Shown piece after piece: positions 1 through 64,000 of a stretch of 64,000 nt of DNA. How positions within the stretch are numbered: the first letter of the stretch is position 1; each line of letters begins with the position of its first letter. The stretch lies in the UHGV virus genome UHGV-1550212; one strand, 5' to 3'. This DNA comes from a virus. A program made the translations under genes and the position numbers. The notes below the pieces were generated by a model that worked only from the letters and a program-made list of their open reading frames with translations, made no database searches and had not been told where the DNA came from.

Positions 1-200
1 ACAATATGACGTTTGGCTGCATCAATTGTTGCAAATTGCTCACGAGTCTTAAATGCATCAAGCATTGTGCTTATGACATACGCATGCTCACGTTGAATTA
101 TTGTGATATTGATGCCACCAATTGTTGCAGTCCATTGCATTGGCGCAGATAACTGCACATTGACAGATGCATCAATAGACTTGCGCAATGAATCAAACAT
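1..200 (-). CDS. hypothetical protein, partial (N-terminal 66 codons; continues beyond left edge)
   Basis: ATG at 200..198 followed by 66 sense codons with no stop before position 1; absent from ORF track because truncated. Confidence 0.3.
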   Translation of the reverse strand, partial: MFDSLRKSIDASVNVQLSAPMQWTATIGGINITIIQREHAYVISTMLDAFKTREQFATIDAAKRHI

Positions 201-224
201 GGTTGCTTGGGGGTGGGGGGGTCA

Positions 225-734
225 TCATAACATTATGAGTTGTTGACGTGCTTGCATCTGCTCAATGCAATCATCACCTGTTATGCACAAATACTGAGGC
301 AACTTGTCAAGTGAAATGAGCGTGCAAATGTATGGGTCAAAGAACTTATTTGTTGATGCAAGCAAATCGTAAAATAGACATGCTTGTTCTGCATCAAGTC
401 GAGTAACAACAAGTCTATTGTAGCCAGGCGCATCGAAACCACATTTAAGCAAATGTCTACCGACGCGTATGTCATTGCCCATTGTCAATGTTGCTACAAG
501 CATGCTGTCACATTCTACTGCAGGTTCTGAGTAGTGCCAGTTAATTGATGCATACGCAGTTAACACATACATGCCAGCAGTGACGTCCCATTCAGACTCT
601 GCAATAATTGCCCATGTGCGCTTACCATTGTGCTCAATTTCAACAAAATCACCCCTTGTATATGAATCTACAAGCTTTGCAGTTATCAGATACTGCAGTT
701 GTTCTATGCTATTGTATTTGATGCAAGTTTTCAT
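225..734 (-). CDS. hypothetical protein (169 aa)
   Basis: ORF track; no recognisable motif. Confidence 0.45.
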   Translation of the reverse strand: MKTCIKYNSIEQLQYLITAKLVDSYTRGDFVEIEHNGKRTWAIIAESEWDVTAGMYVLTAYASINWHYSEPAVECDSMLVATLTMGNDIRVGRHLLKCGFDAPGYNRLVVTRLDAEQACLFYDLLASTNKFFDPYICTLISLDKLPQYLCITGDDCIEQMQARQQLIML

Positions 735-1029
735 AATCTGTCAATATAAAGCATCGTACAAGTCTTGAAACGAGTCGTCTATGACCCGTCTCAACTCGTA
801 TCATATGCTTGGTGAATAGTGGACCTGCTGCTGTAACACAATGTCTGTCAAGGGCATTTAGTACTTTGTTCATTGCAATCAATGGGTGCAAATGACTATT
901 CGGCCAGCATTCTTCTGCAATGTATGTCAAAATGCCATCGCCATATGACACGACTGCGCATTTGTCTGCAACAAGATGCTTCTTAGCAATCTCTGCAACT
1001 TTCTGTGTAGAACAACACATCACAATCAA
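709..1029 (-). CDS. hypothetical protein (106 aa)
   Basis: ORF track; short start/stop overlaps with both neighbours as in compact phage operons. Confidence 0.35.
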   Translation of the reverse strand: MIVMCCSTQKVAEIAKKHLVADKCAVVSYGDGILTYIAEECWPNSHLHPLIAMNKVLNALDRHCVTAAGPLFTKHMIRVETGHRRLVSRLVRCFILTDYENLHQIQ

Positions 1030-3020
1030 TCATCTGCAGCATCACCATCGAAGCCCATTAGTACTTTGCGTACATGCGCATTGCCGCCGAGCCATGCATT
1101 GATTGCATCCCATGAGTCTTCTTTAGCGACTACTTGTTCGAGTACTGGCGCAGACATAATGTCTTCAAACTCTGTAGAAGTCAATGATGCAAGACCCTTC
1201 TTATGATTGACTTCCCAGTCTTTGCTGCCATTGAATTTGTCTGCGACTTTATTGTAATCATCATAGAAGTAGAACTTTCGCTCTTCACCAGTTTTGCGAT
1301 TGTTGCAAATGATGATTGGCGTGACTACGTTGTACACAAGGCCCATGTCAAATAACTCAGGCCAGAACTTATAGAAGAATAACTGCAGCAATGATGAAAT
1401 GCTGTAGCCATCAACATCAGCATCAGTCAAAATGCAAATCTTGCCATAGCGTAATTTGCGTGGGTCTGCTTTTTCATTGAATCGCAAGCCAAGCGACTGC
1501 ATCAAACCAGCAATTTCAGGCTTTTCTATGAGTTTCTTTGGATTGTCATAGTAGCAATTGCCGATTGACTTACCGCGAATGCAGTAGAAGCCTTGAGTAA
1601 GTGCATTTCGATTGACTCGAATACCTTGTGATGCAGAATCACCTTCTACAATGAATAGCATGCATTCATTACGATTTGTCTTTTGTGCAGCATCTACAAG
1701 TTTATTGACGTGAAACTGCTTTGTCTTGACTTCAAGTTTCTTATTGAGCTCCTTGGCTTCTTTGGCTTTCTCTTTCTCTTCTTCAATCTGTTTCTTGATT
1801 TTGCAGTCCATCAAGATGCGGTCAAGAATTTCAGTTTTTGTCAAGTACTTCTTGAGCTTATCTGAAATGAGAATTGGAAAGCCAAACTTTTGTGTTTTTG
1901 TAGCCAATTTATCTTTGACCTGCGCATCGAATTCAGGATTGGGGATTTTCCACATCGACAAAATTGACATGTGCTTAAATACGTCTTTCTTTGCAGGTTC
2001 AAACCCATATTTGTTTTTGATGTGACTAATCAAAAAGTCTGCGCATACATTCGCGATGAAGTCCATATGCGTGCCATAGTCACATCGAATTGAATTGACT
2101 ATTGCAAAGCTTTCAAAGAAGCCTGCTCTACTTGGACCAATCTCAAAACTGTAGTTTTCGTTTTCATCACCACGAAATTCTTGAGTATGTTCCCATAAGT
2201 CTTTGTATTCCCAGAAGTGTTTGAACTTGAACTCATAGTTTTCACCAGTGACTTCATTGTGCCATTCAACTACAAGTGGATTGTTTACATCGCAGCCCAT
2301 AACTGCGACTTCAATTGCTCGTGATAGCCACTTGTCTACAGTGTCATCTGGAATGTGGTCAAGCGGAGCTGCGTTAATCCACTCCCATCTGCCAAGGTCA
2401 AGATGAGCTTCGATGTATGTAAAATGTTCAGACTTACGGCATTTGCTGACTTTTGCCTCATCATGTCGCCCCATGTTGTCATACCAGCAAATTTCAAGTT
2501 TTTTGCCATCTTTTGCTGTAATGACTTTGAATGACTTAGACATCACATTGACAAGTGACGCGCCAAGACCATTTGTGCCAGACAATGCGCCGCGGTCAGC
2601 AACAAAATTTGAACCAGACCTCAATGAGCCAAATACCATCTGCGGTATGTACTCATTGTACTCTGGATGCATCACTACAGGAATGCCACCGTTGTCCCAT
2701 ACTGCAAGCTTGCCTGTTTTTGGGTTGACTGTGACAGATATGCGATTGACTACTTCTTGTGCATGACTTTGAATGTTACGTTGACGCTCATCAAAACTAT
2801 TATTGATGCACTCATTAAACATTGTATTCAAGCCAATTGACTGATATGTGTCATAGACACGTCGAATCGGTCTTTCAGCATCTTCATATGGACGATACAA
2901 CTCACATTCTTGTTCCGCAAGAAATTCAAGCGAACCTATGTACATGCCGGGCTTCAGTAGACAATGCTCGCGCGATGAAAGTTTTTTGAATTTTTCTGTC
3001 AGAGTGTTTATGTCAGACAT
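1026..3020 (-). CDS. type II DNA topoisomerase, ATPase + Toprim subunit (GyrB / T4 gp39-gp60-like)
   Basis: Bergerat ATPase N-box GLNTMFNECINNSFDE; Toprim motifs LFIVEGDSASQG and ILTDADVDG; likely start is ATG at 3020 (MSDINTL). Confidence 0.8.
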   Translation of the reverse strand: MSDINTLTEKFKKLSSREHCLLKPGMYIGSLEFLAEQECELYRPYEDAERPIRRVYDTYQSIGLNTMFNECINNSFDERQRNIQSHAQEVVNRISVTVNPKTGKLAVWDNGGIPVVMHPEYNEYIPQMVFGSLRSGSNFVADRGALSGTNGLGASLVNVMSKSFKVITAKDGKKLEICWYDNMGRHDEAKVSKCRKSEHFTYIEAHLDLGRWEWINAAPLDHIPDDTVDKWLSRAIEVAVMGCDVNNPLVVEWHNEVTGENYEFKFKHFWEYKDLWEHTQEFRGDENENYSFEIGPSRAGFFESFAIVNSIRCDYGTHMDFIANVCADFLISHIKNKYGFEPAKKDVFKHMSILSMWKIPNPEFDAQVKDKLATKTQKFGFPILISDKLKKYLTKTEILDRILMDCKIKKQIEEEKEKAKEAKELNKKLEVKTKQFHVNKLVDAAQKTNRNECMLFIVEGDSASQGIRVNRNALTQGFYCIRGKSIGNCYYDNPKKLIEKPEIAGLMQSLGLRFNEKADPRKLRYGKICILTDADVDGYSISSLLQLFFYKFWPELFDMGLVYNVVTPIIICNNRKTGEERKFYFYDDYNKVADKFNGSKDWEVNHKKGLASLTSTEFEDIMSAPVLEQVVAKEDSWDAINAWLGGNAHVRKVLMGFDGDAADD

Positions 3021-3051
3021 GTCTGTAAATTGAGATGTTTGTATATGTATA

Positions 3052-3059
3052 TTGTACAA
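3052..3059 (-). promoter_or_regulatory. TTGTACAA palindromic promoter-associated motif about 30 nt upstream of topoisomerase start
   Basis: same palindrome followed by AT-rich tract recurs upstream of many minus-strand genes. Confidence 0.4.
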
Positions 3060-3207
3060 CAAGAATGCAAAACTTGCACTGAAAATATACACATTTTCAC
3101 ATAACAGCAAGCATAATGCCAAGCAGCACTGCAAGACATATCAAACCTATGCCAAGAACAATAAAGTCCAGCATAGAATACGTGTCATTAGACTGTTTCA
3201 TAAGTAG

Positions 3208-4134
3208 TTATCGCAATTGATTCTTTGCAATGAATGCATTGATGTGCTCTGGCTTGCATACAGCACGATAGTAGAGTTCAAATACTCGTTTAGCAGATGG
3301 CAATTTGCATGCAGTCAAATCTTTATTTTGCATTATAACACCAGTGATGTACTTAATGTCATGTCGTTCAATGTCTGAACAATTATGCTTTGCAGCAAAT
3401 TCAAATGCTTGCTTGATAATTTTTGAACATTCTGCTGTGGTGCATTGCTGAAACGCTATGCAAAACTCTGCATAAGTGCTGCAGTCATTTTGCAGATGTA
3501 ATGCAACAGATGATTTCAACATTGATTCTGTTAAGTACTTTGGCAGCTTGCACAAAATTTTGACGTACTTGCACTTGTCATCTGTCACATGCACGTAGCC
3601 AGACACTGCAAGCATTCTAACATATCGAACAAGTTCTCTATGCTGTAGTGCTGTGCGCAGTATGACATTATTTTGCAGCAAAATTTCATTGTCAACTGTG
3701 CAGTTAAGTGGCAATGTGTTGTATGCTACTTTAAGATACGATAGCTTCGTTAATTGTTGTAAGCCATCATAGCCAACAAAATCTGCTGGCACAATCAGTG
3801 GCAGACTGCAAACGACTTGTCGATTATTTCTGTCAACAATTGTGATTGCTGGGTTTTGCAAGTCAAGCACAGATTTTGAGCAAAACACTTGCATGACACC
3901 TTGAACTGTGACAAATCCGAAGTTCTTGCACAATTGCATATTGCATGTACGAGCTTCTGCTGCGCTAATTGTTGCAATGGGCAACTGTTTGTCGCTACGC
4001 ACATGCATTGGAGCTGGCCATATTGGGTCAGCTCTCAATACAAGCACATGTTTATTGCAGTCATATATTGCAGCAAAATCTGCAAGATTGCTGATGTATC
4101 TTAAAGTAGTGTTACAAATCCCATTCATATGCAT
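3208..4134 (-). CDS. hypothetical protein
   Basis: ORF track 3208..4350; in-frame ATGs at 4134 and 4128 avoid long overlap with upstream gene. Confidence 0.45.
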   Translation of the reverse strand: MHMNGICNTTLRYISNLADFAAIYDCNKHVLVLRADPIWPAPMHVRSDKQLPIATISAAEARTCNMQLCKNFGFVTVQGVMQVFCSKSVLDLQNPAITIVDRNNRQVVCSLPLIVPADFVGYDGLQQLTKLSYLKVAYNTLPLNCTVDNEILLQNNVILRTALQHRELVRYVRMLAVSGYVHVTDDKCKYVKILCKLPKYLTESMLKSSVALHLQNDCSTYAEFCIAFQQCTTAECSKIIKQAFEFAAKHNCSDIERHDIKYITGVIMQNKDLTACKLPSAKRVFELYYRAVCKPEHINAFIAKNQLR

Positions 4135-4945
4135 TGTCTTGTACAGGTCCACTAATTTGAACATCGAGGCCAAAGCGCTCAAGATAGCCATCGCAGAAAT
4201 CAAGCCCATATTTGTTGCACTGTCTGAATGCATACTGGAACTTATCCAAGATTGCCCATAGATAAGGCTTTGAGCCTTCTGTGGGATATCCGCCCTTTCT
4301 GTAATGCCACCAGCGCATGATATCATGAAACTCCCAATCTTCTGCTTCACATTCTACTGTAAAGCAGTCATGATATTTTGCCATCTGAGGCCAGAGTTCA
4401 GTATTGATGCGTTGACGAGTTGCTGCGCAGTCATCAAGCAACTCAAGAAACTCTTCAGGCGCATCAATCATGGGCAGATTTGCTTCATTGACATCTATTT
4501 CTGCATCATTCGACAGCAGCTTTGTGATACGACCATTATGCTCCGCAATGTCCTCATAGACTTTTTTGCGCGTAGCATCCATAGTCGCAGTCCACTTCGT
4601 GCCCTCTTCAATTTTCGGAAGTTGCTTGTCTTTGTTTTCATTCCATTCAGGTGACTGGTCGAATATTGCCTTGCGACGAATATCGACAAGCTCCAAAAAG
4701 AAGGGCTTCGTCAACATAACAGTGTCACCCAGAATTTCTTTTGCTTGTTCAAAGCCCTCAATTTTGATTGAGTCTGCTGCAGCACAAATCTGCTCCTGAA
4801 TTTTGTCTGCAGCTTCAAGAATGATGCGAGCTTTTGTTTTGATGTCGTAAGATGCAGAATGTAAGCCAAGCTGCTCTGCAATTTCTACGGAATTTTGAAG
4901 ACGAGCCTGCATGGCTTCTTCATTGTTCTTCTTTCCTCGTGCCAT
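4112..4945 (-). CDS. hypothetical acidic protein (277 aa)
   Basis: ORF track; no motif recognised. Confidence 0.5.
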   Translation of the reverse strand: MARGKKNNEEAMQARLQNSVEIAEQLGLHSASYDIKTKARIILEAADKIQEQICAAADSIKIEGFEQAKEILGDTVMLTKPFFLELVDIRRKAIFDQSPEWNENKDKQLPKIEEGTKWTATMDATRKKVYEDIAEHNGRITKLLSNDAEIDVNEANLPMIDAPEEFLELLDDCAATRQRINTELWPQMAKYHDCFTVECEAEDWEFHDIMRWWHYRKGGYPTEGSKPYLWAILDKFQYAFRQCNKYGLDFCDGYLERFGLDVQISGPVQDNAYEWDL

Positions 4946-4960
4946 AATGTTATTGTTTTG

Positions 4961-5209
4961 CTATATGAGACTTGTTATGACTTCAAGCACATGTTCTTTT
5001 GAATAGCACTTATCAAACTTATGCTTGAAGTCAAATAGTGACTCAAGCTTTGTTAAGTACCATTGATTGTCATACTTGAACCAGACTCGAGCATTTGCCG
5101 AACATATTGCATGCATTGCAGCATTCTGGTCTTCTTCAGGATTACGCCACTTAGACCCAAAGTGATATTGCAATGTAATGCCGCATTTATGAATTTCGTG
5201 CAATTTCAT
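4961..5209 (-). CDS. hypothetical protein (82 aa)
   Basis: ORF track. Confidence 0.35.
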   Translation of the reverse strand: MKLHEIHKCGITLQYHFGSKWRNPEEDQNAAMHAICSANARVWFKYDNQWYLTKLESLFDFKHKFDKCYSKEHVLEVITSLI

Positions 5210-5218
5210 GTGTACTTG

Positions 5219-5473
5219 CTAAAATGTTAACTGTAATGACTTGATATTGCTGCATTCGATTTTTAACATGGCCAACTTGTCATGTGCAGCCATTGCGTCA
5301 TATTTGATGTTTGCAATTTCGAGCTTTTGTGCAATTTTGTATGCAGTGGCAGCATCAGTAGATATGCAGATGCAATTGCCAATGACTATATTTGCTGCAT
5401 CTGTTATGTTAACTTTGCATGCATTATCATTGTTATCAATGACTTCGATGCATTTGATTGAGTTAAAGTCCAT
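5219..5473 (-). CDS. hypothetical protein (84 aa)
   Basis: ORF track; ATG at 5473; TATAAATA on coding strand about 33 nt upstream. Confidence 0.4.
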   Translation of the reverse strand: MDFNSIKCIEVIDNNDNACKVNITDAANIVIGNCICISTDAATAYKIAQKLEIANIKYDAMAAHDKLAMLKIECSNIKSLQLTF

Positions 5474-5505
5474 ATTGCAGAGGTTTAGTATATTTGACTC
5501 TATAT

Positions 5506-5513
5506 TATTTATA
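5506..5513 (-). promoter_or_regulatory. T4-type late-promoter-like box (TATAAATA on minus strand)
   Basis: plus strand reads tatttata; embedded in a ~40-nt block shared with the region upstream of gene 19686..20558. Confidence 0.35.
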
Positions 5514-5677
5514 GATTAATACTACACACTTGCAGATTTTGCACTTAATTGATAAATAATTTGTAAACATTTTCACAAACTTTTAACAGCTCTTTCGCTT
5601 ATGAAAACTACTCAACTCTGGTTTGAACGCCAGCAGTCAATCGCGGGGGGGCTCTTCGTGCTCCTGATTACATAGAT

Positions 5678-6370
5678 GTGCGGTTTACGCTCGTAGATGA
5701 TATGAGCATACATTGTGCATATATGCCAAACATATATGTGTTTGCTGATGGCAATGAGTATGCAATATCTCCAATAGGTTCACAATCACTTGATTATGAC
5801 GGCTCATGTATTGTACGTATTACCAAGTCAGACTGGATTGAAATGTTTGGCGCTGGTGTTACACAAGGCAGACTTAAATTTGGCTATGGTACAAATGAGC
5901 TTGAATTTTGTGAATTGATAAGCACTGCAACTGCTGAAGTCAAATTCGTTATTGGTTATGAGCAAAACCAGTCTGTCACTGCAACATTTAGTGATTTGCT
6001 GCATAATCCACTTGTCGCAACAAACAACAATTCTGCACAAGCAACAATTACATATACATTTAGTCATGCGACATTTAGAACAGCAGCATTTACGATTATC
6101 GGTAATGTGACATTTATTCCAGGCGGTGATGTAAGTAAAACAGCTATAATTCTTGCGCCTAATTATAGTATAACAATTAAGTACACTACGTCATCAACGC
6201 CAAAACTATTTGAGCATTCAATGACATTTGAGCGTAACAATGAAATGCTTGAGTATGTTGGCACTGAAGTAGACAGACATGCGTATTGTCAAATGAGACG
6301 TAGAACTACGGGCTCAACTGTATATTGTCATGTGTATATTGATGATAGCATGCTTAATATGATGGATTGA
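5678..6370 (+). CDS. hypothetical Thr/Ser-rich protein (230 aa; non-ATG start in track, first ATG near 5702)
   Basis: ORF track; plus-strand gene in a minus-strand context, preceded by a G7 run. Confidence 0.4.
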   Translation: MRFTLVDDMSIHCAYMPNIYVFADGNEYAISPIGSQSLDYDGSCIVRITKSDWIEMFGAGVTQGRLKFGYGTNELEFCELISTATAEVKFVIGYEQNQSVTATFSDLLHNPLVATNNNSAQATITYTFSHATFRTAAFTIIGNVTFIPGGDVSKTAIILAPNYSITIKYTTSSTPKLFEHSMTFERNNEMLEYVGTEVDRHAYCQMRRRTTGSTVYCHVYIDDSMLNMMD

Positions 6371-6390
6371 TAGTTGTAATATTGCGCAAA

Positions 6391-6425
6391 AAGAAAGCCG
6401 AACTGAATTTCAGTTCGGCTTTCTT
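6391..6425. terminator. bidirectional rho-independent terminator hairpin
   Basis: perfect 15-bp stem aagaaagccgaactg / cagttcggctttctt with 5-nt loop, A-run before and T-run after; between convergent genes. Confidence 0.6.
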
Positions 6426-6446
6426 TTTGCATACGCTTATGCTATG

Positions 6447-9400
6447 TTAGAACAGAGCAATGATGTTGTCGACAAACATAAAGCATGCATGCAGCAATTC
6501 AGCTGTCGGCATCATCTCATATGCTTTGCCATCATACATGAATCGCACAGTGACAATGGGTGACACTTCATCTTTGAATGCAAGCACAGGAACATCTACA
6601 CCTGCAGTCAATTGCACTTCAACATCCTTGTCAGCTGCTACATCTTTAGCAATCACTGTAATATCTCGACAACGACCAGCAGCTACTGCATATCTAACAT
6701 TTGTCAATGTAGCAGACATGTCAGCAAGAGCTTGCATGATTTGTTGCTGAGTAAATTGCTCAACTGACTTCTTTGCAGCCTTGACAGCTTCGATATCTTG
6801 TGTGTTTGCAAGAATCAATGCTACCACTGCAGGGTCAGAAGTAGTCCACCAACGACCATCAATTGCAAGCCACAGTCGATTGCCATTGACGTCAATTGCA
6901 TATGCATATTGAGTGTTTGGCGCCAATGCGACTTTTCGAGTGTTCTTTAAGAACTCTGCCGCATCAGGAGCCGCAACAATGTTCTTGACAAATGACGGCA
7001 GCATTTCAGCTTCAAATGTTTGTGTAGCTTCAAAGACACCGCCATGTGCATCGTCATCAATTCTGCCTGCAAAGCGTTTGCAGATTTGAATGATTGTAGC
7101 CATGCCTACCGTTGAAACGACTTGACGTTTCATTGCAGGCATTTGCAGAGGCATTGTATCTTGCGCAATGTACAATGATGTCGTATTAATAGTGTCAAGT
7201 ACTCGTGCAATGTCTGCAGTATCAACAATTACAAACCAGTCGCCGTCATGGCAGACAATAAGTTGCTTGCTGTCATTTGCATATGTCAGCAATACTGCAA
7301 TGTCATTTTTGATTGAGATTGCAGGAATCCATGCTTGTTGCAGAGGTAAGTCAAGATTTGGTGTGCCGCATGGATAAAGCGCAGATGGCTGCATAATTGA
7401 GCGGCAATCAAAACCTATTGAACTTACAAGCTGCAGAACTTCGCCACGAATGCAAGCATTACTTTGATTCTGTGTCATGTCATATGCAAGCCAACTGCAA
7501 ATTGCTTTGATTGATGACACTGGAAATGCTACGCCAATTGTGCTGTATGCAATCTTGCCGTCTGCTGACAATGACTCATCAACTGCAATGCCAGCATCAT
7601 TGAACAATGACATATCAATTGAACAATGGAATTCGCCACCAGGCATTGGACCTGCAGCAATGCCATAGCCAGGACCAAGTGACAGCCATTCTTTCATTGC
7701 ATCTGAATTGTATGACGAGAACTTGTACAACACGTATGACTTATGCGGGTCACTAACTGACTTGCGAATCTCCATCTTGGCGCCTGCTTTCTTTGCAATT
7801 GCTTTAATGTTATCGGCGTGCTTCTTTGCCTCAGACTTATCAAATTTGCCTTCATCAAGTTGAGCAATCTTGCCAAGCGCATAAGCAGTCCATGCAATTG
7901 ACAATTGATTCAGCGCGCCAACTTCTGACCACGACTTTTCTGCAAACCATGAGCCAAGACCAGATTTGTCAAGAGTTTCTTTGCGTTCAGCTTTTGTTGC
8001 AGCATCCCACCACTTGCCTGTTGCAGGCAACACAACGTCTTTGATTTGCTCCTTGCGAAGCTCATTGACACCGATTTTGCCCTCATGAACATGCGCATTT
8101 GCATGATATGCTCTAAGAGCAGCCAATGCAGCATCATATGAGTCATAGTCTTGCGGCCAGAATTCCCCATTCTTGCCAATGATGCCCCATACGCCCTTTG
8201 ACTTTTCTTGTATGACAGAATCTTTGTCACCGGCAGCTTCATTGACAAATGCTGTGTTAAGATACGCAATGACATGCTGAAGCTCTTTGTCATCTGCAGA
8301 CTCATTGACATTCTTAGCGTAATCACCAAGAATTGATTCAACTTTGCCACGCAAATTGCTTGGCATATCATCAAGGTCAAGATTGCCATACTTCGTGACT
8401 TCTGGTTGAGACAATCCAAGCAATTTCAACACCTTATCACGGTACTTGTTTGCGAGCTTCTTCCAAATCCAGCGGAATGTTACAGCGCCAATCAGAAATT
8501 TGATGAGGCCCTCATCAAGTACATGCTGTTCACGCAAATATGACGTAATGCATGAACGTTGACCATCAGTCAAGTCAACCCACATTTTATCAAGCAATAT
8601 TGAATCTGGGTTGCTTGCAATGCCAGCACCACTGCGGTTGTACACATTCATTCTGTCAATTGCTGGTGTTGCGTCATTGTCCCACCAAGCTTGTGCATAT
8701 GAACATCCAGCAGGATTTGAGATTGCCTCATTAATGTACATGACATTGAAGATTTCGCAAAGACGCTTGCGGCATTCATGTGACATAACTTGCCATTGTT
8801 CGGCAATTTTGTCTTCTGACCACTGCAGCAACATGTCTGCAAATTCTTTACCTGCGCATTGCTCAACTACACCATGTTTTGAACGCCAATAATTGTCAGG
8901 CTCAATCTGCGCAATTGCATGAACAAATGAAGTCAGATTGTATGACGCAGATTCGCAAATGCAATGCTGTTCAATGTAGCTACGAACAGCAAGTGCAGTG
9001 TCTTCCGGCAAGTTGCTATATGGTGACTCATAGATGTTTGCTTGCTGATTGAGCATATGTGGAGCAACTTCTGCAATGATTTGCTTGCGAACATTCAATG
9101 GCCATGCATTCCATGAAGATTCTACAGATTCATCAAGATGCATGCCAATTGCATCCATAACTGCATCAGCATCTTTGCCCAACAGTTCGTCAAACAATTT
9201 GTCTACTACTGCAGTGTCATATCGCAAATTTGGCTGAGCTTTTGCAAGAGCATTCATCATTGCTTTGCGTTCTTGTTTTGACGCATTGTTCCATGTGCCA
9301 GCATACAATTCTGCTGTCGCGCTTTCACAGACAATATCTGCAGCAGCATATGCTTGCTTCATAATGTCCATGAAGATTGACTTCATTTTTGGATGCATCA

Positions 9401-9653
9401 CATGATACTTTTCATTGTAGATGTCAAGTACGCCATAAACATCTTTCAATGGTCGAATGCTTTCTGATGAGCCGAATGATGGCTTCAAAATTGAATTGCA
9501 TACACGTTCAACGGTGCCACGCATAAACTTGACATCACTTCGCTTGTCACTGATAGACATAAATGCATCAATGACAGACTTGATGGTGTCATCTGCAGCT
9601 TCATTAACAAAGCCTACTGGTCGACCGCCAAACTTGTTTGTTTGTGTTGTCAT
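6447..9653 (-). CDS. large hypothetical protein (1068 aa), candidate virion/internal head protein
   Basis: ORF track; N-terminus MTTQTNKFGGRPVGFVNE-AADD resembles a cleavable targeting peptide; second FVNE and a YINE inside. Confidence 0.5.
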   Translation of the reverse strand: MTTQTNKFGGRPVGFVNEAADDTIKSVIDAFMSISDKRSDVKFMRGTVERVCNSILKPSFGSSESIRPLKDVYGVLDIYNEKYHVMHPKMKSIFMDIMKQAYAAADIVCESATAELYAGTWNNASKQERKAMMNALAKAQPNLRYDTAVVDKLFDELLGKDADAVMDAIGMHLDESVESSWNAWPLNVRKQIIAEVAPHMLNQQANIYESPYSNLPEDTALAVRSYIEQHCICESASYNLTSFVHAIAQIEPDNYWRSKHGVVEQCAGKEFADMLLQWSEDKIAEQWQVMSHECRKRLCEIFNVMYINEAISNPAGCSYAQAWWDNDATPAIDRMNVYNRSGAGIASNPDSILLDKMWVDLTDGQRSCITSYLREQHVLDEGLIKFLIGAVTFRWIWKKLANKYRDKVLKLLGLSQPEVTKYGNLDLDDMPSNLRGKVESILGDYAKNVNESADDKELQHVIAYLNTAFVNEAAGDKDSVIQEKSKGVWGIIGKNGEFWPQDYDSYDAALAALRAYHANAHVHEGKIGVNELRKEQIKDVVLPATGKWWDAATKAERKETLDKSGLGSWFAEKSWSEVGALNQLSIAWTAYALGKIAQLDEGKFDKSEAKKHADNIKAIAKKAGAKMEIRKSVSDPHKSYVLYKFSSYNSDAMKEWLSLGPGYGIAAGPMPGGEFHCSIDMSLFNDAGIAVDESLSADGKIAYSTIGVAFPVSSIKAICSWLAYDMTQNQSNACIRGEVLQLVSSIGFDCRSIMQPSALYPCGTPNLDLPLQQAWIPAISIKNDIAVLLTYANDSKQLIVCHDGDWFVIVDTADIARVLDTINTTSLYIAQDTMPLQMPAMKRQVVSTVGMATIIQICKRFAGRIDDDAHGGVFEATQTFEAEMLPSFVKNIVAAPDAAEFLKNTRKVALAPNTQYAYAIDVNGNRLWLAIDGRWWTTSDPAVVALILANTQDIEAVKAAKKSVEQFTQQQIMQALADMSATLTNVRYAVAAGRCRDITVIAKDVAADKDVEVQLTAGVDVPVLAFKDEVSPIVTVRFMYDGKAYEMMPTAELLHACFMFVDNIIALF

Positions 9654-9712
9654 ATATCAACTATTTTGATTGTCAATCAATTGATTTGTTTGTTATATGT
9701 ATGCAACAATGC

Positions 9713-9748
9713 AAAATGAACCTGCAAATTTCTTCGCAGGTTCATTTT
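9713..9748 (-). terminator. terminator hairpin downstream of nrdJ
   Basis: 13-bp stem aaaatgaacctgc / gcaggttcatttt with flanking T-run on the transcribed strand. Confidence 0.5.
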
Positions 9749-9766
9749 TGAGCATGTCATGCAATA

Positions 9767-12700
9767 TCAATTACATGCTGAATGTCCGCAGTTGGTGCAT
9801 CGAACACAGCCATCAAACTTGACCATGTCACCGCCGCATTCAGGACACTTTGCATACATCTTTGAGCCATCTTGAATATGCAGTTTCAATGCGCGCCCAA
9901 TTGCTTTGCAGAATGTTCCGACAGATGCAAAGCTTTTTGCAGTTTGGTCGACAATTTCGCCAAGGTCAATGCCATTGCGAAGCATCGTTGAGTACAGTCG
10001 AGTAATTGTTTGCTGCTCGTCTGAACCAAGACGTTCTGAGATATTATCATAGTGCTGCAAGAATGACAAATTATCACCAAGCTTGTAGTGCTTCTTATCA
10101 GTCTTTGTGATTGTCGTTTGTTCAATGCCTTGCAACTTGTCGAATTCATCTTTGTCAAGTTCAAATGCAAAGATTTCATAAGGTCGACCGTCATCACAGC
10201 CTACAAGAATACACCACTTGCGCTTATACACTGACACGCAATACACTGCAGCAGGCAATACTGGTTTTCGTTTTGAGCGATGACCAGATTGCAAGATGTG
10301 CGACTTGTCTTTTGACTGCTTGTCATCTTTTACGAGAACACCTGCACGTGAGCCATCTCGATAAATTGTGCAGCCTTTGCAGCCAGATTTCCATGCAGTC
10401 AGATAAATTTCACGAACAAGCTCTTTTGTTGCAGAGTTTGGAATGTTGACCGTTACAGAAATTGACGAGTCAATGTATTTTTGCAATGCACCTTGCAATT
10501 TCACCTTGCCAATCCAGTCAACATCTTCAGTAGTTGCCTTGTAGTATGGTGATTGAATAAGCAATTCATCAATGACTGCTTGCGGAGCATTTGACAACCA
10601 AGCTTTGATGCGAGACATTTCTGCTTCTGACCATTCAATGCCAGTATCTTTGACAAGAGTAAATTTGCCATCGCCAAGCTGCACTCGTTTACAAATCCAC
10701 TGCATCAACGGATAATGAACTACAGCGTATTCAATGAACTTGTCACCAGTAGTCTCATCAATGAAGTTGATGTCGGCCTCATTATCAACTGCAGTTGGCT
10801 TACGACGACGTTTATGTAGTGGCATAAATACGGGCTCAATACCAGACGTTGTCTGAGTCATCAAAGCTGTAGTGCCTGTTGGTGCAATTGTGGTCGTGTT
10901 AATGTTTCGACGGCCAAATTGCTGATAAGTTTTGATGTGCTCATCATCAATCAGTTCAGATAGCATACGCTGGATGAACTTTGATTGCACATCTGTGTCA
11001 TAGTCAAATATTGCAAATGAGCCACGAATCTTTGCCAAGTCAATTGACGCTTCATAAGTCGCCTTTACAAGCCATTGTTGCATAGTGACTGCGAAGTCAA
11101 TTGACTCCTGCGAGCCATAACGCAAGCCAAGCATCGCCATTGCATCGCCAAGCGCAAGGAAGCCCATGCCATATCGACGAGTGTTTGTCAGTTTATCATA
11201 AACTTTGTGCCACAAGTCAAGTTCAGTCTTTTTGATGTCAAAGTCTTCTTTATCTGACCGAACCTTTGCAATGATTCGTTGCACTGCTTCAATTTCAAGC
11301 TGCACAAGGTCATCCATGATGACTGCACAGTCATATGTATCTTTGTAGAATGTCTCAAAGTCAAATGATGCATCAGCAGTCCAAGGATTAAGCACATATG
11401 CAGTCAAATTGCGATGCGACAAAATGCAGCTTGCATATGCAGCGAGAGGCTGTTCACCGCAATTTAGTGTATTGACTACTTGCTTGTCATTGACAGCAAT
11501 AAAGAAATTGTGGAAGTCTTCTACTGTGCCATTGTACACATCTGCTTTGTTCATGTGACGTGTTGCAACGACTTTGACAATTGCATCACCAGTAGTGTCA
11601 ATGTCTGCATATTTGCTGCAGTCACCTAACGCTGCGCAAGCATCACAGCAATATGCTTGTTCACGATTGTCATAAGAAACTTCGAATTCTTTACCACAGC
11701 ACTCGCATTGTTTGATAACTGTGTTTCGTTCTGTTTTTACAAGCTCGTCAGTCTTCAATGCAATTGATAGCTTATCTGCGCTTGGCATATCAATTGCCCA
11801 CAATGAGTCATTTGTTGCAAGGTCAATTGCATTCTTGAAATCGCCATTAGCAAGCCTGAACTCATGATTTGCTGTGCAATTGATGACATGGCCGTCATCA
11901 AGCACAATTTGAATGATTTGCGCATTATGTGCAGTCAATCTGGGTCGACGCATTGTGCGCACAACGAGCTTGCCATTAGAGTCAAGACAATATACTGGAA
12001 TGTCTTCACCACTATCAGCAAGCTCTTTGAATGTCTTCAAACCTGAGCCATCAGCAACAAGTACTTTTGTGTCACCTGTGAAGCATGGATTTGTTGAGCG
12101 CTCTTCATACATTTTGCCATATGCTTTCGAGTTCGACTCTTCCATGATACGGTCCCAGAAGAACACGCCGGGTTCTGCAGATGCCCATACGTTATCAACA
12201 ATTTTGTCAAACAATGCTTTTGCATCTGATGTCTTATGCAGCTCTTGGCCATTAGAGCCACGCCAAACATGCTCAAACTGTTGTTCTGCAAGCACTGCAC
12301 GCATAAATGCATCAGTAAGCTTGATTGAAATGTTTGCGCCTGTGATTTTCGTCAAGTCCTTTTTTGCATCAATGAACTTATCTGCGTCAGGATGCTCAAT
12401 TGACAATGACAACATCAATGCGCCACGCCTGCCATTTTGTGCAACTTCTTTTGTTGATGTTGAAAAACGTTCCATAAATGACACTACACCAGAAGTTGTA
12501 ATAGCACTGTTATGCACTTCTACGTCTTCTGGACGAATGTGCGACAAATCATGACCAACGCCACCACGACGCTTCATCAACTGAACTTGCTCTTCATCTG
12601 TTTTGAAGATGCCGCCATATGAATCTGCGTCATTGCCAATTACATAGCAATTTGACATTGACGTGTAACCGCCAAGACCAATACCAGCCATTGGAGAACC

Positions 12701-12988
12701 ACCAAGCACAAACCGCTTAAAAGGCTCAAGTAAATATGCAAGTCGTTCTTTTGACAATACACGTTTGCCTGTCTGTTCTTCAAATTGTGATTCGATGCGG
12801 TCAAATTCATTGACCCAGCGCTCATGCATATCAGACAATGAGTGTTCATACAAATTGTCTTTGTCATGATGCAAGTATTTTGACATGCATATGTCAGCAG
12901 CCATTGAATCGCCTGTAAATTCATGCGTCAGTGTAGTGTGCACTTCAGCATATTCAGGCGACCCAATTTGAATGGGATGTTTTGTCAT
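9767..12988 (-). CDS. nrdJ: class II (adenosylcobalamin-type) ribonucleotide reductase with intein and C-terminal zinc ribbon
   Basis: active-site motif STNP/CGEQPL interrupted by intein; C-terminal CPECGG...CVRCTNCGHSAC zinc-ribbon tail; ATG at 12988 (track start 13048 is TTG). Confidence 0.75.
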   Translation of the reverse strand: MTKHPIQIGSPEYAEVHTTLTHEFTGDSMAADICMSKYLHHDKDNLYEHSLSDMHERWVNEFDRIESQFEEQTGKRVLSKERLAYLLEPFKRFVLGGSPMAGIGLGGYTSMSNCYVIGNDADSYGGIFKTDEEQVQLMKRRGGVGHDLSHIRPEDVEVHNSAITTSGVVSFMERFSTSTKEVAQNGRRGALMLSLSIEHPDADKFIDAKKDLTKITGANISIKLTDAFMRAVLAEQQFEHVWRGSNGQELHKTSDAKALFDKIVDNVWASAEPGVFFWDRIMEESNSKAYGKMYEERSTNPCFTGDTKVLVADGSGLKTFKELADSGEDIPVYCLDSNGKLVVRTMRRPRLTAHNAQIIQIVLDDGHVINCTANHEFRLANGDFKNAIDLATNDSLWAIDMPSADKLSIALKTDELVKTERNTVIKQCECCGKEFEVSYDNREQAYCCDACAALGDCSKYADIDTTGDAIVKVVATRHMNKADVYNGTVEDFHNFFIAVNDKQVVNTLNCGEQPLAAYASCILSHRNLTAYVLNPWTADASFDFETFYKDTYDCAVIMDDLVQLEIEAVQRIIAKVRSDKEDFDIKKTELDLWHKVYDKLTNTRRYGMGFLALGDAMAMLGLRYGSQESIDFAVTMQQWLVKATYEASIDLAKIRGSFAIFDYDTDVQSKFIQRMLSELIDDEHIKTYQQFGRRNINTTTIAPTGTTALMTQTTSGIEPVFMPLHKRRRKPTAVDNEADINFIDETTGDKFIEYAVVHYPLMQWICKRVQLGDGKFTLVKDTGIEWSEAEMSRIKAWLSNAPQAVIDELLIQSPYYKATTEDVDWIGKVKLQGALQKYIDSSISVTVNIPNSATKELVREIYLTAWKSGCKGCTIYRDGSRAGVLVKDDKQSKDKSHILQSGHRSKRKPVLPAAVYCVSVYKRKWCILVGCDDGRPYEIFAFELDKDEFDKLQGIEQTTITKTDKKHYKLGDNLSFLQHYDNISERLGSDEQQTITRLYSTMLRNGIDLGEIVDQTAKSFASVGTFCKAIGRALKLHIQDGSKMYAKCPECGGDMVKFDGCVRCTNCGHSACN
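11462..12085 (-). mobile_element. intein (~208 aa) inside nrdJ at the NPC|GE active-site motif
   Basis: begins CFTGDTKVLV (block A), TANHEF (block B), VYNGTVEDFHNFFIAVND (block F), ends ...NTLN followed by Cys+1; Cys-rich CECCGK...CCDAC insert instead of a LAGLIDADG domain. Confidence 0.65.
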
Positions 12989-13030
12989 TGTAACAGTGCA
13001 TTTAAGTGTTTTAACTGTTTTATGTATAAA

Positions 13031-13038
13031 TTGTACAA
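13031..13038 (-). promoter_or_regulatory. TTGTACAA promoter-associated motif upstream of nrdJ
   Basis: about 45 nt upstream of ATG 12988, followed by TTTATACAT. Confidence 0.4.
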
Positions 13039-13058
13039 CAATGGGCAAAATTTTGCAT

Positions 13059-13104
13059 CAACTCAAAACAGCCAAGCAATTCATTGCTTGGCTGTTTTGA
13101 GTTG
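13059..13104. terminator. 46-bp perfect palindrome (22-bp arms, 2-nt spacer), likely terminator
   Basis: caactcaaaacagccaagcaat tc attgcttggctgttttgagttg. Confidence 0.5.
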
Positions 13105-13115
13105 ATGCGCACCTG

Positions 13116-13274
13116 CTATTTTACTTGAACAGCTTCTGCAAGAATGAAACTGCAATCTACTACATCATCTTCTTCGCATTTAGAATTGAAGTACTGCTGA
13201 GCATCCTTGGCATTGTCAAATGCTTCATACCATCGATGGTCAATGTAGTCTACTAATACAAGATAGTGTTTCAT
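13116..13274 (-). CDS. small hypothetical protein (52 aa, MKHYLVLVDYIDHRWYEAFDN...)
   Basis: ATG at 13274, TAG at 13116..13118; below ORF-track size cutoff; fills the gap between flanking genes. Confidence 0.3.
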   Translation of the reverse strand: MKHYLVLVDYIDHRWYEAFDNAKDAQQYFNSKCEEDDVVDCSFILAEAVQVK

Positions 13275-13296
13275 AGTTAGTTGCAGTTAGTTGTAG

Positions 13297-13752
13297 TTAT
13301 TGTGCTTTACCAGTGTAATAAGTGATTGCATCAATGTAAGGCTGTTCTTTAGACATTAGCCAATCAATGCCAAATACTGTATCTTGACGAAATCTTCGTT
13401 GTGCAATCATTTGAACTTCGATTGGCATATCTACGTCCTTGCCAAATCTGATTGTATTTGCAAGTTCTGTGATTGCATATCTGAGAATTGTGTCAGTACT
13501 CATTGTTAATGTGCTTTCCGGCAATTGCCAGTAACGTTCTTGGAATGCTCGATTTGCTGAGTAAGTCCAAAGTTCAAGTCTTGCATTTCTGCAATCATAT
13601 GAAACAATCAGACTTAATCCTTTTGTCCAGCAATGTGCTATCTTAATGATAGGGTTGTTGTCATTGATTGATGACATTGCTTGCAATCTTTCGAAATCTT
13701 TAACATATCTGTTATCATTCGAAAGCTGTTCCATTATTTCACCGTAAGTCAT
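13297..13752 (-). CDS. hypothetical protein (151 aa)
   Basis: ORF track; ATG preceded by conserved leader aacctctactaca shared with genes starting at 20558 and 62168. Confidence 0.5.
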   Translation of the reverse strand: MTYGEIMEQLSNDNRYVKDFERLQAMSSINDNNPIIKIAHCWTKGLSLIVSYDCRNARLELWTYSANRAFQERYWQLPESTLTMSTDTILRYAITELANTIRFGKDVDMPIEVQMIAQRRFRQDTVFGIDWLMSKEQPYIDAITYYTGKAQ

Positions 13753-13941
13753 TGTAGTAGAGGTTAAAATATATTAATATATAATAATTATACTACAAAG
13801 TTGTCAGATTTGCACCAGAATGTATAACAAGTTTGCATAAAAGTTTTACATAAAATGCAAACAAAACAAGCAGACTGCAATTGCAGCCTGCTTGCGCCAA
13901 AACAGAAAAAGATGATAACTTACTAACCCAAAAACCTAACT

Positions 13942-15483
13942 TTATCTACTTGCAGAATCCCGCATTGAAGTCATGACTTGCTCTTGAATTGTTATAGGCA
14001 TGATGTTGAAGTCTGACAATTCAGCAATGTCATCAACGTCAAGAGCTCTCAATGTATCTGTGGTGCAACAAGTCACAATGATTGACTTGCGAACAAACTC
14101 ATCTGCGACATTCCACAATAGTTGACAAATTGCTCGATTGTCAAGACAAATTTCATTAACTGTACGAACAAGACTGTACCATGCAGTCACATTGTTGCGT
14201 TTCAGAGTTTCAAGCATATATCGTGCAAGCCCAAAACCTGCTACATATAACCCAGTCTGTTTGTTGAATGACTCGATTGCGTATGCATCAAACAATGCTT
14301 CTGTCATCAAGGGCATTGCTGCAGTCATTCTGTAGTATCGATAGTCAACGCAGACAATTAGCCAGTTAACATATGAATTGACTGCATATGCATATGCCTT
14401 GAAGCCAAGGTCATTCAAGATTTTGCAAACAGCATTGTAAGTCGATTCATCAGCATTGCCAAAGTTTGCAAGCAACTTAACTTTCAGAATGTCTTCACCA
14501 ATTGCATTTCTTGTAGCAGTGAATGATGGCATACATGCAAAGCTTCTTTTGCAGATGTCTGTGATAAGTTGCTGTGCATCATTTACAAGTTGTCTTGCAG
14601 CCTCAGCACGTTTTTCAGACTGTGCTTGATATTTTGGTCGCAACTGTGATGAGCCAGTCGCAGCACCATATCGCATAGCAGCTTGCCAGTCCTTGAGATT
14701 ATTTTGCAATTCACGAACATAGTCTGCAGCAACCATTGCAGATGGAGTTCTTTGTTGCTCGATTAGTTTGTTGATGTTTGCAAGCACATCTGATGCAAAC
14801 ATATCTTTTGGCTTGACTCTTGCAATTTCAGCAAGCACTGCCGGTACACGAGCAATACCGCGAGGTTCATTTGAAACTACTACTGCATAGTCTACAAGTG
14901 CCTCACATACAAGCTGCTCATCAACAAAGTACTCAGGATTCTGCACAGCATCTTCAACAACTGCAATCAATGTTGCTCTACGATTGTCATCAGGTTTGTT
15001 GCCAAACAGCTCAATGTACAGCATGTCTGCTTGCTGGTCTGTCATTGAACCTGCGATGTCAATTGACTTTGCAAGTTTGTTAAGCAGTTCAGCTTGCTTA
15101 CTTGACAATCTGACTTTGTATGACGACTCTACGGCTTCTTTGACTGCTTTGAGTTTTCTATCAATGTCAAGGCTGCTTTCATTGACATTCATGCCGACAA
15201 TACTTGCAGCTTCAGTGTTAAATTGCTCAACAGTTTCTGCTGCAGTTATTGGCACTGACACAATAGATTGTTTTGCATTTGCTGCAAGCTGATTGAGTCG
15301 ATTGACTGCTTCAGAATCTTGCACAACTGCAAGATATCTTACGCACAGCTCATCAATCTGTGAAAGATAACTTTGGGTCATGTTTATCGAAAAAATGTTG
15401 TTTCTTGACGAATAGCTGTTGGATGCAATTTGCGGAAACACTTCGACATTTCTAAGTTCTGATGATGACAACAATGTTTCCAT
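13942..15483 (-). CDS. hypothetical protein (513 aa), possible virion protein
   Basis: ORF track; contains GMNVNE-SS motif. Confidence 0.45.
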   Translation of the reverse strand: METLLSSSELRNVEVFPQIASNSYSSRNNIFSINMTQSYLSQIDELCVRYLAVVQDSEAVNRLNQLAANAKQSIVSVPITAAETVEQFNTEAASIVGMNVNESSLDIDRKLKAVKEAVESSYKVRLSSKQAELLNKLAKSIDIAGSMTDQQADMLYIELFGNKPDDNRRATLIAVVEDAVQNPEYFVDEQLVCEALVDYAVVVSNEPRGIARVPAVLAEIARVKPKDMFASDVLANINKLIEQQRTPSAMVAADYVRELQNNLKDWQAAMRYGAATGSSQLRPKYQAQSEKRAEAARQLVNDAQQLITDICKRSFACMPSFTATRNAIGEDILKVKLLANFGNADESTYNAVCKILNDLGFKAYAYAVNSYVNWLIVCVDYRYYRMTAAMPLMTEALFDAYAIESFNKQTGLYVAGFGLARYMLETLKRNNVTAWYSLVRTVNEICLDNRAICQLLWNVADEFVRKSIIVTCCTTDTLRALDVDDIAELSDFNIMPITIQEQVMTSMRDSASR

Positions 15484-15495
15484 GTGATATGTATT

Positions 15496-16044
15496 TTAGC
15501 CTGCAAACTCATTGATTTTTAGGTCATTTGTCGTAACTGCAAAGCAATCAATGTGCAGCCATGTGACGTCTTTTTCTATACGACAACGATGCGGCAATTC
15601 ATCTGCATGCTCTTTAATGAGCTTTCGCATTTCTGCAGCAGTCATATCTGCAGACTGACAATCAATTGCTGCGCCATTACAATGAGCACTCAAATAAAGC
15701 TTGTTTGCAAGCGTTTTGTCTTTTGGAATTTGACAAATATTGCATCGTAAGCCACGTTGACTCATTGCGCCGCCTTTAGCCCAATTATTGACACATAACG
15801 GCACTTTCAGCACAAATTTGCGTAATGCAAGCAGCAAATCAAGCAGTTCTCTGTCAAGAAACTGCCAAGAATTATCGCCAAACTTGTCATAGCAGTGTTT
15901 GCATACAAGTTCTTTTATGCTGAAATATTGCTTAAGCTCTGCAATAACAGAGTCTCTTGAAGCACTTGCAATATCTGCAATGTTAGTTATGCTGTTGTTG
16001 CTGTTGTTCATGTTGTCTGTCAAGTTCTTTGCATTTGCACTCAT
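15496..16044 (-). CDS. peptidase M15-family endolysin (L-alanyl-D-glutamate / D-Ala-D-Ala peptidase-like)
   Basis: zinc-binding signature LSAHCNGAAIDC (SxHxxGxAxD) and WLHID; likely start at in-frame ATG 16044 or 16011. Confidence 0.6.
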   Translation of the reverse strand: MSANAKNLTDNMNNSNNSITNIADIASASRDSVIAELKQYFSIKELVCKHCYDKFGDNSWQFLDRELLDLLLALRKFVLKVPLCVNNWAKGGAMSQRGLRCNICQIPKDKTLANKLYLSAHCNGAAIDCQSADMTAAEMRKLIKEHADELPHRCRIEKDVTWLHIDCFAVTTNDLKINEFAG

Positions 16045-16294
16045 TTCGTTCACCCATGACTTTTGTAATACCTGCAGTTGCAAACATGCCTGCGACTGCG
16101 CCAATTATGCCTGCAACTGCGCCAAGTTGTTCAGTTGTTTTGCCAGTTGCTACGACTTCCCATATGATTGCAAAACAAACAACGAGTAATATAAAGATGC
16201 CTATAAAAGTCACAGCTACGACAAAAAATGATTTGACTGACACACCAGTGTCATTCGTCACTAAGTTGCGCATTGTAAATTTGTTGTTATTCAT
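15983..16294 (-). CDS. holin-like small membrane protein (103 aa)
   Basis: two hydrophobic helices (FFVVAVTFIGIFILLVVCFAII; LGAVAGIIGAVAGMFATAGI) and charged C-terminus; overlaps start of the M15 peptidase gene. Confidence 0.4.
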   Translation of the reverse strand: MNNNKFTMRNLVTNDTGVSVKSFFVVAVTFIGIFILLVVCFAIIWEVVATGKTTEQLGAVAGIIGAVAGMFATAGITKVMGERNECKCKELDRQHEQQQQQHN

Positions 16295-16398
16295 AGGGAT
16301 GGCGAACTGTACACATTGTGCATATTGTACACACTATATATTGTATGTGTTTGTATATGTATTTTAACAGGCATTAGCAAACAATACAAAAACAACAA

Positions 16399-16436
16399 AT
16401 GAAAGTGGCCCAGATGTATATCTGAGCCACTTTCAT
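16399..16436 (-). terminator. terminator hairpin
   Basis: 16-bp stem with one mismatch (atgaaagtggcccaga / tctgagccactttcat), T-rich 3' flank on minus strand. Confidence 0.45.
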
Positions 16437-16455
16437 TTATCGTATAGTCTGTTTA

Positions 16456-18111
16456 TTATGCAAGTAGTGTTTGCAGCATATAGCAGCCTTTTGCATATGC
16501 AACAATTGCTTTTGCAGGATTGTTCTTGATGTATGCAGGTAACTTGAGCCAAATCAATGACACAAGTACTTTCTGTCGCAGCGTCAAATCAAGTTCATCG
16601 ATATTGTAGCCAATGACTTTTGCTCTGACATCGCCATCAACATAATCGAATTGCTGATATGCTGACTGATTGAATGCATCATAGCCAGACAAGCCATACG
16701 CAAACTTTGCAATGTCATAATCGATGTCACCTGTCATCTTAACGTCACCAAAGTAGCCTCTTGGGTCAATGAACATGCATTTTGATGAATCTGCACTGAA
16801 CATCGTATTTGACGTATTCGGGTCACCATGAATGAATGACCAATTTTCGCATGCATAGTCAATTGAATCTTCTTGCGACAAGAAGAGTCTTAACTTGCTC
16901 ATCAGTTCATCGAATGGCATCAATGCAATGCCATTGAATGATTTGATGCCTGCTACAAGTGACTTGACTTCAGCATATCTTGCAATAGTAGTCTCAATGT
17001 ACTCTTTGCGCATTGCGTCAATCATTTGTTGTCTGCTAACGGGCCAAATCTCGTCATTGTCAAGATTGCTTGCATGCAATTCATTGATTGACTGCTTGAA
17101 TGTCGTCATGCAGCCGCGCGCAATTGCAGCATATCTACGCTCAATATCAACTTTATTGAGGAACTGATGCACAGTCACTCCGTTAATTTTCGACATTTTG
17201 ATGAAGTCTTCACCAGTTTCAAATATCGATGGAATGACTGTTGATTCTGCATTCATCGCATGACGATACCACTCTTGCTCTTTCTGAATGAGTGCCAAGC
17301 CTCGAGCATTTGTAGCAGATTTTGTAACAATATCGCCATCAATGCTAATGCTATTGAAATATCGCACTTCATTGTCACGTGCAGTCTTGACTGCTTCACT
17401 GACAAATACACCACGTTCACCATATGAATGACAACCAGCAATTTCATATCTGTCTACAAATGTAACGTTGGTCATCAAATCAGCAAAATCAGCATTGCTA
17501 TCATTGTGCTGCATATCAATGACATTGTTATGAAATGCTGCAGGTACATAGTATGCACCGACAATGCCACTATGATATGTTGACTCACATATGTGGTCAA
17601 GCATATATGATTCTGCATCTGCATATGAACCTACTTTGTTGTACACTTCTGCAGGAATAAGATGAAGTCTGCAATCAATATCATTTGACGTGCAGCAAGT
17701 TATGCAGCCAGTTTTGAATTTGTCAAGTGGCAATTCAATATCGCCAAGCCACACATCAGACCAATGATAGAATACATTGCATTCACCAATGTTGTTAGCA
17801 ATAAACATTGCTACATCTGCGCATGCTTTTGCTGAGCCATCAGCTTTGTCATGCACAATAGTTGACAATTTGATATCTGGCGCAAATGCTGCAGCATGTT
17901 CATGAATCATTGCTGCATGAGTGTCATTTGCACATGCAACAATGAATTCATCAAACTGTTGAGCATAGGATGTCAAAATCTTTGCGAGCACTGTTTGTTT
18001 GCCTGCATTTACAAGCGTTTTTGGAATGTAGTTATTACCAGTCATTGTTGACATGCGAGTGCCCAAACCACATGCAATGATTGCTAACACATTTGGATAT
18101 TGATGAGACAT
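16456..18111 (-). CDS. bifunctional sugar-phosphate nucleotidyltransferase / APH-ChoK-fold kinase
   Basis: N-terminal GLGTRM nucleotidyltransferase motif (LAIIACGLGTRMSTM); C-terminal kinase motifs FIHGDPNTSN and MFIDPRG...DIDYDIAKF; ATG at 18111. Confidence 0.7.
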   Translation of the reverse strand: MSHQYPNVLAIIACGLGTRMSTMTGNNYIPKTLVNAGKQTVLAKILTSYAQQFDEFIVACANDTHAAMIHEHAAAFAPDIKLSTIVHDKADGSAKACADVAMFIANNIGECNVFYHWSDVWLGDIELPLDKFKTGCITCCTSNDIDCRLHLIPAEVYNKVGSYADAESYMLDHICESTYHSGIVGAYYVPAAFHNNVIDMQHNDSNADFADLMTNVTFVDRYEIAGCHSYGERGVFVSEAVKTARDNEVRYFNSISIDGDIVTKSATNARGLALIQKEQEWYRHAMNAESTVIPSIFETGEDFIKMSKINGVTVHQFLNKVDIERRYAAIARGCMTTFKQSINELHASNLDNDEIWPVSRQQMIDAMRKEYIETTIARYAEVKSLVAGIKSFNGIALMPFDELMSKLRLFLSQEDSIDYACENWSFIHGDPNTSNTMFSADSSKCMFIDPRGYFGDVKMTGDIDYDIAKFAYGLSGYDAFNQSAYQQFDYVDGDVRAKVIGYNIDELDLTLRQKVLVSLIWLKLPAYIKNNPAKAIVAYAKGCYMLQTLLA

Positions 18112-18137
18112 TGTGTAGTGTTGCTTATATGAAAATA

Positions 18138-18145
18138 TTGTACAA
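18138..18145 (-). promoter_or_regulatory. TTGTACAA promoter-associated motif upstream of nucleotidyltransferase-kinase gene
   Basis: lies in a ~40-nt block nearly identical to 25369..25408. Confidence 0.4.
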
Positions 18146-18182
18146 CATGCATTGCAAATTTGCAATGATACAACATGCATTG

Positions 18183-18440
18183 CTATTTTGCAAGATGACA
18201 ATGCTTACGCCATACTGCAATTTCAACATCTGTAGCAAAATCAAAGTGCAAGCCATGCAATTGTTTCATGTCATATTGACGTCTTGCAATATACTTGTTG
18301 CCAACTCGCTCAACAACAGAACCAACTTCTACTACATTTTTAGAATGTCGTGGCTCATGTAATGGCACTCTGAATATGTATCTGCCATCTAATGTTGACA
18401 TTATATCACCATTGTCAATTATGCCTGTTTGCCTGCTCAT
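18183..18440 (-). CDS. hypothetical protein (85 aa)
   Basis: ORF track. Confidence 0.4.
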   Translation of the reverse strand: MSRQTGIIDNGDIMSTLDGRYIFRVPLHEPRHSKNVVEVGSVVERVGNKYIARRQYDMKQLHGLHFDFATDVEIAVWRKHCHLAK

Positions 18441-18455
18441 TGTTAAAGCATCAAG

Positions 18456-19130
18456 TTATTTTTGAATGTCTGCAAGTTCTGCTGCAATTCTATTGTATGC
18501 TAATATGTGCTTAATTGCGTCATCAAGCAGCTTGTTAAATTCAAGATACTGCTGCAGCACTTTGTCATTCTGCAATGACTGCTCAAGCGCAGCATAATCA
18601 CCTGCAAACGGGCGATTCATTGACAGACCAAAGTTCTTCGCGCATTTAGCATAAAAAGCATTGTACTCTGCAGCATCAATCGGTGTCGCGTCATGAGCAT
18701 TAAGCGCACTTTCACTGAGCAATGGGATTGTAAGTTTTCTGCAACGAGTAAACTCATCTTTGTCGACATACAGCACAGAACAACGAACGACATGGTCTTC
18801 TGCATTCATGCCGCCAGTCAACAAATCCATGTCCCAATCGAAGCAAATGTTGTAGATGTACAGCATCACAGTTCGATGTTTTTTGTAGACAAATTTCCAG
18901 TATCGAGACTTCTTGCATATATCTTTGATATGCTGCAAGTCATGCATAAATTTGTCATACGATATCGCATCAAAGCGAGGCAATGATTTGTTGTCAATGA
19001 ATGCGTTTGCTGCATCTGCACAACGTTTGAATTCTGCTTGATGCATATTTAGCTCTTCTGTGCGCTTTGCTACAAGTGCTTCATATTCTGCTTTTGCAAG
19101 TTCAAGTCTTGCTTCATACAAACTTTGCAT
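18456..19130 (-). CDS. hypothetical protein (224 aa)
   Basis: ORF track; N-terminal coiled-coil-like segment. Confidence 0.45.
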   Translation of the reverse strand: MQSLYEARLELAKAEYEALVAKRTEELNMHQAEFKRCADAANAFIDNKSLPRFDAISYDKFMHDLQHIKDICKKSRYWKFVYKKHRTVMLYIYNICFDWDMDLLTGGMNAEDHVVRCSVLYVDKDEFTRCRKLTIPLLSESALNAHDATPIDAAEYNAFYAKCAKNFGLSMNRPFAGDYAALEQSLQNDKVLQQYLEFNKLLDDAIKHILAYNRIAAELADIQK

Positions 19131-19155
19131 ATTTGTGTACGTTTATGAGTTTCTG

Positions 19156-19611
19156 TTAAAATTTGCCATCTGCTACTTGAAAGCATCGATAGCCAAGCTC
19201 TCGCCATTTAGCAACCATAGAATCACGGTCTTCAAGTATAAACGCGATTTGTTTCAGCTCATCTTCAGACAAGGCTTCTACAAGCAATTCAGGCTTGACA
19301 AGTGTATCATGACGTTTATCACCATCTTTTCGCATAAGAATTTGCGGATTGACGATTCTGCCATCTGTATGCTGTGCAAGCCAAATTTCTGTCATTTGTC
19401 TACAGCTTTCACGACGACCTGTGCAGAATATGATTCTGTAGCCAACTTGCTGCAAATCGCAAAGCAAGTCAAGCACAGTCATAATGGGCATGTCTTCATG
19501 ACAGTGTGCATAAAACGCATCCCAATCTTTGTTTGATTGTTGAAGATATTTTAGACGGTCGCCAACTTTTGAAATTGTTCCGTCAATGTCGCATATAATG
19601 ATATTTGCCAT
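19156..19611 (-). CDS. HAD-superfamily phosphatase
   Basis: motif I IIICDIDGTI (DxDGT), downstream Thr and acidic motifs; ATG at 19611. Confidence 0.6.
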   Translation of the reverse strand: MANIIICDIDGTISKVGDRLKYLQQSNKDWDAFYAHCHEDMPIMTVLDLLCDLQQVGYRIIFCTGRRESCRQMTEIWLAQHTDGRIVNPQILMRKDGDKRHDTLVKPELLVEALSEDELKQIAFILEDRDSMVAKWRELGYRCFQVADGKF

Positions 19612-19629
19612 GATGTGTATGCTTATGAA

Positions 19630-19656
19630 AGGAAGAGCTCAATTGAGCTCTTCCTG
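19630..19656 (-). terminator. terminator hairpin (palindrome aggaagagctcaattgagctcttcct)
   Basis: perfect inverted repeat with the same caattg loop as hairpins at 22852 and 35654. Confidence 0.55.
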
Positions 19657-19685
19657 ATAGTCAACTTGATAAACCTCTACGAAAA

Positions 19686-20558
19686 TCAAGCCTGACTACT
19701 TTTGTTGATTACGAGATACTTGTATCGTTCTTTGATTGTGATGTTCTTTGATTTTGCAGCCTCGATTTCTTTGCGTTCCTTGGAGGAATAGTTGAACTTG
19801 ATATAGTCGGAGAACAATTCGGGCTTATCTGCTACTTCATTGTTCTTGACTTCTTTTACAAGAGTTTGCTGAAACTCATTGATTGTAGTGAAACCGAGGA
19901 ATGACTGGAACTTGTTAAGCGGAAACAGCTTATCTGTGTTGTCCTCGAATGTCGGGAATTCGTCAGAATACGTAATTTCAATTTGGTCTACAAAATATCT
20001 GAGTTTTTCCCAGGGTTCCTTGCCAATGAGGAGAATGTTCTGATGGTCGAGTTTTTCCTCGAACATTTCCAGGAGACATTCGTATGATTTTACGAGACGA
20101 ACTCCAGGATATGTAATTGATGCAATTGAACGAGGTTTGTGAGTCGTCTTAACTTCTTTATTGTACGTTTCCTCGTCAATGCAATAGATGTATCGCTTAA
20201 CCTTGTCGTATTCTTTAGGAAGATAGTTGTTGTCAAGGAATTGCTTGTCAACTACAATGAAACTGAAAGGATAGAGTTCATTGAATCGTTGGCGAAGCTG
20301 TTCTGTTGCAAGGAAGAAATGCGAGCCATCTTTTGCTGCAAATTCCATATTTGAATTGCATCCTGCATATGCAATGTATCTGTTTCGCTTCCATTTGAGG
20401 AATCGACTTACCAGGTTCTTTTCGAAGATGTCCTTGTATTTGAAGTTAGTGTCCCAGTACTCCTTAACAATTCCATCTTGCATTTTTCTTGACAATTTTG
20501 AATTGTCTACCGGCCTATCAGTAAAAACTGAAGGTTTGTTTGCGTTGTATAATCCCAT
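19686..20558 (-). CDS. hypothetical protein (290 aa) with atypical C-ending codon usage
   Basis: ORF track; TATAAATA late-promoter-like box and conserved leader upstream; codon usage resembles the capsid gene rather than neighbours. Confidence 0.5.
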   Translation of the reverse strand: MGLYNANKPSVFTDRPVDNSKLSRKMQDGIVKEYWDTNFKYKDIFEKNLVSRFLKWKRNRYIAYAGCNSNMEFAAKDGSHFFLATEQLRQRFNELYPFSFIVVDKQFLDNNYLPKEYDKVKRYIYCIDEETYNKEVKTTHKPRSIASITYPGVRLVKSYECLLEMFEEKLDHQNILLIGKEPWEKLRYFVDQIEITYSDEFPTFEDNTDKLFPLNKFQSFLGFTTINEFQQTLVKEVKNNEVADKPELFSDYIKFNYSSKERKEIEAAKSKNITIKERYKYLVINKSSQA

Positions 20559-20653
20559 TGTAGTAGAGGTTTGTTAATTTATTATTTATAGATATATAAT
20601 ACTACGACAATGCAAATTTTGCACTGTCGTAGCATAAAAGTTTACACATTTTT

Positions 20654-21004
20654 TTACAAATGTGAGAACAACTTATTCGTAACTCGTTCAATTGCAAATT
20701 CAACACCATATTGCAATAACTGTTCAGTGCTAAATGACCTTGCTGCACGTGCAGGTGCTACAATATGCTTTGATTGCGCATACAAAATCCAAGTATCAGT
20801 TGGCCTGTCATAAGTAACTGTCAGTCTGTATGTTTGCAACACAAACTCTTGACTAAAGTGTTCTCTTCGCCAAAACTCTGGTTCTGCAATATGCAAATCA
20901 AACCAAGCAAACTCAAACAAGATTTGTTCGAGTTGACGTTGATGCTTGCGTTCAGCACGATATGTACCGCTGAACAGATACTTGATGATGTTCATCATTT
21001 GCAA
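20654..21004 (-). CDS. hypothetical protein (116 aa)
   Basis: ORF track. Confidence 0.4.
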   Translation of the reverse strand: MQMMNIIKYLFSGTYRAERKHQRQLEQILFEFAWFDLHIAEPEFWRREHFSQEFVLQTYRLTVTYDRPTDTWILYAQSKHIVAPARAARSFSTEQLLQYGVEFAIERVTNKLFSHL

Positions 21005-21711
21005 TCATTATGCTGAGTATGAATTGCGTTGCCCTGTGAATCCAAGCGAATCGCAGTTTGCATTGCGACTTCAGATTGTATTTGTTCTGCCACATAAGAC
21101 TTTCCGATGCCCCCGCCTGGATGTACTGCCCTGAACCTATCAAAATCTGTGCCCAGCTGCTCAGCAACAGACAGCATGATATTATCACCAACGAGCTGAG
21201 ATGCCAGCAGAGAATTCGTCGGAATTCGCGGATTGCGTGAGTCCTCATCAATTGCTGGCAATGACACAAGCAAATCTGCCCAAGCATTCATATCAGTGAC
21301 CTTGCCACCAGCAAAGTTGATGCCAATGATTTGGCAATTCGGTGCAAGCAATTCACGATGTTCACGAAGATATGTCATTGCAGTTGCAAGTTCAGATGTG
21401 TTGCCAGTTTTGCTGAATGCTACAATAACATCGTTGTTTCGAATCATGCCAAAGTCACCATGCATTGCATGCACTGCATCAAAGAATGATGCGTTCAATG
21501 ACAAGCAATAACATGTTGCAGCAAGTTTTTCACAGCAATGCACATTTTTACCAATGCCAGTGAACAACACTTTGCCATCAGACTTCAATGCATTTGCAAT
21601 GATATCTGCTGCAATACCAAGAACGTCATATTGCGCATCTGAAATATTGTTGTGCCATGCTACAAGCGATTCAACTGATGCAGCAATGCCTTTGTGTACA
21701 AGTGTTTTCAT
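20995..21711 (-). CDS. SIS-domain sugar-phosphate isomerase (KdsD/KpsF arabinose-5-phosphate isomerase-like, no CBS domains)
   Basis: GKVLFTGIGKN...KLAAT...FFDAVHAMHGDFGM...DVIVAFSKTGNTSEL matches the KdsD SIS pattern; ATG at 21711. Confidence 0.6.
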   Translation of the reverse strand: MKTLVHKGIAASVESLVAWHNNISDAQYDVLGIAADIIANALKSDGKVLFTGIGKNVHCCEKLAATCYCLSLNASFFDAVHAMHGDFGMIRNNDVIVAFSKTGNTSELATAMTYLREHRELLAPNCQIIGINFAGGKVTDMNAWADLLVSLPAIDEDSRNPRIPTNSLLASQLVGDNIMLSVAEQLGTDFDRFRAVHPGGGIGKSYVAEQIQSEVAMQTAIRLDSQGNAIHTQHNDCK

Positions 21712-21730
21712 TTTTGTGATGTTTGAAGGT

Positions 21731-22411
21731 TCAAAGAAACTTGAGTTTTGACAGCATTTCAGTGTCTTGTTCAGTGTTGATGCAGAGCTCTTGCATAACA
21801 TCAAGCAATGCAGACCATAATTGCTCATATGATTTGCCGTTGTTCATAACAACAGCGTCAACAAACAGCTCATCTATGTGTTGTTCACTTGAATGACTGA
21901 TGTTTTGCTTGACATCATCATTGACAATTTTAATGAGTTTGAAACCTCTTGAACGCAATGCGGTCGCTTCGTTTGGATATCGACAATCGCCAACACAAAT
22001 AAGTGCTTCATTATGACAATTGTCAAGTCGATACAGCAAACTGTTTACAAAGAAGTCTTCACCATACAGTTTCTTGAGCGCATCTGAAACATCAAGATGC
22101 ACATTGCGAATCGATGAACCTGCAAACTCTACAAAGTGTTTCTGTTTGAATGCATTGTTATGCAAGTCTTGCAAATTGTAGCCCAGTGTACTTGCAATAA
22201 ATGCTTTCAGTGGCTTTGCAAAGCACTCATATGCAAGATTGCAGCCACATGGCCAGTATGGATTTGCTTCAATTTGCTGCAAAGTTGATGTGTAAATGCC
22301 ATCAATTACAGTGAACTTGCATTTAGTCATGACTCGAATCATCGCCCAAGCCAAATCTTTGCCTACGCCTGCATGACCAACAAGCGCAATTTTTGTTATG
22401 TCATCATTCAT
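21731..22411 (-). CDS. P-loop nucleotide kinase-like protein (dNMP kinase-like)
   Basis: Walker A-like KIALVGHAGVGKD near N-terminus. Confidence 0.45.
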   Translation of the reverse strand: MNDDITKIALVGHAGVGKDLAWAMIRVMTKCKFTVIDGIYTSTLQQIEANPYWPCGCNLAYECFAKPLKAFIASTLGYNLQDLHNNAFKQKHFVEFAGSSIRNVHLDVSDALKKLYGEDFFVNSLLYRLDNCHNEALICVGDCRYPNEATALRSRGFKLIKIVNDDVKQNISHSSEQHIDELFVDAVVMNNGKSYEQLWSALLDVMQELCINTEQDTEMLSKLKFL

Positions 22412-22793
22412 TGCACCACTGTTTAAGAGTCACAAAATTGTTGAAGTCTGCATAAAAGTCATCACCACCGTTAAGCATTGCGACATTCTCAAGTTCATTG
22501 AGAATGATTTGCTTATCAATGACTATTGCAAGAGCGTCAAAGTCTTCTTTTGATTGCAAGTTAAGTAGCACAGGATGACCTTTGAGTCTTGTAGTTAATG
22601 TTGCTGGCAGTCTATGCACAGACTTCTTTTTCTTTGACTGCGTAGGATGTTTTGAGCGCTTTCTTGTAGCAGTCAGCTGAATATCATAATCAATTTCAAG
22701 CAAACCTGCATCTTGCATTACAAAATTGAGATTAACATGCACAGGATACTTTTGCTGAATGTCTATGAATTCTTGTAATTTGTCGTTTATCAT
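22404..22793 (-). CDS. hypothetical protein
   Basis: ORF track 22404..22886; probable start at in-frame ATG 22793 just downstream of a TTGTACCA motif and hairpin. Confidence 0.4.
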   Translation of the reverse strand: MINDKLQEFIDIQQKYPVHVNLNFVMQDAGLLEIDYDIQLTATRKRSKHPTQSKKKKSVHRLPATLTTRLKGHPVLLNLQSKEDFDALAIVIDKQIILNELENVAMLNGGDDFYADFNNFVTLKQWCNE

Positions 22794-22851
22794 TTGAAAT
22801 GCATTTGTATATGATAATTGTACCACGTATGCATCAACTTTGCACACAAAA

Positions 22852-22879
22852 CAAGACCAGCTCAATTGAGCTGGTCTTG
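22852..22879 (-). terminator. terminator hairpin (caagaccagctcaattgagctggtcttg)
   Basis: perfect palindrome; identical core to 35654..35681. Confidence 0.55.
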
Positions 22880-22897
22880 CGGTCATATGTAGACTTC

Positions 22898-23470
22898 TTA
22901 AAATTTGGATAGACTCGTAGTATCAAGCGATGCAATTGAATCAATGCGCAAAGAATCTGCTATAGGTGCGCAATCATCAATTGGGTGACTTGCAGGCTTA
23001 ACTTTGAGCATATACATTCTGCAGTTGCCAATATCTATAAGGGAACCAGAACGTGTCATATAATCACAGCCCAAAATGCCAACGACTTCATGACCAAGTG
23101 CTTTGCTAAGCTGAACTAAAATAGGCGAAATGTCATCAATAAACATGTCCAGCTCTACAGAGCCATTTGCGATAGTAATGTCTGCATCTATTGCATGAGA
23201 TACTTGAAGAGCCCCTGTGACATATGATAGTCGCTTAACTGAACGCTCTTTGCCAACCATGTCATGAGTAGCAACAAATGTGCTATCAATCAATGACAAT
23301 GACGCGCCAGTATCAAGCAAAAGCCATGCATCGACACCATTGACATTTGCATGTACAAATGGCAGGCTCTTCAAAACAATCGGTGACTGTGATTGCTGCA
23401 ATGCTTCATTGCACATTGTCAGCGTCATAATCGCAAGTAGCGATATAAGAAACAATTTGAATGCTTTCAT
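22898..23470 (-). CDS. secreted retropepsin-like aspartic protease
   Basis: N-terminal signal-peptide-like MKAFKLFLISLLAIMTLTMC; catalytic motif LLLDTGASLSLI. Confidence 0.55.
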   Translation of the reverse strand: MKAFKLFLISLLAIMTLTMCNEALQQSQSPIVLKSLPFVHANVNGVDAWLLLDTGASLSLIDSTFVATHDMVGKERSVKRLSYVTGALQVSHAIDADITIANGSVELDMFIDDISPILVQLSKALGHEVVGILGCDYMTRSGSLIDIGNCRMYMLKVKPASHPIDDCAPIADSLRIDSIASLDTTSLSKF

Positions 23471-23474
23471 AAGG

Positions 23475-25232
23475 CTACTCTGCTTTTGTTGCTTGCATCA
23501 GTTCAGCAAAGCTTACAGTGTAAGCATCTTCACCAACAGTCACATATGCAGCATCAACATTTGAGTCATTGCCTGTGTATGCAACCAAGGTGCCTGCTGG
23601 AATTTCTACACCGTCAATTGTTAGCATCGAATTGACAAGCTTGTATGTCTTGTTATCTTCGAAGTTCTCATTGACATATGCAGCAGCAATCATTGTTGAA
23701 CGTTTACGAGATTCATTGACAAAGCTTGCGCCAACAAGTTCTGACAGCTTCTTCTTTGTTGCTGCAGAGCATTTGTCATATGCAATGTCAATTGCGAGGT
23801 CTACATCACCAAGTTCCTTTGCAATGAGTTCATCAATCTGAGACAGCTTCTTGTCATCTTTGACAGCGACAAAATTCATTGCAAACTTGCGAGCGTTGTC
23901 TGACAATGATTCATCAATGTTCCACTGTTTCATCAATGTCTGCTTCAACACCTTGTCAAGTTCTGACCAGTCCTTATCTGCAAGAGTAGTTGCATCAAAG
24001 TCTTCATTGCTGAACTGCTTCAGCACTTTGACTTTGTCATCATGTGACAATGCTGACCACTTGTTTGCAGCGTCTTCAGCAGATTCAAGCAGAGGCTTGA
24101 TTGCATCTTTGAGTTCTTGCGGCCAAGTTTCAGGCGCTTTGAGCAGCATCTCAGATGAGTTGTACTCAAGCATGTCTGTCATGATTGCAAGCTTGACATT
24201 GTTAGCTTTCTCTTCAGGTGACAGAGCTTTGAATTTTTCAGCCCAGTCTTCAGATTCAGTCACGATTGATGCAGGCTTTGCAAAACCAGCAACAAAAACG
24301 AGCTTGTACATGATGTTCGTCATGAATGAGCAAGCTGCATCGATATCTGACTGAGTTGCTGCAGATTGAGCATCACGAATGTTGAGCAATGCCTGACGAA
24401 GAGACATAATGCCTACAACAGGGTCAGACCATGTCAATACAACTGAACTATCGATTGTGATGCCCTTGTCAAATCGCATATTTTCTGCAATGCGGTCAGC
24501 AAGTTCAGGCAGTTCAGTGTAGTACTGCTCAAGCGCTGCATGTGCAGCAGGAATTGAAACTTTTGCAGCATCAAATGCGTTGTTGATGTGCATAACATGC
24601 GCAGTTTGAATTGACTGCATCAACATCGACACTACTGCAGATTCTGTTGCAACATCATCTGTTGCAGCTTCATTAACAAATGACGCCATTGCATTTTGCA
24701 GCATGTATTGATGGTCTCGTACTGGCAACTCAACAATTTCAAAGCCTTCAAGAGACTTTGGCGAATCAGTTGCTGAACCTGCTTCAAGACACTTCTTTGA
24801 TGCATTGTCAATGACAAACCACATCTTTTGTGCTTTGAGTGCAATGTAAGTCTTGTCTTTTGATTGCTGAACAGTCATGTTGTCAAGAGCCAACGCACTG
24901 ATTGGCAAATTCTTGACTGCTGACTTGTCAAGTGCTTCATTGACTGCTACATTGTCATCACTCATTAACTGAGTATTTGCAGCAAATGTTGCAGAATCAA
25001 TGCTAAGCTCTTTGCCATCAGGCATAGAGAACTTAACTGCATCTGCAACATCAAGCACTTGCACCATGGCGCCTGCTTCGACTTTGTCATCACCAACAGC
25101 GAACTCAGTTACAACCTGATATGCCTTGTTAGCTTCAACAGTTTCAACAGACTCCATAATGAACTTTGCTGTACTGCAAGAGATTTTGTGCTTTTTCATG
25201 TTCATGTATGAATTTGAGTGTTTGTTGTTCAT
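23475..25232 (-). CDS. hypothetical acidic protein (585 aa), candidate head/internal protein
   Basis: ORF track; motifs SFVNE-A, SFVNE-S, YVNE-N, AVNE-A. Confidence 0.5.
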   Translation of the reverse strand: MNNKHSNSYMNMKKHKISCSTAKFIMESVETVEANKAYQVVTEFAVGDDKVEAGAMVQVLDVADAVKFSMPDGKELSIDSATFAANTQLMSDDNVAVNEALDKSAVKNLPISALALDNMTVQQSKDKTYIALKAQKMWFVIDNASKKCLEAGSATDSPKSLEGFEIVELPVRDHQYMLQNAMASFVNEAATDDVATESAVVSMLMQSIQTAHVMHINNAFDAAKVSIPAAHAALEQYYTELPELADRIAENMRFDKGITIDSSVVLTWSDPVVGIMSLRQALLNIRDAQSAATQSDIDAACSFMTNIMYKLVFVAGFAKPASIVTESEDWAEKFKALSPEEKANNVKLAIMTDMLEYNSSEMLLKAPETWPQELKDAIKPLLESAEDAANKWSALSHDDKVKVLKQFSNEDFDATTLADKDWSELDKVLKQTLMKQWNIDESLSDNARKFAMNFVAVKDDKKLSQIDELIAKELGDVDLAIDIAYDKCSAATKKKLSELVGASFVNESRKRSTMIAAAYVNENFEDNKTYKLVNSMLTIDGVEIPAGTLVAYTGNDSNVDAAYVTVGEDAYTVSFAELMQATKAE

Positions 25233-25368
25233 ATGATATGATATATATCAAGTGCAGCAATTGAACAGATTGCAAAAACAATGCTCAGACTGTAAAGTCT
25301 GAGCATTGAACGACTAAATTGTACATCTTCCACAATGATATAGAATCATTGTTAATATTGTATTGATA

Positions 25369-25453
25369 TTGTACAACATGCATTGCATATTTGCAATGAT
25401 ACAACATGCAAAATGCACTTGCACTTTGATGCAAAGTACTGCGTACACAACAT
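25369..25453 (-). promoter_or_regulatory. intergenic regulatory cassette: TTGTACAA motif plus 29-nt element duplicated at 26556..26584
   Basis: 25425..25453 tttgatgcaaagtactgcgtacacaacat is identical to 26556..26584; 25369..25408 nearly identical to 18138..18178. Confidence 0.45.
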
Positions 25454-25482
25454 GCATCGCGTATTTGCATTTTGACGCAATG

Positions 25483-26505
25483 TCATTGTTGTTTATGCCA
25501 GCCATATGATGCCTGACCAGCATCATACACTTCTACGAAGCCATGGTCGTACATAAAATCTTCATTACGAGTGCCCTTGCCCCCATTAGTGCCAAGAATA
25601 CGGTCTGCGCCATGCATAAGCAGCATATTATTTGTGACATGTTGCTTTGTCAGCATATTGAACCAGTGTTTGCTATATGACAAGCCAAGACCATCAAAGC
25701 CCAGCTTTGTGTACACACCACCGTCAAACTTGCTTAAATCACAATATGATAACACAGATTCAGGGTCATATGTCTTGATAAAGTGCTTAAAGATTCGTTC
25801 AGCACCACCAACAACTTTGGTTGCTGCACAAAGACGTAGCAATTCATATTGATAGCGCTTATTGTATCGTGGACGACCAAATGTCATAAGTTGATGAATG
25901 ACATAACCACCAAGCAACTCAAGTGGATGACCTTCAATCAACGCAAGATTGATAAAATTGCCTGAGCACTTGCCTTGCAAATGATGTTCAATCAAAAATT
26001 GATTTGCAGTATACTTGTCAATTTCAACAACTTTAAGCTTGCGAGCATATACAATCTTTGATTTGTCTACGATTTGATGCTTGATGTGATTGATAACTTT
26101 CTTGGCGTCATCCCAGTCCCACACATGAATGCAATGAAAGCCTGCTGATTTGGCGATGTCTGTTTTCTTTGCATGAATATCACAAGGCAAATGCGAATCT
26201 TTTGCATCATGCATAAACAGATGTTCAAATGAATGTGTGCTGTTATGTGAAAATGCAGGATTGATGTTAATGACAATATTGTCATGTCGAAAATCGAAGA
26301 CTTCATCGCCAATGACAAAGTTGCGCTCAAAATTTATACCGACATGTTTGAGTAACACTTGATGCCACACATCTTTATAGGCTGATTCAAGCTTGCTTAG
26401 CTCATCACAGTTTGCAATGTTTTTGTAACGTTGAATAGCAGCATCAAAGTCAAGATTGACTTCAGCGTAGTCTGCATTTTTATCGTAGTGAAATTTTGAG
26501 CTCAT
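25483..26505 (-). CDS. Vsr/DUF559-like nuclease-domain protein (paralog family; N-terminal nuclease module, extra C-terminal domain)
   Basis: NIVININPAFSHNS and GFHCIHVWDWDD match the family module; C-terminal GFVEVYDAGQ tail; ATG at 26505. Confidence 0.5.
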   Translation of the reverse strand: MSSKFHYDKNADYAEVNLDFDAAIQRYKNIANCDELSKLESAYKDVWHQVLLKHVGINFERNFVIGDEVFDFRHDNIVININPAFSHNSTHSFEHLFMHDAKDSHLPCDIHAKKTDIAKSAGFHCIHVWDWDDAKKVINHIKHQIVDKSKIVYARKLKVVEIDKYTANQFLIEHHLQGKCSGNFINLALIEGHPLELLGGYVIHQLMTFGRPRYNKRYQYELLRLCAATKVVGGAERIFKHFIKTYDPESVLSYCDLSKFDGGVYTKLGFDGLGLSYSKHWFNMLTKQHVTNNMLLMHGADRILGTNGGKGTRNEDFMYDHGFVEVYDAGQASYGWHKQQ

Positions 26506-26528
26506 GTGTATAATTTTGTATGAGATTA

Positions 26529-26536
26529 TTGTACAA
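26529..26536 (-). promoter_or_regulatory. TTGTACAA promoter-associated motif
   Basis: about 20 nt upstream of ATG 26505. Confidence 0.4.
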
Positions 26537-26612
26537 CATGCAAATGCATGTTGCATTTGATGCAAAGTACTGCGTACACAACATAAAGTACAAGTTTGTC
26601 TTTTGATAGACT

Positions 26613-27674
26613 TTACTTTGTATTGCTACGCGTCATTGTTAAATGACCGCAATCATACACATCAACTTCTGTTTTGCCAAGCATGCATGTATGACAATTT
26701 ATTTTGAAATCTGCTGCAGCGTAATCAGGATAGTTTAGTGGAGATTCTTTTGACAAATCAATTTCAATTGTGTCAGTAGTTTTAAGCTGTTCAGTACCTG
26801 CAATGATATCTGCAATAAGATTGATAACTTCTTCTTGTGAATCCCAATCAAACACAGTTATGCAACGATAGCCTACATCAAGTGCAAGTTTTGTTTTATT
26901 GTAATGGTATTGCGCACCAATAACATTGTTGTCTTTTGCTCGACCAGTTAAATATGCAAAACTAACAGTGCAGTTGTGCGTAACTGTTGGACAAATTTCT
27001 ATAAGTAACTTTGCAGGCTCATACTGCAAATCATATGTTTGATTATTGATGTTAAACTCGTACTGTGTATCAATTGCCAACTGTCGTAATAACGCATCAT
27101 GCCACATCATATTACATTTAGAAATTGTTTTGGATGACAATCTGCATTGAGGCAATTGACATGGCCAATCTACGCCGTACATTTGTTGTGTTGTTTGACG
27201 CATTTTGTTAACATCACCAAAATGATTGCCATATCGATGCTCTTTGGTTTTAAGCGACTGCTCAATATTGACATTGCCTACACAACCATAACGTTCAAGT
27301 TTTGTTGCAGCAGTTTTGCTAACATCACCATGTCCATTACCAAATTTGGCGACTTTAGTTGCAAGTATTTTATGACTTGGGCCAAATGCATTGCCATACA
27401 ATTCTTGTTTAGTCGCAAGCATTTTGTCGATATTACAACCAGCGCCATAAGTGTTATGCATAGTTTGCATACGCTGTCGAATAAATTTTGGCACAGATAA
27501 AGGACTTTCTACACCATATTTGCGTAAGCAACTGATTTTGCATGCGTACTTTTGCTTGATGACAGAATGTGCATTTCGACGTCCTATGTAAGTATTTTCT
27601 GATGTAGCAGCAAGCTCTGCATCTCTAAGAACTTCAAGTGCAGCAATTCGTGCTTCAATTTCTTCAGATGTCAT
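26613..27674 (-). CDS. RYG-repeat / Vsr-DUF559-like nuclease (putative free-standing homing endonuclease)
   Basis: seven ~21-aa tandem repeats each with R/K-Y-G (KYG, TYG, LYG, KFG, RYG, RYG, MYG); C-terminal LLIEICPTVTHNCT...GYRCITVFDWDS...VDVYDCGH. Confidence 0.55.
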   Translation of the reverse strand: MTSEEIEARIAALEVLRDAELAATSENTYIGRRNAHSVIKQKYACKISCLRKYGVESPLSVPKFIRQRMQTMHNTYGAGCNIDKMLATKQELYGNAFGPSHKILATKVAKFGNGHGDVSKTAATKLERYGCVGNVNIEQSLKTKEHRYGNHFGDVNKMRQTTQQMYGVDWPCQLPQCRLSSKTISKCNMMWHDALLRQLAIDTQYEFNINNQTYDLQYEPAKLLIEICPTVTHNCTVSFAYLTGRAKDNNVIGAQYHYNKTKLALDVGYRCITVFDWDSQEEVINLIADIIAGTEQLKTTDTIEIDLSKESPLNYPDYAAADFKINCHTCMLGKTEVDVYDCGHLTMTRSNTK

Positions 27675-27695
27675 TTTTTAATAGCATATTGATAA

Positions 27696-27703
27696 TTGTA
27701 CAA
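27696..27703 (-). promoter_or_regulatory. TTGTACAA promoter-associated motif
   Basis: 22 nt upstream of ATG 27674. Confidence 0.4.
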
Positions 27704-27760
27704 CATACAAATGCGTTTTGCATTTTTGATGTAGCAATTGCTTGCACAGTTTGCAAAAAA

Positions 27761-27791
27761 GAACCGCTTGCAATCTAATTGCAAGCGGTTC
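27761..27791 (-). terminator. rho-independent terminator downstream of the major capsid gene region
   Basis: 13-bp stem gaaccgcttgcaa / ttgcaagcggttc, 5-nt loop, followed by T6 on the minus strand. Confidence 0.6.
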
Positions 27792-27840
27792 AATGAATAC
27801 GTTTGTCAGAAACTGTCAATGTGTGCAATCGCTTGAAGAG

Positions 27841-27963
27841 TTAGCTGAACAGCTTGTTGATGCGATTGCTGCATTGGTGACTACCAAGCAGCCCATTGAA
27901 CATTGGATTCGACATCAACGTCTTTGTGGTTGTTGTTGAACTCACCAAGCCAGCAAGTATCAT
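27841..27963 (-). CDS. possible small ORF (40 aa) in capsid-gene 3' region
   Basis: ATG at 27963, TAA at 27841..27843; GC-rich codon usage like the capsid gene; weak. Confidence 0.2.
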   Translation of the reverse strand: MILAGLVSSTTTTKTLMSNPMFNGLLGSHQCSNRINKLFS

Positions 27964-28021
27964 TTAGCAAGTTTCCAAACTTAACGTACTTGTCGTTCCC
28001 CGGCTTGGGTGGCGCAGGTTG

Positions 28022-29737
28022 TCAAATCCAGCCGTAGTCGCTGTGGATAGCGAAGGTGAGATAAGCCAACTCGGGATACATACCCGTCTCCGCGAGAGCG
28101 TAATCCGACTCAATCAGCAACTTAGGTGCTGCTGTACCCTCAGCGGTTAATTCCACACTTGATGCAAGGTCATATGGCATGAATACACATCCCTGGTTGA
28201 CATTCTCTACGTCAACGCCGTCAGCAGTCTTGTTCGTACGAAGAACGAGAACAGTGTTATCGTTCAGCGGCTGCTTAGGATTGCAATAGATTTTAATGCC
28301 AGCCAAGTCACCTGCATAATACAGGTTCTTGTTGTCCTGTACCAGCGTATTGTCAAGAGCTGCAACAAAGTTCTTCTGAGCCTTAATTGCAACCAAGGCA
28401 ATCGTATTGACCACAGCAGCATCACCAGCACCGAAACGCGACAGGTTGCCAATGATTGTCGAAGCAGCCAGGATACGAGTTGCGATACGAGCCTGACGGG
28501 TAATCTGGTTCTCAGCCGAGCTGTTCGATTCAGCGTTAGGAACCATGCCGAACTCAGCCGTGCGGTCTACACCCATCTTGTCAACGAATGCAGGAGCCTG
28601 GAATTCCGAGAATGCCTTGGCAGTCGAACCAGCGTAGCCAATGTACAAGTTCAGGTTGTAGCCCTGAGCAGCCAACAGCTGAGCATGTGTCGTAACACCA
28701 AGTGCACGCATGCGCTTCAGACCATTGTCGTTGATTGACTGCGTGATTTCATTCTGCATTGCATTCTTGATGATTGCAACTGCATCCAAACCGCGAGCAC
28801 GGAGGTCCTTAACCTGGCGACGAGTCAGAGCACCCCAAGTCTGGTACGTCTTAACTTCGATAGCCTTTGAGAAGGTGCGGAGCTCCAGCATGTTCGGGTT
28901 GCCAGCCTCAGCCTCAGAACGAGACATTGGATTGCCGTCAAGGTCATCCATTGCAGCGAAGCCGTGGATGTGTTCGTCACCAGCCGAAACCAGGTCGAAC
29001 ATAACCTCAGTCATGCCAGTCAGCATGTCAGTTACAGCACCTGTAGCGTCAACCGAGTAGATTTTCGATGCAGCCATTGCAACATCAGCCAACGACTTGT
29101 CAGGAGCAACAGTCATTGCGCCACCAGCGCCAACGGTATATACGCCTTCATTGCGAACTACGAGGTAGCCTGCAACACGCGATACCTGTACGAACGTTAC
29201 CTTGGCAGCAAGCTCACCAGCAGCTGAACCGCCGATGTACAGAACTTGACCCTTCTTGAGGCCATGAACCATTGTCTGCGAAGCAACATTGTACAACTCC
29301 TTCCACTTGATGAGGAAGTAGCGAGGACCCTTGGCTGCGTTCAACTTGCCACCACCATACACGTAGTCTACATAGTCCAGCTGAACCAGCGGGCTGTATA
29401 CAGGAATGGCCGGGAGCAGGTCGAACAGAATCGTGTTGGCTGCGATGTTCATGTTCAGAGCCAGAACATTGGCAGCTACATCGATTGAACCACGCTTACG
29501 CGACGGGTCATGGAACTGTGCTTGCGTACCTGGGTCAGCAGGGAAAGCGACCGGACCTACGCCATTGAGATTCTGCGAATACGTCGACTCAAACGACTCG
29601 TTCATATACTGAACGTTCTGAGCGATTGATGCGAGCAGATACTTCTTAGCGGGCGAAAGCTTGGAGTCAAACGACTCATCAAGAACAGGGCCCCACTTTT
29701 TCAGCAATGCATCAATCTGTGTACGTTTTGCGTTCAT
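28022..29737 (-). CDS. major capsid protein (T4 gp23-like)
   Basis: N-terminus MNAKRTQIDALLKKWGPVLDE parallels the gp23 N-terminal pattern; 571 aa; markedly GC-rich C-ending codon usage; followed by a strong terminator. Confidence 0.7.
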   Translation of the reverse strand: MNAKRTQIDALLKKWGPVLDESFDSKLSPAKKYLLASIAQNVQYMNESFESTYSQNLNGVGPVAFPADPGTQAQFHDPSRKRGSIDVAANVLALNMNIAANTILFDLLPAIPVYSPLVQLDYVDYVYGGGKLNAAKGPRYFLIKWKELYNVASQTMVHGLKKGQVLYIGGSAAGELAAKVTFVQVSRVAGYLVVRNEGVYTVGAGGAMTVAPDKSLADVAMAASKIYSVDATGAVTDMLTGMTEVMFDLVSAGDEHIHGFAAMDDLDGNPMSRSEAEAGNPNMLELRTFSKAIEVKTYQTWGALTRRQVKDLRARGLDAVAIIKNAMQNEITQSINDNGLKRMRALGVTTHAQLLAAQGYNLNLYIGYAGSTAKAFSEFQAPAFVDKMGVDRTAEFGMVPNAESNSSAENQITRQARIATRILAASTIIGNLSRFGAGDAAVVNTIALVAIKAQKNFVAALDNTLVQDNKNLYYAGDLAGIKIYCNPKQPLNDNTVLVLRTNKTADGVDVENVNQGCVFMPYDLASSVELTAEGTAAPKLLIESDYALAETGMYPELAYLTFAIHSDYGWI

Positions 29738-29825
29738 GATTGAATTTGTTTGTTATTGAAAGTGAAACATATATTTCTGTATAATATGTATAGAACTACT
29801 GACATTGATTGAATTGTGAAAATGG

Positions 29826-31217
29826 TCATTTTTCAATCTTTTTGAGCAATGCATGACCACAATCATAGACTTCGACGAAGCCTGACGCAATCATTTGTTG
29901 CCTATCAAACCCATTGTCAAGTAGATGTTCCCATGTCTTTGTATTGTGCCAATGCAATTGAATTGATGATTTATCTGTACTAAGCTGCGGATTTTTTGAA
30001 AAGTCTGCACAGTCAATTTTGTCACCGTTAAGATGCTTACGAATGCATTCAATGACAGTGTCGTGGTCATCCCAGTCCCATATTGTTATGCATACATAGC
30101 CATGTTGTAATGCAATTTGTGTCTTGTCAAAATGACTATCATGTCTCTTTGGCCTATTACGCTTTGTGCGCTTAGTAATATATGCATATGAGTATGTTGA
30201 GTTATGCGAAAATGTTGGATTCACTTCAATCAACAATTTGCAATGTTCATTTTCATAATGCAAGTCATATGAAAAGCCAAGTAGCTTAACATCGTCATAA
30301 CTGCAATCAATGTTAAGCTCTTGTTGCAACTTATCATGCCAAAATTGATTTGGCTTAGATATTATGTTGCCTTGACTGTTTATGCAGTTAGAAGTCATAC
30401 ATGACCATGGCACGCCATAACGCTCAATGTTTGTTTTGTTTGCACTTGCTTGAATTTTTGACAATGGGCCCCATGGATGACCATACTTTGCACGCTTGAC
30501 ATCTGCACCACGTTTAGCAACTTCACGATAATCGCCATAACGCTCTTTTCTTGTAGCAAGCATTTTTGCAATATTGCCCGCGCCACGAGAGCCATATCTA
30601 AGCTCTTTAGTCTTTTGAGCTTTGGCGTAATCACCACAAAATGCATTGCCATATCGAGCAATTTTTGTTGCTTTCATTTTTTCAATGTTGCCTGCACCAG
30701 CATTGCCATAACGTTCAAGTTTTGTTTGCTTGGACAATTCAACATTGCCAAATTTGTTGCCATAACGCACTAATTTTGTTTCTTGTGAACGTTGACGTAT
30801 TTCTTGCACTTGTGCACAGTATTCTACGCCATAGCGTTTTAACATTGTTATTCGTTGATTATATGCACGTTTAATAGGTGCATGCGATGTTCGTTTTGGC
30901 CCATATTTAACAAACTCAGTAGATGCAAGTAATTCATCACGCTCACGTTCAAGTTCTGCAATTCGTTGTTGTATATGGACATCATACACAGGCTGCTCAG
31001 AAATGTCATCAATAGCTGTCGTTTCTAATTTAGCAAGTTTGCGTTTAAGAGCTTTTGTTGTTTGCGTGCAGCTCATTTTTATCAATGCATGTGCATGTCT
31101 GCCACAGTCAAGTACAATGTTAGGCTCATTTGCAAGGCGTTCATCACGTTTACATTCTGCAGCATGTATTGCATCAATAAGTTGTCGTCTCTTTACATTA
31201 TATTCGTCTTGTGTCAT
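29826..31217 (-). CDS. RYG-repeat / Vsr-DUF559-like nuclease (putative homing endonuclease)
   Basis: tandem repeats (KRYG, VRYG, ERYG, ARYG, LRYG, ERYG, AKYG, ERYG); C-terminal FSYDLHY...LLIEVNPTFSHNS...GYVCITIWDWDD...FVEVYDCGH. Confidence 0.55.
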   Translation of the reverse strand: MTQDEYNVKRRQLIDAIHAAECKRDERLANEPNIVLDCGRHAHALIKMSCTQTTKALKRKLAKLETTAIDDISEQPVYDVHIQQRIAELERERDELLASTEFVKYGPKRTSHAPIKRAYNQRITMLKRYGVEYCAQVQEIRQRSQETKLVRYGNKFGNVELSKQTKLERYGNAGAGNIEKMKATKIARYGNAFCGDYAKAQKTKELRYGSRGAGNIAKMLATRKERYGDYREVAKRGADVKRAKYGHPWGPLSKIQASANKTNIERYGVPWSCMTSNCINSQGNIISKPNQFWHDKLQQELNIDCSYDDVKLLGFSYDLHYENEHCKLLIEVNPTFSHNSTYSYAYITKRTKRNRPKRHDSHFDKTQIALQHGYVCITIWDWDDHDTVIECIRKHLNGDKIDCADFSKNPQLSTDKSSIQLHWHNTKTWEHLLDNGFDRQQMIASGFVEVYDCGHALLKKIEK

Positions 31218-31333
31218 AATTATCTGTGTTTAATTTATGTATACTATTGTATTGTAGCATTGACTACTTTGCGCATAACAAAAAAGAAGCCAAGTCATTT
31301 GACTTGGCTTTGAAATGTGTACTTGCAGTTGTA

Positions 31334-31909
31334 TTAGAACTGAGAACCGACAACTCGTGGCACTGCAAGTTCGCTCGTAAGAGTAACTTGGCAAGTGTAA
31401 ATGTCGTCACTATTCTTGTCATGTGAATCAACTGCGCTGATAGGACCCTTAGGGAATCCATTCTTGTACGACGTTACTCTCCAGGCTGTTCCAACCTGAT
31501 TATTTTCAACGAGAATCCAAGAACCTACATAGTTCTTCTTGAGACCCATGGCTCCCGTGAGAGGATTCCTGCGTTTAGCATTCCAACTTTGGAAAGCATT
31601 GTAAATCACAGGGTCATTGGTGTCTGGTCCATGCAAGTTCAGATTCATTGTGATAGTCAGGTTATGAATGTTGCTGACTGTCAATGCTGAGAACTGACGA
31701 GACTGATTTTGTGCAACTTTTTGTGAAACCACATCAGGCGCATTGTCAAGTGTGCCCAAACCTGAAATTGACTGAATTTGCTCATCAATTGTATCTGGAA
31801 TCACAACGCCTGTAGGTGGCATAAGTGTGAGCTCGAACAATGAACTGAACACGGGTTCAGCATATTCGGCAGTCACTTCGCTGTTTTTGATATGCGGTAA
31901 CTTCGGCAT
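31334..31909 (-). CDS. tail tube protein (gp19-like)
   Basis: 191 aa downstream of sheath gene; N-terminal LFELTLMPPTG and C-terminal IYTCQVTLTSELAV parallel gp19 patterns. Confidence 0.5.
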   Translation of the reverse strand: MPKLPHIKNSEVTAEYAEPVFSSLFELTLMPPTGVVIPDTIDEQIQSISGLGTLDNAPDVVSQKVAQNQSRQFSALTVSNIHNLTITMNLNLHGPDTNDPVIYNAFQSWNAKRRNPLTGAMGLKKNYVGSWILVENNQVGTAWRVTSYKNGFPKGPISAVDSHDKNSDDIYTCQVTLTSELAVPRVVGSQF

Positions 31910-31950
31910 GATTGTAATGTGTTATTAAATTGTTCTTGTTTTGTTATGCG

Positions 31951-32646
31951 TCATCGTACAGTGAATGAATTATCGTCATCTTCTGTAGTAGTTGGGTCAT
32001 CAATTACATCGTGGCCAATACCTGACATGGGCTCTGGCTCAGGTTCCGGTTCAGGTTCCGGTTCAGGTTCCGGTTCAGGCTCCGGTTCAGGTTCCGGTTC
32101 AGGTTCCGGTTCAGGTTCCGGTTCCGGTTCCGGTTCAGGTTCCGGTTCAGGTTCCGGCTTGGGCTTTGATGAATAGTTAAACATCTTGTGAATCCATTTG
32201 CACCACCATTTGTGACATGCATGTGCGCCATCATGATAATACGCTTGCAGCTCCATTGGAATTGCATGATATGCTTTGTCATGTGACATACCTTTGAATA
32301 TTCGCAAGTACACATAGCACAAGCAATATGCAATGTAGTACATAAGCGGTGATGCAAGCAGCCACCACCAGCTAAGCACATTGCATGCTGCAAGCACAAT
32401 AAGTACAAGCAACGTCGCAAGTGTTACAAAGATGAATTGCTTTGCATGCACAGCTTCATGCTTCAAGGTCTCAGAGTATCTGCTAAGTGTGTCATCATAT
32501 GACTTATCACTTCTTATGAAGCACATTGCACACAACGACATTGCATAATAATGTGAAAATGGAATGCATGGCTGGTCGATGACAAGCATTGGTCCAGCAA
32601 ACCACAGTCGCCACTGAGATTTATTTGGCAGTGTTGCAGTTTTCAT
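31951..32646 (-). CDS. membrane protein with HExxH motif and long (Pro-Glu)n repeat
   Basis: HEAVH motif next to two hydrophobic helices, then about 25 PE dipeptides and an acidic tail. Confidence 0.5.
32029..32160 (-). repeat. hexanucleotide tandem repeat (ggttcc/ggttca)n encoding (Pro-Glu)n
   Basis: about 22 near-perfect 6-bp units with a 12-bp super-period. Confidence 0.9.
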
Positions 32647-32709
32647 AAATGATGTTTATTGTTTGATGATGAAGACTGAAGAGCCGAAGCTCTTCAGTCT
32701 GTCAATTTG

Positions 32710-35547
32710 CTACTCAGCAGATGCACCTTGCAGTGACAATGTTGTACGATGTACGCCAATTCGAATGCCTTGAGCATTGATGATTTCAGTGTCAAGTACA
32801 ATGAATCCGCGAGCAATCGTTTCATCATCATTGTTGCTGCTATCGCAGACATTCGTGTACGAAACTGCGCCACCGGCTGCAACGATGCCATCCATGAAGT
32901 TGTCTGCTTTTGTTTTGACCTGCAAACGAACATTTGCAGTGTTTCGTTTGTACTGAGCAGACTTCAGATATGGCTCAATGTTGTCAGCGACATAGATGAG
33001 CAACTCAAGATTTTCAATGTAGCTGAATGCGCTGGTGTAAGCTACTTGTGCAGAACGAGATGTCAGCATTGTGATGACGCCTTGGTCTGAACGAGCGAGC
33101 ATGTTCCAACCTGCAGGTTCAAGGTCATCCATATCAGACCCTTCACCTTGCGAGACAATCATGTCAATGTCGGTTACACCAACACCAGACAGTGGCCACT
33201 CATCACCAGCAACGACGTCAAAGACATGCTTGCCTGCTTCTGTATGCTTTCTCATGAAGACATTCGACAAGATACCTGTTGCAGGAATCGTCATATCATC
33301 AATGCCATCATTGTAGCGAACATTGGCTACATATGTGATGAACGGTGCGCCATCAGTTTGACCTGCGAAGCTGAACAACTTGCTGTATGGTTTATCGGTG
33401 TTACCACCTGCAGCACAGTACTTAGACTCAATTGGGTCACCTGCATTGTCCTTAAAGTACGGGTCAGTTGAGCGGAACAAGTCATACTTGGTTGGCAGAG
33501 CAGAGAATGCGATTGCACGTTTTGAATCATTGCAAATCTTTGCAAACTCGTACTTTTGATTTGCTGCAATGTATGTCTTGAATGGGTCAACTACATAACG
33601 CCATTGACATTGATTGTGGTCCATCAAGCTACGATAAACGCCGCCTGAAATGAGAGCTTGCAGTACTTCTGTCTGACGTGCAGATGTGCCATCAACAAAT
33701 TGAGTTGCACGAAGAGCTACACCATGTAGATATGCGCCCTTGAAGAACTTAACTTGGTCAACAAGCTTCGTCAATGACCAAACAGACGCCTGCGAGGCGT
33801 ACTTCATCATTGAGCCATCTGCAAGTTCAAATTCGCCTTCAGCACCTGCAGCTTTGTATGCCAATGCACCAGTGAATTGATATTCAATCAGCACTTTGTT
33901 TTCTGCAAATGCGTCGTAGACATTCTTCTTCTCAAGCGGCGACAAATCAGCTTCAGTGATTGTGATTGGCATACCGCCATACTTGAGTGGCTTGTCTAAT
34001 GGCAGGCCATTTGAATCATATTCAACAAGGTCACCGCCATATGAAATTGTCTCACCTGCAGCTCTTGCTTTACGAGCTTTCGTTGATGAAGTTTCTGCAT
34101 CTGCAGACTCTTCGCCGCCAATTATGACTGTTGAGCCTTGTGGATAGATGAAGTTGCCCTTTGCATCCTGAGGGAATGCTACCTTTGCACCTGATTCGTT
34201 AGTGTACATTGGAATGCCGCCTTCCTTGCCAATGACAGGAACTGCGCGATATTCAGCTACAACTGCGCGACTTGTACAACGTACTGGCGAGCCATCTGCA
34301 CCAATAAAGATGTCGCCAAGCGAAATTGGCAACACTGGTGCAACAAATGAAGTCTTTGAAGCTTCACCTGGCTGCACAAATGGAACCATCACATTAACAA
34401 ACTCAGATGACACGAAGTCCTTGAGCTGTTCTTTTGTGATTGCGACATCTGTTGCTGTTGGCGTGCAGTCAATCTTTTCAGGATTGATGTCAGTTGACGG
34501 ACGAGCCATGCCAAGATATTGATGCGTAGCATCATCAGCAAACAGTGGACCTGCAGCGTCATCTACAGAAATGTAGTTCGAACCAAAGATGTCCACTGCA
34601 CGTTGGAAACGAGCATCTTCGATATCATTCGAATTGTAGAACTCGTCAACCTTGTCAGGGTCAATCTTACACATGATACCCGTCGTGTCTGACACTGCAT
34701 TCACAGCAGTTTCCAATGACAACTTGTTACCATTGATATCAAGCAAGTCAGGAATCAATGAGCCAGATACACGACCCATGTAGCCAGATGCAGCAAGCTT
34801 TGACAATGCCTCAGGACCATACATGCCATCAACTTGTGCACGGATACCATCCTTTGTGAAGTACTTGCCATATACAGTCGAACCTGCAAGTGACTCATAG
34901 TTCGTCAGCTTTTCAGAGAAGAACCAAACGTCAACCATATAGTCTGACACAAGGTCATTGCAATTCACGCCAGGCACATACATTGATGGGAAGCGGTCTT
35001 GAACTGACTTGATATCATAATCATAGCCAGTCAATGTCGTCGGCGTAATGAAGATTGTTGCAGACTTGTTTGTAAGTGTTGAGAAGTTGAGCAGTTGTAC
35101 AGGGTCAGTGCCAACTGCATTGAGCAGATTCAATGGCTCAGCTTTCCAGAAGTTTGATGTATCATAGACATCCTTAAATGGAACGTCTACAGGCGAGCCA
35201 TCTTCTCCTGAGCTGTTTGCAGCAAAAGTCACTCGTGACAACACATCGCTATCATTGAATGAGCGCAAGTTCAACACAAGAATTGGGCTTGTTGCAAGCA
35301 TTTGCTCTGCAATGAGACCAGCGAAACAGCCGGCACGCTCCAAACGCTTGTCACGTTGACCGAAAATTTCATGCAGCTGGTCTGCATCTTCAACAAGCGC
35401 GGCGCGATTGACCGGACCGTTCTTCCACTGGCCAGGCAGCAATCGAAGTGTTTGAGCGGGCAGTGAGTCAAGGCGACTTGCGTCAATGAACAGACGATAT
35501 GTCCCGACTGACTTGAACCGTTCAAATAAAGAAGTGTTATTTGCCAT
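32710..35547 (-). CDS. contractile tail sheath protein (gp18-like)
   Basis: N-terminal pattern PGQWKNGPVNRAALVEDADQLHEIFGQR parallels the gp18 W-GP...FG motif; large protein immediately upstream of tube gene; ATG at 35547. Confidence 0.65.
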   Translation of the reverse strand: MANNTSLFERFKSVGTYRLFIDASRLDSLPAQTLRLLPGQWKNGPVNRAALVEDADQLHEIFGQRDKRLERAGCFAGLIAEQMLATSPILVLNLRSFNDSDVLSRVTFAANSSGEDGSPVDVPFKDVYDTSNFWKAEPLNLLNAVGTDPVQLLNFSTLTNKSATIFITPTTLTGYDYDIKSVQDRFPSMYVPGVNCNDLVSDYMVDVWFFSEKLTNYESLAGSTVYGKYFTKDGIRAQVDGMYGPEALSKLAASGYMGRVSGSLIPDLLDINGNKLSLETAVNAVSDTTGIMCKIDPDKVDEFYNSNDIEDARFQRAVDIFGSNYISVDDAAGPLFADDATHQYLGMARPSTDINPEKIDCTPTATDVAITKEQLKDFVSSEFVNVMVPFVQPGEASKTSFVAPVLPISLGDIFIGADGSPVRCTSRAVVAEYRAVPVIGKEGGIPMYTNESGAKVAFPQDAKGNFIYPQGSTVIIGGEESADAETSSTKARKARAAGETISYGGDLVEYDSNGLPLDKPLKYGGMPITITEADLSPLEKKNVYDAFAENKVLIEYQFTGALAYKAAGAEGEFELADGSMMKYASQASVWSLTKLVDQVKFFKGAYLHGVALRATQFVDGTSARQTEVLQALISGGVYRSLMDHNQCQWRYVVDPFKTYIAANQKYEFAKICNDSKRAIAFSALPTKYDLFRSTDPYFKDNAGDPIESKYCAAGGNTDKPYSKLFSFAGQTDGAPFITYVANVRYNDGIDDMTIPATGILSNVFMRKHTEAGKHVFDVVAGDEWPLSGVGVTDIDMIVSQGEGSDMDDLEPAGWNMLARSDQGVITMLTSRSAQVAYTSAFSYIENLELLIYVADNIEPYLKSAQYKRNTANVRLQVKTKADNFMDGIVAAGGAVSYTNVCDSSNNDDETIARGFIVLDTEIINAQGIRIGVHRTTLSLQGASAE

Positions 35548-35653
35548 GTTCGTTATCGTATTTGTTGTAAATTGTGAAATGTTGCTTTGTTTGATTATAA
35601 CTTGATATATGTATGTATATGATGACATCAAACATGTTGTTGACCAAAATCAA

Positions 35654-35681
35654 AAAGACCAGCTCAATTGAGCTGGTCTTT
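35654..35681 (-). terminator. terminator hairpin (aaagaccagctcaattgagctggtcttt)
   Basis: perfect palindrome identical in core to 22852..22879. Confidence 0.55.
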
Positions 35682-35704
35682 CAAATGCTGTTTAACTGTC
35701 ATCA

Positions 35705-38700
35705 TTAGCCACGAATCAAGTCAACCAAGCGTTGCTGTTCAGGAGTCAATGAAGACTTTCCGCTGCCATCAATGTTTTCGTTAACGAAACCGACTGGCTG
35801 CTTAGTCGAATATGACTTGATTGCAGCCCAGTTACGTGAACGATAGAATGCTGCGACATCTGACTCATTTACGAAAGTGCGAACTGCTGCCTGAGTAGCA
35901 ATCAATGACTTCTGTTCAGGAGTCAAGCTTTCATAAATGTACTTGTATGCTGTTGGCATATGCTTCAGATACAATGGTGTATGGTCAATTGGCTGCAGGT
36001 TCTCATCCAAGACTGCTACACCAGCAGCATCATAGCGAGTTGCAAGCTGCTTTGTTTGACGACGCAATGCAGCAATTTCATGCTTGATGCTTGTCAAGCA
36101 TTCATCAGTTGCTTGTGCGCCAAGATATGTGCGAAGCATATCAGACAGCATCTTCTGATTTGCATCGGTCAAATCACCTGCAACTTCAATGCCAGTCAGC
36201 TGGCCATCTTTGCTGATGACTACAGAAATTGTAGAACCGTCGCGTTCAACTGTGCGGAAGTCAAAGTCATCGTATGACTTATCCTTAAGGACAGCTTCAC
36301 GAATATTGTCATCTACGCCTTCATTGACCATGCTCATGCATTCCTCAACATCTACGTCAAGTCCAAGCTCTTCTGCAGTTTCAGCAATCTTTTCTGCAAG
36401 CTGAGCTTTATTCTCAACTTTGTCAAGGTCTGCTGCATCTGATACAGCATCGACAAGTTCATCTGCCTGTGCACGAGTAATCGTTGAAGCATCAACAAGG
36501 CCATCAATGATTTGCTCTACATCTGCAGGTGTCGGCTTGTTGTCTTCTGCTGCTTCATTGATAAACTTGGCAGTCTTTGGCTTGTAGCTAAGCTTGCCCT
36601 CATTGACCATCTCATCCTGCAATTGTGCAGCGATGTATGCAATTAGCAATGACTTGTTGGCTTCAAGTTCATCGACTGCTTCAGCAGACTTTTGAGCTTT
36701 GATGAGTTCATCGTAAGCTGCTGCAACTTTGTCATCCATCGTAGACTTGTCAGGGTCAATGTTTTTGATGCATGTCTTGACAATATCATCCTGATAGAAC
36801 TTGTCAATGATTGATTTGTCTGTGTCAGAGTATGTTGCATATAACTTGTCTGCGACAATTGATTCATTGACAATCTTGCCTGGCTCAGATGCAGGAACAA
36901 GAGTCCACTTACCATCAACTTCTGCAACAATGCCTGAAGTCGATTCGCCATAAGTGACTGTTAGACGAGTGCCTGCTTCATTGTTGTCAATTGTGTTGAC
37001 GACTGCTTCGAATTCATTACCATCAGCGTCATAGATTTTGATGCTGTCACCGACAGCAGCTTCATCTACTGGTGCTTCGAAGAACTCTTTGACAAAGTTC
37101 TGAACATCAACGGGCAGACTGTCATATGGCTGTGATGCATAGTACTCTGAGTCAGCATCAAGGTAATTCTTTGAAAGCAGCCAAGCTTTTCGAGTAGCAA
37201 CATCTGCAGCATTCCAAGCATCGACTGACTCATCGCAGTCATCGACAAGTGCAAGATACTCATGGTCTTTCTTGTCATCAAAACGAAGAGTAATCTTTTG
37301 TTCGGGCTTGCCAGCAGGCCAAACTTCGACTTCAATTTCTGTAGTGCCTGCAACATTTTTGACTGTGCCTACAACAATCTTGTCGCCTTTGTTGATGCCA
37401 TTAGACATGTCGTATGGTGCTTCAATAGATTCATCTGTCGACTGAGCTCGAATTGCTGCAGCAATAGCATTACGAGATTCATTGTCGAACATCTCCCATG
37501 TAGCATTCGCAGCATCTTCTACACCAATCTTGTCTTTGCCAACCTGCTCAATCAACTGATTGCGGTCAGCTACTGAAGCATTGTACCACCAGTCTGCAGC
37601 AGTGTCAGATGCTTCATTGACAAATGCATTGAGCAATGCAGTCTGAACGTTATCAGGCAACTTGTCAAAGTCAACAAGCTCTACGTCATCTGCAATATTT
37701 GCTTGCTTTGCTGTTGCTTTACGGCCATCTGCATCAGACTTATTCCAGTCATCAATGAATGCCTGTTCAGCAGCAGATTCATCAAGCGCTTTGACAGTTT
37801 CATATCGACCGTCATACAGCATGTACTTATCGCCTTCTTTGATGGCTACAGACTCCTTGCCATTGTACTTGAATGACACTTTGTCACCATTGAAGCCGGT
37901 CAATTCAGCTGTGATTTTATCGCCATTCTTGTCATACACTTCAACTGTCTGCTCTTCATCAATGTTCAAGTGCTTCTTGAGTGCATCTACAAGTTCTTTG
38001 CCAAGAGCGTCTTCATTGTCATGGGCTTGCTGGAAGCAATCTTCATCTGACTTGTCAGGCTGAACAGCTTTCAATGCTGTTGCCCGATTAAGCATTGACA
38101 TCGTGCCCCAGATTGACATGAAGCTTTTGCCCTCATTGTCTTGTGCTTCGGCTTCGTCAATTGCATCAATGTCTTTCTCAAGCATTGCATGATGAGCAAT
38201 GTCGATGCCAGACCATTTCGTCTTTGCATTATATGGCAAACCAATATGCTTCGACAAAATTGACTGACGTTGGTCATCTGTGAATGAATCCCAAGCTTCG
38301 CCAAGTGTTGCATGCTTTGCTTCATCAGCAGCAAATTCTGTTTCAATCTTAAGTTTGTGGTCCTTGTCAATCAGTTGCCACTTGGCATTTGGACGATAGA
38401 ACTCAGACAATGACAGCTTGTCAAGAATGACTTTGCGTTCGTCATCTGACAATTCGTCCCACTTGTTGTCAGCAGATTCATCGATGTTGACGAGTTCTTT
38501 CTCAATGAGATTCTTGTCAAGCATTGCATCAATGATTGGCTGCTGGGCTTCTGCTGGAATGTCTTTGAACGACTTAATTGCAATGACAGCGTCTTTGTCA
38601 TCAACTTTAGCAGCTTCAACAATTTCTGTCTTCACTTCATCAGTCAAAGCGCCCCAAGCAGCATCGAGATAATCAAAGTTGAGAGCTTCATCACATTCAA

Positions 38701-39820
38701 CAATGCCATACTGCTTTGCAATGTCATTGTGCTTGTCAAGATTGCTGTTGAGTTCAGCTTCAATTGCTGCTTTGATGTCATCAATTGACTTATCTTCAAC
38801 TTCAAGCTCAAGAGCTTTTGCAAGTTCAGTCAATGCTGCATCATCAAGCTTGCTAATGTCATAAGGCTTAGCATCTTCATTTGTGAAGTCAATGCCAAGC
38901 AAAGACATTGCTTGCTTCTTGTTTTCTTCTGAGAGTGCATCGAATGCAGTTGCAAGACCGACATCGGTGTAGTCGCACCCAACTTCGTCAAGTAATGCTT
39001 CGACTTTCTGGATGTTTTCTACGCCAACTTCGTTAGCATCAGCATTGTTGTATGCCTCAACAAAACGTGATTGGTTTGTCATGGTAGTGAAATCTTCTAT
39101 TGATTCGTTTATGAGTTGCTGTTTGAGTGCATCCAATGATGCTGAGCCAATCAATGCATCAGGGAATAGCTTCTGCAACATACCTGTACGTGCAAGCTCA
39201 ATCAATTGGAGCATCAATGAGTTTGGCGAGTCTTCGTCATCTACAGATTCACAAATGAGAGTGTCTTTTGATTCATTAACTGAACCGACAAGATTGAACT
39301 CTGCATTCGAAAAGCCTGGCTGTGCAACCAAATCAAATGTCACGATTTTGAGAAGCTGAACTCTGCCAGTAGTTGGATTGACTACGCCAAGGGCGCGACT
39401 TGAAATGAACAATGGCGAACCTGCTGTAACAATTGCCCATGCAATGCGACCTGCAGGCGTATCAAGAATTGTAATGTAGCCTTCAAAACGTCGTTTTTCA
39501 GGATTCCATTCAATACTGTCCAATCTGTGGCTTACGTTTCCATAACGTACAGTACGTCGCTTAACATGTTCAAGTTCGCCAAGAAGTCGCTTTGCTTTAA
39601 TTGCAGGTTGCAATGCCTGTACTTGAGCAAAGTAATTCTCAAAGTCATACGTGCGCCCATTTTCGTTTTTCTGGTCCATGTATGCATACACGCCAAAAAG
39701 ACGACCAAGTGCGCCGCTTGGCACATGAGAATCTTCTGCTTCAACTACAAACTGACAATCTGCGCGGCTTTCAAGCATAAGTGAGGCTTCCCTGCCTTTG
39801 TACTTATATGACTTTGCCAT
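35705..39820 (-). CDS. prohead protease-like N-terminal domain fused to ~1200-aa acidic scaffold-like region
   Basis: N-terminal ~190 aa with GELEHVKRR and LFISSRALGVV (gp21-like His/Ser context); remainder highly acidic with nine aliphatic-N-E motifs; ATG at 39820. Confidence 0.5.
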   Translation of the reverse strand: MAKSYKYKGREASLMLESRADCQFVVEAEDSHVPSGALGRLFGVYAYMDQKNENGRTYDFENYFAQVQALQPAIKAKRLLGELEHVKRRTVRYGNVSHRLDSIEWNPEKRRFEGYITILDTPAGRIAWAIVTAGSPLFISSRALGVVNPTTGRVQLLKIVTFDLVAQPGFSNAEFNLVGSVNESKDTLICESVDDEDSPNSLMLQLIELARTGMLQKLFPDALIGSASLDALKQQLINESIEDFTTMTNQSRFVEAYNNADANEVGVENIQKVEALLDEVGCDYTDVGLATAFDALSEENKKQAMSLLGIDFTNEDAKPYDISKLDDAALTELAKALELEVEDKSIDDIKAAIEAELNSNLDKHNDIAKQYGIVECDEALNFDYLDAAWGALTDEVKTEIVEAAKVDDKDAVIAIKSFKDIPAEAQQPIIDAMLDKNLIEKELVNIDESADNKWDELSDDERKVILDKLSLSEFYRPNAKWQLIDKDHKLKIETEFAADEAKHATLGEAWDSFTDDQRQSILSKHIGLPYNAKTKWSGIDIAHHAMLEKDIDAIDEAEAQDNEGKSFMSIWGTMSMLNRATALKAVQPDKSDEDCFQQAHDNEDALGKELVDALKKHLNIDEEQTVEVYDKNGDKITAELTGFNGDKVSFKYNGKESVAIKEGDKYMLYDGRYETVKALDESAAEQAFIDDWNKSDADGRKATAKQANIADDVELVDFDKLPDNVQTALLNAFVNEASDTAADWWYNASVADRNQLIEQVGKDKIGVEDAANATWEMFDNESRNAIAAAIRAQSTDESIEAPYDMSNGINKGDKIVVGTVKNVAGTTEIEVEVWPAGKPEQKITLRFDDKKDHEYLALVDDCDESVDAWNAADVATRKAWLLSKNYLDADSEYYASQPYDSLPVDVQNFVKEFFEAPVDEAAVGDSIKIYDADGNEFEAVVNTIDNNEAGTRLTVTYGESTSGIVAEVDGKWTLVPASEPGKIVNESIVADKLYATYSDTDKSIIDKFYQDDIVKTCIKNIDPDKSTMDDKVAAAYDELIKAQKSAEAVDELEANKSLLIAYIAAQLQDEMVNEGKLSYKPKTAKFINEAAEDNKPTPADVEQIIDGLVDASTITRAQADELVDAVSDAADLDKVENKAQLAEKIAETAEELGLDVDVEECMSMVNEGVDDNIREAVLKDKSYDDFDFRTVERDGSTISVVISKDGQLTGIEVAGDLTDANQKMLSDMLRTYLGAQATDECLTSIKHEIAALRRQTKQLATRYDAAGVAVLDENLQPIDHTPLYLKHMPTAYKYIYESLTPEQKSLIATQAAVRTFVNESDVAAFYRSRNWAAIKSYSTKQPVGFVNENIDGSGKSSLTPEQQRLVDLIRG

Positions 39821-39953
39821 ATTTGAATTGTGTTTGAAAGTTTGCAAATTTTTGTTGTTATTGATTATATATGCAAGGCAGACTTGTGTGTTGAAAAATT
39901 GCAAAATTTCAGTTATGTGTACATAACAAAACCATCCAAATCAATTCAATTAT

Positions 39954-40622
39954 ATGTCAACAAACAATCATGGCAAGCTCAGATTGCTTGAGCTCAAAGA
40001 AGCACAGCCATATGACACGCTCAAAATTGGCATTGACGTATCAGTAGATGCTACTGGCATGTGCATGATATTTGGCAAAACTGTTGCGCTGTTCAAATTT
40101 ACGCCGCACTTGCCACCAGAAGATGACAGTTCAGATGATGTGAATTTTGTGCAGTTCAACAAAATCTATCTGCAAACATCATCTTCTGCAAGAGAACGCT
40201 CAAAAATGCATACTCGACACACACTTGCAAACAAGATTGTTGACGCGATTGATATGTTCATGCAGGAAATTTGGCCGAATAGCCCAGCAAACATTCAAAT
40301 TGTTACAGAAGGGTCTGCATATGGCTATGCCGCACACAACTCTAACAGCTTGGTAGAACTTGCTGAATTTAGAAGCGTGATTTTAGAAAGAGTCTATCAT
40401 CGTTGGCCACTCGGCACGCATCTAAGTCTTGACGTTATTGCGCCAAAATCATTGAAGAAACATGCAACCGGTGACGGCAAAGCAGACAAACTAAAGATGA
40501 TTGAAGCTGCAATTGCTAAGTTGACACACATTCATTGGGCAGGCAAAATTGACGATGAATGCGATGCATTGCATCTTTGTCTGTATGAGCCATTAAGCAA
40601 TCCTGAACCACGACTTTGGTGA
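39954..40622 (+). CDS. RuvC-like Holliday junction resolvase
   Basis: KIGIDVSVDATG (catalytic Asp region), IVTEGSAYG, KSLKKHATGDGKADKLKM and DECDALHLCLY parallel RuvC motifs. Confidence 0.55.
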   Translation: MSTNNHGKLRLLELKEAQPYDTLKIGIDVSVDATGMCMIFGKTVALFKFTPHLPPEDDSSDDVNFVQFNKIYLQTSSSARERSKMHTRHTLANKIVDAIDMFMQEIWPNSPANIQIVTEGSAYGYAAHNSNSLVELAEFRSVILERVYHRWPLGTHLSLDVIAPKSLKKHATGDGKADKLKMIEAAIAKLTHIHWAGKIDDECDALHLCLYEPLSNPEPRLW

Positions 40623-40788
40623 CATTACATCGTACAACATAAGTTTCATTTCAAAAACTCAATTCATATGCAAATCCCTCGTAACTGGGGGTGGGGCACA
40701 ACAAGCCCTCCAAGTCAAAGACGGCGCATTTGACATCACTGTGCGCTTTACATGTGAAAGCTCTACAGCTGCACAATATAAGTACATC

Positions 40789-41049
40789 ATGGTGCACATT
40801 GATGGCTTACATGCAGCAGGTCAATATGCATATCTTGGCGTATCATTGTCACAGACAGGCGTCATATACCATGCAAAGTGGACATCTGGTTCTGGTACAG
40901 GACCTCAAGGCCCATTTAAGCCAGGCACAATTATCAGATTTGGCTTGCACAATTCAGTGTCATCAACTACAACGCCTCGTGCAATGCAAGCAATAGAAGT
41001 TGACGCAAAGCAATTTGGGCAAAATTATGCTATATTGTTTCAGCTGTAG
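40789..41049 (+). CDS. hypothetical small protein (track ORF 40741..41049 with GTG start; first ATG at 40789)
   Basis: ORF track; preceded by GGGGGTGGGG run. Confidence 0.3.
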   Translation: MVHIDGLHAAGQYAYLGVSLSQTGVIYHAKWTSGSGTGPQGPFKPGTIIRFGLHNSVSSTTTPRAMQAIEVDAKQFGQNYAILFQL

Positions 41050-41092
41050 TATTGATTGCAATGGTATGCACTCGTTAACATAAGCATCAAAA

Positions 41093-41121
41093 AACTCCGA
41101 CAGAATTGTTCTGTCGGAGTT
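41093..41121. terminator. bidirectional terminator hairpin
   Basis: 13-bp stem aactccgacagaa / ttctgtcggagtt with A-run before and T-rich after; between convergent genes. Confidence 0.5.
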
Positions 41122-41167
41122 TGCTGTTGTAAACAGCTGTCTTAATGTTTTGCAATCTATAGCAAAT

Positions 41168-42961
41168 TCAATTTTGTGTTGCAACGTCATCAGTCTTGTT
41201 ATCAACTGGCTCATCGTCGACATGTGTATCAACATCAATGCCAGAAGCTGCAGCAAGTGAAACATCATTAGCGACGCCTTGTTGTTCAAGTTGTTGTTGA
41301 GCTTGCTTTGTTTGAATTGCGACAAGTCTTGCAGCTTCCATTGCAAGCTTAAGATTCTCTTGAAGTTCGATATCAAGCTGTTCAGCATTAGCTTGCATGT
41401 CTTCTTTGCTTAAGCCAAGATACTTGTTGATAAGCCAATTGCTTGAGAAGAATGGGCGTTCAGTATCAGACATGTTAAGTGAACGAACAAGTGAACTGCG
41501 AATGTCTTCGATTGTATGAATACGCTTCTGAAGCAATGTGAGCTCCATTTGCGTCTGGAAATGATTGTATCTATTGAATTTGAGTTTTAGCGCATTCAAA
41601 ACTTCATTGTCGCCAATGTAGTTATTGTTTTTGATGCACATCAAAACATACACAGGCTTCAATATGATTGCAATGCCAAATCTACGCATCAAAGCTGAAA
41701 TAAAGATTGCAAAACGACGCTCATCACGCTGAATTGACTCTTCAGAAACATTCCACATGCCACCGCCATCATCGAATCTGCTTAGAGGCAGCTTTGACAG
41801 ACGTTGTAAGTTATTGCGGAAATATGTGACTGCTGAAGTATCAGATAAGTCAGGCATGCCTGTGCCAATTGTTTGAATGTTGGGTTTGCCTGCATTAGTG
41901 TCAGCCATCCAAAATTCGCTATTGAAAGGCACAGATGCTTCGCCATTAACTTGGAGTTCGCCGGTTTGATTGTCGAATTCAATTTTTTCGTGGTACTTAT
42001 TCATTGCTTTACGCAATGTTTCCTGTGCAGCAGCTTTCAGTTTACCGCCAGTAGGAATTGTGATAAGTGAACGAAAACGAGAAGCTGTCGTAGCATATGC
42101 AATGCGACTTCGCTCCAAAATCCTGAGCAAGTTGAATGCACGAACAAGACGCTCAAAATATGACATAGACCCAACCATGTCATCGTTCCACTGCAAATAT
42201 GCTACTTGCGAATCAAGCAAGTTGATTTTTTCTGAGTTGTTAGACACAAATGCTGGTGCTTTGACATCAAACATTGTATGTGTCTTGAACATATCTTGTT
42301 GAGACTTATCATACTGCCAGAAGAACATTTCACCCTTCTTCATAGGCGTCAATGCAAATGCATTCAACTTTTTGATGCCAACAATATCAGTCGGCTCATC
42401 TGCATTATCAAACACAATCTCATAGCCAAGTCTGCCTCGTACAAGATATTCACGCAACAATGCTCTAACATCTTGTTTGCGAGGTTCAGAGTTCAACCCA
42501 TTGAATGCATACATCAAATAGACTTGCTTGAATGCATCCATAAAGTCATCTTTGATTGTCTGCTTTGCTGTGTCGTCTATCTCAAGTTTATCGATGTCAC
42601 AAAAATCAGGCTCGCAAAAGAAATTACTATCGGAATTGAACACGATGCACTCATCAATCATGCGGTCAAGAATGTCGTCGAGTTCCGGTTCTGCACTTAA
42701 GATGTCATATTTTTTGGCTCGAAGATAACTTGTCAATCCAAAAAGATTCTTTTTAGGTGACTCTTTCTGATTGAACACGTCATCAGTAGACAACACAACA
42801 ACTTCTTGGTCATTGATGTTATGCTCACCTGTATATGCTGCTTTCTCCAAATCTGCATCAGACCCAGACTTGTGCACATTCAATTGCTGCAATGGACTGT
42901 CTTTCGGAATTGAGCGTAATGCATCAGTTCCCAGATATGTTCGTTTGGTCTTTTTAGCCAT
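41168..42961 (-). CDS. portal protein (gp20-like), putative
   Basis: 597 aa, basic N-terminus and acidic C-terminal tail; segment KDDFMDAFKQVY...RALLREYLVRGRLGYEIV fits the portal pattern; located upstream of protease/scaffold. Confidence 0.5.
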   Translation of the reverse strand: MAKKTKRTYLGTDALRSIPKDSPLQQLNVHKSGSDADLEKAAYTGEHNINDQEVVVLSTDDVFNQKESPKKNLFGLTSYLRAKKYDILSAEPELDDILDRMIDECIVFNSDSNFFCEPDFCDIDKLEIDDTAKQTIKDDFMDAFKQVYLMYAFNGLNSEPRKQDVRALLREYLVRGRLGYEIVFDNADEPTDIVGIKKLNAFALTPMKKGEMFFWQYDKSQQDMFKTHTMFDVKAPAFVSNNSEKINLLDSQVAYLQWNDDMVGSMSYFERLVRAFNLLRILERSRIAYATTASRFRSLITIPTGGKLKAAAQETLRKAMNKYHEKIEFDNQTGELQVNGEASVPFNSEFWMADTNAGKPNIQTIGTGMPDLSDTSAVTYFRNNLQRLSKLPLSRFDDGGGMWNVSEESIQRDERRFAIFISALMRRFGIAIILKPVYVLMCIKNNNYIGDNEVLNALKLKFNRYNHFQTQMELTLLQKRIHTIEDIRSSLVRSLNMSDTERPFFSSNWLINKYLGLSKEDMQANAEQLDIELQENLKLAMEAARLVAIQTKQAQQQLEQQGVANDVSLAAASGIDVDTHVDDEPVDNKTDDVATQN

Positions 42962-42981
42962 TTTTGTATTGCTTTGAATAT

Positions 42982-44220
42982 CTATACACGTCTTGTCAAT
43001 TTGACATGACCGCAGTCATCTGCAAGCAGTTTAACATGACCGCAGTCATCTGCAAGCAGTTTAACATGACCGCAGTCATAAACTTTGACGAAGCCTGCAT
43101 CAATCATAGTTTGCTCATCATGATTGCAGTCAAGCACATGTGTATGAGTTTTCATATTGTACCAATGCAAGCCGATGTAAAAGTCAGTCTTGTGATATGC
43201 GTCAGTATATAATCGTGGGTCATCTATAGACAAATCAAGTTCGACGCAGTCAGCAGTCTGCAGTTGTTCTGTGTCAGTTAGCAATGATTTGACAAGCTTG
43301 ACTACAGCATCAAATGACATCCAATCAAATACAGTGATGCATCTATAGCCATGTTGCATAGCTGTGCAACATTTGTCAAAATGCGTAGTTGATGCAATTG
43401 GCTTGTTGACTGTAGAACGACCAGTAGCAAAATCAAATGCAAATGTGCTGTTATGCGTAAATGACGGATTGACATCAATTAGCAAATTGTCATATCGCAA
43501 ATCAAATGCGTAGCAATCTACGTCATGTTCATATTCAAAATCAACACCAGTATGCTCAAGTAGCATATCATGTAACAAGACGTTTGGCTTTGTAATGATT
43601 TTGCCATTTGCAAGTCTGCACTTCTGAGTTAAACAATGCCAAGGCACGCCATATCGTTCAAGTGTAGTGTTGCTAATCTTCTGCAAATTGCCAAAACCGC
43701 TGCCATAGCGTAATTGCTTTGTGACTGTTTGCTGTGCAACATTACCATTAGCATGACCAAACTTGTTGATGTTTGTTTGCTTGCGCTTAGCATTTGCAGT
43801 TGCAATATCAACAGATTCAAGTGACTCAAGAAATTTTGACATGTCGCCAAGCCCATTGCCATATAGTTGACGTTTAGTGTCAACAACTTTTGTCATGTTC
43901 CAGTGCTTGTAGCCATATCGAGCTTCTTTTGTCGCAAATGCTTTGTCATAGTTGCCAAAGCCTGCATGACCATATCGTTCAACTTTTGTTGCAGCAATTT
44001 TGTCTGAGACTTCTTTAAGCTGATGTTTGTATTCAACGCCAAACTTGCGCAAATTTGATATGCGAATGTTGAACACTCGTTTGACTTTTGTATGCGTAGA
44101 GCCTTTGTCAAGCTTTGCATATGGAATTTGTGCAAGTGCAGCGTCTCTTTCATCTTCAAGCTCTCTTATTCGAGCTTCAAGTGCATCACCAGCCAAAACT
44201 TCTATGCGTATAGTCTGCAT
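42982..44220 (-). CDS. RYG-repeat / Vsr-DUF559-like nuclease with C-terminal tandem decapeptide repeat
   Basis: N-terminal ALEARIRELEDERD coiled coil, RYG repeats, LLIDVNPSFTHNS...GYRCITVFDW...FVKVYDCGH; C-terminus DCGHVKLLAD repeated three times. Confidence 0.55.
   Translation of the reverse strand: MQTIRIEVLAGDALEARIRELEDERDAALAQIPYAKLDKGSTHTKVKRVFNIRISNLRKFGVEYKHQLKEVSDKIAATKVERYGHAGFGNYDKAFATKEARYGYKHWNMTKVVDTKRQLYGNGLGDMSKFLESLESVDIATANAKRKQTNINKFGHANGNVAQQTVTKQLRYGSGFGNLQKISNTTLERYGVPWHCLTQKCRLANGKIITKPNVLLHDMLLEHTGVDFEYEHDVDCYAFDLRYDNLLIDVNPSFTHNSTFAFDFATGRSTVNKPIASTTHFDKCCTAMQHGYRCITVFDWMSFDAVVKLVKSLLTDTEQLQTADCVELDLSIDDPRLYTDAYHKTDFYIGLHWYNMKTHTHVLDCNHDEQTMIDAGFVKVYDCGHVKLLADDCGHVKLLADDCGHVKLTRRV
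43001..43080 (-). repeat. 30-bp tandem direct repeat (about 2.7 copies) at the 3' end of the nuclease gene
   Basis: ttaacatgaccgcagtcatctgcaagcagt repeated. Confidence 0.85.
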
Positions 44221-44279
44221 TGCAATTTGTTGTCAAATCGCGAACTTCATATGTTGTCATTGACTCATTCATAGTCGCA

Positions 44280-45041
44280 TCAAATCATTCTGTTATCACT
44301 AACTGCAAAGTTGATATTGTTGTCTTTCAGATATTGCATGTATCGCTGAAAAATCTGGTCAGCTGTCAGTTTTTCATAATGATTCGATGGAATGAAGATT
44401 GCTTTAGACCAATCTTCATATTTGAACTCAATCAAGCCTGTCATTCGTGGTGGCAAATATGAACGAAATGCGAATGCTGCGCCATACTTTGTGACAAGTG
44501 AGCCAACTTGCTGCCATGTCATATGCACTGCAGTTTGTTCAGAACGATACATCTCGCCTTTGTATTTAGACGCAAATGCTTTGAAGACAGTCTCAATGAC
44601 AAGAAAACGAACTTCAAGAGGCAAGTGGTGCAAGTTTACACCCATGCTGACTACTGAGCCGTCCTTTGCAATATAATACGACAATGACAAAATTAACGGC
44701 GCGCAGTCGTACCAATCAAGTACATCTGCATGCTTTGGATTGTCATACACAAACATGTACAATTTCCCAGGTTCCATGTACTTTCTGCGAATCTGCACAT
44801 CAGGATTCGTAGCATATGATTTGAACCATGCAGCAGCTTCTCTACCACCGTTTGGCATTTTGTACCATGGATTGCTTCGAATTTCTTTGCCAAGGTCATA
44901 TTGACCGGACTTTACCAAACGATTGAATAATCGTTGTGCTGCAGTCAATATTGAACGTCCTACTGACTTCGCTTTGTCAATAAAAGACGTTTTTGCTTGT
45001 GTATCTAATGAATTAAACTTGGGCATATCTTTATGCAGCAA
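44280..45041 (-). CDS. hypothetical protein (253 aa)
   Basis: ORF track. Confidence 0.45.
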   Translation of the reverse strand: MLHKDMPKFNSLDTQAKTSFIDKAKSVGRSILTAAQRLFNRLVKSGQYDLGKEIRSNPWYKMPNGGREAAAWFKSYATNPDVQIRRKYMEPGKLYMFVYDNPKHADVLDWYDCAPLILSLSYYIAKDGSVVSMGVNLHHLPLEVRFLVIETVFKAFASKYKGEMYRSEQTAVHMTWQQVGSLVTKYGAAFAFRSYLPPRMTGLIEFKYEDWSKAIFIPSNHYEKLTADQIFQRYMQYLKDNNINFAVSDNRMI

Positions 45042-45187
45042 TTATTATCGTTTCGGCTTTGTGACTACATGCCAAGCATTGCATTCTTGACACCACACAG
45101 CTCTCTTTGCTTGTTTAGCGTTTAGCACTGCTTGCTTAGCTACTTCTGCATTTGCAGCAATCTTGTCATAGCATTTCTTTGAGCAAC

Positions 45188-45637
45188 TCATTTGAAGAAT
45201 CGTTCTGTAATGATTTTGAACTTGATATTTTGTTGTTTGCAGTATGCAATGGTGGCATTCCACTTCGCAACATTTTTGCGATATGTTTCTTTCGCATAAT
45301 TTGATGCTGACCGACTTGGACATTGTGTTTCATGCCACGGTTTCACTTCAACGATATATGTAGAATCTGCAGTTTTGAACAAAAAGTCAGGCCAATATGT
45401 ATGAGTTACGCCATCAAGCTCATATACAATTGGCAGAGTCTCAGATGACCAAGCAAGCACTTTTGAACTCATGTCACAAAGCTTGCAAAATCTGAATTCA
45501 AGTGAACTGCGGTATATGATTGTCTTGTCTGTCGCATCTTTGCCTTTGTACTTATCTGGGTTCATACATCTGTAGTAGCCTTGCTTATACGGTCCAGATT
45601 TGTTTGGCTTAAGTTGCTTAATGTTCATTGCAGTCAC
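45188..45637 (-). CDS. hypothetical protein with PD-(D/E)XK-like motif
   Basis: WPDFLF...YIVEVKP suggests a D...E-x-K nuclease core; weak. Confidence 0.35.
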   Translation of the reverse strand: MTAMNIKQLKPNKSGPYKQGYYRCMNPDKYKGKDATDKTIIYRSSLEFRFCKLCDMSSKVLAWSSETLPIVYELDGVTHTYWPDFLFKTADSTYIVEVKPWHETQCPSRSASNYAKETYRKNVAKWNATIAYCKQQNIKFKIITERFFK

Positions 45638-45879
45638 TCATTGTCAGGTTTGACGTCTTTGCAGCCAAACTTATGAACAGCATATTCAAGACCAAGTCGT
45701 TGCAATTCTGCAAATGTCTTGTCTTGTATGTATTCCTTTGGAAATCTGCCATGCCATTTGCCTATTGTAGGCGCACATTCTGAACACATTCGAGGCTTAT
45801 TTTGTAAACGTGCAGACCAATAATAGCCAAGCGCAGTATTTTCAATTGCGCCACACTTTTCACATACAAATAAAGGCAT
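45634..45879 (-). CDS. zinc-ribbon protein (81 aa)
   Basis: CEKCG...CSECAP (CxxC...CxxC). Confidence 0.4.
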   Translation of the reverse strand: MPLFVCEKCGAIENTALGYYWSARLQNKPRMCSECAPTIGKWHGRFPKEYIQDKTFAELQRLGLEYAVHKFGCKDVKPDNE

Positions 45880-45883
45880 GATG

Positions 45884-47263
45884 TCAACTGTTTACTTCCC
45901 ACATGTTATCAATATCAAGTACAGGCCACATTCTACGTTGAAGCTCAACTGTTTGTGACAGTTTGCCTGACTTTGTGTAGTTCCATTTCAATGCAGTGCT
46001 TATGTATTTGCCGCTCAATCGCAAGTTCTTTGCATTCTGAGATACGCTTGGCTGTCGCTTTGGCGAATCTGTTGCTTTCTCATCAGGTTTTGTTGGCTCT
46101 TCAAGCTTGTTCTTGATTGACCATATCTCAACGTTGAGTGTTTTGAATGCATATAGCTGGTTCAGTGTTCGTTGTAATGTGCACGACAAAATTACTCTAT
46201 CAAGCATGCCTTGAGACCAATCATACATTGCAGCAGCTTCATAAAAGTGCTCATGCACATTTGAGTGGTCTGGGTCTCGTTTAGCAAGTTGAATTGCAGT
46301 CTGCTCTGTGTAATCTGCAAAAGTGTCCCAAATCTTATCTGTAGATTCTTGTTTGATGACAGGCTGTGATGTTTGCGCGTATATGCTTTGTTCACCTAAA
46401 TTGTGCTGCATTGACACAACATTAACCGCTGATGGTCTGCGCATAGATGTTGAATTGTATGTCATGCCATATTTTGTGAATCTTGACATCCAATTTTCAC
46501 CATTGACATTGTTATTCAAGATGAGCTTTTGCGGCTTTGGTAATTCTTTGCCGTCAATGTTATCAATTGTTATTGTGTCATCAAGCGGAGTCTCTTCCAT
46601 TTCTGCAAACACATCAACAATCGTCAAACGATACCAAGGGTCAATGAATGCTTTGACAACTTTGTTTTTACCAAGCCACATATGTCGTAATACATGACGT
46701 TTAATGAAGCTTAGATATGTTTCATTGCATTGCAGCCATGTCATTTTGTCATCTGTGCCATCAATGTTTGTGACAAGTCCAAGACCTGTATCTTCGCAAA
46801 TCTTCTTTATGACATCAATGCTTGTCATGTCATCAAATGATTGAACCATTGTTTGCTTCAATGCATCATCGACAAACAAATGTGCAGAAATTCGAATGTT
46901 GCCATTGTCTTGTTCTGCATTATCAATCAAAAAGTCGGCTTTGATGACCTTAAATTCTGTGTCAGCAGTGTTGCCAATGTAAAGCGTTGCGATGTCATGC
47001 ACAAGCGGAAAGTCATTGAACATAAAGTTCGCATTGTCATTAAATGACAACTCAAACTGCGGCAAAAAATCTTTGCCATATGACAGCTCAAAGTACTGAA
47101 TTGACCCAAAGGGCACATTCGTGTTGCACACATACACAAGTGGCACAAGTTTACCTGCAGACTTCAGCACAGATTTTGTCGAGTCTTCATTGACAGGGTC
47201 ATAGTTGACCATTATGTCTCGCACTTCATCAATCAAAGTGCCCTTCAAAACTTCTTTGAGCAT
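45884..47263 (-). CDS. hypothetical protein (459 aa), possibly structural
   Basis: ORF track. Confidence 0.45.
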   Translation of the reverse strand: MLKEVLKGTLIDEVRDIMVNYDPVNEDSTKSVLKSAGKLVPLVYVCNTNVPFGSIQYFELSYGKDFLPQFELSFNDNANFMFNDFPLVHDIATLYIGNTADTEFKVIKADFLIDNAEQDNGNIRISAHLFVDDALKQTMVQSFDDMTSIDVIKKICEDTGLGLVTNIDGTDDKMTWLQCNETYLSFIKRHVLRHMWLGKNKVVKAFIDPWYRLTIVDVFAEMEETPLDDTITIDNIDGKELPKPQKLILNNNVNGENWMSRFTKYGMTYNSTSMRRPSAVNVVSMQHNLGEQSIYAQTSQPVIKQESTDKIWDTFADYTEQTAIQLAKRDPDHSNVHEHFYEAAAMYDWSQGMLDRVILSCTLQRTLNQLYAFKTLNVEIWSIKNKLEEPTKPDEKATDSPKRQPSVSQNAKNLRLSGKYISTALKWNYTKSGKLSQTVELQRRMWPVLDIDNMWEVNS

Positions 47264-47264
47264 G

Positions 47265-47729
47265 TCAGAAGATGATTTTGCCTGCTTGCTGATTGATAAT
47301 TACATGTGATGTGCTTCGCCTGTTTGCGACAATTGATGCATTAGATGCTTGTGCTTCAACTTTGTCTGTTGTAGTTTTATTGACTGTCTGTGGAACTGTT
47401 TTTGCATCTGCATTCTGCTTGTATGTCAGCACTGTTATGGCATCATATACAGAAGTCTCAGGCACAAGCAAGATGTCATTAGGCTCAAAATCAAATGGGG
47501 ACTTGCGATTGTTGAATGTCATCAATTGCTCAATGCCGCGTTTATGCGCGTATACGTACTCAGATAAGCCAATAGGATTTGCTGCATACACAGGATGCAC
47601 AAGAGCAACACCGCCGACACCGACAGTGTCAAATTGTCTTGATTGCGTAGCTGTTATGGGTTCATCTGAGTGCAATGTAACATTGTCAAGCAATGGCATT
47701 GCAACATCATCATAATTATCTGTGACCAT
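47265..47729 (-). CDS. hypothetical protein (154 aa)
   Basis: ORF track. Confidence 0.45.
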   Translation of the reverse strand: MVTDNYDDVAMPLLDNVTLHSDEPITATQSRQFDTVGVGGVALVHPVYAANPIGLSEYVYAHKRGIEQLMTFNNRKSPFDFEPNDILLVPETSVYDAITVLTYKQNADAKTVPQTVNKTTTDKVEAQASNASIVANRRSTSHVIINQQAGKIIF

Positions 47730-47781
47730 GGTAGATGTGGTTTATGCTTATGAGATTGAGACATGAAATTGAACATCAATG

Positions 47782-48405
47782 TTATGCATTGGCAATTTCA
47801 GATGGCATTCTGAACTTGATGTCATTATACACAAATGTCAATGTGAATGTCATCACGTTCTGGTCTACACGAGTTTTGTCATATGTGAGTTCTGAAATTG
47901 CAGAAAACACGACATCAATGAAGTCGATGCCAAACAATGGTTTCTTTGCACCGCCATATGTCGCTACAAATCTGCAGGGCTGAAAGTAGATAGTTTCGCG
48001 TTTATCGTTAGCGTATCTGAACAAACTCTCTAAGCAACAAAAATAGCTTAAACCACCATTCGTCAATCTGCATGTCACCTGGATTCGCTTATCAAGTGCT
48101 TGATGAATTGTCTTGCTGCCCTTATGAAACTGTGTAATTGACTTCTTCATGCCACTGTCATCAAGAACTTTATTGACATTCTGAGTAACAATTGGCATCG
48201 ATATGCCCATCAATGACACAGACTGAATTGAATCATGCAACAAGTCATTGATGTCATAAATGATTTGTGTTGGTTGTTGCACAAACACTTTATTGTAAGT
48301 ATCAGCAATATCTTGCGGAATCAAATCAATTGGCAAGTCAAAGCGAAACTGGTCTGACCGTGTATCGAGAATGAGCATATTTTTGATAATTTGTTTATGT
48401 ACCAT
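47782..48405 (-). CDS. hypothetical protein (207 aa)
   Basis: ORF track. Confidence 0.45.
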   Translation of the reverse strand: MVHKQIIKNMLILDTRSDQFRFDLPIDLIPQDIADTYNKVFVQQPTQIIYDINDLLHDSIQSVSLMGISMPIVTQNVNKVLDDSGMKKSITQFHKGSKTIHQALDKRIQVTCRLTNGGLSYFCCLESLFRYANDKRETIYFQPCRFVATYGGAKKPLFGIDFIDVVFSAISELTYDKTRVDQNVMTFTLTFVYNDIKFRMPSEIANA

Positions 48406-49604
48406 TAACTGTCATACGACCAGTGACCACAGTCATACACTGGCACAAATCCAGTGTCAAGCATTTCTTGCTCAATAAAGCCATCATCAAGCAAATGTTC
48501 ACCTGACTTCGTATTGACCCAATGCTTCTTAATTGTGCATTCATCAACCACAAAGGGATTAAGTGCATTGTCAGTGCAATCAATGAACACATTATTCAAA
48601 TGCGCGTCAATGACATGCAGCACAATTTCTGGGTTGTGCCAATCAAATATCATAAGTGGCGTGTAGCCACATACAATTGCAAGTTGTTGCTTCCACCAAT
48701 GATAGTTTGGCTGTTTTGCTTCTGCGGCATTTCGTTTAAAGCCATACACGCTATTATGAGTATGCGTCGGGTTAACGTCAATTAGCAGATTGCCATAATA
48801 CAGGTCATATGATGTTATGCCAACATCATGTTCAAACTCAAAATGCACACCAAGATGTTCTTCAATGTATGATTGCCACCATCTGTTTGGCGCAGATATG
48901 ATTTGCCCATTTGCTTGCATACATTTATTTGTCATGCAAAACCATGGCACACCGTAACGTTCCATACAGGTTTTTGAAATTGCAGCAAGCCATTCATCTT
49001 TGTCTCTATGCGGCCATGCATAACCATAACGCAGACGACATGTTTGTTGAGCTTTAGCAACGATTGGCGCTAAACGTTCACCGTATATTTCACGTTTAGT
49101 TGCGATGGCTTTGCGTGGATTAGTCCATCCAGCATCACCCCATCGCTCAAGCTTCGTTTGCTGAGATTTTTCAACAATCAGTTCAAGATTCTCACCATAT
49201 TTTTGACGACGAGTTTGCATTGCTGCAACATAATCTGTAATGCATCTATGGCCATACAAACGTTCTTTTGTCGCACTATGTGCTTTATCGCCATATGAAC
49301 TGCCGTAGCGTGCAACTTTAGTGGCAATTGTTTGCTTGATGTTGCCTGCTTTAGAACCATAACGAGCTTCTTTAGTTGCTACGCATTTTTGTTTGACTTC
49401 TGCTCTGTTCCAATTATGCTCAACGCCATGTTTACGAAGATGGCCAATTTTCATGTTGTACACGTTTTTGATATGACCATGAGATGTCTTACGTGGTGCA
49501 TATCGTACAAATGGTGTTTCTGCAAGCAACTTATCTCGTTCAGCTTCAAGCTCTTTAATTCGAGCTTCAAGAGCTTCACCAGTCAAATGCTCTACATGTT
49601 TCAT
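48405..49604 (-). CDS. RYG-repeat / Vsr-DUF559-like nuclease (putative homing endonuclease)
   Basis: N-terminal ALEARIKELEAERD, tandem RYG repeats, LLIDVNPTHTHNS...GYTPLMIFDWHN...FVPVYDCGH. Confidence 0.55.
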   Translation of the reverse strand: MKHVEHLTGEALEARIKELEAERDKLLAETPFVRYAPRKTSHGHIKNVYNMKIGHLRKHGVEHNWNRAEVKQKCVATKEARYGSKAGNIKQTIATKVARYGSSYGDKAHSATKERLYGHRCITDYVAAMQTRRQKYGENLELIVEKSQQTKLERWGDAGWTNPRKAIATKREIYGERLAPIVAKAQQTCRLRYGYAWPHRDKDEWLAAISKTCMERYGVPWFCMTNKCMQANGQIISAPNRWWQSYIEEHLGVHFEFEHDVGITSYDLYYGNLLIDVNPTHTHNSVYGFKRNAAEAKQPNYHWWKQQLAIVCGYTPLMIFDWHNPEIVLHVIDAHLNNVFIDCTDNALNPFVVDECTIKKHWVNTKSGEHLLDDGFIEQEMLDTGFVPVYDCGHWSYDS

Positions 49605-50089
49605 TCGTGTTTGCCAGTTTGAAATAACGAATCAATTGGGATGTGAATACCAGGTTTGGATTGAATGTTCCATCCGCGCGCCAAACCATTAAGTACGCAG
49701 CTCGTAAGGTAAGAAAACGCGTTTTGAGTTACTGTTGGGTCAAACATTTGCCACTTTGACGCCAAAATTAACATGGCTTCTGCTGCGACATCTGCTTGTA
49801 AGTCTTTGTCCCTGTAGTATAAACGTCTCTGCACATGTTTGATAAGCAACTCAAACATGTGTATAAGTTTATTTGACAGCTGTCCAGATACTTTGCATGC
49901 GCATATTTCTGCACAAAGTTCTTTGCTGTTGATGTAATAGTTTGATGGCTGACCTCGCTTCTTTGTGTTTGCAGCTTCTTCACGAAGTTGGTCTTCAAGT
50001 TGTGTCAACATGTCATCATCTGACACGTATTGAATATGCTTGTCTTCTGGTAGTTTAGATTCTATTGGTTGTAAGTTTTGCAGTGGCAT
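49601..50089 (-). CDS. late transcription sigma factor (T4 gp55-like), putative
   Basis: YYINSKELCAEI...AMLILASKWQ...NAFSYLTSCVLNGLARGW parallels gp55 conserved regions; ATG at 50089 downstream of TTGTACAA motif at 50119. Confidence 0.5.
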   Translation of the reverse strand: MPLQNLQPIESKLPEDKHIQYVSDDDMLTQLEDQLREEAANTKKRGQPSNYYINSKELCAEICACKVSGQLSNKLIHMFELLIKHVQRRLYYRDKDLQADVAAEAMLILASKWQMFDPTVTQNAFSYLTSCVLNGLARGWNIQSKPGIHIPIDSLFQTGKHE

Positions 50090-50153
50090 AGCAGTGAGCA
50101 TTAAAATTCCTATATAAATTGTACAACGCTTTGTGCACATTTGCAATCATAAA

Positions 50154-50181
50154 AAAGCTCAGCCAATTACGGCTGAGCTTT
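50154..50181 (-). terminator. terminator hairpin
   Basis: 11-bp stem aaagctcagcc / ggctgagcttt with A-run/T-run flanks. Confidence 0.5.
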
Positions 50182-50205
50182 CATTGAGATGCGTCTTGTC
50201 TGCCA

Positions 50206-51495
50206 CTATTCTTTTGGCAGAAGTTCAGCAATGCGTGACTGCAATTGCTCTTTCTGCTTCAAGTAGCTATCAAGAATTTGCTGATGAGCTGCATAGCCCT
50301 CTGATGTCGGGTCCATGCTCTGCATTGTTACTTGAACTGCAGCAATGTCTGATTCAACATTATTGAGCACTGTTTGATATGCATCAACTTGTGCAGATGC
50401 ACGAATTGCAGCTTTCATTGCAGTATCATAATGTTCACGCCACATTGACTTGATGCATTCGATTTCTGGTGTGCTTACAGAAATTGACTGCAATGCTGCA
50501 ATGAGTGCAACAATGCCGCCATACACTGTAATGATGCCAGACTGAGTATCAAGCATATTGAAGTGATTGCCATCAACTGCATATACAATGATAGGCGCAG
50601 ATTGCAGCTTAACTGAATTGTCGAGAACTGCAAGCTTTGTGAACTGCTGTGCTACTGCAATGACTGCATTGCAAATTGCCTCTGCAGTCTCAAATTCGCC
50701 AGCAACTTGCATGCTAACTTGATTGAGTTGCATATAAGTCTTGACTTTCTCAGCGAATTCAAGTGCAGTCATAACTTGTGAATCAAGCTCAACTGCATCT
50801 TGGCCAACAATGCGAACATGGCCGACAATTGTGTCAGCAAAGAATGCTTCAGTCTTTGGACAATACTGAACAAGTGATATTGCATTCATCAATGCGATAG
50901 ATTCTGCTGATGGCTCAGATGTTGTAGCATACAGCAAATTGCCATCAGACACAGTGAACCACTTGCCAACTACAGGCAGACCCATGATGTCACCTGCAAT
51001 AATTGCAAGCACATGCTGGCAATCACCTGTAGCAATGATGTGTTCGGGATTTGCTGCGTAGTAGATGTCTTTTGCCTGCTTAATGAGCGACTTCACCTCA
51101 GGGTACATGTCATAATTGTCAAGCACGCCATCAACTGCAATTGCTCGAATGATTGGCTCATCAGTTGATGCAACATCTACTGCATCTTCGATTGCTGACG
51201 CAGCCCTTTGCATATTTGCAGAGCCATCACTCATCAAATCCTCCATGACAAGTGATGCTTTGAAGCCAAAGCCATCTGCACCAATTGCTGTTTTCTGTGA
51301 TTTTGCAAATGCGCGTACAGCAGCATCTTTGCTATTTGCGGCGCTTTCCAAAATCAATGCAGCTTTTCGAAGAGTCAGACCAGACTTTTTGATTTGTGCA
51401 AGTGACTCATTGACAAAGTTTGCACCGCCAAAAGTCAATGCTTTGATGCCTTTGATACCTTGAACAAATGCATCAACGTTTACAGTATGTTTCAT
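50206..51495 (-). CDS. hypothetical head-associated protein (429 aa) with N-terminal propeptide-like segment
   Basis: N-terminus ...TFGGANFVNE-S carries the recurrent FVNE motif at residues 27-30. Confidence 0.45.
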   Translation of the reverse strand: MKHTVNVDAFVQGIKGIKALTFGGANFVNESLAQIKKSGLTLRKAALILESAANSKDAAVRAFAKSQKTAIGADGFGFKASLVMEDLMSDGSANMQRAASAIEDAVDVASTDEPIIRAIAVDGVLDNYDMYPEVKSLIKQAKDIYYAANPEHIIATGDCQHVLAIIAGDIMGLPVVGKWFTVSDGNLLYATTSEPSAESIALMNAISLVQYCPKTEAFFADTIVGHVRIVGQDAVELDSQVMTALEFAEKVKTYMQLNQVSMQVAGEFETAEAICNAVIAVAQQFTKLAVLDNSVKLQSAPIIVYAVDGNHFNMLDTQSGIITVYGGIVALIAALQSISVSTPEIECIKSMWREHYDTAMKAAIRASAQVDAYQTVLNNVESDIAAVQVTMQSMDPTSEGYAAHQQILDSYLKQKEQLQSRIAELLPKE

Positions 51496-51502
51496 AGTCT
51501 AC

Positions 51503-52993
51503 TTATGCCTTTTTAGATTTGCGCTTTGCGGCAACTACGACTTCTGCTACGATAGCTTCTACAGTAGCTTCAGTTACAACAGACTTGTCTGCAACTTTTA
51601 CAAGAGCTGCATGCAACTTGTAGTTGCCGACTTTGCTGAAAGTGCACTTGAATTCTGTTGTTGCGTTGTATTCTGCAGGTACTGCAAAACCACTGTCAGG
51701 ACCCCATACACCAGTGTCTTCAAATGTCCAAGACTGTCCTTGTGAATCTGTTGCAGCGAATGTCACATGACCATCTTCAGGTGCTTCTACAATTTCATAT
51801 TGCAGCTGAACGCCATCAACACCTGCTTTACCAACGACTTCAGTTGCAAGTGTTGCATTGATTGCAACTTCTGTTGTAGGCTGAATACTTGCAGGGACAT
51901 CTACAGAAATCTTGTATTCTGACACTTCAGGCTGAACTGGCTCAGCAACAACTACTGTAGACTCTGCTTCAACAACTACACTGTCATCAGCAACCTTGGC
52001 AAGAACTGCATGCAACTTGTATGCGCCTGCCTTGCTAAAGATTACAGTGAACTTTGTAGTTGCATTGTATTCTGCTGGAATGTCAAAGCCTACTGCAGGA
52101 CCCCAAGTTCCATTATCGACGAATGTGTATTCATTGCCAGTTGTGTCAGTAGCCTTGAATGTCACATGACCATCTTCAGGTGCTACGTCCACGCCATAAC
52201 GGAACTGAACTTTGTCAACGCCGACGTCGCCAACAGTCTTCGTTTTGAATGTTGCATCAAGCTCAACTTCAGTGTTTTCGATTATTGTTTCAGGTGCAGA
52301 CATTTCGAACTCGTACTCAGACACTGTTTGTGCAGCTTGTTCAAGTTTGATGTTCTTTGTCTTGTTTGAACTCATAGTCTCACGACCAGCATGGCTAATG
52401 TAGCCCTCTTTAGACACTTCCCATACAATTTCTTCGCCTGACAAAACAGTCAACGAATTGCGAACTTCGCCATTCATCTTGATAACTGCATCTGCAGGTT
52501 CTACATTAATTGTCAGTGTAGCTTTGCTAAGCTTAACAAGCTCCACTACTTGAATGACATCATGATTTGTGAGCGTGATTGTGCCCTCCTGAGATTCATA
52601 GCCCTCTTTCGACACTTCCCACTTAATTGGAATGCCTGCGGGCACATTCTCAAGCATCTTTGTAGCCTCACCATTGATTTCTACATGAGCATCTTCAGGC
52701 ACTGGCTGAATTGTGATGCTGAACTTGTCTTTACCAGGTTCAGGGTCTGGTCCGGGTCCTGGGTCATCACCAGTAATTGCAGGGATGATAGTGTTTTCGA
52801 TGACTTTCTGAGCTTCTGCAGTTGTGCCATAGAATTTGAGAGTTTTCTTGGCTTCTTCTACAGACATCTTCTCAAGATTATCTGCAAGATATGTCAGACC
52901 AGTGACTGCAGCAATTTTCTGCCGCATTTCTGGGCTAATGACTACACCAGTAGATTTGACTACTGGAGCAGCTTGTTTTTGTTTCTTTGCCAT
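51503..52993 (-). CDS. surface/decoration-type protein with PEGA-like and Ig-like domain duplications
   Basis: two ~60-aa PEGA-like repeats (...NGE...WEVSKEGY) and two ~100-aa repeats (APEDGHVTF.ATD...WGP..GF..PAEYNATT.F...SK.G.YKLHA); GPGPDPEPG linker; Lys-rich C-terminus; ATG at 52993. Confidence 0.5.
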   Translation of the reverse strand: MAKKQKQAAPVVKSTGVVISPEMRQKIAAVTGLTYLADNLEKMSVEEAKKTLKFYGTTAEAQKVIENTIIPAITGDDPGPGPDPEPGKDKFSITIQPVPEDAHVEINGEATKMLENVPAGIPIKWEVSKEGYESQEGTITLTNHDVIQVVELVKLSKATLTINVEPADAVIKMNGEVRNSLTVLSGEEIVWEVSKEGYISHAGRETMSSNKTKNIKLEQAAQTVSEYEFEMSAPETIIENTEVELDATFKTKTVGDVGVDKVQFRYGVDVAPEDGHVTFKATDTTGNEYTFVDNGTWGPAVGFDIPAEYNATTKFTVIFSKAGAYKLHAVLAKVADDSVVVEAESTVVVAEPVQPEVSEYKISVDVPASIQPTTEVAINATLATEVVGKAGVDGVQLQYEIVEAPEDGHVTFAATDSQGQSWTFEDTGVWGPDSGFAVPAEYNATTEFKCTFSKVGNYKLHAALVKVADKSVVTEATVEAIVAEVVVAAKRKSKKA

Positions 52994-53137
52994 AAGATAT
53001 TGTGAATTTGGTTGTTTATTCTTAACAAAATATGTACATACAGATGCAACAGATGATATGTCAGATACACAAAGCTGCATAAAATGACCAGACTTGCAAA
53101 TAAATTTAAGCAAGTCTGGTCATCAGTTTTGATTGCA

Positions 53138-54430
53138 CTACAACAATGACGGCACTCGTTGAGTTTCAAGTGGGTCGCTGACATTGATGCCTGTGTATGC
53201 AACAAGTCGTTGTATTGGGCCAAGTACGAGTTTTTCGAACATGAGTCGTTTGTTCATTGGCGGCACATCTGGCATATACTTCGGTGTCGGCATTTCGCCT
53301 GGTGCAAAGCCAAATGCATCGCAATATTGACGAGAGCCAATTGGTATATTTGACAAATCTGACTTTGCTCTGTCAACAAAGTAGTAGAACACTCGACCGC
53401 CTTCAATCAATGGGTATCGTGTTTCCAATCCATGTGCTTTGACAAGACAGTTATGCCAACAACATGCTCTATATTGAGGCAGTACACCTTTTGCTAACTG
53501 CCATTCACCATCATAGCTTAGCACATAGTCATGATACTTGTTTGCATTGACATATGCACAAAGTTTCTCCAAGTCTTGCTCGGCTTCAAAGCGTTTCCAT
53601 AATTTCTGTATGAGCTTTGGATATGTCGCAGAAGTTAATTCGCCTCTGAACATTTTCTTGAATGCATAATCAAGCATTTGTCTAACAAGCATTGACGAGC
53701 CTGTTTGAATAAGTTCGATGCCTTTGCCTTGAATGTGCTCAGTAGGGTCTTCGAATACTCGACCATCTACATATATTTGAGCCTTTAAGTACTTTTTCTT
53801 TTGGGCAAATAATGCAGTGTCAGAAATCGTTTCGAGGTCAAATAGCAAAATTGAATTGCCGTGGCGTTTTGCGAGGTCTGCTGCATATGCACCATTGAAT
53901 AACTCTTCCATACGATATTTGAATATCGCAAGAATCAAGTCATACCAATTTTTGCCTATGTAGCCAATTGATTTGACAGTTGGCTCAAAGTGAATGTACA
54001 AAGAGTCTGTATCAATGTACAACACTTTGTCTTCATAAGGCTCTTGCTTTGGCGACACAGACAAATCAAAATTGCCCTTCAATTGTGGGTCATTACGCAG
54101 CTTTTCATGCAATTCATAATCACACCACCACTTATTGTTGAGATAGTCATTTGCTACTCGTTCACCAAAGTGAATGAAGTTGCGGCCTTCAGCAGTAATT
54201 GATTCTGCAACTGCCATATTAAAGAAGTGATAGAAACGATTGCTTGTAGCGCCATATATTGAGTTTCGACAACATTTTGCTGAGACTTGCAGTCCTGCAT
54301 GCTTTAGTGATTCTTGCATTGCAAAATCTCTCAATTCAAATAGACGTTCAGTAGACAACTGGCTTAAATCACCAGTCAAATCTACTCCATCTATTTCAAT
54401 TTTTGACATATCTATCTGAGCTTCTGCCAT
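53138..54430 (-). CDS. family-B DNA polymerase, C-terminal (polymerase motifs B and C) fragment
   Basis: motif B KCCRNSIYGATS (KxxxNSxYG), motif C YIDTDSLYI (YxDTDS). Confidence 0.8.
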   Translation of the reverse strand: MAEAQIDMSKIEIDGVDLTGDLSQLSTERLFELRDFAMQESLKHAGLQVSAKCCRNSIYGATSNRFYHFFNMAVAESITAEGRNFIHFGERVANDYLNNKWWCDYELHEKLRNDPQLKGNFDLSVSPKQEPYEDKVLYIDTDSLYIHFEPTVKSIGYIGKNWYDLILAIFKYRMEELFNGAYAADLAKRHGNSILLFDLETISDTALFAQKKKYLKAQIYVDGRVFEDPTEHIQGKGIELIQTGSSMLVRQMLDYAFKKMFRGELTSATYPKLIQKLWKRFEAEQDLEKLCAYVNANKYHDYVLSYDGEWQLAKGVLPQYRACCWHNCLVKAHGLETRYPLIEGGRVFYYFVDRAKSDLSNIPIGSRQYCDAFGFAPGEMPTPKYMPDVPPMNKRLMFEKLVLGPIQRLVAYTGINVSDPLETQRVPSLL

Positions 54431-54571
54431 AAGTTGTTTATTTTTGATTAAATTGTACTACACATGTTGCAATTTTTGCAATACACATGTTAAACCAAAA
54501 TGCAGCAGCAGATGTTCTGCTGCTGCATCGGCAGGTATCTTCACAATTGTTTGAGTTGATTGCAATGCGAT

Positions 54572-55399
54572 TTAGAATGGCAGGTCGCCATCATCACCTA
54601 CAGCATCAAAATCAGCAGCAATGTCATATACCAACGTCATTGCGATTCGCAAATCACGTTTCTTAGATTTCAGACGCATGATGTCATGACCTGAATTGTT
54701 TGTGATGACTGAGCATTCAAACTCTTCATTGCCGTCGATGAATGACAGCATTGATTTGTGAATTGTGATTGGCGACAAATCTGACGGATATGACGAATCA
54801 ATCACATATTCAAAGTTGTTGTTCTTGGCAATTAGGCCTCGTTCAGTTGTGCGAATCTCAATGCCGGGCAGTTCCTTGTCACCTGTATTCAATGAGCCAT
54901 ACGATGACATGATGCCAAAGTGATTTGACGTCAAATCGAGCTTTCTCAGATTTGTTGTGCTATCAAACAGCATTGACATATCATTGTCAGACAGCTCAAA
55001 GTAGCCAAGTGATGGCATTGAACAAACCTGATTGATTTTGAGCTGATTGTTTGAGATTACAATGAGCTCTGCAATTGTATCTGTACCAATTTGTTTGACA
55101 TAGATTTCAATCATTGCATATGAGCCAAATGCAGCAAGTACTCGATTGTTGAATTGCGTGCCATTGTAAATAAGCGCCTTGACTGTGACATCTTTGAGTG
55201 TAGACTCATAATGTTCGCAAATGTCAAGCACATTAAGTGTCTGCGACTTTACAAAGCTACTATTGCCAGCATCAGTTCTGATTCGCTGGTCATTGAGTGA
55301 AAAGCTAAGCTTGCCATCGCATTTTAATGATGATGCAAACAATGCTCGCAGCATATCAATGTTTGCATTGCGTAACGTAATTTTGTTCAGATTTTCCAT
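54572..55399 (-). CDS. hypothetical protein with SSB-like acidic C-terminal tip
   Basis: C-terminus DFDAVGDDGDLPF resembles the bacterial SSB DDDIPF tip; no clear OB-fold recognised. Confidence 0.35.
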   Translation of the reverse strand: MENLNKITLRNANIDMLRALFASSLKCDGKLSFSLNDQRIRTDAGNSSFVKSQTLNVLDICEHYESTLKDVTVKALIYNGTQFNNRVLAAFGSYAMIEIYVKQIGTDTIAELIVISNNQLKINQVCSMPSLGYFELSDNDMSMLFDSTTNLRKLDLTSNHFGIMSSYGSLNTGDKELPGIEIRTTERGLIAKNNNFEYVIDSSYPSDLSPITIHKSMLSFIDGNEEFECSVITNNSGHDIMRLKSKKRDLRIAMTLVYDIAADFDAVGDDGDLPF

Positions 55400-55467
55400 C
55401 TTGTATCTATGTTGTTGATTTTCAATTTAATATATTGAACAACATTTGTTGACATTTTGCAACATTG

Positions 55468-55842
55468 TCATCGATTGTCGCCTGACCCATGCAATACACC
55501 TCGCAATTTTCGAGACTGCAGTTTCTGAATGTTAAGCTGACAAATGTCAGTTAAGCTGTAGCCCAAATCATGTGCAAGAGTTGCAGCATACCACATGACA
55601 TCGCTGAGCTCTTTTGCGATTTCCTTGCGAATGTCTTCATTATCAAAATCACCATTCTTGTCTCGAATGACTTTTTTGACTTTGTCTGCAACTTCGCCTG
55701 CTTCACCCGTTAAGCCAAGTGTTGGATAGATAATTGCAGCTGATTTAGGATATACTGCGCTATCAAGCGCAGCAGTCTGATATTCATCAATAGTTGAAAT
55801 CCAAGTGTGGTCGATTACGCCGTGTTCATCTCGTTTAAGCAT
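55468..55842 (-). CDS. MazG-like nucleoside triphosphate pyrophosphohydrolase
   Basis: LTGEAGEVADKVKK and ELSDVMWYAATLAHDLG all-alpha NTP-PPase motifs. Confidence 0.6.
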   Translation of the reverse strand: MLKRDEHGVIDHTWISTIDEYQTAALDSAVYPKSAAIIYPTLGLTGEAGEVADKVKKVIRDKNGDFDNEDIRKEIAKELSDVMWYAATLAHDLGYSLTDICQLNIQKLQSRKLRGVLHGSGDNR

Positions 55843-55843
55843 A

Positions 55844-56335
55844 TCATTTACGTTTTTGTTTGACTCTTAATCGTTTTTGCATAAATGCTCTTGTAGCTTC
55901 ACCAAAAGCCATCTCGTCTCGTTCGCCACCACAAAGCTTTGCAAGCTTATTGAATGTGTCTTGGTCAATCATTGTGTACGTTGAGTTGTTGACCACATGC
56001 AATGCAAACTGAATCAGCGGTGCGCCTGGCTGCAAGCAGAATGGCTCTTTACCTGCATTGTACACTGCAAGATGAATCTCGCCATGATAGTCTGAATCTA
56101 CAAACTCACTTGTTTTGATGATAAGATGATTTCGTGAAATGCCCGACTTATTGTAGGCAATCAATGCATGACCGGCAGGCACAAGTGCTTTGATGCCAGA
56201 TGGAATTGCAATGCCCTCACCAGGTTGCAGCATTGTTTGCACAAAATCATTGGGTATGCAAAAGTCCCATGCGCCAGATTCTGCTGTTGACTTAAAAGGA
56301 CTTTCTACATTTCTGCATTTTGCAAAGAATAACAT
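55844..56335 (-). CDS. dUTPase-like protein
   Basis: SGAWDF, YNKSGISRNH, FVDSDYHGEIHLAVYN parallel dUTPase motifs 1-3. Confidence 0.5.
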   Translation of the reverse strand: MLFFAKCRNVESPFKSTAESGAWDFCIPNDFVQTMLQPGEGIAIPSGIKALVPAGHALIAYNKSGISRNHLIIKTSEFVDSDYHGEIHLAVYNAGKEPFCLQPGAPLIQFALHVVNNSTYTMIDQDTFNKLAKLCGGERDEMAFGEATRAFMQKRLRVKQKRK

Positions 56336-56358
56336 ATTAAGTATGTGTTTGTATGTTG

Positions 56359-56709
56359 TTAGTACATTTCTCGTTTAACAAGAGCTTTGCGTTTTGAGCG
56401 TAGCCCTGCCCTATTACGTAATTCTACTGACCAATCACGAATCATTTGCCATGCAATCCCACCACGTTGAATACCACCGTGCTTGAACATTTCATTGCAA
56501 ATACCTTGAATAAACACCGCATCAGACTTTGTCAATGCGTCAACAATTTGACCATGGTTGTCTTCTGTCTTGACATCATTGCAAAGCTTAAGCTCATCTA
56601 CTGAAAGTTCGCCAAGCAGCTCATAGTAGTATATGAGAGCTTTGCGTGCGGCAATTGCTTTTCTTGAATTGCCAGAATAAGACAAAGTCACATGTTTGCT
56701 CATATTCAA
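56359..56709 (-). CDS. hypothetical protein (116 aa)
   Basis: ORF track. Confidence 0.4.
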   Translation of the reverse strand: MNMSKHVTLSYSGNSRKAIAARKALIYYYELLGELSVDELKLCNDVKTEDNHGQIVDALTKSDAVFIQGICNEMFKHGGIQRGGIAWQMIRDWSVELRNRAGLRSKRKALVKREMY

Positions 56710-56723
56710 TTATTGTTATGGTG

Positions 56724-58229
56724 TTACAATTTGATTGCGCCTCTACGAGCAAGCTCTTCTTCAATCAATCGAACATGATTGTTAGCATACCAAAATTGCA
56801 ATTTTTTGTGATAATTGCGAACGTTGCCAAGCTGTTCTTGAGTTTCTTTATACATTGAAGGCTCTCTGTTGTCATACAGACAATTGTTGACTGACACAAA
56901 GTAATTTGGGTCTGCTTTGTAATGCTCAATTTCATCAGGATTTGTTAAACGTCTAATAAAGTTGTCTGGTGAAATATTCGCCGAGCGCATACTTGACGGA
57001 TACAATGAGTTTGCGTCAACACAGACAACCATACGAGCCCAATGGTTAAATGGTTGCTTAACAAAGCCGCCCTCAAATGAATGTACTACATTCTCTGGGC
57101 CACCTTGAGCACATACAACTTTGCCGCCATATTTGTTGTATAAGTATGTCATCATGACGCCCTCAGATTGCTTAACTGGTCCTTGGCAGTGATTCATGTC
57201 AATATTTGTCATATTTGACAATGACATCACATTTGATATCAAGTCAGTTTTTGCAGCAATCATTGCATTGACCATAGTATCGACAGCATTGTATGCAATG
57301 AATGTGCATGGATGATACAAATACAGCTCTTTAAGTGTGCAATCATAGGGCAACTTACCTACGCCGAACATACGATGTGCAATGTAGTCAAGTCGCAATG
57401 ATTCCTTTTGCCACACTGAATAGTCGTATGTGTCCATGAGCTGCATGTAGTCATCAATGTACTTGTGATATGGCATACCATTGCCCCAGACAGTTCTGCC
57501 AACTGGAGATGCCAATGCTAAATCAATATTGTGCATTGCGCATCGATTTTTGACATAGATGTTATCGAAGTCATTGATGTTCCAGCCTGTCAATGCAGGA
57601 ATGTTTTTGAAGAGCTTAGTCACCCAAAAATGCAACAATTCATGCTCATTTGCATGTTGAAAAATTTTGACAGTTGGATGTTCTTTCAAATACGCAGCAA
57701 AGCAATGTTGACCCATATACTCTTGAATGATGCCATTGACAAACTCAAATGCATCATCCAATGTTGGGTTTTGTTTGCCGCAGCTTTTGCGCAAATCATC
57801 ATCATTCAACAAGTCAACAGTAGTCTGAATGACACAATTGCATTGTTCATCGCATGTACTTATTGCATTAATGGGCATTTCAGCTTTGTCAGGCTTTGGA
57901 AAGCCATTGCCAATTTCAGTCTCAATATCGTAAAAGTACAACTTTGGTCTACGATAAGCAAACAATTCAGCTTTGTCAGCTTCAGGCAATTCAAATAAGA
58001 ATTGCAGCAAGTCAAATTGATTGAATCGTTTTGCTGTGACTCGAGTCACTGGCAATTTACGCCAATCTTGAATATCTGCATATTGAGGCTCTACGTGGTC
58101 TGATATTTGCCACACTGGAAATTGATATGGCTGTTCACAGACTGGGTATGTTTTGATGTCAATGCCACCTTGCTCATTAACATATGAGACTTCAATGCCA
58201 TGTGACAAATATGCTACGTCAACAATCAT
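56724..58229 (-). CDS. family-B DNA polymerase, N-terminal (3'-5' exonuclease + motif A) fragment
   Basis: Exo I YFYDIETEIG, Exo II LTGWNINDFDNIY, polymerase motif A VDANSLYPSSM; ends with stop after motif A. Confidence 0.8.
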   Translation of the reverse strand: MIVDVAYLSHGIEVSYVNEQGGIDIKTYPVCEQPYQFPVWQISDHVEPQYADIQDWRKLPVTRVTAKRFNQFDLLQFLFELPEADKAELFAYRRPKLYFYDIETEIGNGFPKPDKAEMPINAISTCDEQCNCVIQTTVDLLNDDDLRKSCGKQNPTLDDAFEFVNGIIQEYMGQHCFAAYLKEHPTVKIFQHANEHELLHFWVTKLFKNIPALTGWNINDFDNIYVKNRCAMHNIDLALASPVGRTVWGNGMPYHKYIDDYMQLMDTYDYSVWQKESLRLDYIAHRMFGVGKLPYDCTLKELYLYHPCTFIAYNAVDTMVNAMIAAKTDLISNVMSLSNMTNIDMNHCQGPVKQSEGVMMTYLYNKYGGKVVCAQGGPENVVHSFEGGFVKQPFNHWARMVVCVDANSLYPSSMRSANISPDNFIRRLTNPDEIEHYKADPNYFVSVNNCLYDNREPSMYKETQEQLGNVRNYHKKLQFWYANNHVRLIEEELARRGAIKL

Positions 58230-58244
58230 ATATCATTATCTTTT

Positions 58245-58655
58245 TTAGAATAGAGATATTGTACAACAATTTGATTCAGGTTGCCATTCTACAATATGCG
58301 CATCAAAGTGTTTGTTAAGCCAATGTGCAAGTATGTGTCTATGACAAAATGCAGATAGTCTGCACCAACATAACAATACAATGTCTCGTTCGCCTGCAAG
58401 AATCTTTATGCGATGCAGCATCAAACTTATCTGTGACAATGCAGCGTCAAGTTTTGCTGCATATTGCTCTGCATATTGTGCATTGTCAAGCAAGCCTGCT
58501 TTATGCAAACGAACAAGTGACATGTAATCAGGCATGACGTCAGTCCATGTAAAATCTGCTATGAAGCCCTTAGGCTTTGTTGCAGACACTTGAACAAGAA
58601 ATGCGTTATCAGGCAGATGCCTGCATGCATAATATGAAGTTAAGATTCTTGTCAT
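58245..58655 (-). CDS. hypothetical protein (136 aa)
   Basis: ORF track. Confidence 0.4.
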   Translation of the reverse strand: MTRILTSYYACRHLPDNAFLVQVSATKPKGFIADFTWTDVMPDYMSLVRLHKAGLLDNAQYAEQYAAKLDAALSQISLMLHRIKILAGERDIVLLCWCRLSAFCHRHILAHWLNKHFDAHIVEWQPESNCCTISLF

Positions 58656-59575
58656 TCTACAATAATTGTTGCAAGTTTGTTAATTGGCTGTATGAACACA
58701 TCAAAACCCTTAACAGTGCCGAACGCGTTTCGTTTGACTGCATATAACATTGCAGTGTTCACATCATGCTTTGCATAACGAGTTTCAATGACTTGACTGA
58801 TGTAGCCTTTTGAGTCTCGAATGTATTCTATGCTTGTAGCAATTTTGTTTGCTTTGATAGAATTTACTGTTATCAATGCATCATTCTGACCATACGCATA
58901 TTGCATTGTTGCTGTAGATGGCTTTGCAGCATTTACACTTAACTGCTGAATGACTTGCATTTTGCGACCATGCGAATCATAGTAATATGTGAATGTGCAT
59001 GGAAACTTGCCAACCAAACTGTTCAAATGATGCAACTGCTCATAATGATAGCTGAACTGCACTACACTGCTATTAGATTCGCAAATGCTGCTTGGTCTAT
59101 AGTAGCCATTGAAGTACCCATACTGAATTGAGTATGTTTCAAAACGACCTCTACGATACAAACTCAACAAACTAAGCATATTCGTCGCTTCATCAATATG
59201 CAAGAACTTGATGTCTGCGCATGCATTGCTCTTGGCATAATCAGCTGCATTCCACTTATCAACGACTTTCCAAGAGTAGCATTTGATGCTTTGATTGCGC
59301 TCATTGACAAAGTGTATACCATTTGACTGCACCTTTACAATGTCATAGCAATTCAAATGCCCATTACTGTCAATGAATTTTTGCAGCCAATTTAAAGCCA
59401 TGATGTTTGTTGCAAATGTCTGTGCAAATGCAATTTGGCCATCTGCAAATGCTGCAGTGTATGTCTTGTTCTTATCGTAGATTGGCAATGTCGCATCTGC
59501 ATATGATGCTGCTACAAATGCATAGCCAATCACATTATTCTCAGAACTCAAATTAGAGTGTCTTAACTGTTCCAT
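58652..59575 (-). CDS. hypothetical protein (307 aa)
   Basis: ORF track. Confidence 0.45.
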   Translation of the reverse strand: MEQLRHSNLSSENNVIGYAFVAASYADATLPIYDKNKTYTAAFADGQIAFAQTFATNIMALNWLQKFIDSNGHLNCYDIVKVQSNGIHFVNERNQSIKCYSWKVVDKWNAADYAKSNACADIKFLHIDEATNMLSLLSLYRRGRFETYSIQYGYFNGYYRPSSICESNSSVVQFSYHYEQLHHLNSLVGKFPCTFTYYYDSHGRKMQVIQQLSVNAAKPSTATMQYAYGQNDALITVNSIKANKIATSIEYIRDSKGYISQVIETRYAKHDVNTAMLYAVKRNAFGTVKGFDVFIQPINKLATIIVE

Positions 59576-59772
59576 GTGCCATTACGCTTACGACGTTCAA
59601 TTTCTGCTTCAACGTCATCAATGTCGTGATTTATTTGAGCAAGACGAATGTCATTGTCGTACTCTTTAAGCAATTGTTCAAACAAATCTTCTTTGAACTG
59701 CTTCAAACGTTCATTTGAAAATGCTCTTACATTCATATCAAAGTCTACAGTCTTTTTCAAGTTTCTTGTCAT
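59563..59772 (-). CDS. hypothetical small protein (69 aa)
   Basis: ORF track; charged, helical-looking. Confidence 0.3.
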   Translation of the reverse strand: MTRNLKKTVDFDMNVRAFSNERLKQFKEDLFEQLLKEYDNDIRLAQINHDIDDVEAEIERRKRNGTWNS

Positions 59773-60307
59773 TTATGACTGCATTCAACAAATAATTGAC
59801 ATGCTTACATGAATGACGATACATAAAGCCTGGGCAATCACAATATGCTTGCATTGATTCAGGATATAACACAAGTACATGTGAATTGCCTCGTGAGCCA
59901 AAGACCTTGTACTTGACTGGCGCTGTTGGCATGCCAATCAAATTGTTAATGTCTTGTGAATGCCTGATATTATGCAGTTGTTTAAGTGAAACCCAGTGTT
60001 CTGCGGCTTCAGTAGCAGACATCAAATCAATGCCAAATGCTTGTTTGTATTGTTGTTTGCAAAACAATTGCCATTTGTGTGCATATACAGAGTTCTTTTG
60101 CAGCATCTCTTTATGCAACAAATACTCTTCAATGTATCTTGGCTGCCAACGAGTTGACCATGACACAAATTCAGGCACAAACTGAATGTCTTCAAGAGTT
60201 GTGCCTGCTGGTACAGAATGCCAAGCATCACCTGTGCATGCATAAGTACCGGTCGTTGTTACAATTATTGCCGGATTACATTTGCCAATGATTTGAATCT
60301 TGTCCAT
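59738..60307 (-). CDS. SWIM zinc-finger protein
   Basis: CDCPGFMYRHSCKH matches CxCxnCxH; TTGTACAA motif 45 nt upstream. Confidence 0.45.
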   Translation of the reverse strand: MDKIQIIGKCNPAIIVTTTGTYACTGDAWHSVPAGTTLEDIQFVPEFVSWSTRWQPRYIEEYLLHKEMLQKNSVYAHKWQLFCKQQYKQAFGIDLMSATEAAEHWVSLKQLHNIRHSQDINNLIGMPTAPVKYKVFGSRGNSHVLVLYPESMQAYCDCPGFMYRHSCKHVNYLLNAVINDKKLEKDCRL

Positions 60308-60519
60308 CTTATTTATGATTTGATGTCTTGTTATATTATTATATGTTGATATTGTACAACGCTAAGTGTCATTTTGCACTATCGCCGCCAATTTTTATTG
60401 ATGGCGTTGCAAACAATGCAAGCAAACACCAGCCACTTTTAGTAACTGCACAAGCAACTGCTATTGCAGCAAAGAAGCTTGCATAAATGATTGCTGCAGC
60501 AAGCCAACTTGTTTTATCG

Positions 60520-60810
60520 CTACATTTGTTGTTCGATGAGTTCTCCATTGATAATGTCTTTTCTGATGTAAACGCCCTTTAATGTTGGATGCTGCTGTAC
60601 AAATGTCATGTGACCAATAACATGCACTTTGTGATTTTTGGGCAGTACAATGCCATACTCGAATATGGCATGAGTATCTGTAAATCGTAACAGTTTTACT
60701 GGAGATGTAACACAATTGACGAAGTATAGCTTGCCAACTTGCGCATCTGCTGCTTTGATTTTGTCTTTCATTGTTATGCAATTTGAGTGCTGGCGTATTT
60801 TACTAGCCAA
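60520..60810 (-). CDS. hypothetical protein (96 aa)
   Basis: ORF track; preferred over the overlapping alternative frame 60461..60781. Confidence 0.3.
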   Translation of the reverse strand: MASKIRQHSNCITMKDKIKAADAQVGKLYFVNCVTSPVKLLRFTDTHAIFEYGIVLPKNHKVHVIGHMTFVQQHPTLKGVYIRKDIINGELIEQQM

Positions 60811-61052
60811 GCGTACACGTCATAATGAAAAATCTTCACATAATGTGGCATGCTAAAGCATTCACCGCAGCTACAATGAGCGTCAATATTACCTGTAATG
60901 ACATTGTACGTCAGCCGAACAATTTCATATGACTCAGAACCCATTTGACAATGCTGCTTAATGTCAATTGTTCTGCCAAATCGCTTACGAAACCATATTA
61001 CAAGCTGAGCATACAACTCATCAACGTTTGATGTCATTGAGCAATCTTTCAT
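60774..61052 (-). CDS. hypothetical protein (92 aa)
   Basis: ORF track. Confidence 0.3.
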   Translation of the reverse strand: MKDCSMTSNVDELYAQLVIWFRKRFGRTIDIKQHCQMGSESYEIVRLTYNVITGNIDAHCSCGECFSMPHYVKIFHYDVYAWLVKYASTQIA

Positions 61053-61524
61053 ATGCGCAAGGATATTCAGGATTTGTCAGTATATGTTTGATGAACTGTT
61101 TAAGCTGCATTTTGCTGTCGAATGCTTGAACTGCAGGCTTGCCAACAAATTTGAGATATTTAATTGCTTCTTTAGCAAATTTGCCTGCAGAATTGCTGTC
61201 AAGCATTATGTATGATGTCAGAGTATCAATCATAAAAATGCTTCGCCAACTTGGTGCGCCGCAAATGACTTCTACTGCATTTCTGTTAGGAATGCGTCGT
61301 ACACGCACATTAAGAATAGTCATCAAGTCATTCCAAGATGCATCTCTGCATGTACATGGCTGCAAGTTCCGCTGACGTGTCATATGACACCAATACAAAA
61401 TTGTGTTTGCAGGCAATTCTGCTCGTTCAGCTTTGCTAAGCTTATGGCCATCTGCTGCATAGACTGCTTGTCTGCTAATTTGAACAGAGCTAAGCTTGCC
61501 TCGTTTGTGCGTAACTGCTACCAT
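61021..61524 (-). CDS. hypothetical protein (167 aa)
   Basis: ORF track. Confidence 0.4.
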   Translation of the reverse strand: MVAVTHKRGKLSSVQISRQAVYAADGHKLSKAERAELPANTILYWCHMTRQRNLQPCTCRDASWNDLMTILNVRVRRIPNRNAVEVICGAPSWRSIFMIDTLTSYIMLDSNSAGKFAKEAIKYLKFVGKPAVQAFDSKMQLKQFIKHILTNPEYPCAYERLLNDIKR

Positions 61525-61916
61525 GTCTTTGCGTAGTTAATGAGCTGCTTAATATCACAGAATACAGGATTGTCGTACGCAGACTTGTTGTAATCGAAGA
61601 TGACACAAATGTTGTTGCCAAGCAATCTGCAGTTGCCATAGATTTTTGCAATCTTTGTGTTACGTTTATTGTCAACGCAAATATTGATTGCTCGTACTTT
61701 CATGACATCAAGCCACTGACCAGTACATTCATTCTGAACTGCAGATGGTTCACAAGTTGGCAATGCAAGCACATATGTCTTACCACTGTCAAGTCGTTCA
61801 ATGACTTCACCATGATATTGAGGTTCAAGAATGTTGATGCCATTGACATCAGGATTTGCTGTTCGTAATGCAACTTTCAATTCTTCTGTAGTTGCGTTGT
61901 AATTTATTCTGTACAT
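61518..61916 (-). CDS. hypothetical protein (132 aa)
   Basis: ORF track. Confidence 0.4.
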   Translation of the reverse strand: MYRINYNATTEELKVALRTANPDVNGINILEPQYHGEVIERLDSGKTYVLALPTCEPSAVQNECTGQWLDVMKVRAINICVDNKRNTKIAKIYGNCRLLGNNICVIFDYNKSAYDNPVFCDIKQLINYAKTW

Positions 61917-61931
61917 ATCTATTGATATTTG

Positions 61932-62168
61932 TTATTCGAAATCCGTGTCATCTGCATTTTCATTAGGGTCATAGATAAGCCATACAAATGCTGCACAGCC
62001 AAGTATGAATAAGCCTCCGCCAATGATTGTCGTAAAAACCGAACCAATCCAATGCTTCATAATATCACCGAGCGGATTCAATGTTTCATAGCCAATCATA
62101 AATGCGACAAATACAACTATTATTGCTGCTATTGCTTTGTTTGTGGTATTTCGTTTTATTGTTGCCAT
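61932..62168 (-). CDS. small membrane protein (78 aa, two predicted TM helices)
   Basis: ATG at 62168 preceded by conserved leader aacctctactaca; hydrophobic segments AIAAIIVVFVAFMIGY and VFTTIIGGGLFILGCAAFVWLI. Confidence 0.4.
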   Translation of the reverse strand: MATIKRNTTNKAIAAIIVVFVAFMIGYETLNPLGDIMKHWIGSVFTTIIGGGLFILGCAAFVWLIYDPNENADDTDFE

Positions 62169-62291
62169 TGTAGTAGAGGTTTGTTGTGTTCTGTATATTA
62201 TGTTCGAATATATGAGGACATATATTATATATAGATATATTACAACACGCAAATCATTTTTGCACACTTTTATAAACCAAATTTCACAAAA

Positions 62292-62597
62292 ATGCAAACA
62301 CAAGAAGTTTTAGATGCAATTGACATGTCGCAGTCAGCTCGCAATTATGCGCTTGGCACTGTATGCGATGCAGAAGAGCATGAAGATGCTGTTGAAGCAG
62401 TTATCGAAGATTACATGCAAGGCGCAAGAGAAATGTACGTCAAGCTGACTACATTTGTCAATGTTAATGATGCAGTGCCTGCAAACAACTACCCAGTCAT
62501 TGCAAAGCTTGCAAATGACTCATATGCAGTTGCAACGTTTGAAAATGACATGTGGTCTGTCGACAACGTAGTTGCATGGCGCAAGTTGCACATTTAA
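62292..62597 (+). CDS. hypothetical acidic protein (101 aa)
   Basis: ORF track; plus strand, divergent from 62168 gene. Confidence 0.4.
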   Translation: MQTQEVLDAIDMSQSARNYALGTVCDAEEHEDAVEAVIEDYMQGAREMYVKLTTFVNVNDAVPANNYPVIAKLANDSYAVATFENDMWSVDNVVAWRKLHI

Positions 62598-62609
62598 GCC
62601 CTACAGCAC

Positions 62610-62642
62610 AAAAAAAGTCCGAGCATTGCTCGGACTTTTTTT
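62610..62642. terminator. bidirectional terminator hairpin
   Basis: stem aaaaaaagtccgagca / gctcggacttttttt between convergent genes. Confidence 0.55.
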
Positions 62643-62659
62643 GTTGTGCATTGATTGGC

Positions 62660-64000
62660 CTATCGAACAATCGATGTAATTGATGCTACTGGTATCGTAC
62701 CAATGATTGATGTAGTTGAGCGGAAGTCTGCATAGACTTTAATGTCAAATGTGAACTCCTTGCCACCAATGTAGCATATGAAATTCATTGTTTTTGTGTA
62801 TGACAGCTTATTTTGCTGAGCATTGCTATCAATATCAGATGAACCAACTGCATCAGTCATACGAGCTTGGAACAGCAATGGTATCAACAATGCATTATTT
62901 TCGCCAGGCTTAACTACATAAGCTGCAGAATCAGTGCTATTCGAAACTTGCATTTGATTGACTGCAGTTGGATTCAACAACAAGAATGCACCACGACTAT
63001 TTGCACCAACTGCATAGACATCATTGTCTGTGAATGCACATTTAGGTGCGTTTTCTGCAGTAAGTTCAAGTGGCAGAATCTGCTGATACTTTGATTTGAT
63101 GACAGAATTGAACTTAGCAAGCTCTGCAAATGCTGCAGTCAATGTTGCTTTTGTTTGTTCATTCTTATTTGCTGAGTATGCAATCCATGCTGGATGCTGA
63201 ACAGACATCAGATTGTATGCATCTGGTGATACTGTCGACTTCAATGCGATTGCTTCATAATCATCGCCATTCTTATGAACGAACTTGCGATTTGCTGCTT
63301 GTGCAGAAGTATCAATGTTTTGTGTTTCTACAGTAGACGATGATGGTGTTTCTGCAGCAACGTACAGCTTTTCTGTGCCTGCTACGTTTTTCAAGCCAGC
63401 ATACAATGTTTGACCCATGTATTGACGAGTGCCATACGGTGCTAAGATGTCATTGCTGTCATATGCATCGCTGTTAAGTACAACAGGTACGTCATAGACA
63501 TCTGCGAAATCTTGCAGCTTGTCTGTAATATGCTGTGACAAGTCGCCATGATATCGTGGGTACAATGAGATGTTTTCTGCACCAATGTTGTAGAACTTCA
63601 ACCAATATTGTCGAGTAAGCACTTTGCCATAGTTGTCTGCTGAAGTGATGTCAAACTTATCTGCATAAGTGCCTGCAAACAAAACATTGCTTGACCCATT
63701 CAGAATTTCTGTTTGATTGCCCTCATCATCTACAATTGCGACTCGAAGCATTGAGCCTTGATTCAAAATGATGTCTTTGAGCTGCGCAACTTCATTGCTA
63801 AGCGACAGTAGTTTTTCATATGTAGTCACTTTTGCAAGCTCTGATGTGAAGAAGCCTGATGCAATGTTTTGAGCATTGTGGGCGTAGTAGATGTTGTTTT
63901 CTGAGAATGCATCTGCAATATGCTTGATAAGTCCTTTGTTCTCAAGCATATTTTCAAGAGCCACATTTTGCTTATCAATTGCAAGTTCATCTTTAAGCGT
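62660..64000 (-). CDS. hypothetical protein, partial (5' end beyond right edge)
   Basis: track start at 63964 is GTG; reading frame stays open to position 64000, so the true start is outside the window. Confidence 0.5.
   Translation of the reverse strand, partial: TLKDELAIDKQNVALENMLENKGLIKHIADAFSENNIYYAHNAQNIASGFFTSELAKVTTYEKLLSLSNEVAQLKDIILNQGSMLRVAIVDDEGNQTEILNGSSNVLFAGTYADKFDITSADNYGKVLTRQYWLKFYNIGAENISLYPRYHGDLSQHITDKLQDFADVYDVPVVLNSDAYDSNDILAPYGTRQYMGQTLYAGLKNVAGTEKLYVAAETPSSSTVETQNIDTSAQAANRKFVHKNGDDYEAIALKSTVSPDAYNLMSVQHPAWIAYSANKNEQTKATLTAAFAELAKFNSVIKSKYQQILPLELTAENAPKCAFTDNDVYAVGANSRGAFLLLNPTAVNQMQVSNSTDSAAYVVKPGENNALLIPLLFQARMTDAVGSSDIDSNAQQNKLSYTKTMNFICYIGGKEFTFDIKVYADFRSTTSIIGTIPVASITSIVR

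Follow-up and report, generated by a model that had tools for sequence, protein, structure and literature searches.

The octamer TTGTACAA(T) is most probably the -10 region of a lineage-specific family of pre-replicative promoters in a T4-like phage of the human gut. Throughout the stretch of phage DNA analyzed here (64,000 nucleotides, referred to below as the window), the sites read on the minus, or coding, strand as nTGCAAa-N12-GTTG-TACAAT-(A/T)T, a directional, -35/-10-like arrangement whose spacer is constant at 17 nt. The sequence itself establishes the architecture, the spacing, and the strand bias, together with the restriction by gene class and the conservation in evolution. An earlier note on this DNA had suggested either a class-specific early or middle promoter element or the binding site of a dimeric regulator. 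The promoter reading is supported and fits all of the computational evidence, because the build is bipartite and directional, with fixed 17-nt spacing on the coding strand only; because the units follow terminators and precede start codons, a tRNA cluster, and an sRNA-like unit; and because the boxes but not the spacers are conserved, with a restriction to pre-replicative genes and a different box at the structural genes.

Motif statistics and architecture of the units

The exact octamer occurs 12 times in the 64-kb window, compared to 2.25 ± 1.45 copies expected from dinucleotide-preserving shuffles, which miss part of the genome's TGCA richness and none of which reached 12. Its frequency is not random, in keeping with the recurrence described earlier, and nine of the 12 copies are intergenic in a window whose intergenic DNA amounts to 8%. 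All eight exact sites in the earlier list (3052, 13031, 18138, 26529, 27696, 50119, 58259, and 60352) were found, each 16-43 nt upstream of a minus-strand start, and another exact intergenic copy, missing from that list, is located at 25369. The copies within ORFs at 7723, 29289, and 34272 look like chance occurrences outside the promoter system, because the remaining parts of the motif are missing. One-mismatch octamers alone are mostly noise (85 versus 59 expected), and the two variants proposed previously fared differently. The variant at 54453 is genuine: it reads TAGTACAAT, is preceded at 18 nt by a TTGCAA box, and corresponds to a perfect GTTGTACAAT in the 95% relative; the one at 16325 did not hold, as it reads GTGTACAAT without a TGCAA box and follows a terminator and a late-like ATACATATACAAAC element. 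Sites not listed before are 55432 (TTGTTCAAT), 62235, 22817, 20594, 13785, and 5514, along with the tandem half-strength units at 18163-18194 and 25394-25425.

With up to one mismatch allowed, the bipartite pattern has 11 matches in the window, where 0.25 would be expected, and every one of them is on the minus strand. Pairs of TGCAA and TAYWAT at a spacing of 17 likewise number 11, versus 0.63 expected in a control using the real abundance of TGCAA, with at most three pairs at any other spacing from 8 to 27 and none at any spacing on the other strand; these spacing and strand controls take account of the TGCA richness. TGCAA-N17-TA[CT]AAT has ten matches, of which nine are intergenic (p = 7.5e-9). 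Across 129 kb of the lineage, 23 coding-strand sites have a PWM score of at least 20, compared to 0 on the opposite strand, and 18 of these fall within the non-coding 8.5% of the sequence (p = 1e-15). When 2.9 million viral contigs were searched, GTGCAAA-N12-GTWGTACAAT gave 14 exact matches, seven of them on the 175.6-kb relative of the phage, while the loose pattern TGCAA-N14-TTGTACAAT in IMG/VR yielded single, chance-level occurrences per contig among the matches listed.

The full element comprises the -35-like nTGCAAa, a 17-nt spacer ending in (t)GT(T/A)G, the hexamer TA(C/T)(A/T)AT, and then (A/T)T. The window contains 18 units at 16 loci (Table 1), all on the coding strand, with a spacer of 17 nt in 17 units and 18 nt in one. 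The -10 hexamers are TACAAT, TATAAT, TATTAT, TATCAT, and TAATAT, with TTCAAT and TATTAA at one site each. The family has the A at position 2 and the T at position 6 of the TAnnnT form required of a -10 element, and two conserved blocks 17 ± 1 nt apart as in a sigma-70-type architecture. The nTGCAA(a) box shares 3-4 of the 6 positions of TTGACA; it has CA for AC and an unconserved first T, and its conservation is highest at TGCAA, not at a TTG as in TTGACA. The AT-rich tract previously noticed 3' of the box was recovered in the consensus TACAAT(a/t)T..a.Ata.aa. A generic sigma-70 consensus scan remained at background in all three regions tested, and sigma-70-likeness as such carries no signal. 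A sigma-54 reading (TGGCAC-N5-TTGCA) was rejected by inspection, with a GC-to-GC offset of 8-9 nt rather than ~12 and a start site that would be placed upstream of TACAAT.

Table 1. Proposed promoter units, chance octamer copies, candidate late boxes, and linked features of the window
Feature	Coordinates	Strand	Context
Unit AGTGCAAG-N-GTTGTACAATAT	3049..3080	-	30 nt 5' of ATG (3020) of topoisomerase II large-subunit gene
Unit, GTAGTATTAA subtype	5514..5545	-	Then CTATAAATA and conserved leader AAACCTCTGCAATATG; small gene 5219-5473 downstream
Exact TTGTACAA, chance-like copy	7723..7730	no strand	Inside ORF 6447-9653, without TGCAA box
Unit with GTTGTACAAT	13028..13059	-	Right after terminator-like hairpin; ribonucleotide reductase start (12988) 41 nt on
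Unit, GTAGTATAAT subtype	13785..13816	-	50 nt past terminator 13895-13866; gene 13297-13752 with conserved leader follows
Main unit ATTGCAAATTTGCAATGCATGTTGTACAATAT	18135-18166	-	Top PWM score; part of pair 18135..18194, site named in the earlier note, 25 nt 5' of ATG (18111) of nucleotidyltransferase-fusion gene
Tandem upstream unit with GTTGTATCAT	18163-18194	-	Half-strength
Unit, GTAGTATTAT subtype	20594..20625	-	With CTATAAATAATA and conserved leader; gene 19686-20558 downstream
One-mismatch unit GTGGTACAAT	22815..22846	-	5 nt past terminator 22880-22851
Predicted RNA, ~90 nt	25270..25362	-	From 25369 promoter to intrinsic terminator 25308-25279
Main unit and tandem half-strength upstream unit	25366-25397 and 25394-25425	-	Near-identical copy of 18138 cassette
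Unit	26526..26557	-	5' of HNH/homing-endonuclease-like gene 25483-26502
Unit	27693..27724	-	37 nt past strong terminator 27791-27761; 20 nt 5' of DUF7487 gene 26613-27674
Exact TTGTACAA, chance-like copies	29289-29296; 34272-34279		Inside ORFs, without rest of motif
Candidate late box TATACATA	29785..29792	-	Upstream of major capsid gene
Candidate late boxes, equivalent	31236-31243; 35612-35619; 42979-42986		Second, sheath; third, portal
gp55-like minimal late sigma gene	49601..50098	-	Behind promoter-family unit; presumed reader of TATAnATA boxes
Unit	50116..50147	-	6 nt past terminator 50182-50153; 19 nt 5' of gp55-like late-sigma gene
Variant unit TTGCAA, 18-nt spacer, GTAGTACAAT	54450..54482	-	18 nt past terminator 54529-54499; 21 nt 5' of DNA polymerase fragment B (53138-54430)
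Variant unit GTTGTTCAAT (box TTGTTCAAT)	55432..55463	-	5' of gene 54572-55399; identical in 95% relative
Unit, ATGGCAA -35 variant	58256..58287	-	Within last codons of upstream gene; 28 nt 5' of DNA polymerase fragment A (56724-58229)
Unit	60349..60380	-	43 nt 5' of gene 59738-60307, 'SWIM protein' of the earlier note
Unit, GTTGTAATAT subtype	62235..62266	-	With CTATATATAATA and conserved leader; small-ORF operon from 62168

The palindromy of the octamer raised the question of a dimeric regulator, for which TTGTACAA would be the operator and whose regulation, rather than recognition by polymerase, would account for the position near start codons. The octamer is a perfect 8-mer palindrome and is enriched in intergenic DNA, and a genuine dyad, TGCAAA.TTTGCA, occurs at many of the same sites. 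However, the symmetry of TTGTACAA ends at 8 bp, with G upstream and T downstream in 9/9 sites where the palindrome would need A upstream, and the sites have a single orientation at a fixed 17-nt distance to the asymmetric TGCAA box. In the 57-63% relatives the box is TAGTACAAT, with the palindrome broken and no compensating change in the other half, and several window sites are similarly broken to TAGTACAAT, TAGTATAAT, or TTGTTCAAT. We consider it very improbable that the octamer is an operator. Its palindrome is incidental, a by-product of TTG abutting TACAA. The other dyad (AAAGTGCAAATTTGCACTTT) spans the -35 box and spacer, is centered near -28.5, and has a mean symmetry of 0.64, compared to 0.47-0.49 in controls (P < 1e-4); should a dimer bind at these promoters at all, this would be the better candidate, and its presence at many sites means that a dimeric protein may act on the promoters. 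Within 18135..18194, TTGCAAATTTGCAA forms a perfect 14-bp dyad.

Genomic context and conservation

Most units lie 19-43 nt before a start codon, although the overall distance to the ATG ranges from 16 to >130 nt. Five of the nine strong minus-strand terminators are followed by a unit within 5-50 nt, and units are also found 5' of two features that are without a translation start, a 7-tRNA cluster and a short RNA bounded by a terminator. These placements bear on whether the motif might act not in the DNA but in the RNA 5' leader, for example by binding a translational repressor or by directing processing. Its location 16-43 nt upstream of many start codons would suit such a role, as would the separate conserved leader AAACCTCTAC(T/A)ACAATG present at some genes. 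Yet it is the distance to the TGCAA box that is fixed, not that to the ATG, and sites occur directly after intrinsic terminators and before tRNA genes and a non-coding RNA unit, so that we give a role at the RNA level hardly any credence.

The unit pair at 25366..25425 is predicted to drive a short structured RNA and not an ORF. The predicted transcript folds into two hairpins with an MFE of -30 kcal/mol (z = -5.5); neither it nor any other part of the window had a match in Rfam. The unit at 22815..22846 falls within ORF 22404-22886 as called mechanically (the real start codon of this ORF is probably an ATG farther in) and heads an operon with dNMP kinase and SIS-isomerase genes. Pfam gave no match for gene 59738-60307, the putative SWIM protein.

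Examination of the downstream genes in the window revealed those encoding topoisomerase, ribonucleotide reductase, both polymerase fragments, the nuclease paralogs, and the gp55-like sigma, as well as small-ORF operons; in flanking or related DNA, units precede gp32, Mre11/Rad50, a topo IV-A-like gene, and the 7-tRNA cluster. As the earlier note had remarked for structural genes, no unit was found before capsid, sheath, portal, or prohead genes, nor anywhere in the 21.6-kb structural block 28022-49604. The capsid, sheath, and portal genes carry instead a T4-late-like box, TATAnATA, nine of whose ten minus-strand copies are intergenic (p = 7.5e-9).

From this arrangement we infer that the family functions as promoters. 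The hexamer TACAAT behind the invariant GTTG would form the -10 region, with transcription starting a few bases past TACAAT and running into the adjacent minus-strand gene. The family would in this way drive the pre-replicative program of replication and recombination, nucleotide metabolism, tRNAs, small-ORF operons, and the gp55-like late sigma, which would then presumably switch RNA polymerase to the TATAnATA late box of the structural genes.

Comparison of orthologous promoter pairs with the 95% relative revealed differences at 6 of 153 box positions versus 26 of 99 spacer positions (p = 3e-7), and at two promoters the spacer and upstream flank have been fully replaced with the boxes still in register. 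In the 57-63% relatives, coding-strand copies of GTGCAAA-N12-GTAGTACAAT stand 5' of pol A, of small genes, and of the gene that occupies the gp55-like position; at several sites in these relatives the -35 box is weak or absent. A megablast search with 8.3 kb found no match among cultured phages, to which the relationship is at the protein level only; the nearest of these infect Chryseobacterium and Tenacibaculum. On inspection, the motif was not present in the cultured relative MA9V-1 (Chryseobacterium), whose small genes are instead preceded by an element of host-like type (TAAATTTA / TATATTTG).

The pattern of replacement also raises the possibility that the elements are mobile recombination cassettes, either PeSL-like terminator/promoter modules or targets of the numerous homing-endonuclease-like genes, and conserved through gene shuffling instead of through membership in a temporal class. 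Composite terminator-promoter layouts are common in the window, with the same layout in L133, and a near-identical 45-nt cassette is present at 18138 and 25369. At the gp55-like and the topo IV-A-like promoters, GTTGTACAAT marks the exact point at which identity with the 95% relative sets in, everything 5' of it having been replaced, which is what recombination at the box would produce. PeSLs are recombination points in T4-like phages, in which a terminator hairpin followed by a conserved promoter is repeated in the genome; they were described in the hyperplastic regions of enterobacterial and Vibrio T4-like phages, with promoters of host sigma-70 consensus (PMC4122927). The same layout is seen here, as are replacement junctions with a close relative at the conserved box, in two cases only. 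The cassettes here are unrelated to PeSLs in sequence and also front core genes (polymerase, RNR, topoisomerase, and gp32), not variable small ORFs alone, and recombination by itself leaves the gene-class restriction unexplained. We consider gene shuffling an improbable basis for the conservation; since PeSLs are promoters too, it would add to the promoter reading rather than exclude it.

The probable host and the mode of recognition

Shine-Dalgarno cores occur at chance level in the genes of the phage (3 of 58, compared to 2.9 expected), and A is enriched at positions -14, -13, and -12 (62, 74, and 52%, respectively). An A-rich, SD-less initiation pattern has been called characteristic of Bacteroidetes (PMC6847099), and on these translation signals the host is a probable member of the Bacteroidota. 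The SIS/arabinose-5-phosphate-isomerase-like gene, when searched against GTDB genomes, revealed scattered matches of ~30% identity (Brachyspira, Myxococcota, and others) and gave no clue to the host.

The sigma-ABfr promoters of Bacteroidota have TTTG at -33 and TAnnTTTG at -7, an element also given as TAHHTTTG, in which T-12, A-11, T-8, T-7, T-6, and G-5 are nearly invariant; E. coli-type promoters are nonfunctional in this phylum, whose primary sigma needs T-8, T-7, T-6, and G-5 (PMC6847099). The phage sites read TACAAT(A/T)(T/A) and do not match the sigma-ABfr -7 element, retaining only T-12, A-11, and T-7, with A at -8, A/T at -6, and T/A at -5, and having TGCAAA in place of TTTG. TAnnTTTG itself is not enriched in the intergenic DNA of the window, where 2 of its 23 copies are located, and is weakly enriched over the 129 kb. 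The promoter family is unlike the normal promoters of the Bacteroidota, the probable host phylum.

This mismatch weighs on an alternative view, in which the unmodified host primary-sigma holoenzyme would read the family from the onset of infection with no phage factor, just as T4 early genes are read from 'uber' sigma-70 promoters, and conservation would reflect selection for maximal strength. The classical -35/17-nt/-10 geometry with TA...T, the extra conserved block directly upstream of the -10, and the location at the head of small-ORF operons typical of early regions are all consistent with that view. The family is also the only abundant promoter-like motif in the 129 kb, where about three plausible host-type promoters were found, and a search of ~100 proteins against Pfam or PHROGs revealed no phage specificity factor. 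T4 early promoters (UP/-35/TGn/-10) have the same 17-nt geometry, are similarly conserved beyond the canonical hexamers, and stand in high copy number before pre-replicative genes and small ORFs (PMC2988021), with TGn at -15/-14 as their conserved extension versus GTnG at -16 to -13 here. However, T4 early promoters match the consensus of their own host, whereas the sites here mismatch that of the probable host phylum, lacking T-8, T-6, and G-5 (PMC6847099) in a phage with Bacteroidota-type translation signals. Their best-conserved -35 bases are TGCAA and not TTG, and MA9V-1 on Chryseobacterium has its different, host-like element. Plain early promoters are in our judgment a rather unlikely explanation.

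With translation signals of Bacteroidota type beside a promoter that is not, we lean toward a mode like that of the T4 middle promoters, and think it slightly more probable than not that the family needs a phage factor. Host core polymerase with a sigma would read the basal -10, and a phage-supplied factor, being an activator/sigma-appropriator or a phage sigma, would read the TGCAAA box. T4 middle promoters likewise consist of two parts, a good basal -10 (TAnnnT) and, in place of the -35, an upstream box specific to the phage; the TGCAA box found here is unlike every known -35 or -33 consensus. The boxes have a TGC core in common (wwwTGCTTtA in T4 and nrTGCAAa here), and the T4 middle regulon is the same, covering replication, recombination, nucleotide metabolism, tRNAs, and the late-switch factor (PMC2988021). 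In both cases the phage is of the T4-like kind, without an RNA polymerase of its own and with a gp55-like late sigma. The geometry differs from the T4 middle type, in that the MotA box is centered at -30 and 12 ± 1 bp from the -10, whereas here TGCAA is 17 nt from the hexamer; TGCAAA lies at about -34 to -29, 15-17 bp from the hexamer, and an invariant GTnG adjoins the -10. The host sigma here would, moreover, be of the divergent Bacteroidota type. Apart from the gp55-like protein, no MotA-, AsiA-, RpoD-like, or HTH regulator was detected with Pfam or PHROGs among ~100 proteins of the window and ~65 kb of additional lineage sequence, though factors such as MotA and AsiA are often undetectable by sequence and divergent analogues escape these databases.

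As a tentative generalization, in which our confidence is somewhat less than even, T4-like phages of gut Bacteroidota would redirect the sigma-ABfr polymerase to TGCAAA-N17-TACAAT by means of a so-far unrecognized phage factor. It could be an injected protein, a phage sigma, or a counterpart of the sigma-appropriating MotA/AsiA pair, and the TGCAAA.TTTGCA dyad may serve as its binding site.

Other phage promoter systems and implications

Middle promoters of some phages are read by phage-encoded sigma factors, for example gp28 of SPO1 and gp36 of phiEco32. These promoters, as here, have near-invariant, phage-specific boxes of the -35/-10 type and belong to one temporal class. Related articles are PMC13401047 and PMC12276001, and jumbo phages related to T4 are reported to encode minimal and sometimes RpoD-like sigmas (PMC7824862). 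A second sigma gene, as in phage-sigma systems, was not found in the roughly 130 kb examined. Promoters of the T4 late type depend on gp55 and consist of a single AT-rich -10 box, TATAAATA, with no -35, before structural genes. The TTGTACAAT family is not of this type, because a -35 box is present and the structural genes are without the family.

The existence of the family is ordinary, since a T4-like phage can be expected to have conserved promoters for particular gene classes. Searches of the literature turned up no article in which TTGTACAA or TGCAAA-N17-TACAAT is described as a phage promoter, nor any work on the promoters of T4-like Bacteroidota phages. The practical value lies in a transcription map of an uncultured, ~175-kb gut phage lineage, with its pre-replicative units and terminators as well as a probable late box and a candidate small RNA, and in a concrete puzzle, namely Bacteroidota translation signals versus a main promoter family unlike Bacteroidota promoters. 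If a phage factor does retarget the host polymerase, this would be the first such system described for Bacteroidota, an orthogonal and infection-specific transcription system that could supply orthogonal, infection-inducible promoters for Bacteroides engineering.

At the topoisomerase gene, a late-like TATACATA box overlaps the 3' end of the unit at 3049..3080.

Bipartite promoter-like unit around the repeated octamer

An earlier note had proposed that the palindrome TTGTACAA recurs upstream of replication and nucleotide-metabolism genes as a class-specific promoter element or as the binding site of a dimeric regulator. The octamer occurred in 12 exact copies in the window, compared to 2.25 +/- 1.45 in 100 dinucleotide-preserving shuffles, none of which reached 12, and its recurrence thus withstood the comparison with random frequency. 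Sites were read on the minus strand because nearly all long ORFs lie on it. Nine of the 12 copies were intergenic (3052, 13031, 18138, 25369, 26529, 27696, 50119, 58259, and 60352), intergenic DNA making up 8.1% of the window; the eight exact sites listed previously were all correct, and the copy at 25369 had been overlooked. The copies inside ORFs (7723, 29289, and 34272) had nothing in common with the others beyond the 8-mer. One-mismatch copies of the bare 8-mer, at 85 versus 59 expected, were mostly noise. The variant proposed at 54453 was upheld, and that at 16325 proved to be GTGTACAAT, which has no upstream box and comes after a terminator and a ATACATATACAAAC element.

Aligned on the minus strand, the nine intergenic sites shared nTGCAA(a), 12 variable bases, (t)GTTG, TACAAT, and (a/t)T, which in sequence terms is a promoter-like arrangement in which 17 nt separate a -35-like box from a -10-like hexamer. 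When one mismatch at most was allowed, this bipartite pattern gave 11 matches, all on the minus strand, compared to 0.25 expected. TGCA and TGCAA are present in the window at 4.7 and 6 times the expectation from base composition, and because of this sixfold over-representation of TGCAA, an internal spacing control based on its actual abundance was used, in which TGCAA followed by TA[CT][AT]AT was counted at each spacing between 8 and 27 nt. The 17-nt spacing gave 11 pairs versus 0.63 expected per spacing, every other spacing gave at most 3, and the opposite strand gave none over the same range. A position weight matrix (PWM) and a relaxed pattern added weaker units at 55432 (TTGTTCAAT), 62235, 22817, 20594, 13785, 5514, and 54450, as well as tandem second units immediately upstream of the 18138 and 25369 sites, for a window total of 18 units at 16 loci, with a spacer of 17 nt in 17 of them and 18 nt in one.

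At all nine intergenic sites, the base preceding TTGTACAA was G and that following was T; therefore, symmetry cannot extend past the 8-mer. Many family members also deviate from it (TAGTACAAT, TAGTATAAT, or TTGTTCAAT). Judged from these alignments, the palindrome is incidental to the unit; the promoter interpretation was supported, and the asymmetric flanks left the palindromic operator without support. Many units do carry an inverted repeat, TGCAAA(n0-5)TTTGCA, centered near -28.5 and overlapping the -35 box and spacer. The 18138 unit has TTGCAAATTTGCAA, and a unit in flanking DNA has AAAGTGCAAATTTGCACTTT. The mean best dyad symmetry of 0.64 exceeded the 0.47-0.49 of controls, both random and TGCAA-anchored (P < 1e-4); the gap between half-sites is variable. 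This dyad is a possible operator for a dimeric regulator, and if a dimeric protein acts on these promoters, its site would likely be the TGCAAA/TTTGCA dyad rather than TTGTACAA.

Locations of sequence elements and genes. L numbers denote loci outside the window; L129 is Chryseobacterium phage MA9V-1.
Feature	Strand	Window	Outside the window
TGCAAA(n0-5)TTTGCA dyad	minus (window)	18143-18166; 25374-25397; 20602-20625; 54458-54482	L124:7250-7275; L131:14670-14695
TATAnATA box	minus	29785-29792; 31236-31243; 35612-35619; 42979-42986; 3044-3051; 13021-13028; 5506-5513; 20583-20590; 62226-62233	
Leader AAACCTCTAC(T/A)ACA-ATG	minus	ending at ATG 62168; 20558; 13752; 5473	L134; L164
DUF7487/homing-endonuclease-like genes		26613-27674; 48405-49604; 29826-31217; 25483-26502	L134:2653-3789; L166:14579-15946
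dCMP deaminase, thymidylate-synthase-like, GT47-like, and dNMP kinase genes		21731-22411	L167:3554-4279; L167:5414-6970; L165:649-1881; L165:7715-8596
MA9V-1 repeated element (examples)			L129:5400-5480; 7960-8045; 10770-10860; 16250-16330; 27200-27295

Genes, terminators, and RNAs around the units

Units in the window precede genes for the topoisomerase II large subunit, ribonucleotide reductase, a nucleotidyltransferase fusion, two DUF7487/HNH-like nuclease paralogs, a gp55-like minimal sigma, and both fragments of a split family-B DNA polymerase, as well as several small-ORF operons. In flanking DNA or a relative with 95% protein identity (a 175.6-kb IMG/VR contig), they precede a topo IV-A-like gene, a gp32-like ssDNA-binding protein, and a fused Mre11/Rad50-like nuclease. 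Units are missing throughout the 21.6-kb structural block 28022-49604, where genes for the capsid, tail sheath, prohead protease, portal, and neck are located, in agreement with the absence noted earlier. The gene set matches that of T4 middle genes, which encode replication, recombination, and nucleotide-metabolism proteins, tRNAs, and factors of the switch to late transcription (PMC2988021). A second box, TATAnATA (mostly TATACATA), has 10 minus-strand copies in the window, nine of them intergenic (p = 7.5e-9). Copies precede the capsid, sheath, and portal genes; others come directly after some TACAAT boxes, an arrangement suggesting dual early/late units. The box is similar to the T4 late promoter TATAAATA; it is a candidate gp55-type late promoter and as such would be the natural target of the gp55-like factor.

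At most loci, 19-43 nt separate the end of the hexamer from the start codon. Five of nine strong minus-strand intrinsic terminators (27761, 22851, 13866, 54499, and 50153) are followed by a unit within 5-50 nt, and the order of terminator, tandem promoters, and ORF is also present in the relative. Two units have no ORF behind them. One stands immediately upstream of seven tRNA genes (Gln, Pro, Leu, Ser, Glu, Thr, and Gly; L131:12401-13574) just outside the window, about 1.7-2.9 kb beyond coordinate 1. The other, at 25369, has a strong terminator about 60 nt further on, and the two delimit a predicted RNA of ~90 nt (25270-25362, minus strand). This RNA would form two hairpins (MFE -30 kcal/mol, z = -5.5) and includes a tiny ORF, MILYHCGRCTI; Rfam yielded no match to it. 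It could be a phage small RNA or else a leader upstream of the gene at 23475-25232. The placement of units before the tRNA cluster and this RNA speaks for a signal acting in transcription, not at the level of translation.

Several further features of these loci were observed. ARAGORN called a doubtful permuted tmRNA beside the tRNA cluster. A strong terminator (22880-22851) and a unit (22815-22846) fall within the first 25 codons of the called ORF 22404-22886 (minus), whose true start is probably near ATG 22792. The polymerase fragments (53138-54430 and 56724-58229, minus) are ~2.3 kb apart with one promoter each, and between them lie a 114-aa ORF, a dUTPase-like gene, MazG, and a 275-aa ORF; the split is common to the distant relatives MA9V-1 and PTm1, the latter annotated with an intein-containing fragment. 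The ribonucleotide reductase gene (9767-12988, minus) encodes an unusually long protein of 1073 aa with a weak intein-splicing domain in precomputed Pfam results, and may contain an intein. DUF7487/homing-endonuclease-like paralogs are many and spread over the replication and structural modules.

Conservation in relatives and public contigs

A human-gut metagenome scaffold carries the gene for the capsid protein. Cultured relatives are distant (26-36% identity over a polymerase fragment), with hosts in Chryseobacterium, Tenacibaculum, and Sphingomonas (Sphingomonas phage PAU). The 95% relative has units at matching positions plus additional copies, and nine orthologous pairs differed at 6/153 positions in boxes versus 26/99 in spacers (p = 3e-7). 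At the promoters of the gp55-like and topo IV-A-like genes, the whole upstream flank and spacer are replaced in comparison with this relative, while TGCAAA and GTTGTACAAT keep register and identity restarts exactly at GTTGTACAAT. Such recombination-junction behavior and the composite terminator/promoter layout are shared with PeSLs (PMC4122927). Relatives at 57-63% identity have coding-strand intergenic sites of the form GTGCAAA-N12-tGTAGTACAATAT before polymerase fragment A, the gene at the gp55-like position, and small genes, with a late-like box instead before head-fibre genes; conservation is highest in the -10 block GTnGTAYWAT, and some of the sites have the TGCAA box.

The motif was looked for and found absent in a 37% relative and in MA9V-1. 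The latter has its own repeated element before small genes, ending TAAATTTA or TATATTTG, and ATACATA-type boxes before structural genes. Before small hypothetical genes the element reads TTTTCATATGTCG-N11-cTTAAATTTAtac (or TATATTTG); it is similar to the -7 box of Bacteroidota and probably serves MA9V-1 as a host-dependent early promoter.

Among 2.9 million viral contigs, GTGCAAA-N12-GTWGTACAAT had 14 exact matches, seven of them on the 175.6-kb relative. One identical consensus match, TGTGCAAACGCAGAATTCATGTTGTACAATAA, was present in five unrelated-looking IMG/VR contigs (L114, L119, L137, L138, and L142) and was tallied as one chance event in another lineage because these contigs have no other sites. 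Walking along the relative gave 129 kb of non-redundant lineage sequence, in which all 23 sites of PWM score >= 20 were on the coding strand; 18 of the 23 were in non-coding DNA (8.5% of the 129 kb; p = 1e-15). By its sequence and distribution, the motif probably represents a lineage-specific phage promoter family, a kind of system already known and expected in such a phage.

Host signals and possible recognition of the putative promoter family

The Shine-Dalgarno (SD) core preceded 3/58 genes, compared to 2.9 expected by chance, and thus no SD signal was seen; A was enriched upstream of start codons at -14 (62%), -13 (74%), and -12 (52%). Bacteroidetes are without SD sequences and are characterized by A enrichment at -12/-13 (Baez et al., PMC6847099). 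A conserved 5' leader, AAACCTCTACTACA-ATG, at four loci has A at -3, -6, -12, and -13, the four positive determinants of SD-less initiation in Bacteroidetes (PMC6847099). In every case, the leader AAACCTCTAC(T/A)ACA-ATG accompanies the GTAGTATWAT/GTTGTAATAT promoter subtype and small genes.

The Bacteroidetes primary sigma recognizes TTTG/TAnnTTTG, where T-12, A-11, T-8, T-7, T-6, and G-5 hardly vary, and promoters of the E. coli type are not expressed in the phylum (PMC6847099). Compared to this sigma-A consensus, of what is presumably the host phylum, the phage promoters keep only T-12, A-11, and T-7 and do not qualify as members. Host-type TAnnTTTG boxes were not enriched in the window (2/23 copies intergenic) and were weakly enriched over the 129 kb (seven non-coding versus 2.4 expected), with about three plausible by inspection. 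Because the promoter mismatches the Bacteroidota consensus and host-type boxes are scarce, we lean toward a T4-middle-like mechanism in a presumptive host of this phylum, in which the basal -10 would be read by a sigma and the TGCAAA box by a phage-supplied factor; no such factor was found among about 100 proteins. The likeness to T4 middle promoters lies in regulon and bipartite logic, but not in MotA-box sequence or spacing, and it is by analogy that the family would work like T4 pre-replicative promoters. Direct reading by the host holoenzyme is a serious, though less likely, rival, and the presence of the family at the head of early-looking small-ORF operons lends it some support. That the family departs from the promoter grammar of the probable host is a lead open to testing. 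Both grammars occur together only at L131:14624-14773, a large intergenic region with three tandem promoters, the middle one overlapping a perfect Bacteroidota-type promoter, TTTG-N19-TAACTTTG.

The lineage also encodes a dCMP deaminase, a thymidylate-synthase-like enzyme, two GT47-like glycosyltransferases, and a dNMP kinase, a set suggesting that pyrimidines of the phage DNA are hypermodified and possibly glycosylated; such modifications, if present, could affect promoter recognition and restriction avoidance. In window 1-64000, GATC was absent, compared to about 181 copies expected from trinucleotide frequencies, CTAG occurred once versus about 62 expected, and CATG was at 0.62 of expectation, a deficit that looks like strong restriction avoidance.

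Follow-up and report, generated by a model that had tools for sequence, protein, structure and literature searches.

Four unrelated genes in the analysed stretch of DNA (UHGV virus genome UHGV-1550212, 64,000 nucleotides, hereafter the window) stand behind one reused cassette of promoter plus leader, about 100 nt long. The window belongs to a T4-like jumbo phage from human gut metagenomes that is distant from T4. The explanation that we consider probable for the whole is a dual-promoter regulatory cassette present in four copies in a T4-related gut jumbo phage, whose host is probably a member of Bacteroidota. It builds on directly observed repeats, motif classes with their gene associations, a gp55 homologue, indel junctions, codon bias and a protein fold. 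The original prediction of a co-regulated gene set is supported by the cassette, which is common to the four genes.

All cassettes lie on the minus strand, and their parts follow one another in the same order (alignment A2): an AT-rich stretch, the box TGCA-N4-5-TGCA, the element GT[T/A]GTAnnAT, the box TATA[A/T]ATA, and a leader free of G with the core AAACCTCTAC. The TGCA-N4-5-TGCA box grows into a stem-loop in some of the copies, with a palindrome of 14 bp in cassette 1 and shorter palindromes in the other three. Cassette 1 (20559..20653) is the intergenic segment upstream of the gene starting at 20558. An AT-rich block is followed by a 31-nt palindrome or stem-loop, CTACGACAGTGCAAAATTTGCATTGTCGTAG (20632-20602), the -10-like GTAGTATTAT (20605-20596), the box TATAAATA (20590-20583) and the leader core AAACCTCTAC (20572-20563) ahead of the ATG at 20558. 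Its promoter part is kept before the homologous gene down to 45-47% protein identity, and the arms of the palindrome covary in two relatives (L022 and L028). Cassette 2 (13753..13880), upstream of gene 13297-13752 (151 aa), carries TGCAAATCTGACA...GTAGTATAAT (13814-13787), an AT-only stretch that includes the degenerate box TATATATT, and the leader core AACCTCTAC (13765-13757; ATG at 13752). In cassette 3 (5474..5600), upstream of gene 5219-5473 (84 aa), TGCAAAATCTGCA...GTAGTATTAA (5543-5516) and the box TATAAATA (5513-5506) precede a variant leader core, AAACCTCTGC (5486-5477; ATG at 5473). Cassette 4 (62169..62291) serves gene 61932-62168 (78 aa, one predicted membrane helix) and includes GTGCAAAAATGATTTGC...GTTGTAATAT (62264-62237), the box TATATATA (62233-62226) and the leader core AAACCTCTAC (62182-62173; ATG at 62168); a divergent plus-strand gene starts beside it, at 62292. 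Comparison of the four cassette-driven proteins with Pfam and PHROGs gave no match at the curated level. A weak, sub-threshold match of the 13297-13752 protein to DUF7000 was the sole signal among them.

A leader common to the genes starting at 13752, 20558 and 62168 had been claimed, and was borne out by three exact copies of AACCTCTACTACAATG, all on the minus strand (13750, 20556 and 62166) and each ending in a start codon. With two mismatches tolerated, 0.03 copies are expected by chance, and none of the shuffles gave three. Re-reading the sequence also confirmed the identity of 21 nt between the leaders at 20556 and 62166, that is, between the sites of genes 20558 and 62168 (aacaaacctctactacaatgg). 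A variant of this leader is found at the fourth gene (5219-5473). The core occupies positions -14 to -5 relative to the start codon, and all four sense-strand copies of AACCTCT in the window are leaders. Comparison of seven leader contexts shows a constant core and variable flanks. The leader of cassette 2 is unchanged in relatives L010 and L030-L033, while cassette 4 of relative L037 retains the core between flanks that differ on both sides. A scan with the leader 16-mer returned 2 real and 11 chance matches.

Positions -1, -3, -6, -12, -13 and -14 of the leader, ...AAACCTCTACTACA-ATG, are A; it is free of G and has no Shine-Dalgarno sequence. Positive determinants of initiation in Bacteroidia are A at -3, -6, -12 and -13 (Baez et al. 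2019, PMC6847099), and initiation regions without Shine-Dalgarno sequences are also marked there by low structure or pairing propensity (PMC6847099). All four adenines are present in the cassette leader, which resembles these Kozak-like regions in its low pairing propensity as well. It differs in that the phage repeats 13-21 nt verbatim, whereas in Bacteroidia only those positions are enriched (PMC6847099). No adenine known to promote initiation on Bacteroidia ribosomes, which ignore Shine-Dalgarno sequences, is missing from the leader. Because the leaders lack such sequences, the host is apparently a member of Bacteroidota, an assignment drawn from these leaders and from the hosts of relatives.

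Judged by its sequence, the conserved block of the cassettes is a subtype of a putative general promoter family, in which TGCA-N4-5-TGCA is followed by GT[T/A]GTAnnAT and which comprises 15 copies. A scan with the general pattern gave 19 matches where 3.2 were expected, and the coding strand has 16 of these. Members are located upstream of the genes for topoisomerase II, ribonucleotide reductase, both halves of DNA polymerase B and the gp55 homologue, and also, among others, of homing-endonuclease-like genes. As an illustration, the topoisomerase II gene is preceded by an element (3044..3078, minus strand) in which TGCAAGTTTTGCA is followed by GTTGTACAAT and then by TATACATA, and which is conserved in the relative L015. 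Other GT[T/A]GTA cores are found at 13039, 18146, 25377, 26537, 27704, 50127, 54461, 55444, 58267 and 60360. Both standard promoter models were dropped: the Bacteroidetes promoter (TTTG-N18-22-TAnnTTTG) did not occur in coding-strand intergenic regions, and a sigma-70 scan (-35/N17/-10) revealed no enrichment. The family itself matches neither sigma-70 spacing nor the Bacteroidetes TTTG/TAnnTTTG consensus. Because it precedes genes of replication and nucleotide metabolism and mismatches the host consensus, it would represent a middle-type promoter dependent on a phage factor.

The late promoter of T4, TATAAATA, is read by gp55, gp33 and gp45 (Nolan et al. 2006, PMC1524935), and a T4-type late promoter was taken here to lack a -35 element and to have this 8-mer, or one close to it, near positions -13 to -6. 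Exact boxes in a conserved block had been described at genes 5473 and 20558. They are present there, on the minus strand at 5506-5513 and 20583-20590 (alignment A2), in coding-strand orientation and 25 and 33 nt upstream of the ATG, but their count alone is at chance level (two found against 1.39 expected, with 42 of 100 shuffles reaching two). A second promoter element is positioned directly upstream of both. In place of the exact box, cassettes 2 and 4 carry the variants TATATATT and TATATATA. The looser box TATANATA is enriched (13 found, 4.7 expected); ten of the 13 are on the coding strand, nine of these 18-66 nt upstream of corrected start codons. Stand-alone boxes, likewise on the minus strand, occur too. 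At the major capsid gene (28022-29737), TATACATA is found 48 nt upstream (29785..29792) with no TGCA/GTTGTA element, TATA[C/G]ATA-type boxes are found before a neighbouring gene (31236-31243) and at the sheath gene (35612-35619; true ATG at 35546), and the portal gene has TATAGATA (42979-42986). Exact TATAAATA occurs upstream of the capsid gene in the relative L015 and in the cultured Chryseobacterium phage MA9V-1, and the sequence that follows the box in the latter, ATTTAACAA, is similar to that at 20558.

The window also encodes a gp55-like late sigma factor (49601..50140, minus strand; phrog_234 'late sigma transcription factor', E = 2.4e-7). Its match to Sigma70_r2 is weak and under the Pfam cut-off, its true start is probably the ATG near 50098, and its homologue in MA9V-2 is annotated 'sigma-70 region 2'. 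This gene has a general-family promoter of its own, with the core GTTGTACAAT at 50127-50118. A T4-type late box at the cassettes is plausible. Likeness to the T4 late promoter (PMC1524935) consists in the exact 8-mers at their distances from the start, the gp55 homologue, and similar boxes upstream of structural genes in the window and its relatives. Differences are that structural genes of the window use TATA[C/G]ATA, a drift for which the Aeh1 late box CTAAATA is a known precedent, and that the box is here fused to a second promoter element and present at topoisomerase and reductase genes too. Since the general promoter of the topoisomerase and reductase genes is likewise followed by TATACATA, the cassette box could instead form part of the initiation region of the general promoter class. 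Since the same type of box stands alone before structural genes, the cassette box would be read by the gp55-like late sigma factor of the phage.

If both promoter assignments hold, the cassette genes would be transcribed in both the middle and the late period; timing, promoter activity and expression level are the putative parts of this explanation. Of the set anticipated as 'probably late', the late character retains a plausible late-type box and a gp55 homologue, but the box directly follows the promoter element found at polymerase, topoisomerase, ribonucleotide reductase and gp55 genes, so that dual promotion is likelier than purely late expression. A purely late regulon, in which no promoter but the TATAAATA-type box is active, the TGCA/GTAGTA part serves as a terminator or is a relic, and expression is late only and abundant, seems unlikely to us. 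The gp55 homologue, the late-type boxes that precede structural genes here and in relatives, the capsid-like codon usage of gene 19686-20558 and a palindrome that could stop upstream transcription would all agree with it. It is, however, difficult to reconcile with retention of the TGCA/GT[T/A]GTA element before the orthologue in relatives where the TATA box is unrecognisable (L018, L024), or with the position of this element before replication genes elsewhere. In addition, nearby genes are those of nucleotide and sugar metabolism, and clear codon bias is missing in three of the four genes.

Codon usage was assessed for all cassette genes. The gene behind cassette 1 (19686..20558, minus strand), whose 290-aa product has a dihydrofolate-reductase (DHFR) fold, does share the C-ending codons of the major capsid gene, as claimed: its two-fold pyrimidine-ending codons have a C/(C+T) of 0.589, where the background is 0.394 (binomial p = 3.6e-5) and the capsid gene has 0.651. 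Compared by log-likelihood of capsid-like codon choice with the other minus-strand window genes of at least 75 aa, it ranks first; the genes for the sheath and the prohead protease and a probable tail gene score lower. The corresponding C/(C+T) values are 0.44 for 13297-13752, 0.27 for 61932-62168 and 0.54 for 5219-5473 (borderline, p = 0.05). High expression, predicted for the set as a whole, is thus supported by codon usage for 19686-20558, but the other three genes have no clear bias. Nor does the description 'of unknown function' still fully apply to this gene, given the fold of its product. The fold is common to the DHFR family, including T4 Frd (PDB 1juv), from which the protein differs by extra N- and C-terminal parts and by the lack of a sequence-level match (no match to Pfam DHFR and none to PDB profiles at E <= 10). 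The candidate catalytic acid E86, equated by eye, is Q in homologues, and the family alignment shows no conservation at this position. Besides a homologue of the 290-aa protein, MA9V-1 has a canonical DHFR.

The cassettes mark boundaries of insertions and deletions, and in a 94%-identical relative they adjoin insertions and replacements. In cassette 3 of L039, an additional ORF of 76 aa comes after AAACCTCTAC, which identifies the window variant AAACCTCTGC as a deletion junction, and its surroundings also include a non-homologous stretch of ~ 700 nt. A replacement is found downstream of the cassette 2 gene in a relative, and cassette 1 of L003 is chimeric. Before the DHFR-fold gene, the 94%-identical relative has TATACATA, the form of the capsid gene, where the window has TATAAATA; because the -10/TATA part of the relative matches the window cassette at 62168, exchange between cassettes is indicated. 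A megablast search with 4 kb against the phage collection found no close relative.

That the copies are nearly identical is best accounted for by duplication and by recombination between cassettes, as with PeSL cassettes. T4-type phages have repeated intergenic cassettes known as PeSL and PmSL (Arbiol et al. 2010; Comeau et al. 2014, PMC4122927). Like the cassettes described here, these combine an AT-rich stretch and a stem-loop with a promoter, a leader and a start codon, and they occur beside small variable ORFs and at the borders of indels or replacements that distinguish close relatives (PMC4122927). Their promoter is sigma-70-like (-35/N17/-10) or of the Mot-box type, whereas here it is TGCA-N4-5-TGCA with GT[T/A]GTAnnAT. 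They have a Shine-Dalgarno sequence in place of the G-free A-3/A-6/A-12/A-13 leader, and the present cassettes further differ by the embedded late-type TATA box and the probable Bacteroidota host.

A hairpin is conserved after the stop codon of the DHFR-fold gene, and its loop could base-pair with the shared leader, which suggests a putative regulatory role. This 3'UTR hairpin (19657..19699, minus strand) has a 14-bp stem (19699-19685 with 19670-19657), which includes the stop codon, and a 14-nt loop, UUUCGUAGAGGUUU (19684-19671), in which the bases GUAGAGGUUU are a perfect 10-nt complement of the leader core AAACCUCUAC. The z-score of the fold is -6.7, and 98% of cells are paired in the stem, compared to 21-50% in controls with slid partners. 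The block is conserved in L022, L023 and L025. In L022 the loop is invariant and five of the 14 stem pairs are compensatory, a covariation whose basis is just two independent lineages. An intrinsic terminator hairpin, GGAAGAGCUCAAUUGAGCUCUUCC, followed by UUU, is found at 19627..19655 (minus strand), and L022 has a terminator of unrelated sequence at the same position. Both the complementarity of the hairpin to the leader and the position of cassettes at indel boundaries had escaped the original prediction; the hairpin is new.

No Rfam family matched at the gathering score and no tRNA was found in the whole window. Scanning viral contigs for more copies of the loop disclosed only the known relative and two matches judged to be chance, and a search for a leader and 3' complement of different sequence in L015, L018 and L021 gave nothing convincing. 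Analogy with integron attC was ruled out because the conserved bases of the hairpin sit in the loop and not in the stem. In the screen for 5'-3' pairing within single genes, whole-UTR duplex energies were uninformative because GC-rich terminators dominate them, and were replaced by a test of perfect-match length. Gene 225-734, also flagged by this test, was judged to be chance, because its match falls inside the next ORF.

Several explanations can be weighed for the constancy of the leader core. It is possible, and we suggest it tentatively, that the core is held constant by pairing with the hairpin loop in the 3'UTR of the DHFR-fold mRNA, which would tune the cassette genes; this claim is stronger than that of a dual-promoter cassette and compatible with it. 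Pairing would cover positions -14 to -5, including the determinants A-12/A-13 and A-6, and would set translation or stability of the own mRNA and of at least three other phage mRNAs; any gene recombined behind the mobile cassette would come under control of the loop. In cis, the mRNA would be closed 5' to 3', and in trans, hairpin and terminator would accumulate as a ~ 70-nt 3'UTR-derived small RNA. In favour of pairing, the loop complement is perfect over 10 nt, the loop is unchanged between lineages with 77% protein identity whose stems differ by five compensatory pairs and whose terminators are unrelated, only the core is constant in the seven contexts, and sense-strand AACCTCT is confined to leaders. 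The leader genes are also the top four of 64 initiation regions for pairing with the loop (-14.5 to -13.8 against a median of -5.2 kcal/mol), the predicted late mRNA closes 5' to 3' in minimum-energy and centroid folds, and the window and L022 lineages have core and loop together, whereas more distant relatives have neither. On the other hand, only two independent lineages have the element, and loop and core never vary, so there is no loop-leader covariation. When initiation regions are paired at random with 75-nt 3' regions, 13 of 3306 pairs (0.4%) contain a 10-nt complement by chance, the full-length L022 fold prefers the local hairpin over the long-range helix, two coding-internal sites pair with the loop equally well, and Rfam offers no matching family. 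A G-U pair in cassette 3, first read as compensation, was revealed by the relative to be the deletion junction and not a product of selection. Bacteria have 3'UTR-derived small RNAs such as CpxQ, and hairpin loops of Staphylococcus RNAIII pair with target initiation regions. The likeness is in a seed stem-loop followed by a terminator hairpin at the mRNA end, with the seed complementary to several initiation regions, whereas the candidate here is phage-encoded, predicted from sequence, and directed to targets without Shine-Dalgarno sequences. Initiation regions of T4 e, soc, 49 and I-TevI are sequestered by RNA structure (Uzan and Miller 2010, PMC3014915). There too the helix covers the ribosome landing site beside a late promoter, as it would here, but the T4 partner strand is upstream and missing from late transcripts (PMC3014915), whereas the present one is in the 3'UTR, in every transcript, and could reach other mRNAs.

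It is rather improbable that the leaders are simply recent cassette duplications, the 3' complement a chance match or a relic of an inverted half-cassette, and exact leader and loop functionless. Recombination of cassettes with insertions and deletions at their borders, a 10-nt complement that is not extremely rare, and the lack of core and loop in distant relatives still expressing the gene would be expected under such neutrality; preservation of the core in several contexts while both flanks diverge, invariance of the loop inside a covarying stem despite ~ 23% nucleotide divergence, and the fit of the leader to all four known positive determinants would not. Very unlikely, in our opinion, is that AAACCTCTAC is a protein site, either for a RegA-like translational repressor on mRNA or for a nuclease or recombinase on DNA that mobilises genes between sites. 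Its fixed distance to the start codon is reminiscent of T4 RegA operators (PMC3014915), an insertion/deletion junction falls exactly at the core, the DHFR-fold gene is flanked by inverted copies, and several homing-endonuclease-like genes are within the window. Yet a scan of ~ 60 window proteins disclosed no RegA-like or recombinase family, and the 3' copy lies within a covarying stem, which fits an RNA or single-strand structure better than a duplex site.

Almost nothing is known about how gene expression is timed and tuned in T4-related jumbo phages of gut Bacteroidota, whose hosts translate without Shine-Dalgarno pairing. With the dual-promoter cassette as the preferred explanation, the locus offers two promoter classes that can be separated, together with a gp55 homologue, and a candidate element of RNA-RNA control whose seed and four targets are defined. 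The leader, as a natural 'best' leader without Shine-Dalgarno, might also be of use as an expression tool in Bacteroidota. The idea of mobile regulatory cassettes that drive gene shuffling would be extended to a very distant branch of the T4 superfamily.

The regions preceding the genes that start at 20558, 13752, 5473 and 62168 can be aligned over their entire length of ~100 nt, which indicates that they are paralogous cassettes (cassettes 1-4, in this order). The original prediction of a common leader before genes 13752, 20558 and 62168 was borne out: the 16-mer AACCTCTACTACAATG is present at all three sites and has exactly three copies in the window, compared with 0.03 expected by chance. 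Reading of both sequences also showed the 21-nt identity between the leaders at 20556 and 62166 to be correct. Across seven leader contexts, the sole constant part is a core of 10 nt, always 3-4 nt from the start codon, and all four sense-strand copies of AACCTCT in the window are leaders.

The leader AAACCTCTACTACA lacks G and has A at positions -1, -3, -6, -12, -13 and -14 from the start codon. In Flavobacterium johnsoniae, ribosome profiling and reporters revealed that A at -3, -6, -12 and -13 favours initiation in Bacteroidia blind to the Shine-Dalgarno (SD) sequence, low structure being a further positive determinant (PMC6847099). Because its A positions match these determinants, the cassette leader is predicted to be a near-ideal initiation region for an SD-blind host. 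A/C/U-rich leaders without SD precede start codons, and the closest cultured phages are Chryseobacterium phages MA9V-1/2, Sphingomonas phage PAU and Tenacibaculum jumbo phages, although with capsid identity of only 34-37%. Together, these leaders and the hosts of the relatives point to a Bacteroidota host; the source of homologous contigs is human gut metagenomes.

Transcription in the window proceeds nearly all on the minus strand. T4-type modules comprise the major capsid protein of the Gp23 family (28022-29737), a Gp20-type portal (41168-42961), tail sheath, a prohead protease fusion, the topoisomerase II large subunit, ribonucleotide reductase with an intein, and a split family-B DNA polymerase. 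The polymerase occupies two minus-strand genes (53138-54430 and 56724-58229), each with its own promoter of the general family described below; four genes lie in between (one unknown, one MazG-like pyrophosphatase, one dUTPase-like, one unknown). The intein-like insertion lies in the reductase large subunit (9767-12988, minus strand), where the Intein_splicing match covers residues 318-497 and is under Pfam's cut-off. Five homing-endonuclease-like/DUF7487 paralogues (25483-26556, 26613-27674, 29826-31217, 42982-44220 and 48405-49604) are scattered between structural genes and have repeated DNA segments in common. In addition, a 12-nt unit (GGTTCAGGTTCC...) is repeated in tandem ~11 or more times at 32006-32185, inside gene 31951-32646 on the opposite strand, and a C-rich tract, CCCCCCCACCCCC, lies directly past the stop codon of gene 225-734 (~205-222, minus strand).

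Repeat finding and pattern searches in the window assigned the conserved block of the cassettes to a coding-strand family of ~15 sites, composed of TGCA-N4-5-TGCA (often palindromic), 5-8 nt, and GT[T/A]GTAnnAT. The core pattern has 19 matches where 3.2 are expected, and 16 lie on the coding strand. Outside the cassettes, family sites stand before topoisomerase II, ribonucleotide reductase, both polymerase halves, a GlmU-like gene, homing-endonuclease-like genes and the gp55 homologue, and none was found before any virion gene in the window. Even in relatives with protein identity as low as 45-47%, the element still stands ahead of the orthologue of gene 19686-20558. Since its spacing does not fit a sigma-70 promoter, and the Bacteroidetes TTTG/TAnnTTTG consensus does not fit either, we infer a middle-type promoter that would need a phage factor.

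Several other structures accompany these promoters. At 25260-25395 (minus strand), the layout is attenuator-like: after a promoter (25395-25368) come a very short ORF, a hairpin with a T-run and then a 585-aa gene at 25232; promoter boxes are in tandem duplicate in this region and at 18192/18164. A perfect 54-nt palindrome (terminator, 13055-13108) lies just ahead of the reductase promoter, and the adjacent segment 13109-13286, which has a 52-aa ORF, is exchanged for a different 71-aa ORF in the relatives L031-L033. Upstream of orthologues of gene 19686-20558, a palindrome centred on TGCAAA(A/T)TTTGCA occurs in L028 (~1270-1310) and L022 (~395-425). Its long arms differ by lineage (CCACAAAAG..., ACAGCGA..., CTACGACAG...), indicating that structure is kept and not sequence; terminator and promoter may be combined in this one stem-loop.

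The exact TATA boxes predicted inside the conserved block at genes 5473 and 20558 were both located there, on the coding strand just ahead of the start codon. These are the two copies of TATAAATA in the window, a number not above chance. The looser pattern TATANATA is enriched, with 13 copies against 4.7 expected; of the 10 coding-strand copies, nine sit 18-66 nt upstream of a start codon. Stand-alone TATACATA or TATAGATA precedes the capsid, sheath and portal genes and one neighbouring gene, and a gp55-like late sigma factor is among the window's gene products (phrog_234, E = 2.4e-7). Exact TATAAATA is found before the capsid gene in metagenomic L015 and in MA9V-1, where it is followed by ATTTAACAA, resembling TATAAATAATAAATTAACAA at 20558, and in a 94%-identical relative the capsid-gene form TATACATA replaces TATAAATA at the orthologue of 19686-20558. 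Box enrichment, the boxes at structural genes, the gp55 homologue and the boxes of relatives thus support a T4-type late promoter as a plausible reading; PMC1524935 gives the T4 definition and its known drift, e.g. CTAAATA in Aeh1. Alternatively, the box might be part of the general promoter's initiation region, because the topoisomerase and reductase genes also have TATACATA 3' of that promoter. Taking the box as late-type, the four cassettes would in our reading be dual promoters, middle-type plus late. The proposed co-regulation is supported, and a late-type box is plausible, but with a general promoter element alongside the set is probably not purely late. In cassette 4, the AT-rich palindromic TATA region (62226-62237) also carries TATATATA/TATAGATA on the plus strand, 55-59 nt ahead of the divergent gene 62292-62597, and may be a bidirectional promoter region.

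Comparison with relatives points to recombination between the cassettes, which would explain why the copies are identical. Cassette 1 of the 94% relative has a -10/TATA part that matches cassette 4 of the window and not its cassette 1. At the end of cassette 3 this relative has AAACCTCTAC, and the cassette drives an additional 76-aa CxxC ORF; the window is without this ORF, and the deletion junction yields the window's variant, in which AAACCTCT is joined to GCAATATG. The ~700 nt directly upstream of cassette 3 are non-homologous between the two: in the relative (L039 360-1060, 94-96% identical), unrelated sequence takes the place of plus-strand gene 5702-6370 and its surroundings (5666-6386). 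In other relatives, a replacement also follows the gene of cassette 2. The PeSL/PmSL cassettes of T4-type phages, consisting of an AT-rich region, stem-loop, promoter, SD and start codon, lie at insertion/deletion borders (PMC4122927). The window cassettes behave in the same way, but with another promoter and an SD-less leader, and on sequence grounds they represent mobile promoter-leader cassettes of a PeSL-like type, adapted to a host without SD.

Gene 19686-20558 (minus strand), behind cassette 1, prefers C over T at two-fold pyrimidine-ending codons (59% vs 39% background, p = 3.6e-5) and ranks first among the window's other genes in capsid-like codon choice, followed by sheath, a probable tail gene and prohead protease, as had been predicted. 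High expression of the whole set does not follow equally, since the bias is not clearly common to the other three leader genes. The capsid gene itself (28022-29737) has 51% G+C, compared with 41% in the window, and the strongest preference for C-ending codons. The 290-aa product is a DHFR-fold protein without a DHFR sequence signature, so that, in contrast to the original statement, the function is not wholly unknown. Protein family searches gave no match, sequence profiles found no link to DHFR, conservation is absent at the candidate catalytic acid, and only nine homologues were found among 5.8 billion proteins; in MA9V-1, a canonical DHFR lies two genes from the homologue. Overall, the original observation is confirmed and its interpretation is partly right.

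Directly past the stop codon of this gene lies TTTCGTAGAGGTTT (19684-19671), which ends in an exact 10-nt complement of the leader core; the window has no second copy of this complement. The predicted fold (z = -6.7) has a 14-bp stem including the stop codon, the 14 nt of TTTCGTAGAGGTTT as loop, and then a terminator hairpin. L022, with a protein 77% identical, has the same loop, a stem of different sequence in which both partners of five pairs have changed, and an unrelated terminator. Stem pairing holds in 98% of cells vs 21-50% with slid partners. Among 64 initiation regions, the four leader genes pair best with the loop, and the predicted late mRNA fold pairs the 5' end with the element. 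Two internal coding sites, however, pair with the loop as well as leaders do, a 10-nt complement occurs by chance in 0.4% per pair, the L022 fold favours the local hairpin, and only two lineages carry the element, too few for loop-leader covariation. On this balance a functional leader-loop interaction is possible but rather doubtful. In T4, the initiation regions of genes e, soc, 49 and I-TevI are sequestered in RNA helices (PMC3014915); there the partner is upstream, whereas here the candidate partner is a 3'UTR hairpin loop. The same review, of 2010, states that T4 had no functionally characterised trans-acting regulatory RNA.

New here are an SD-less form of the PeSL-like cassette with a different promoter and, in the 3'UTR, a candidate anti-leader hairpin.

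What the first reader, a model, noticed from the sequence alone, without database searches (positions are those of the whole stretch)
22898..23470. Secreted retropepsin-like aspartic protease in a phage genome
A 190-aa protein has a signal-peptide-like N-terminus (MKAFKLFLISLLAIMTLTMC) followed by a single LLLDTGAS active-site motif typical of dimeric retropepsin-like (clan AA) proteases. An exported aspartic protease is unusual for a lytic myovirus. It could act on host envelope proteins, on a receptor, or in superinfection exclusion.
Basis: partly seen in the sequence, partly recalled or inferred. Interest (0 to 1): 0.5.

Follow-up and report, generated by a model that had tools for sequence, protein, structure and literature searches.

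The report
Exported retropepsin-like protease in jumbo phage
A large phage that probably infects Bacteroidota carries a real, well-conserved gene for a small HIV-protease-like aspartic protease that carries an export/lipid-anchor signal and so probably works in the host's periplasm; similar uncharacterised genes exist in other phages, so it is a solid but not unprecedented find whose target is unknown.

Summary
ORF 22898-23470 (minus strand, 190 aa) has an n-region/h-region signal ending at an invariant Cys20, followed by a single retropepsin domain (D53-T-G-A-S and I132-L-G-C-D).

- **Selection:** dN/dS is 0.03-0.13.
- **Genome:** an uncultured ~175-kb sheath-tailed phage of the PAU/PTm1/MA9V jumbo group. 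Genes lack Shine-Dalgarno sites, which suggests a Bacteroidota host.
- **Conservation:** the gene sits in the same slot in at least 7 diverged lineage members (32-98% identity), directly after an acidic DUF5856 protein. In two lineages it is followed at once by a terminator.
- **Localisation:** lipobox LTMC is non-canonical, but orthologues have IIAC and VVAC. There is no Bacteroidota surface-export signal, so the protein probably faces the periplasm.
- **Precedent:** relatives are exported proteins of marine Bacteroidota, and uncharacterised copies occur in crAss-like phages, a megaphage, a prophage and other viral contigs.

Identity is well supported, but the substrate and role are only inferred. 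I rate it a new member of a known kind, of moderate interest.

The parts
22898..23470 (-). CDS of the 190-aa retropepsin-like protease (stop TAA at 22898-22900)
   Evidence: ORF list; Pfam PF13650 above the gathering cut-off; dN/dS 0.03-0.13.
23414..23470 (-). Signal peptide, residues 1-19: n-region MKAFK plus h-region LFLISLLAIMTLTM
   Evidence: Hydropathy and charge; predicted helix 2-21. The sequence varies but stays hydrophobic in the orthologues.
23411..23413 (-). Cys20, the putative lipidation site (lipobox L-T-M-C)
   Evidence: Invariant in the 5 close homologues and aligned with the Cys of P0005, P0006, P0008, P0009 and P0010. P0008 (IIAC) and P0009 (VVAC) are canonical. Met at -1 is non-canonical.
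23003..23392 (-). Retropepsin-fold catalytic domain, residues 27-156
23300..23314 (-). Catalytic motif D53-T-G-A-S
   Evidence: Coordinates. D53 is invariant and G55 is at least 90% conserved in 107 sequences.
23171..23251 (-). Long beta-hairpin, residues 74-100, at the position of the retropepsin flap
   Evidence: Strands 74-83 and 86-100 in the model. The 'flap' assignment is by analogy and is inferred.
23063..23077 (-). Second signature I132-L-G-C-D (hydrophobic-hydrophobic-Gly, psi-loop partner)
   Evidence: G131 and G134 are at least 90% conserved in 107 sequences; the motif is defined in PMC4140852.
22901..23002 (-). C-terminal tail, residues 157-190; disordered and present only in the closest clade
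   Evidence: pLDDT below 50 for residues 171-190; absent from P0005-P0018; dN/dS about 0.3 against about 0.1 for the core; a 5-aa indel in L011.
22851..22880 (-). Intrinsic-terminator-like hairpin, 18 nt after the stop codon (13-bp stem, loop AATT, then TTTGTGTG)
   Evidence: RNA fold -27.8 kcal/mol, z = -4.8. A position-equivalent terminator of unrelated sequence is present in L012. An identical 24-mer recurs at 35656-35679.
23475..25232 (-). Upstream partner gene: 585-aa acidic (net charge -32) DUF5856-like protein without a signal peptide; its stop is 4 nt before the protease ATG
   Evidence: Its orthologue lies directly upstream of the protease in L011, L012, L023, L024, L028 and L029.
25279..25308 (-). 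Terminator-like hairpin upstream of the two-gene unit
   Evidence: 13-bp stem followed by TTTTTGCAAT.

Best explanation
The gene encodes a functional, single-domain clan-AA (retropepsin-like, Pfam PF13650) aspartic protease.

Proposed mechanism:
- The Sec pathway exports it from the host cytoplasm.
- It is most probably lipidated on Cys20 and tethered to a membrane by a linker of only about 6 residues.
- Its catalytic domain faces the periplasm.
- Like other retropepsins, it would act as a homodimer, each subunit supplying one Asp53 to the active site. The lipid anchors would sit on the N-terminal 'platform' side and the substrate cleft would point away from the membrane.

It is a vertically conserved gene of a lineage of ~175-kb sheath-tailed phages (PAU/PTm1/MA9V-like) whose host is probably a Bacteroidota bacterium. 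It is co-transcribed as the last gene of a short unit with an acidic DUF5856 protein. Its ancestry lies in a family of small exported proteases of Bacteroidota.

The most likely role is cleavage of one or more host envelope proteins during infection. That would be envelope takeover: removing or disabling a receptor or transporter (superinfection exclusion, or protecting progeny from re-adsorption), or otherwise remodelling the periplasm.

What is shown: the gene, its selective constraint, family and fold membership, intact catalytic motifs, the export-type N-terminus, the conserved position and the phage context.

What is inferred: lipidation, periplasmic orientation, dimerisation, catalytic activity, substrate class and biological role.
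For: Family and fold:
- Pfam PF13650 scores above its cut-off.
- A family profile matches SASPase, Ddi1, FIV/EIAV/HIV proteases and APRc in the PDB at E 3e-11 to 5e-7.

Active site: D53 is invariant and G55, G131 and G134 are at least 90% conserved in 107 sequences.

Constraint: dN/dS 0.03-0.13 overall and 0.08-0.10 in the core.

Export:
- Positive n-region, a 14-residue h-region and an invariant Cys.
- Orthologues carry canonical lipoboxes IIAC and VVAC.
- About 86% of 208 single-domain relatives have an N-terminal hydrophobic signal. 59 are lipobox-like and 53 are SPI-type obeying the Bacteroidetes Q-rule (PMC5837995 abstract).

Periplasm-facing: only one acidic residue follows the Cys, whereas the surface-export signal needs at least two (PMC5080379).

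Phage and host:
- Gp23 capsid protein, sheath, portal and prohead protease are present.
- The nearest capsid proteins are in Chryseobacterium, Tenacibaculum and Sphingomonas jumbo phages.
- Only 1 of 48 genes has an SD-like site.
- Named cellular relatives are all Bacteroidota.

Conservation in the lineage: same position in L011, L012, L023, L024, L027, L028 and L029.

Transcription unit: terminators bracket the pair, and L012 also has a terminator right after the protease.

Moron-like relative: P0015 sits at a prophage edge, on the opposite strand to the lysis genes.

Precedent for exported bacterial retropepsins acting on envelope biology: RloA (PMC11957051) and APRc (PMC4140852).
Against: - Lipobox LTMC has Met at -1 and fails both the DOLOP-type and PROSITE-type patterns. 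An uncleaved signal anchor, or signal peptidase I cleavage, cannot be excluded.
- No SignalP or LipoP run was possible.
- Dimerisation and activity were not testable.
- The flap tip (VTGA) lacks the Gly-rich GxGG of the family consensus.
- No substrate is indicated by context. The neighbours are a cytoplasmic acidic protein and nucleotide-metabolism genes, and the whole MCP-to-endolysin region is collinear across the lineage. Conserved adjacency may therefore only reflect collinearity.
- Expression timing is unknown.
- The host is inferred, not known.
Confidence: 0.6

Rival explanations
1. Lysis accessory. The tethered protease cuts outer-membrane-to-peptidoglycan tethers or other envelope scaffolds late in infection, helping outer-membrane disruption in a host for which no spanin is recognisable.
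For: It is a lipoprotein-type exported protein, like o-spanins. It lies in the same strand block as an endolysin-like gene (15496-16104) and a 2-TM ORF (15983-16294). The distant relative P0015 sits next to a holin/lysozyme cassette in a prophage. The transcription unit directly follows the late capsid gene.
Against: It lies about 7 kb from the endolysin, separated by at least 6 nucleotide-metabolism genes. In the L014-L018 phages and in crAss-like cr128_1, relatives sit in replication modules. In the prophage the gene is on the opposite strand to the lysis genes.
Confidence: 0.12
2. Surface-exposed or released enzyme. The protein is flipped to the cell surface or shed (for example on outer-membrane vesicles) and acts outside the infected cell, on neighbouring cells, matrix or surface receptors.
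For: Many Bacteroidota lipoproteins are surface-exposed (PMC5080379). APRc presents its catalytic domain to the outside.
Against: The residues after Cys20 (N-E-A-L-Q-Q) contain one acidic residue, and the orthologues have 0-1. The minimal surface-export signal needs at least two acidic residues after a polar or basic residue.
Confidence: 0.08
3. Catalytically dead or non-proteolytic retropepsin-fold protein that works by binding, for example by blocking a periplasmic host protein or receptor domain, as small phage exclusion lipoproteins do.
For: Activity is untested. The flap tip is atypical. APRc also has a non-proteolytic moonlighting (Ig-binding) function (PMC8649778, abstract).
Against: DTGAS and ILG are intact. 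D53 is invariant across 107 relatives, and purifying selection is strongest in the core.
Confidence: 0.07
4. Processing enzyme for a phage protein, either an exported phage product or the co-transcribed DUF5856 protein, rather than for host proteins.
For: There is a 4-nt spacing to the DUF5856 gene, and the pair is kept in every lineage member with upstream DNA. Retropepsins classically process their own polyprotein partners.
Against: The DUF5856 protein has no signal peptide or TM segment, so it would be in a different compartment. The whole region is collinear, so adjacency is weak evidence. Relatives in other phages lack this partner.
Confidence: 0.08
5. Cytoplasmic or virion maturation (prohead) protease, with the N-terminal hydrophobic stretch not acting as an export signal.
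For: The gene lies downstream of the major capsid gene.
Against: A separate prohead-protease domain exists at the N-terminus of the 1399-aa protein at 35705-39904 (phrog_207, E 4e-32). The positive-inside n-region plus h-region and the invariant Cys argue for export. No PHROG head-protease family matches.
Confidence: 0.03

Closest known systems
Pfam PF13650 (Asp_protease_2), 'retropepsin-like aspartic protease' proteins of Bacteroidota (e.g. Ekhidna, Catalinimonas, Tunicatimonas, Flexithrix)
   Same: Single retropepsin domain of about 150-180 aa with an N-terminal export signal (lipobox or SPI with Q-rule), plus DTGAS and ILGxD motifs.
   Different: Those are chromosomal cellular genes of unknown function, at 22-33% identity. 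The phage clade adds a tail of about 30 aa and has Met at -1 of the lipobox.
Annotated but uncharacterised phage retropepsins: crAss-like 'aspartyl protease' (cr128_1 QOR59679.1, noted as present in phiCrAss001; cr111_1 A0A7M1RY13), 'Retropepsin-like protein' of CrAss-like virus ctDAq1 (A0A8S5QUR9), Myoviridae sp. ctNQV2 (A0A8S5S0H9)
   Same: Phage-encoded proteins of similar size (153-182 aa) with the same fold, aligning over 165-175 columns including the N-terminal helix. The hosts are Bacteroidota or gut phage lineages.
   Different: Sequence identity is only 15-25%. The cr128_1 protein has a short hydrophobic N-terminus without a lipobox Cys and sits between the dUTPase and DNA polymerase I genes. 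None has a published function.
Rickettsia APRc (RC1339), PDB 5c9b/5c9d/5c9f
   Different: APRc has three predicted N-terminal TM helices, is surface-exposed and autoprocesses. Here there is one signal/lipobox segment. Identity is 11-13%.
Pseudomonas RloA / PA0462 secreted retropepsin-like peptidases (PDB 9g59)
   Different: They belong to a different Pfam family (classified as 'zinc protease', RimB-like). They lie in an operon with transglutaminase-like and ATP-grasp genes and cleave Glu-rich sequences. No sequence-level match was found here.
Eukaryotic Ddi1 RVP domain and SASPase/ASPRV1; lentiviral proteases (EIAV, FIV, HIV)
   Same: Best sequence-profile and structural matches. They share the dimeric retropepsin architecture and motifs.
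   Different: Those are cytosolic or virion enzymes, embedded in larger proteins or polyproteins, with no export signal.
Small phage-encoded outer-membrane lipoproteins used for superinfection exclusion (T5 Llp, Cor) and o-spanins (lambda Rz1); recalled from general knowledge, not tested here
   Same: Phage-encoded, lipoprotein-type export, acting on the host envelope.
   Different: Those are small non-enzymatic proteins. o-Spanins are paired with i-spanins next to the lysis genes, and no such arrangement is seen here.

Membership tests
Clan AA retropepsin-like aspartic peptidases (Pfam PF13650) | Profile-HMM score above the curated gathering threshold | tested here: met
   29.2 bits against a cut-off of 24.3, residues 39-136 covering model positions 1-89 of 90. 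RVP, RVP_2 and gag-asp_proteas score just below their cut-offs.
Clan AA retropepsin-like aspartic peptidases (Pfam PF13650) | Catalytic Asp-Thr/Ser-Gly-Ala motif | tested here: met
   D53-T54-G55-A56-S57. D53 is invariant and G55 is at least 90% conserved in 107 relatives.
Clan AA retropepsin-like aspartic peptidases (Pfam PF13650) | Hydrophobic-hydrophobic-Gly motif forming the psi loop with the DTG loop | tested here: met
   I132-L133-G134; G131 and G134 are at least 90% conserved. The motif definition is taken from PMC4140852.
Clan AA retropepsin-like aspartic peptidases (Pfam PF13650) | Retropepsin beta-barrel fold | tested here: met
Clan AA retropepsin-like aspartic peptidases (Pfam PF13650) | Homodimer with the two Asp residues at the interface | not testable with these tools
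Clan AA retropepsin-like aspartic peptidases (Pfam PF13650) | Proteolytic activity dependent on the catalytic Asp; inhibitor sensitivity | not testable with these tools
   This needs an experiment.
Bacterial lipoproteins (Sec / signal peptidase II substrates) | Positively charged n-region followed by a hydrophobic h-region of 7-22 residues | tested here: met
   K2 and K5, then L6-M19; maximum 11-residue hydropathy 2.65.
Bacterial lipoproteins (Sec / signal peptidase II substrates) | Lipobox [LVI][ASTVI][GAS]-C | tested here: inconclusive
   The window has L-T-M-C, and Met at -1 fails the pattern. Orthologues at the aligned Cys: P0004 LYAC (passes the PROSITE-type rule), P0008 IIAC and P0009 VVAC (canonical), P0005 FCMC and P0006 FVMC (Met again).
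Bacterial lipoproteins (Sec / signal peptidase II substrates) | Invariant Cys at +1 | tested here: met
   C20 is invariant in the 5 close homologues and aligned in P0005-P0010.
Bacterial lipoproteins (Sec / signal peptidase II substrates) | Actual diacylglyceryl modification and LspA cleavage | not testable with these tools
   This needs palmitate labelling, globomycin treatment and a C20A mutant.
Surface-exposed Bacteroidota lipoproteins (LES-bearing) | Lipoprotein export signal: K-(D/E)2 or Q-A-(D/E)2 (or SDDDD-like) at +2 to +6 | tested here: not met
   C-N-E-A-L-Q-Q has one acidic residue, and the orthologues have 0-1. The rule is taken from PMC5080379.
APRc-type membrane-embedded retropepsins (Rickettsia) | Three N-terminal transmembrane helices preceding the catalytic domain | tested here: not met
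   There is a single N-terminal hydrophobic segment and no other TM peak. The APRc architecture is described.
RloA/RimB-type retropepsin-like peptidases | Membership of the RimB-like family that Pfam classifies as 'zinc protease' (per PMC11957051), and rloB/rloC or rimK operon partners | tested here: not met
Phage prohead (head-maturation) proteases | Homology to known prohead-protease families and a cytoplasmic/capsid location | tested here: not met
   No PHROG head-protease match. A separate phrog_207 prohead-protease domain is present at 35705-39904. An export signal is present.
o-Spanins | Small outer-membrane lipoprotein gene paired with or embedded in an i-spanin gene, beside the endolysin/holin genes | tested here: not met
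   The endolysin-like gene lies about 7 kb away, with unrelated genes between. The protein is an enzyme-sized 190 aa.
PADLOC candidate defence system PDC-M08 (component B) | Significant match to the PDC-M08B model plus the system's partner genes | tested here: inconclusive
   Weak hits at E 1.6e-5 and 4.6e-5 (21-23 bits) cover only the retropepsin core. The neighbours gave no PADLOC hit. This probably reflects the shared domain only.

The most novel reading that the evidence does not exclude
Exported, membrane-tethered retropepsins may be a so far unrecognised class of phage effector specific to phages of Bacteroidota (jumbo PAU-like phages, crAss-like phages, megaphages and temperate phages). 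Such an effector would proteolytically edit the host envelope from the periplasmic side. It could destroy a receptor or transporter to block superinfection, or cut outer-membrane tethers as a protease-based substitute for spanins. In this lineage the effector has become a fixed core gene.
Probability: 0.2. Interest if true: 0.7.

Novelty: new member of a known kind. Interest (0 to 1): 0.4.

Why it matters
Phage proteins that act in the periplasm are few, and those known (exclusion lipoproteins, spanins) are non-enzymatic. A phage-encoded periplasmic protease kept under strong constraint across a whole jumbo-phage lineage, with analogues in crAss-like phages, would point to proteolytic editing of the Bacteroidota envelope as an infection strategy.

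Bacteroidota phage biology (receptors, exclusion, outer-membrane lysis) is poorly understood and matters for gut and marine ecology. The family also offers small, tractable bacterial and phage retropepsins for enzymology.

At present, however, only identity and localisation signals are established. The gene class is already annotated in databases, which limits the surprise.

Tried and rejected
- Megablast of 7 kb around the gene and tblastn of the protein against 50,697 GenBank phage records: no match. tblastn with the L018 relative: no match.
- PHROGs, NCBIfam and single-sequence PDB searches of the protein: nothing significant.
- First AF2 run with the 5-sequence alignment: pLDDT 36.7, unusable. 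It was replaced by a 107-sequence alignment.
It was repeated with 11 sequences.
- AFDB fold search: library unavailable.
- Model coordinates were not exposed, so the C135-C150 disulfide and the dimer geometry could not be examined. C150 is not conserved outside the closest clade, so I dropped the disulfide argument.
- The partner DUF5856 protein gave nothing informative: no phage, PDB or literature information, and only close unnamed homologues.
- Literature searches for phage retropepsins or crAss aspartyl proteases found no functional study.
- A signal peptidase I site exposing Gln (the Bacteroidetes Q-rule) was considered for the conserved QQSQ after the Cys. I rejected it because -1 Leu and -3 Glu do not fit, and because only the Cys is conserved in the diverged orthologues.
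- The prohead-protease reading was rejected.
- Promoter class and expression timing could not be resolved from the intergenic motifs.

Full report
**1. Observation**

The ORF is real. On the minus strand, 22898-23470 reads ATG to TAA and gives 190 aa, beginning MKAFKLFLISLLAIMTLTMC and containing a single LLLDTGAS. The finding did not mention the strand. The upstream gene ends 4 nt before the ATG.

**2. Family and fold**

- Pfam PF13650 (Asp_protease_2) matches residues 39-136 at 29.2 bits, above the curated 24.3. RVP, RVP_2 and gag-asp_proteas fall just below their cut-offs.
- PHROGs, NCBIfam and a single-sequence PDB search gave nothing significant.
- The word-indexed search of 5.8 billion proteins found only four homologues (64-98% identity), all from metagenomes.
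- An exhaustive profile search of 1.84 billion representatives found 436 relatives. Most are single-domain proteins of 140-180 aa.
- In a 107-sequence alignment D53 is invariant, and G55, G131 and G134 are at least 90% conserved. These are the DTG motif and the hydrophobic-hydrophobic-Gly motif that define retropepsins (definition in PMC4140852).
- The profile of this alignment hits solved SASPase, Ddi1, FIV/EIAV/HIV proteases and Rickettsia APRc at E 3e-11 to 5e-7.
- AF2 with five sequences failed (pLDDT 36.7). With 107 sequences it gave pLDDT 86.7: an N-terminal helix (2-21), a beta-rich core (27-154, above 90) and a disordered tail (171-190).
- Nei-Gojobori dN/dS against five homologous genes is 0.03-0.13. 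It is about 0.08-0.10 in the core and about 0.3 in the tail.

This is a constrained protein-coding gene with an intact catalytic apparatus.

**3. Export signal**

- The N-terminus has two lysines, a 14-residue hydrophobic stretch and then Cys20. It is the strongest N-terminal signal among 64 minus-strand ORFs.
- Cys20 is invariant in the close homologues. It aligns with a Cys at the end of the h-region in the diverged orthologues P0005, P0006, P0008, P0009 and P0010.
- The window's lipobox L-T-M-C fails the standard patterns because of Met at -1.
- However, P0008 (I-I-A-C) and P0009 (V-V-A-C) are canonical, P0004 passes the PROSITE-type rule, and P0005 and P0006 repeat the Met. I read this as a lipoprotein family tolerating Met at -1. 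An uncleaved anchor cannot be excluded, and either way the positive-inside n-region puts the domain outside the cytoplasm.
- Across 208 single-domain relatives, a rough classifier finds 59 lipobox-like and 53 with an SPI-type '[AGS]-Q' site. The latter is the Bacteroidetes Q-rule (PMC5837995, abstract). A further 67 have other hydrophobic N-termini and 29 have none. The family is therefore predominantly exported.
- The Bacteroidota surface-export signal needs at least two acidic residues just after the Cys (PMC5080379). Here the sequence is C-N-E-A-L-Q-Q and the orthologues have 0-1 acidic residues. A periplasm-facing location is therefore more likely than surface exposure.
- Only about 6 residues separate Cys20 from the first strand. 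A dimer would then be held close to the membrane by its N-terminal platform, with the cleft facing away (inference).

**4. Genome context**

- Almost all genes are on the minus strand.
- Upstream lie a Gp23-type major capsid protein (28022-29737), a tail sheath, a 1399-aa protein with an N-terminal prohead-protease domain, a portal protein and several homing-endonuclease-like genes.
- Downstream lie a dNMP kinase, a SIS/arabinose-5-phosphate-isomerase-like protein, a polynucleotide kinase/phosphatase, a 581-aa nucleotidyltransferase-like protein and an endolysin-like gene with an adjacent 2-TM ORF.
- The nearest capsid proteins (33-37% identity) belong to Chryseobacterium MA9V-1/2, Sphingomonas PAU and Tenacibaculum PTm1/pT24 jumbo phages.
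- An exactly matching partner protein lies on a 174,628-bp JGI contig. A 95%-identical copy of the protease lies on a 175,564-bp IMG/VR contig.
- Only 1 of 48 genes has an SD-like 4-mer upstream, and the upstream regions are 42% A. Together with the Bacteroidota affiliation of all named cellular relatives, this suggests a Bacteroidota host.
- The 'myovirus' label is supported by the sheath gene. 'Lytic' was not tested.

**5. Conservation in the lineage and the transcription unit**

- Local tblastn shows that L012 (capsid protein 74% identical) keeps the order capsid, DUF5856 protein, protease (33% identical), dNMP kinase, 290-aa protein, nucleotidyltransferase, endolysin.
- L024 shows the same order, with a clear PF19174 call on the 741-aa partner.
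- L023, L028 and L029 have the partner's C-terminus directly upstream. L027 keeps the downstream genes.
- The gene is therefore fixed in at least seven diverged members. Because the whole region is collinear, adjacency to the DUF5856 gene is not by itself proof of functional coupling.
- Strong minus-strand terminator hairpins lie after the capsid gene (27791-27761), just before the DUF5856 gene (25308-25279) and 18 nt after the protease stop (22880-22851; -27.8 kcal/mol, z -4.8).
- L012 has a terminator of unrelated sequence at the equivalent position. L027 does not, and in L022 the terminator comes one small gene later.
- The DUF5856 protein is acidic (net charge -32), Ala-rich, lacks a signal peptide or TM segment and has no informative relatives.

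**6. Other phages**

- The viral structure library lists similar-sized phage proteins already annotated as retropepsin-like or aspartyl protease. They come from Myoviridae sp. ctNQV2, a crAss-like virus and the uncultured phage cr111_1.
- In crAss-like cr128_1 an 'aspartyl protease' sits between the dUTPase and DNA polymerase I genes. Its annotation note cites phiCrAss001. That protein has a short hydrophobic N-terminus but no lipobox Cys.
- A 735-kb megaphage also carries a relative.
- IMG/VR contigs confirmed as phage by helicase, primase, polymerase and tail genes encode relatives with clear lipoprotein signals, in varied contexts.
- P0015 sits at the edge of a Bacteroidota prophage, beside the holin/lysozyme genes but on the opposite strand. 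This is a moron-like position.
- No consistent partner gene emerges across these phages, which favours a host target.
- I found no paper that characterises any phage retropepsin.

**7. Mechanism and rivals**

- The best-supported reading is an exported, probably lipid-anchored, periplasm-facing, dimeric aspartic protease that cleaves host envelope proteins during infection (confidence about 0.6). Identity and export alone rate about 0.8-0.85. Any specific role, such as exclusion, rates no more than 0.3.
- Precedents for exported bacterial retropepsins influencing envelope biology are RloA (PMC11957051) and APRc (PMC4140852).
- Rivals are a lysis accessory (0.12), a surface or released enzyme (0.08), a phage-protein processing enzyme (0.08), a non-catalytic binder (0.07) and a prohead protease (0.03). 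Evidence for each is given in the structured fields.
- A weak PADLOC match to candidate system component PDC-M08B (E 1.6e-5) probably reflects the shared domain only.

**8. Verdict**

The gene is a genuine member of the PF13650 retropepsin-like family in a phage of the PAU/PTm1-like jumbo group. It is rarer than most phage genes but not unprecedented. I rate it a new member of a known kind, with interest 0.4, because its localisation and lineage-wide fixation make a testable case for proteolytic envelope editing by Bacteroidota phages.

Noticed in passing
window 22854-22877 and 35656-35679: An identical 24-nt palindrome (AGACCAGCTCAATTGAGCTGGTCT) occurs twice: once right after the protease gene, and once between the 1399-aa prohead-protease gene and the tail sheath gene. 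None is expected by chance. It looks like a reused terminator cassette. A similar hairpin with the AATT loop lies upstream of 19156-19611.
   Followed up: partly
window intergenic regions, e.g. 27761-27700, 25279-25233, 22851-22791, 54430-54571, 60307-60460: Terminator hairpins are followed at once by 'TTTTTGCAA', and several genes are preceded by a 'TGCAA(A)-N16-18-GTACAAT/GTATAAT' element. These look like terminator-promoter modules of a sigma-70-like shape, which is odd for a phage whose SD-less genes suggest a Bacteroidota host.
   Followed up: partly
window 25233-25482: The 250-nt gap between a homing-endonuclease gene and the DUF5856 gene holds a promoter-like site (25396-25368, TTGCAA-17-TACAAT), followed about 60 nt later by a strong terminator (25308-25279). 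This could be a short RNA or a leader.
   Followed up: no
window 25483-26565, 26613-27674, 29826-31217, 42982-44220: Four paralogous homing-endonuclease-like genes (phrog_3339/559, DUF7487) flank the major capsid and portal genes. In the relative L012 the interval between the capsid and DUF5856 genes shows no match to them, which suggests they are mobile insertions.
   Followed up: partly
window 53138-54430 and 56724-58229: The family-B DNA polymerase appears split into two ORFs. The downstream ORF matches the C-terminal half and the upstream ORF matches the N-terminal half of phrog_262. Four small ORFs lie between them (54572-56709).
   Followed up: no
window 35705-39904: A 1399-aa protein whose first ~350 residues match a head-maturation protease (phrog_207, E 4e-32). 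The remaining ~1000 residues are unassigned. Its C-terminal part is conserved in L012 and L024 (39-40% identity).
   Followed up: no
window 16456-22411: A cluster of SIS/arabinose-5-phosphate-isomerase-like (20995-21828), 581-aa nucleotidyltransferase-like (16456-18201), HAD/PNK phosphatase (19156-19611) and dNMP kinase (21731-22411) genes. It resembles a nucleotide-sugar pathway that could serve DNA hypermodification or envelope sugar metabolism. This is my inference from general knowledge and was not tested.
   Followed up: no
window 22404-22886: The listed 160-aa ORF starts inside the terminator hairpin. Gene callers on near-identical contigs start it later (115 or 129 aa), so its true start is probably downstream of 22851. 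It has no homologue in L012 and no family match.
   Followed up: partly
window 15496-16294: An endolysin-like ORF (phrog_894) overlaps a 103-aa ORF with two hydrophobic segments (15983-16294). This is a likely holin/endolysin pair, and no spanin candidate was recognised nearby.
   Followed up: no
L025 8001-11042 / L026 157-3199: In a Bacteroidota prophage the retropepsin relative P0015 lies beside lysozyme, holin and BACON-domain genes. In L025 the host genes follow on its other side.
   Followed up: partly
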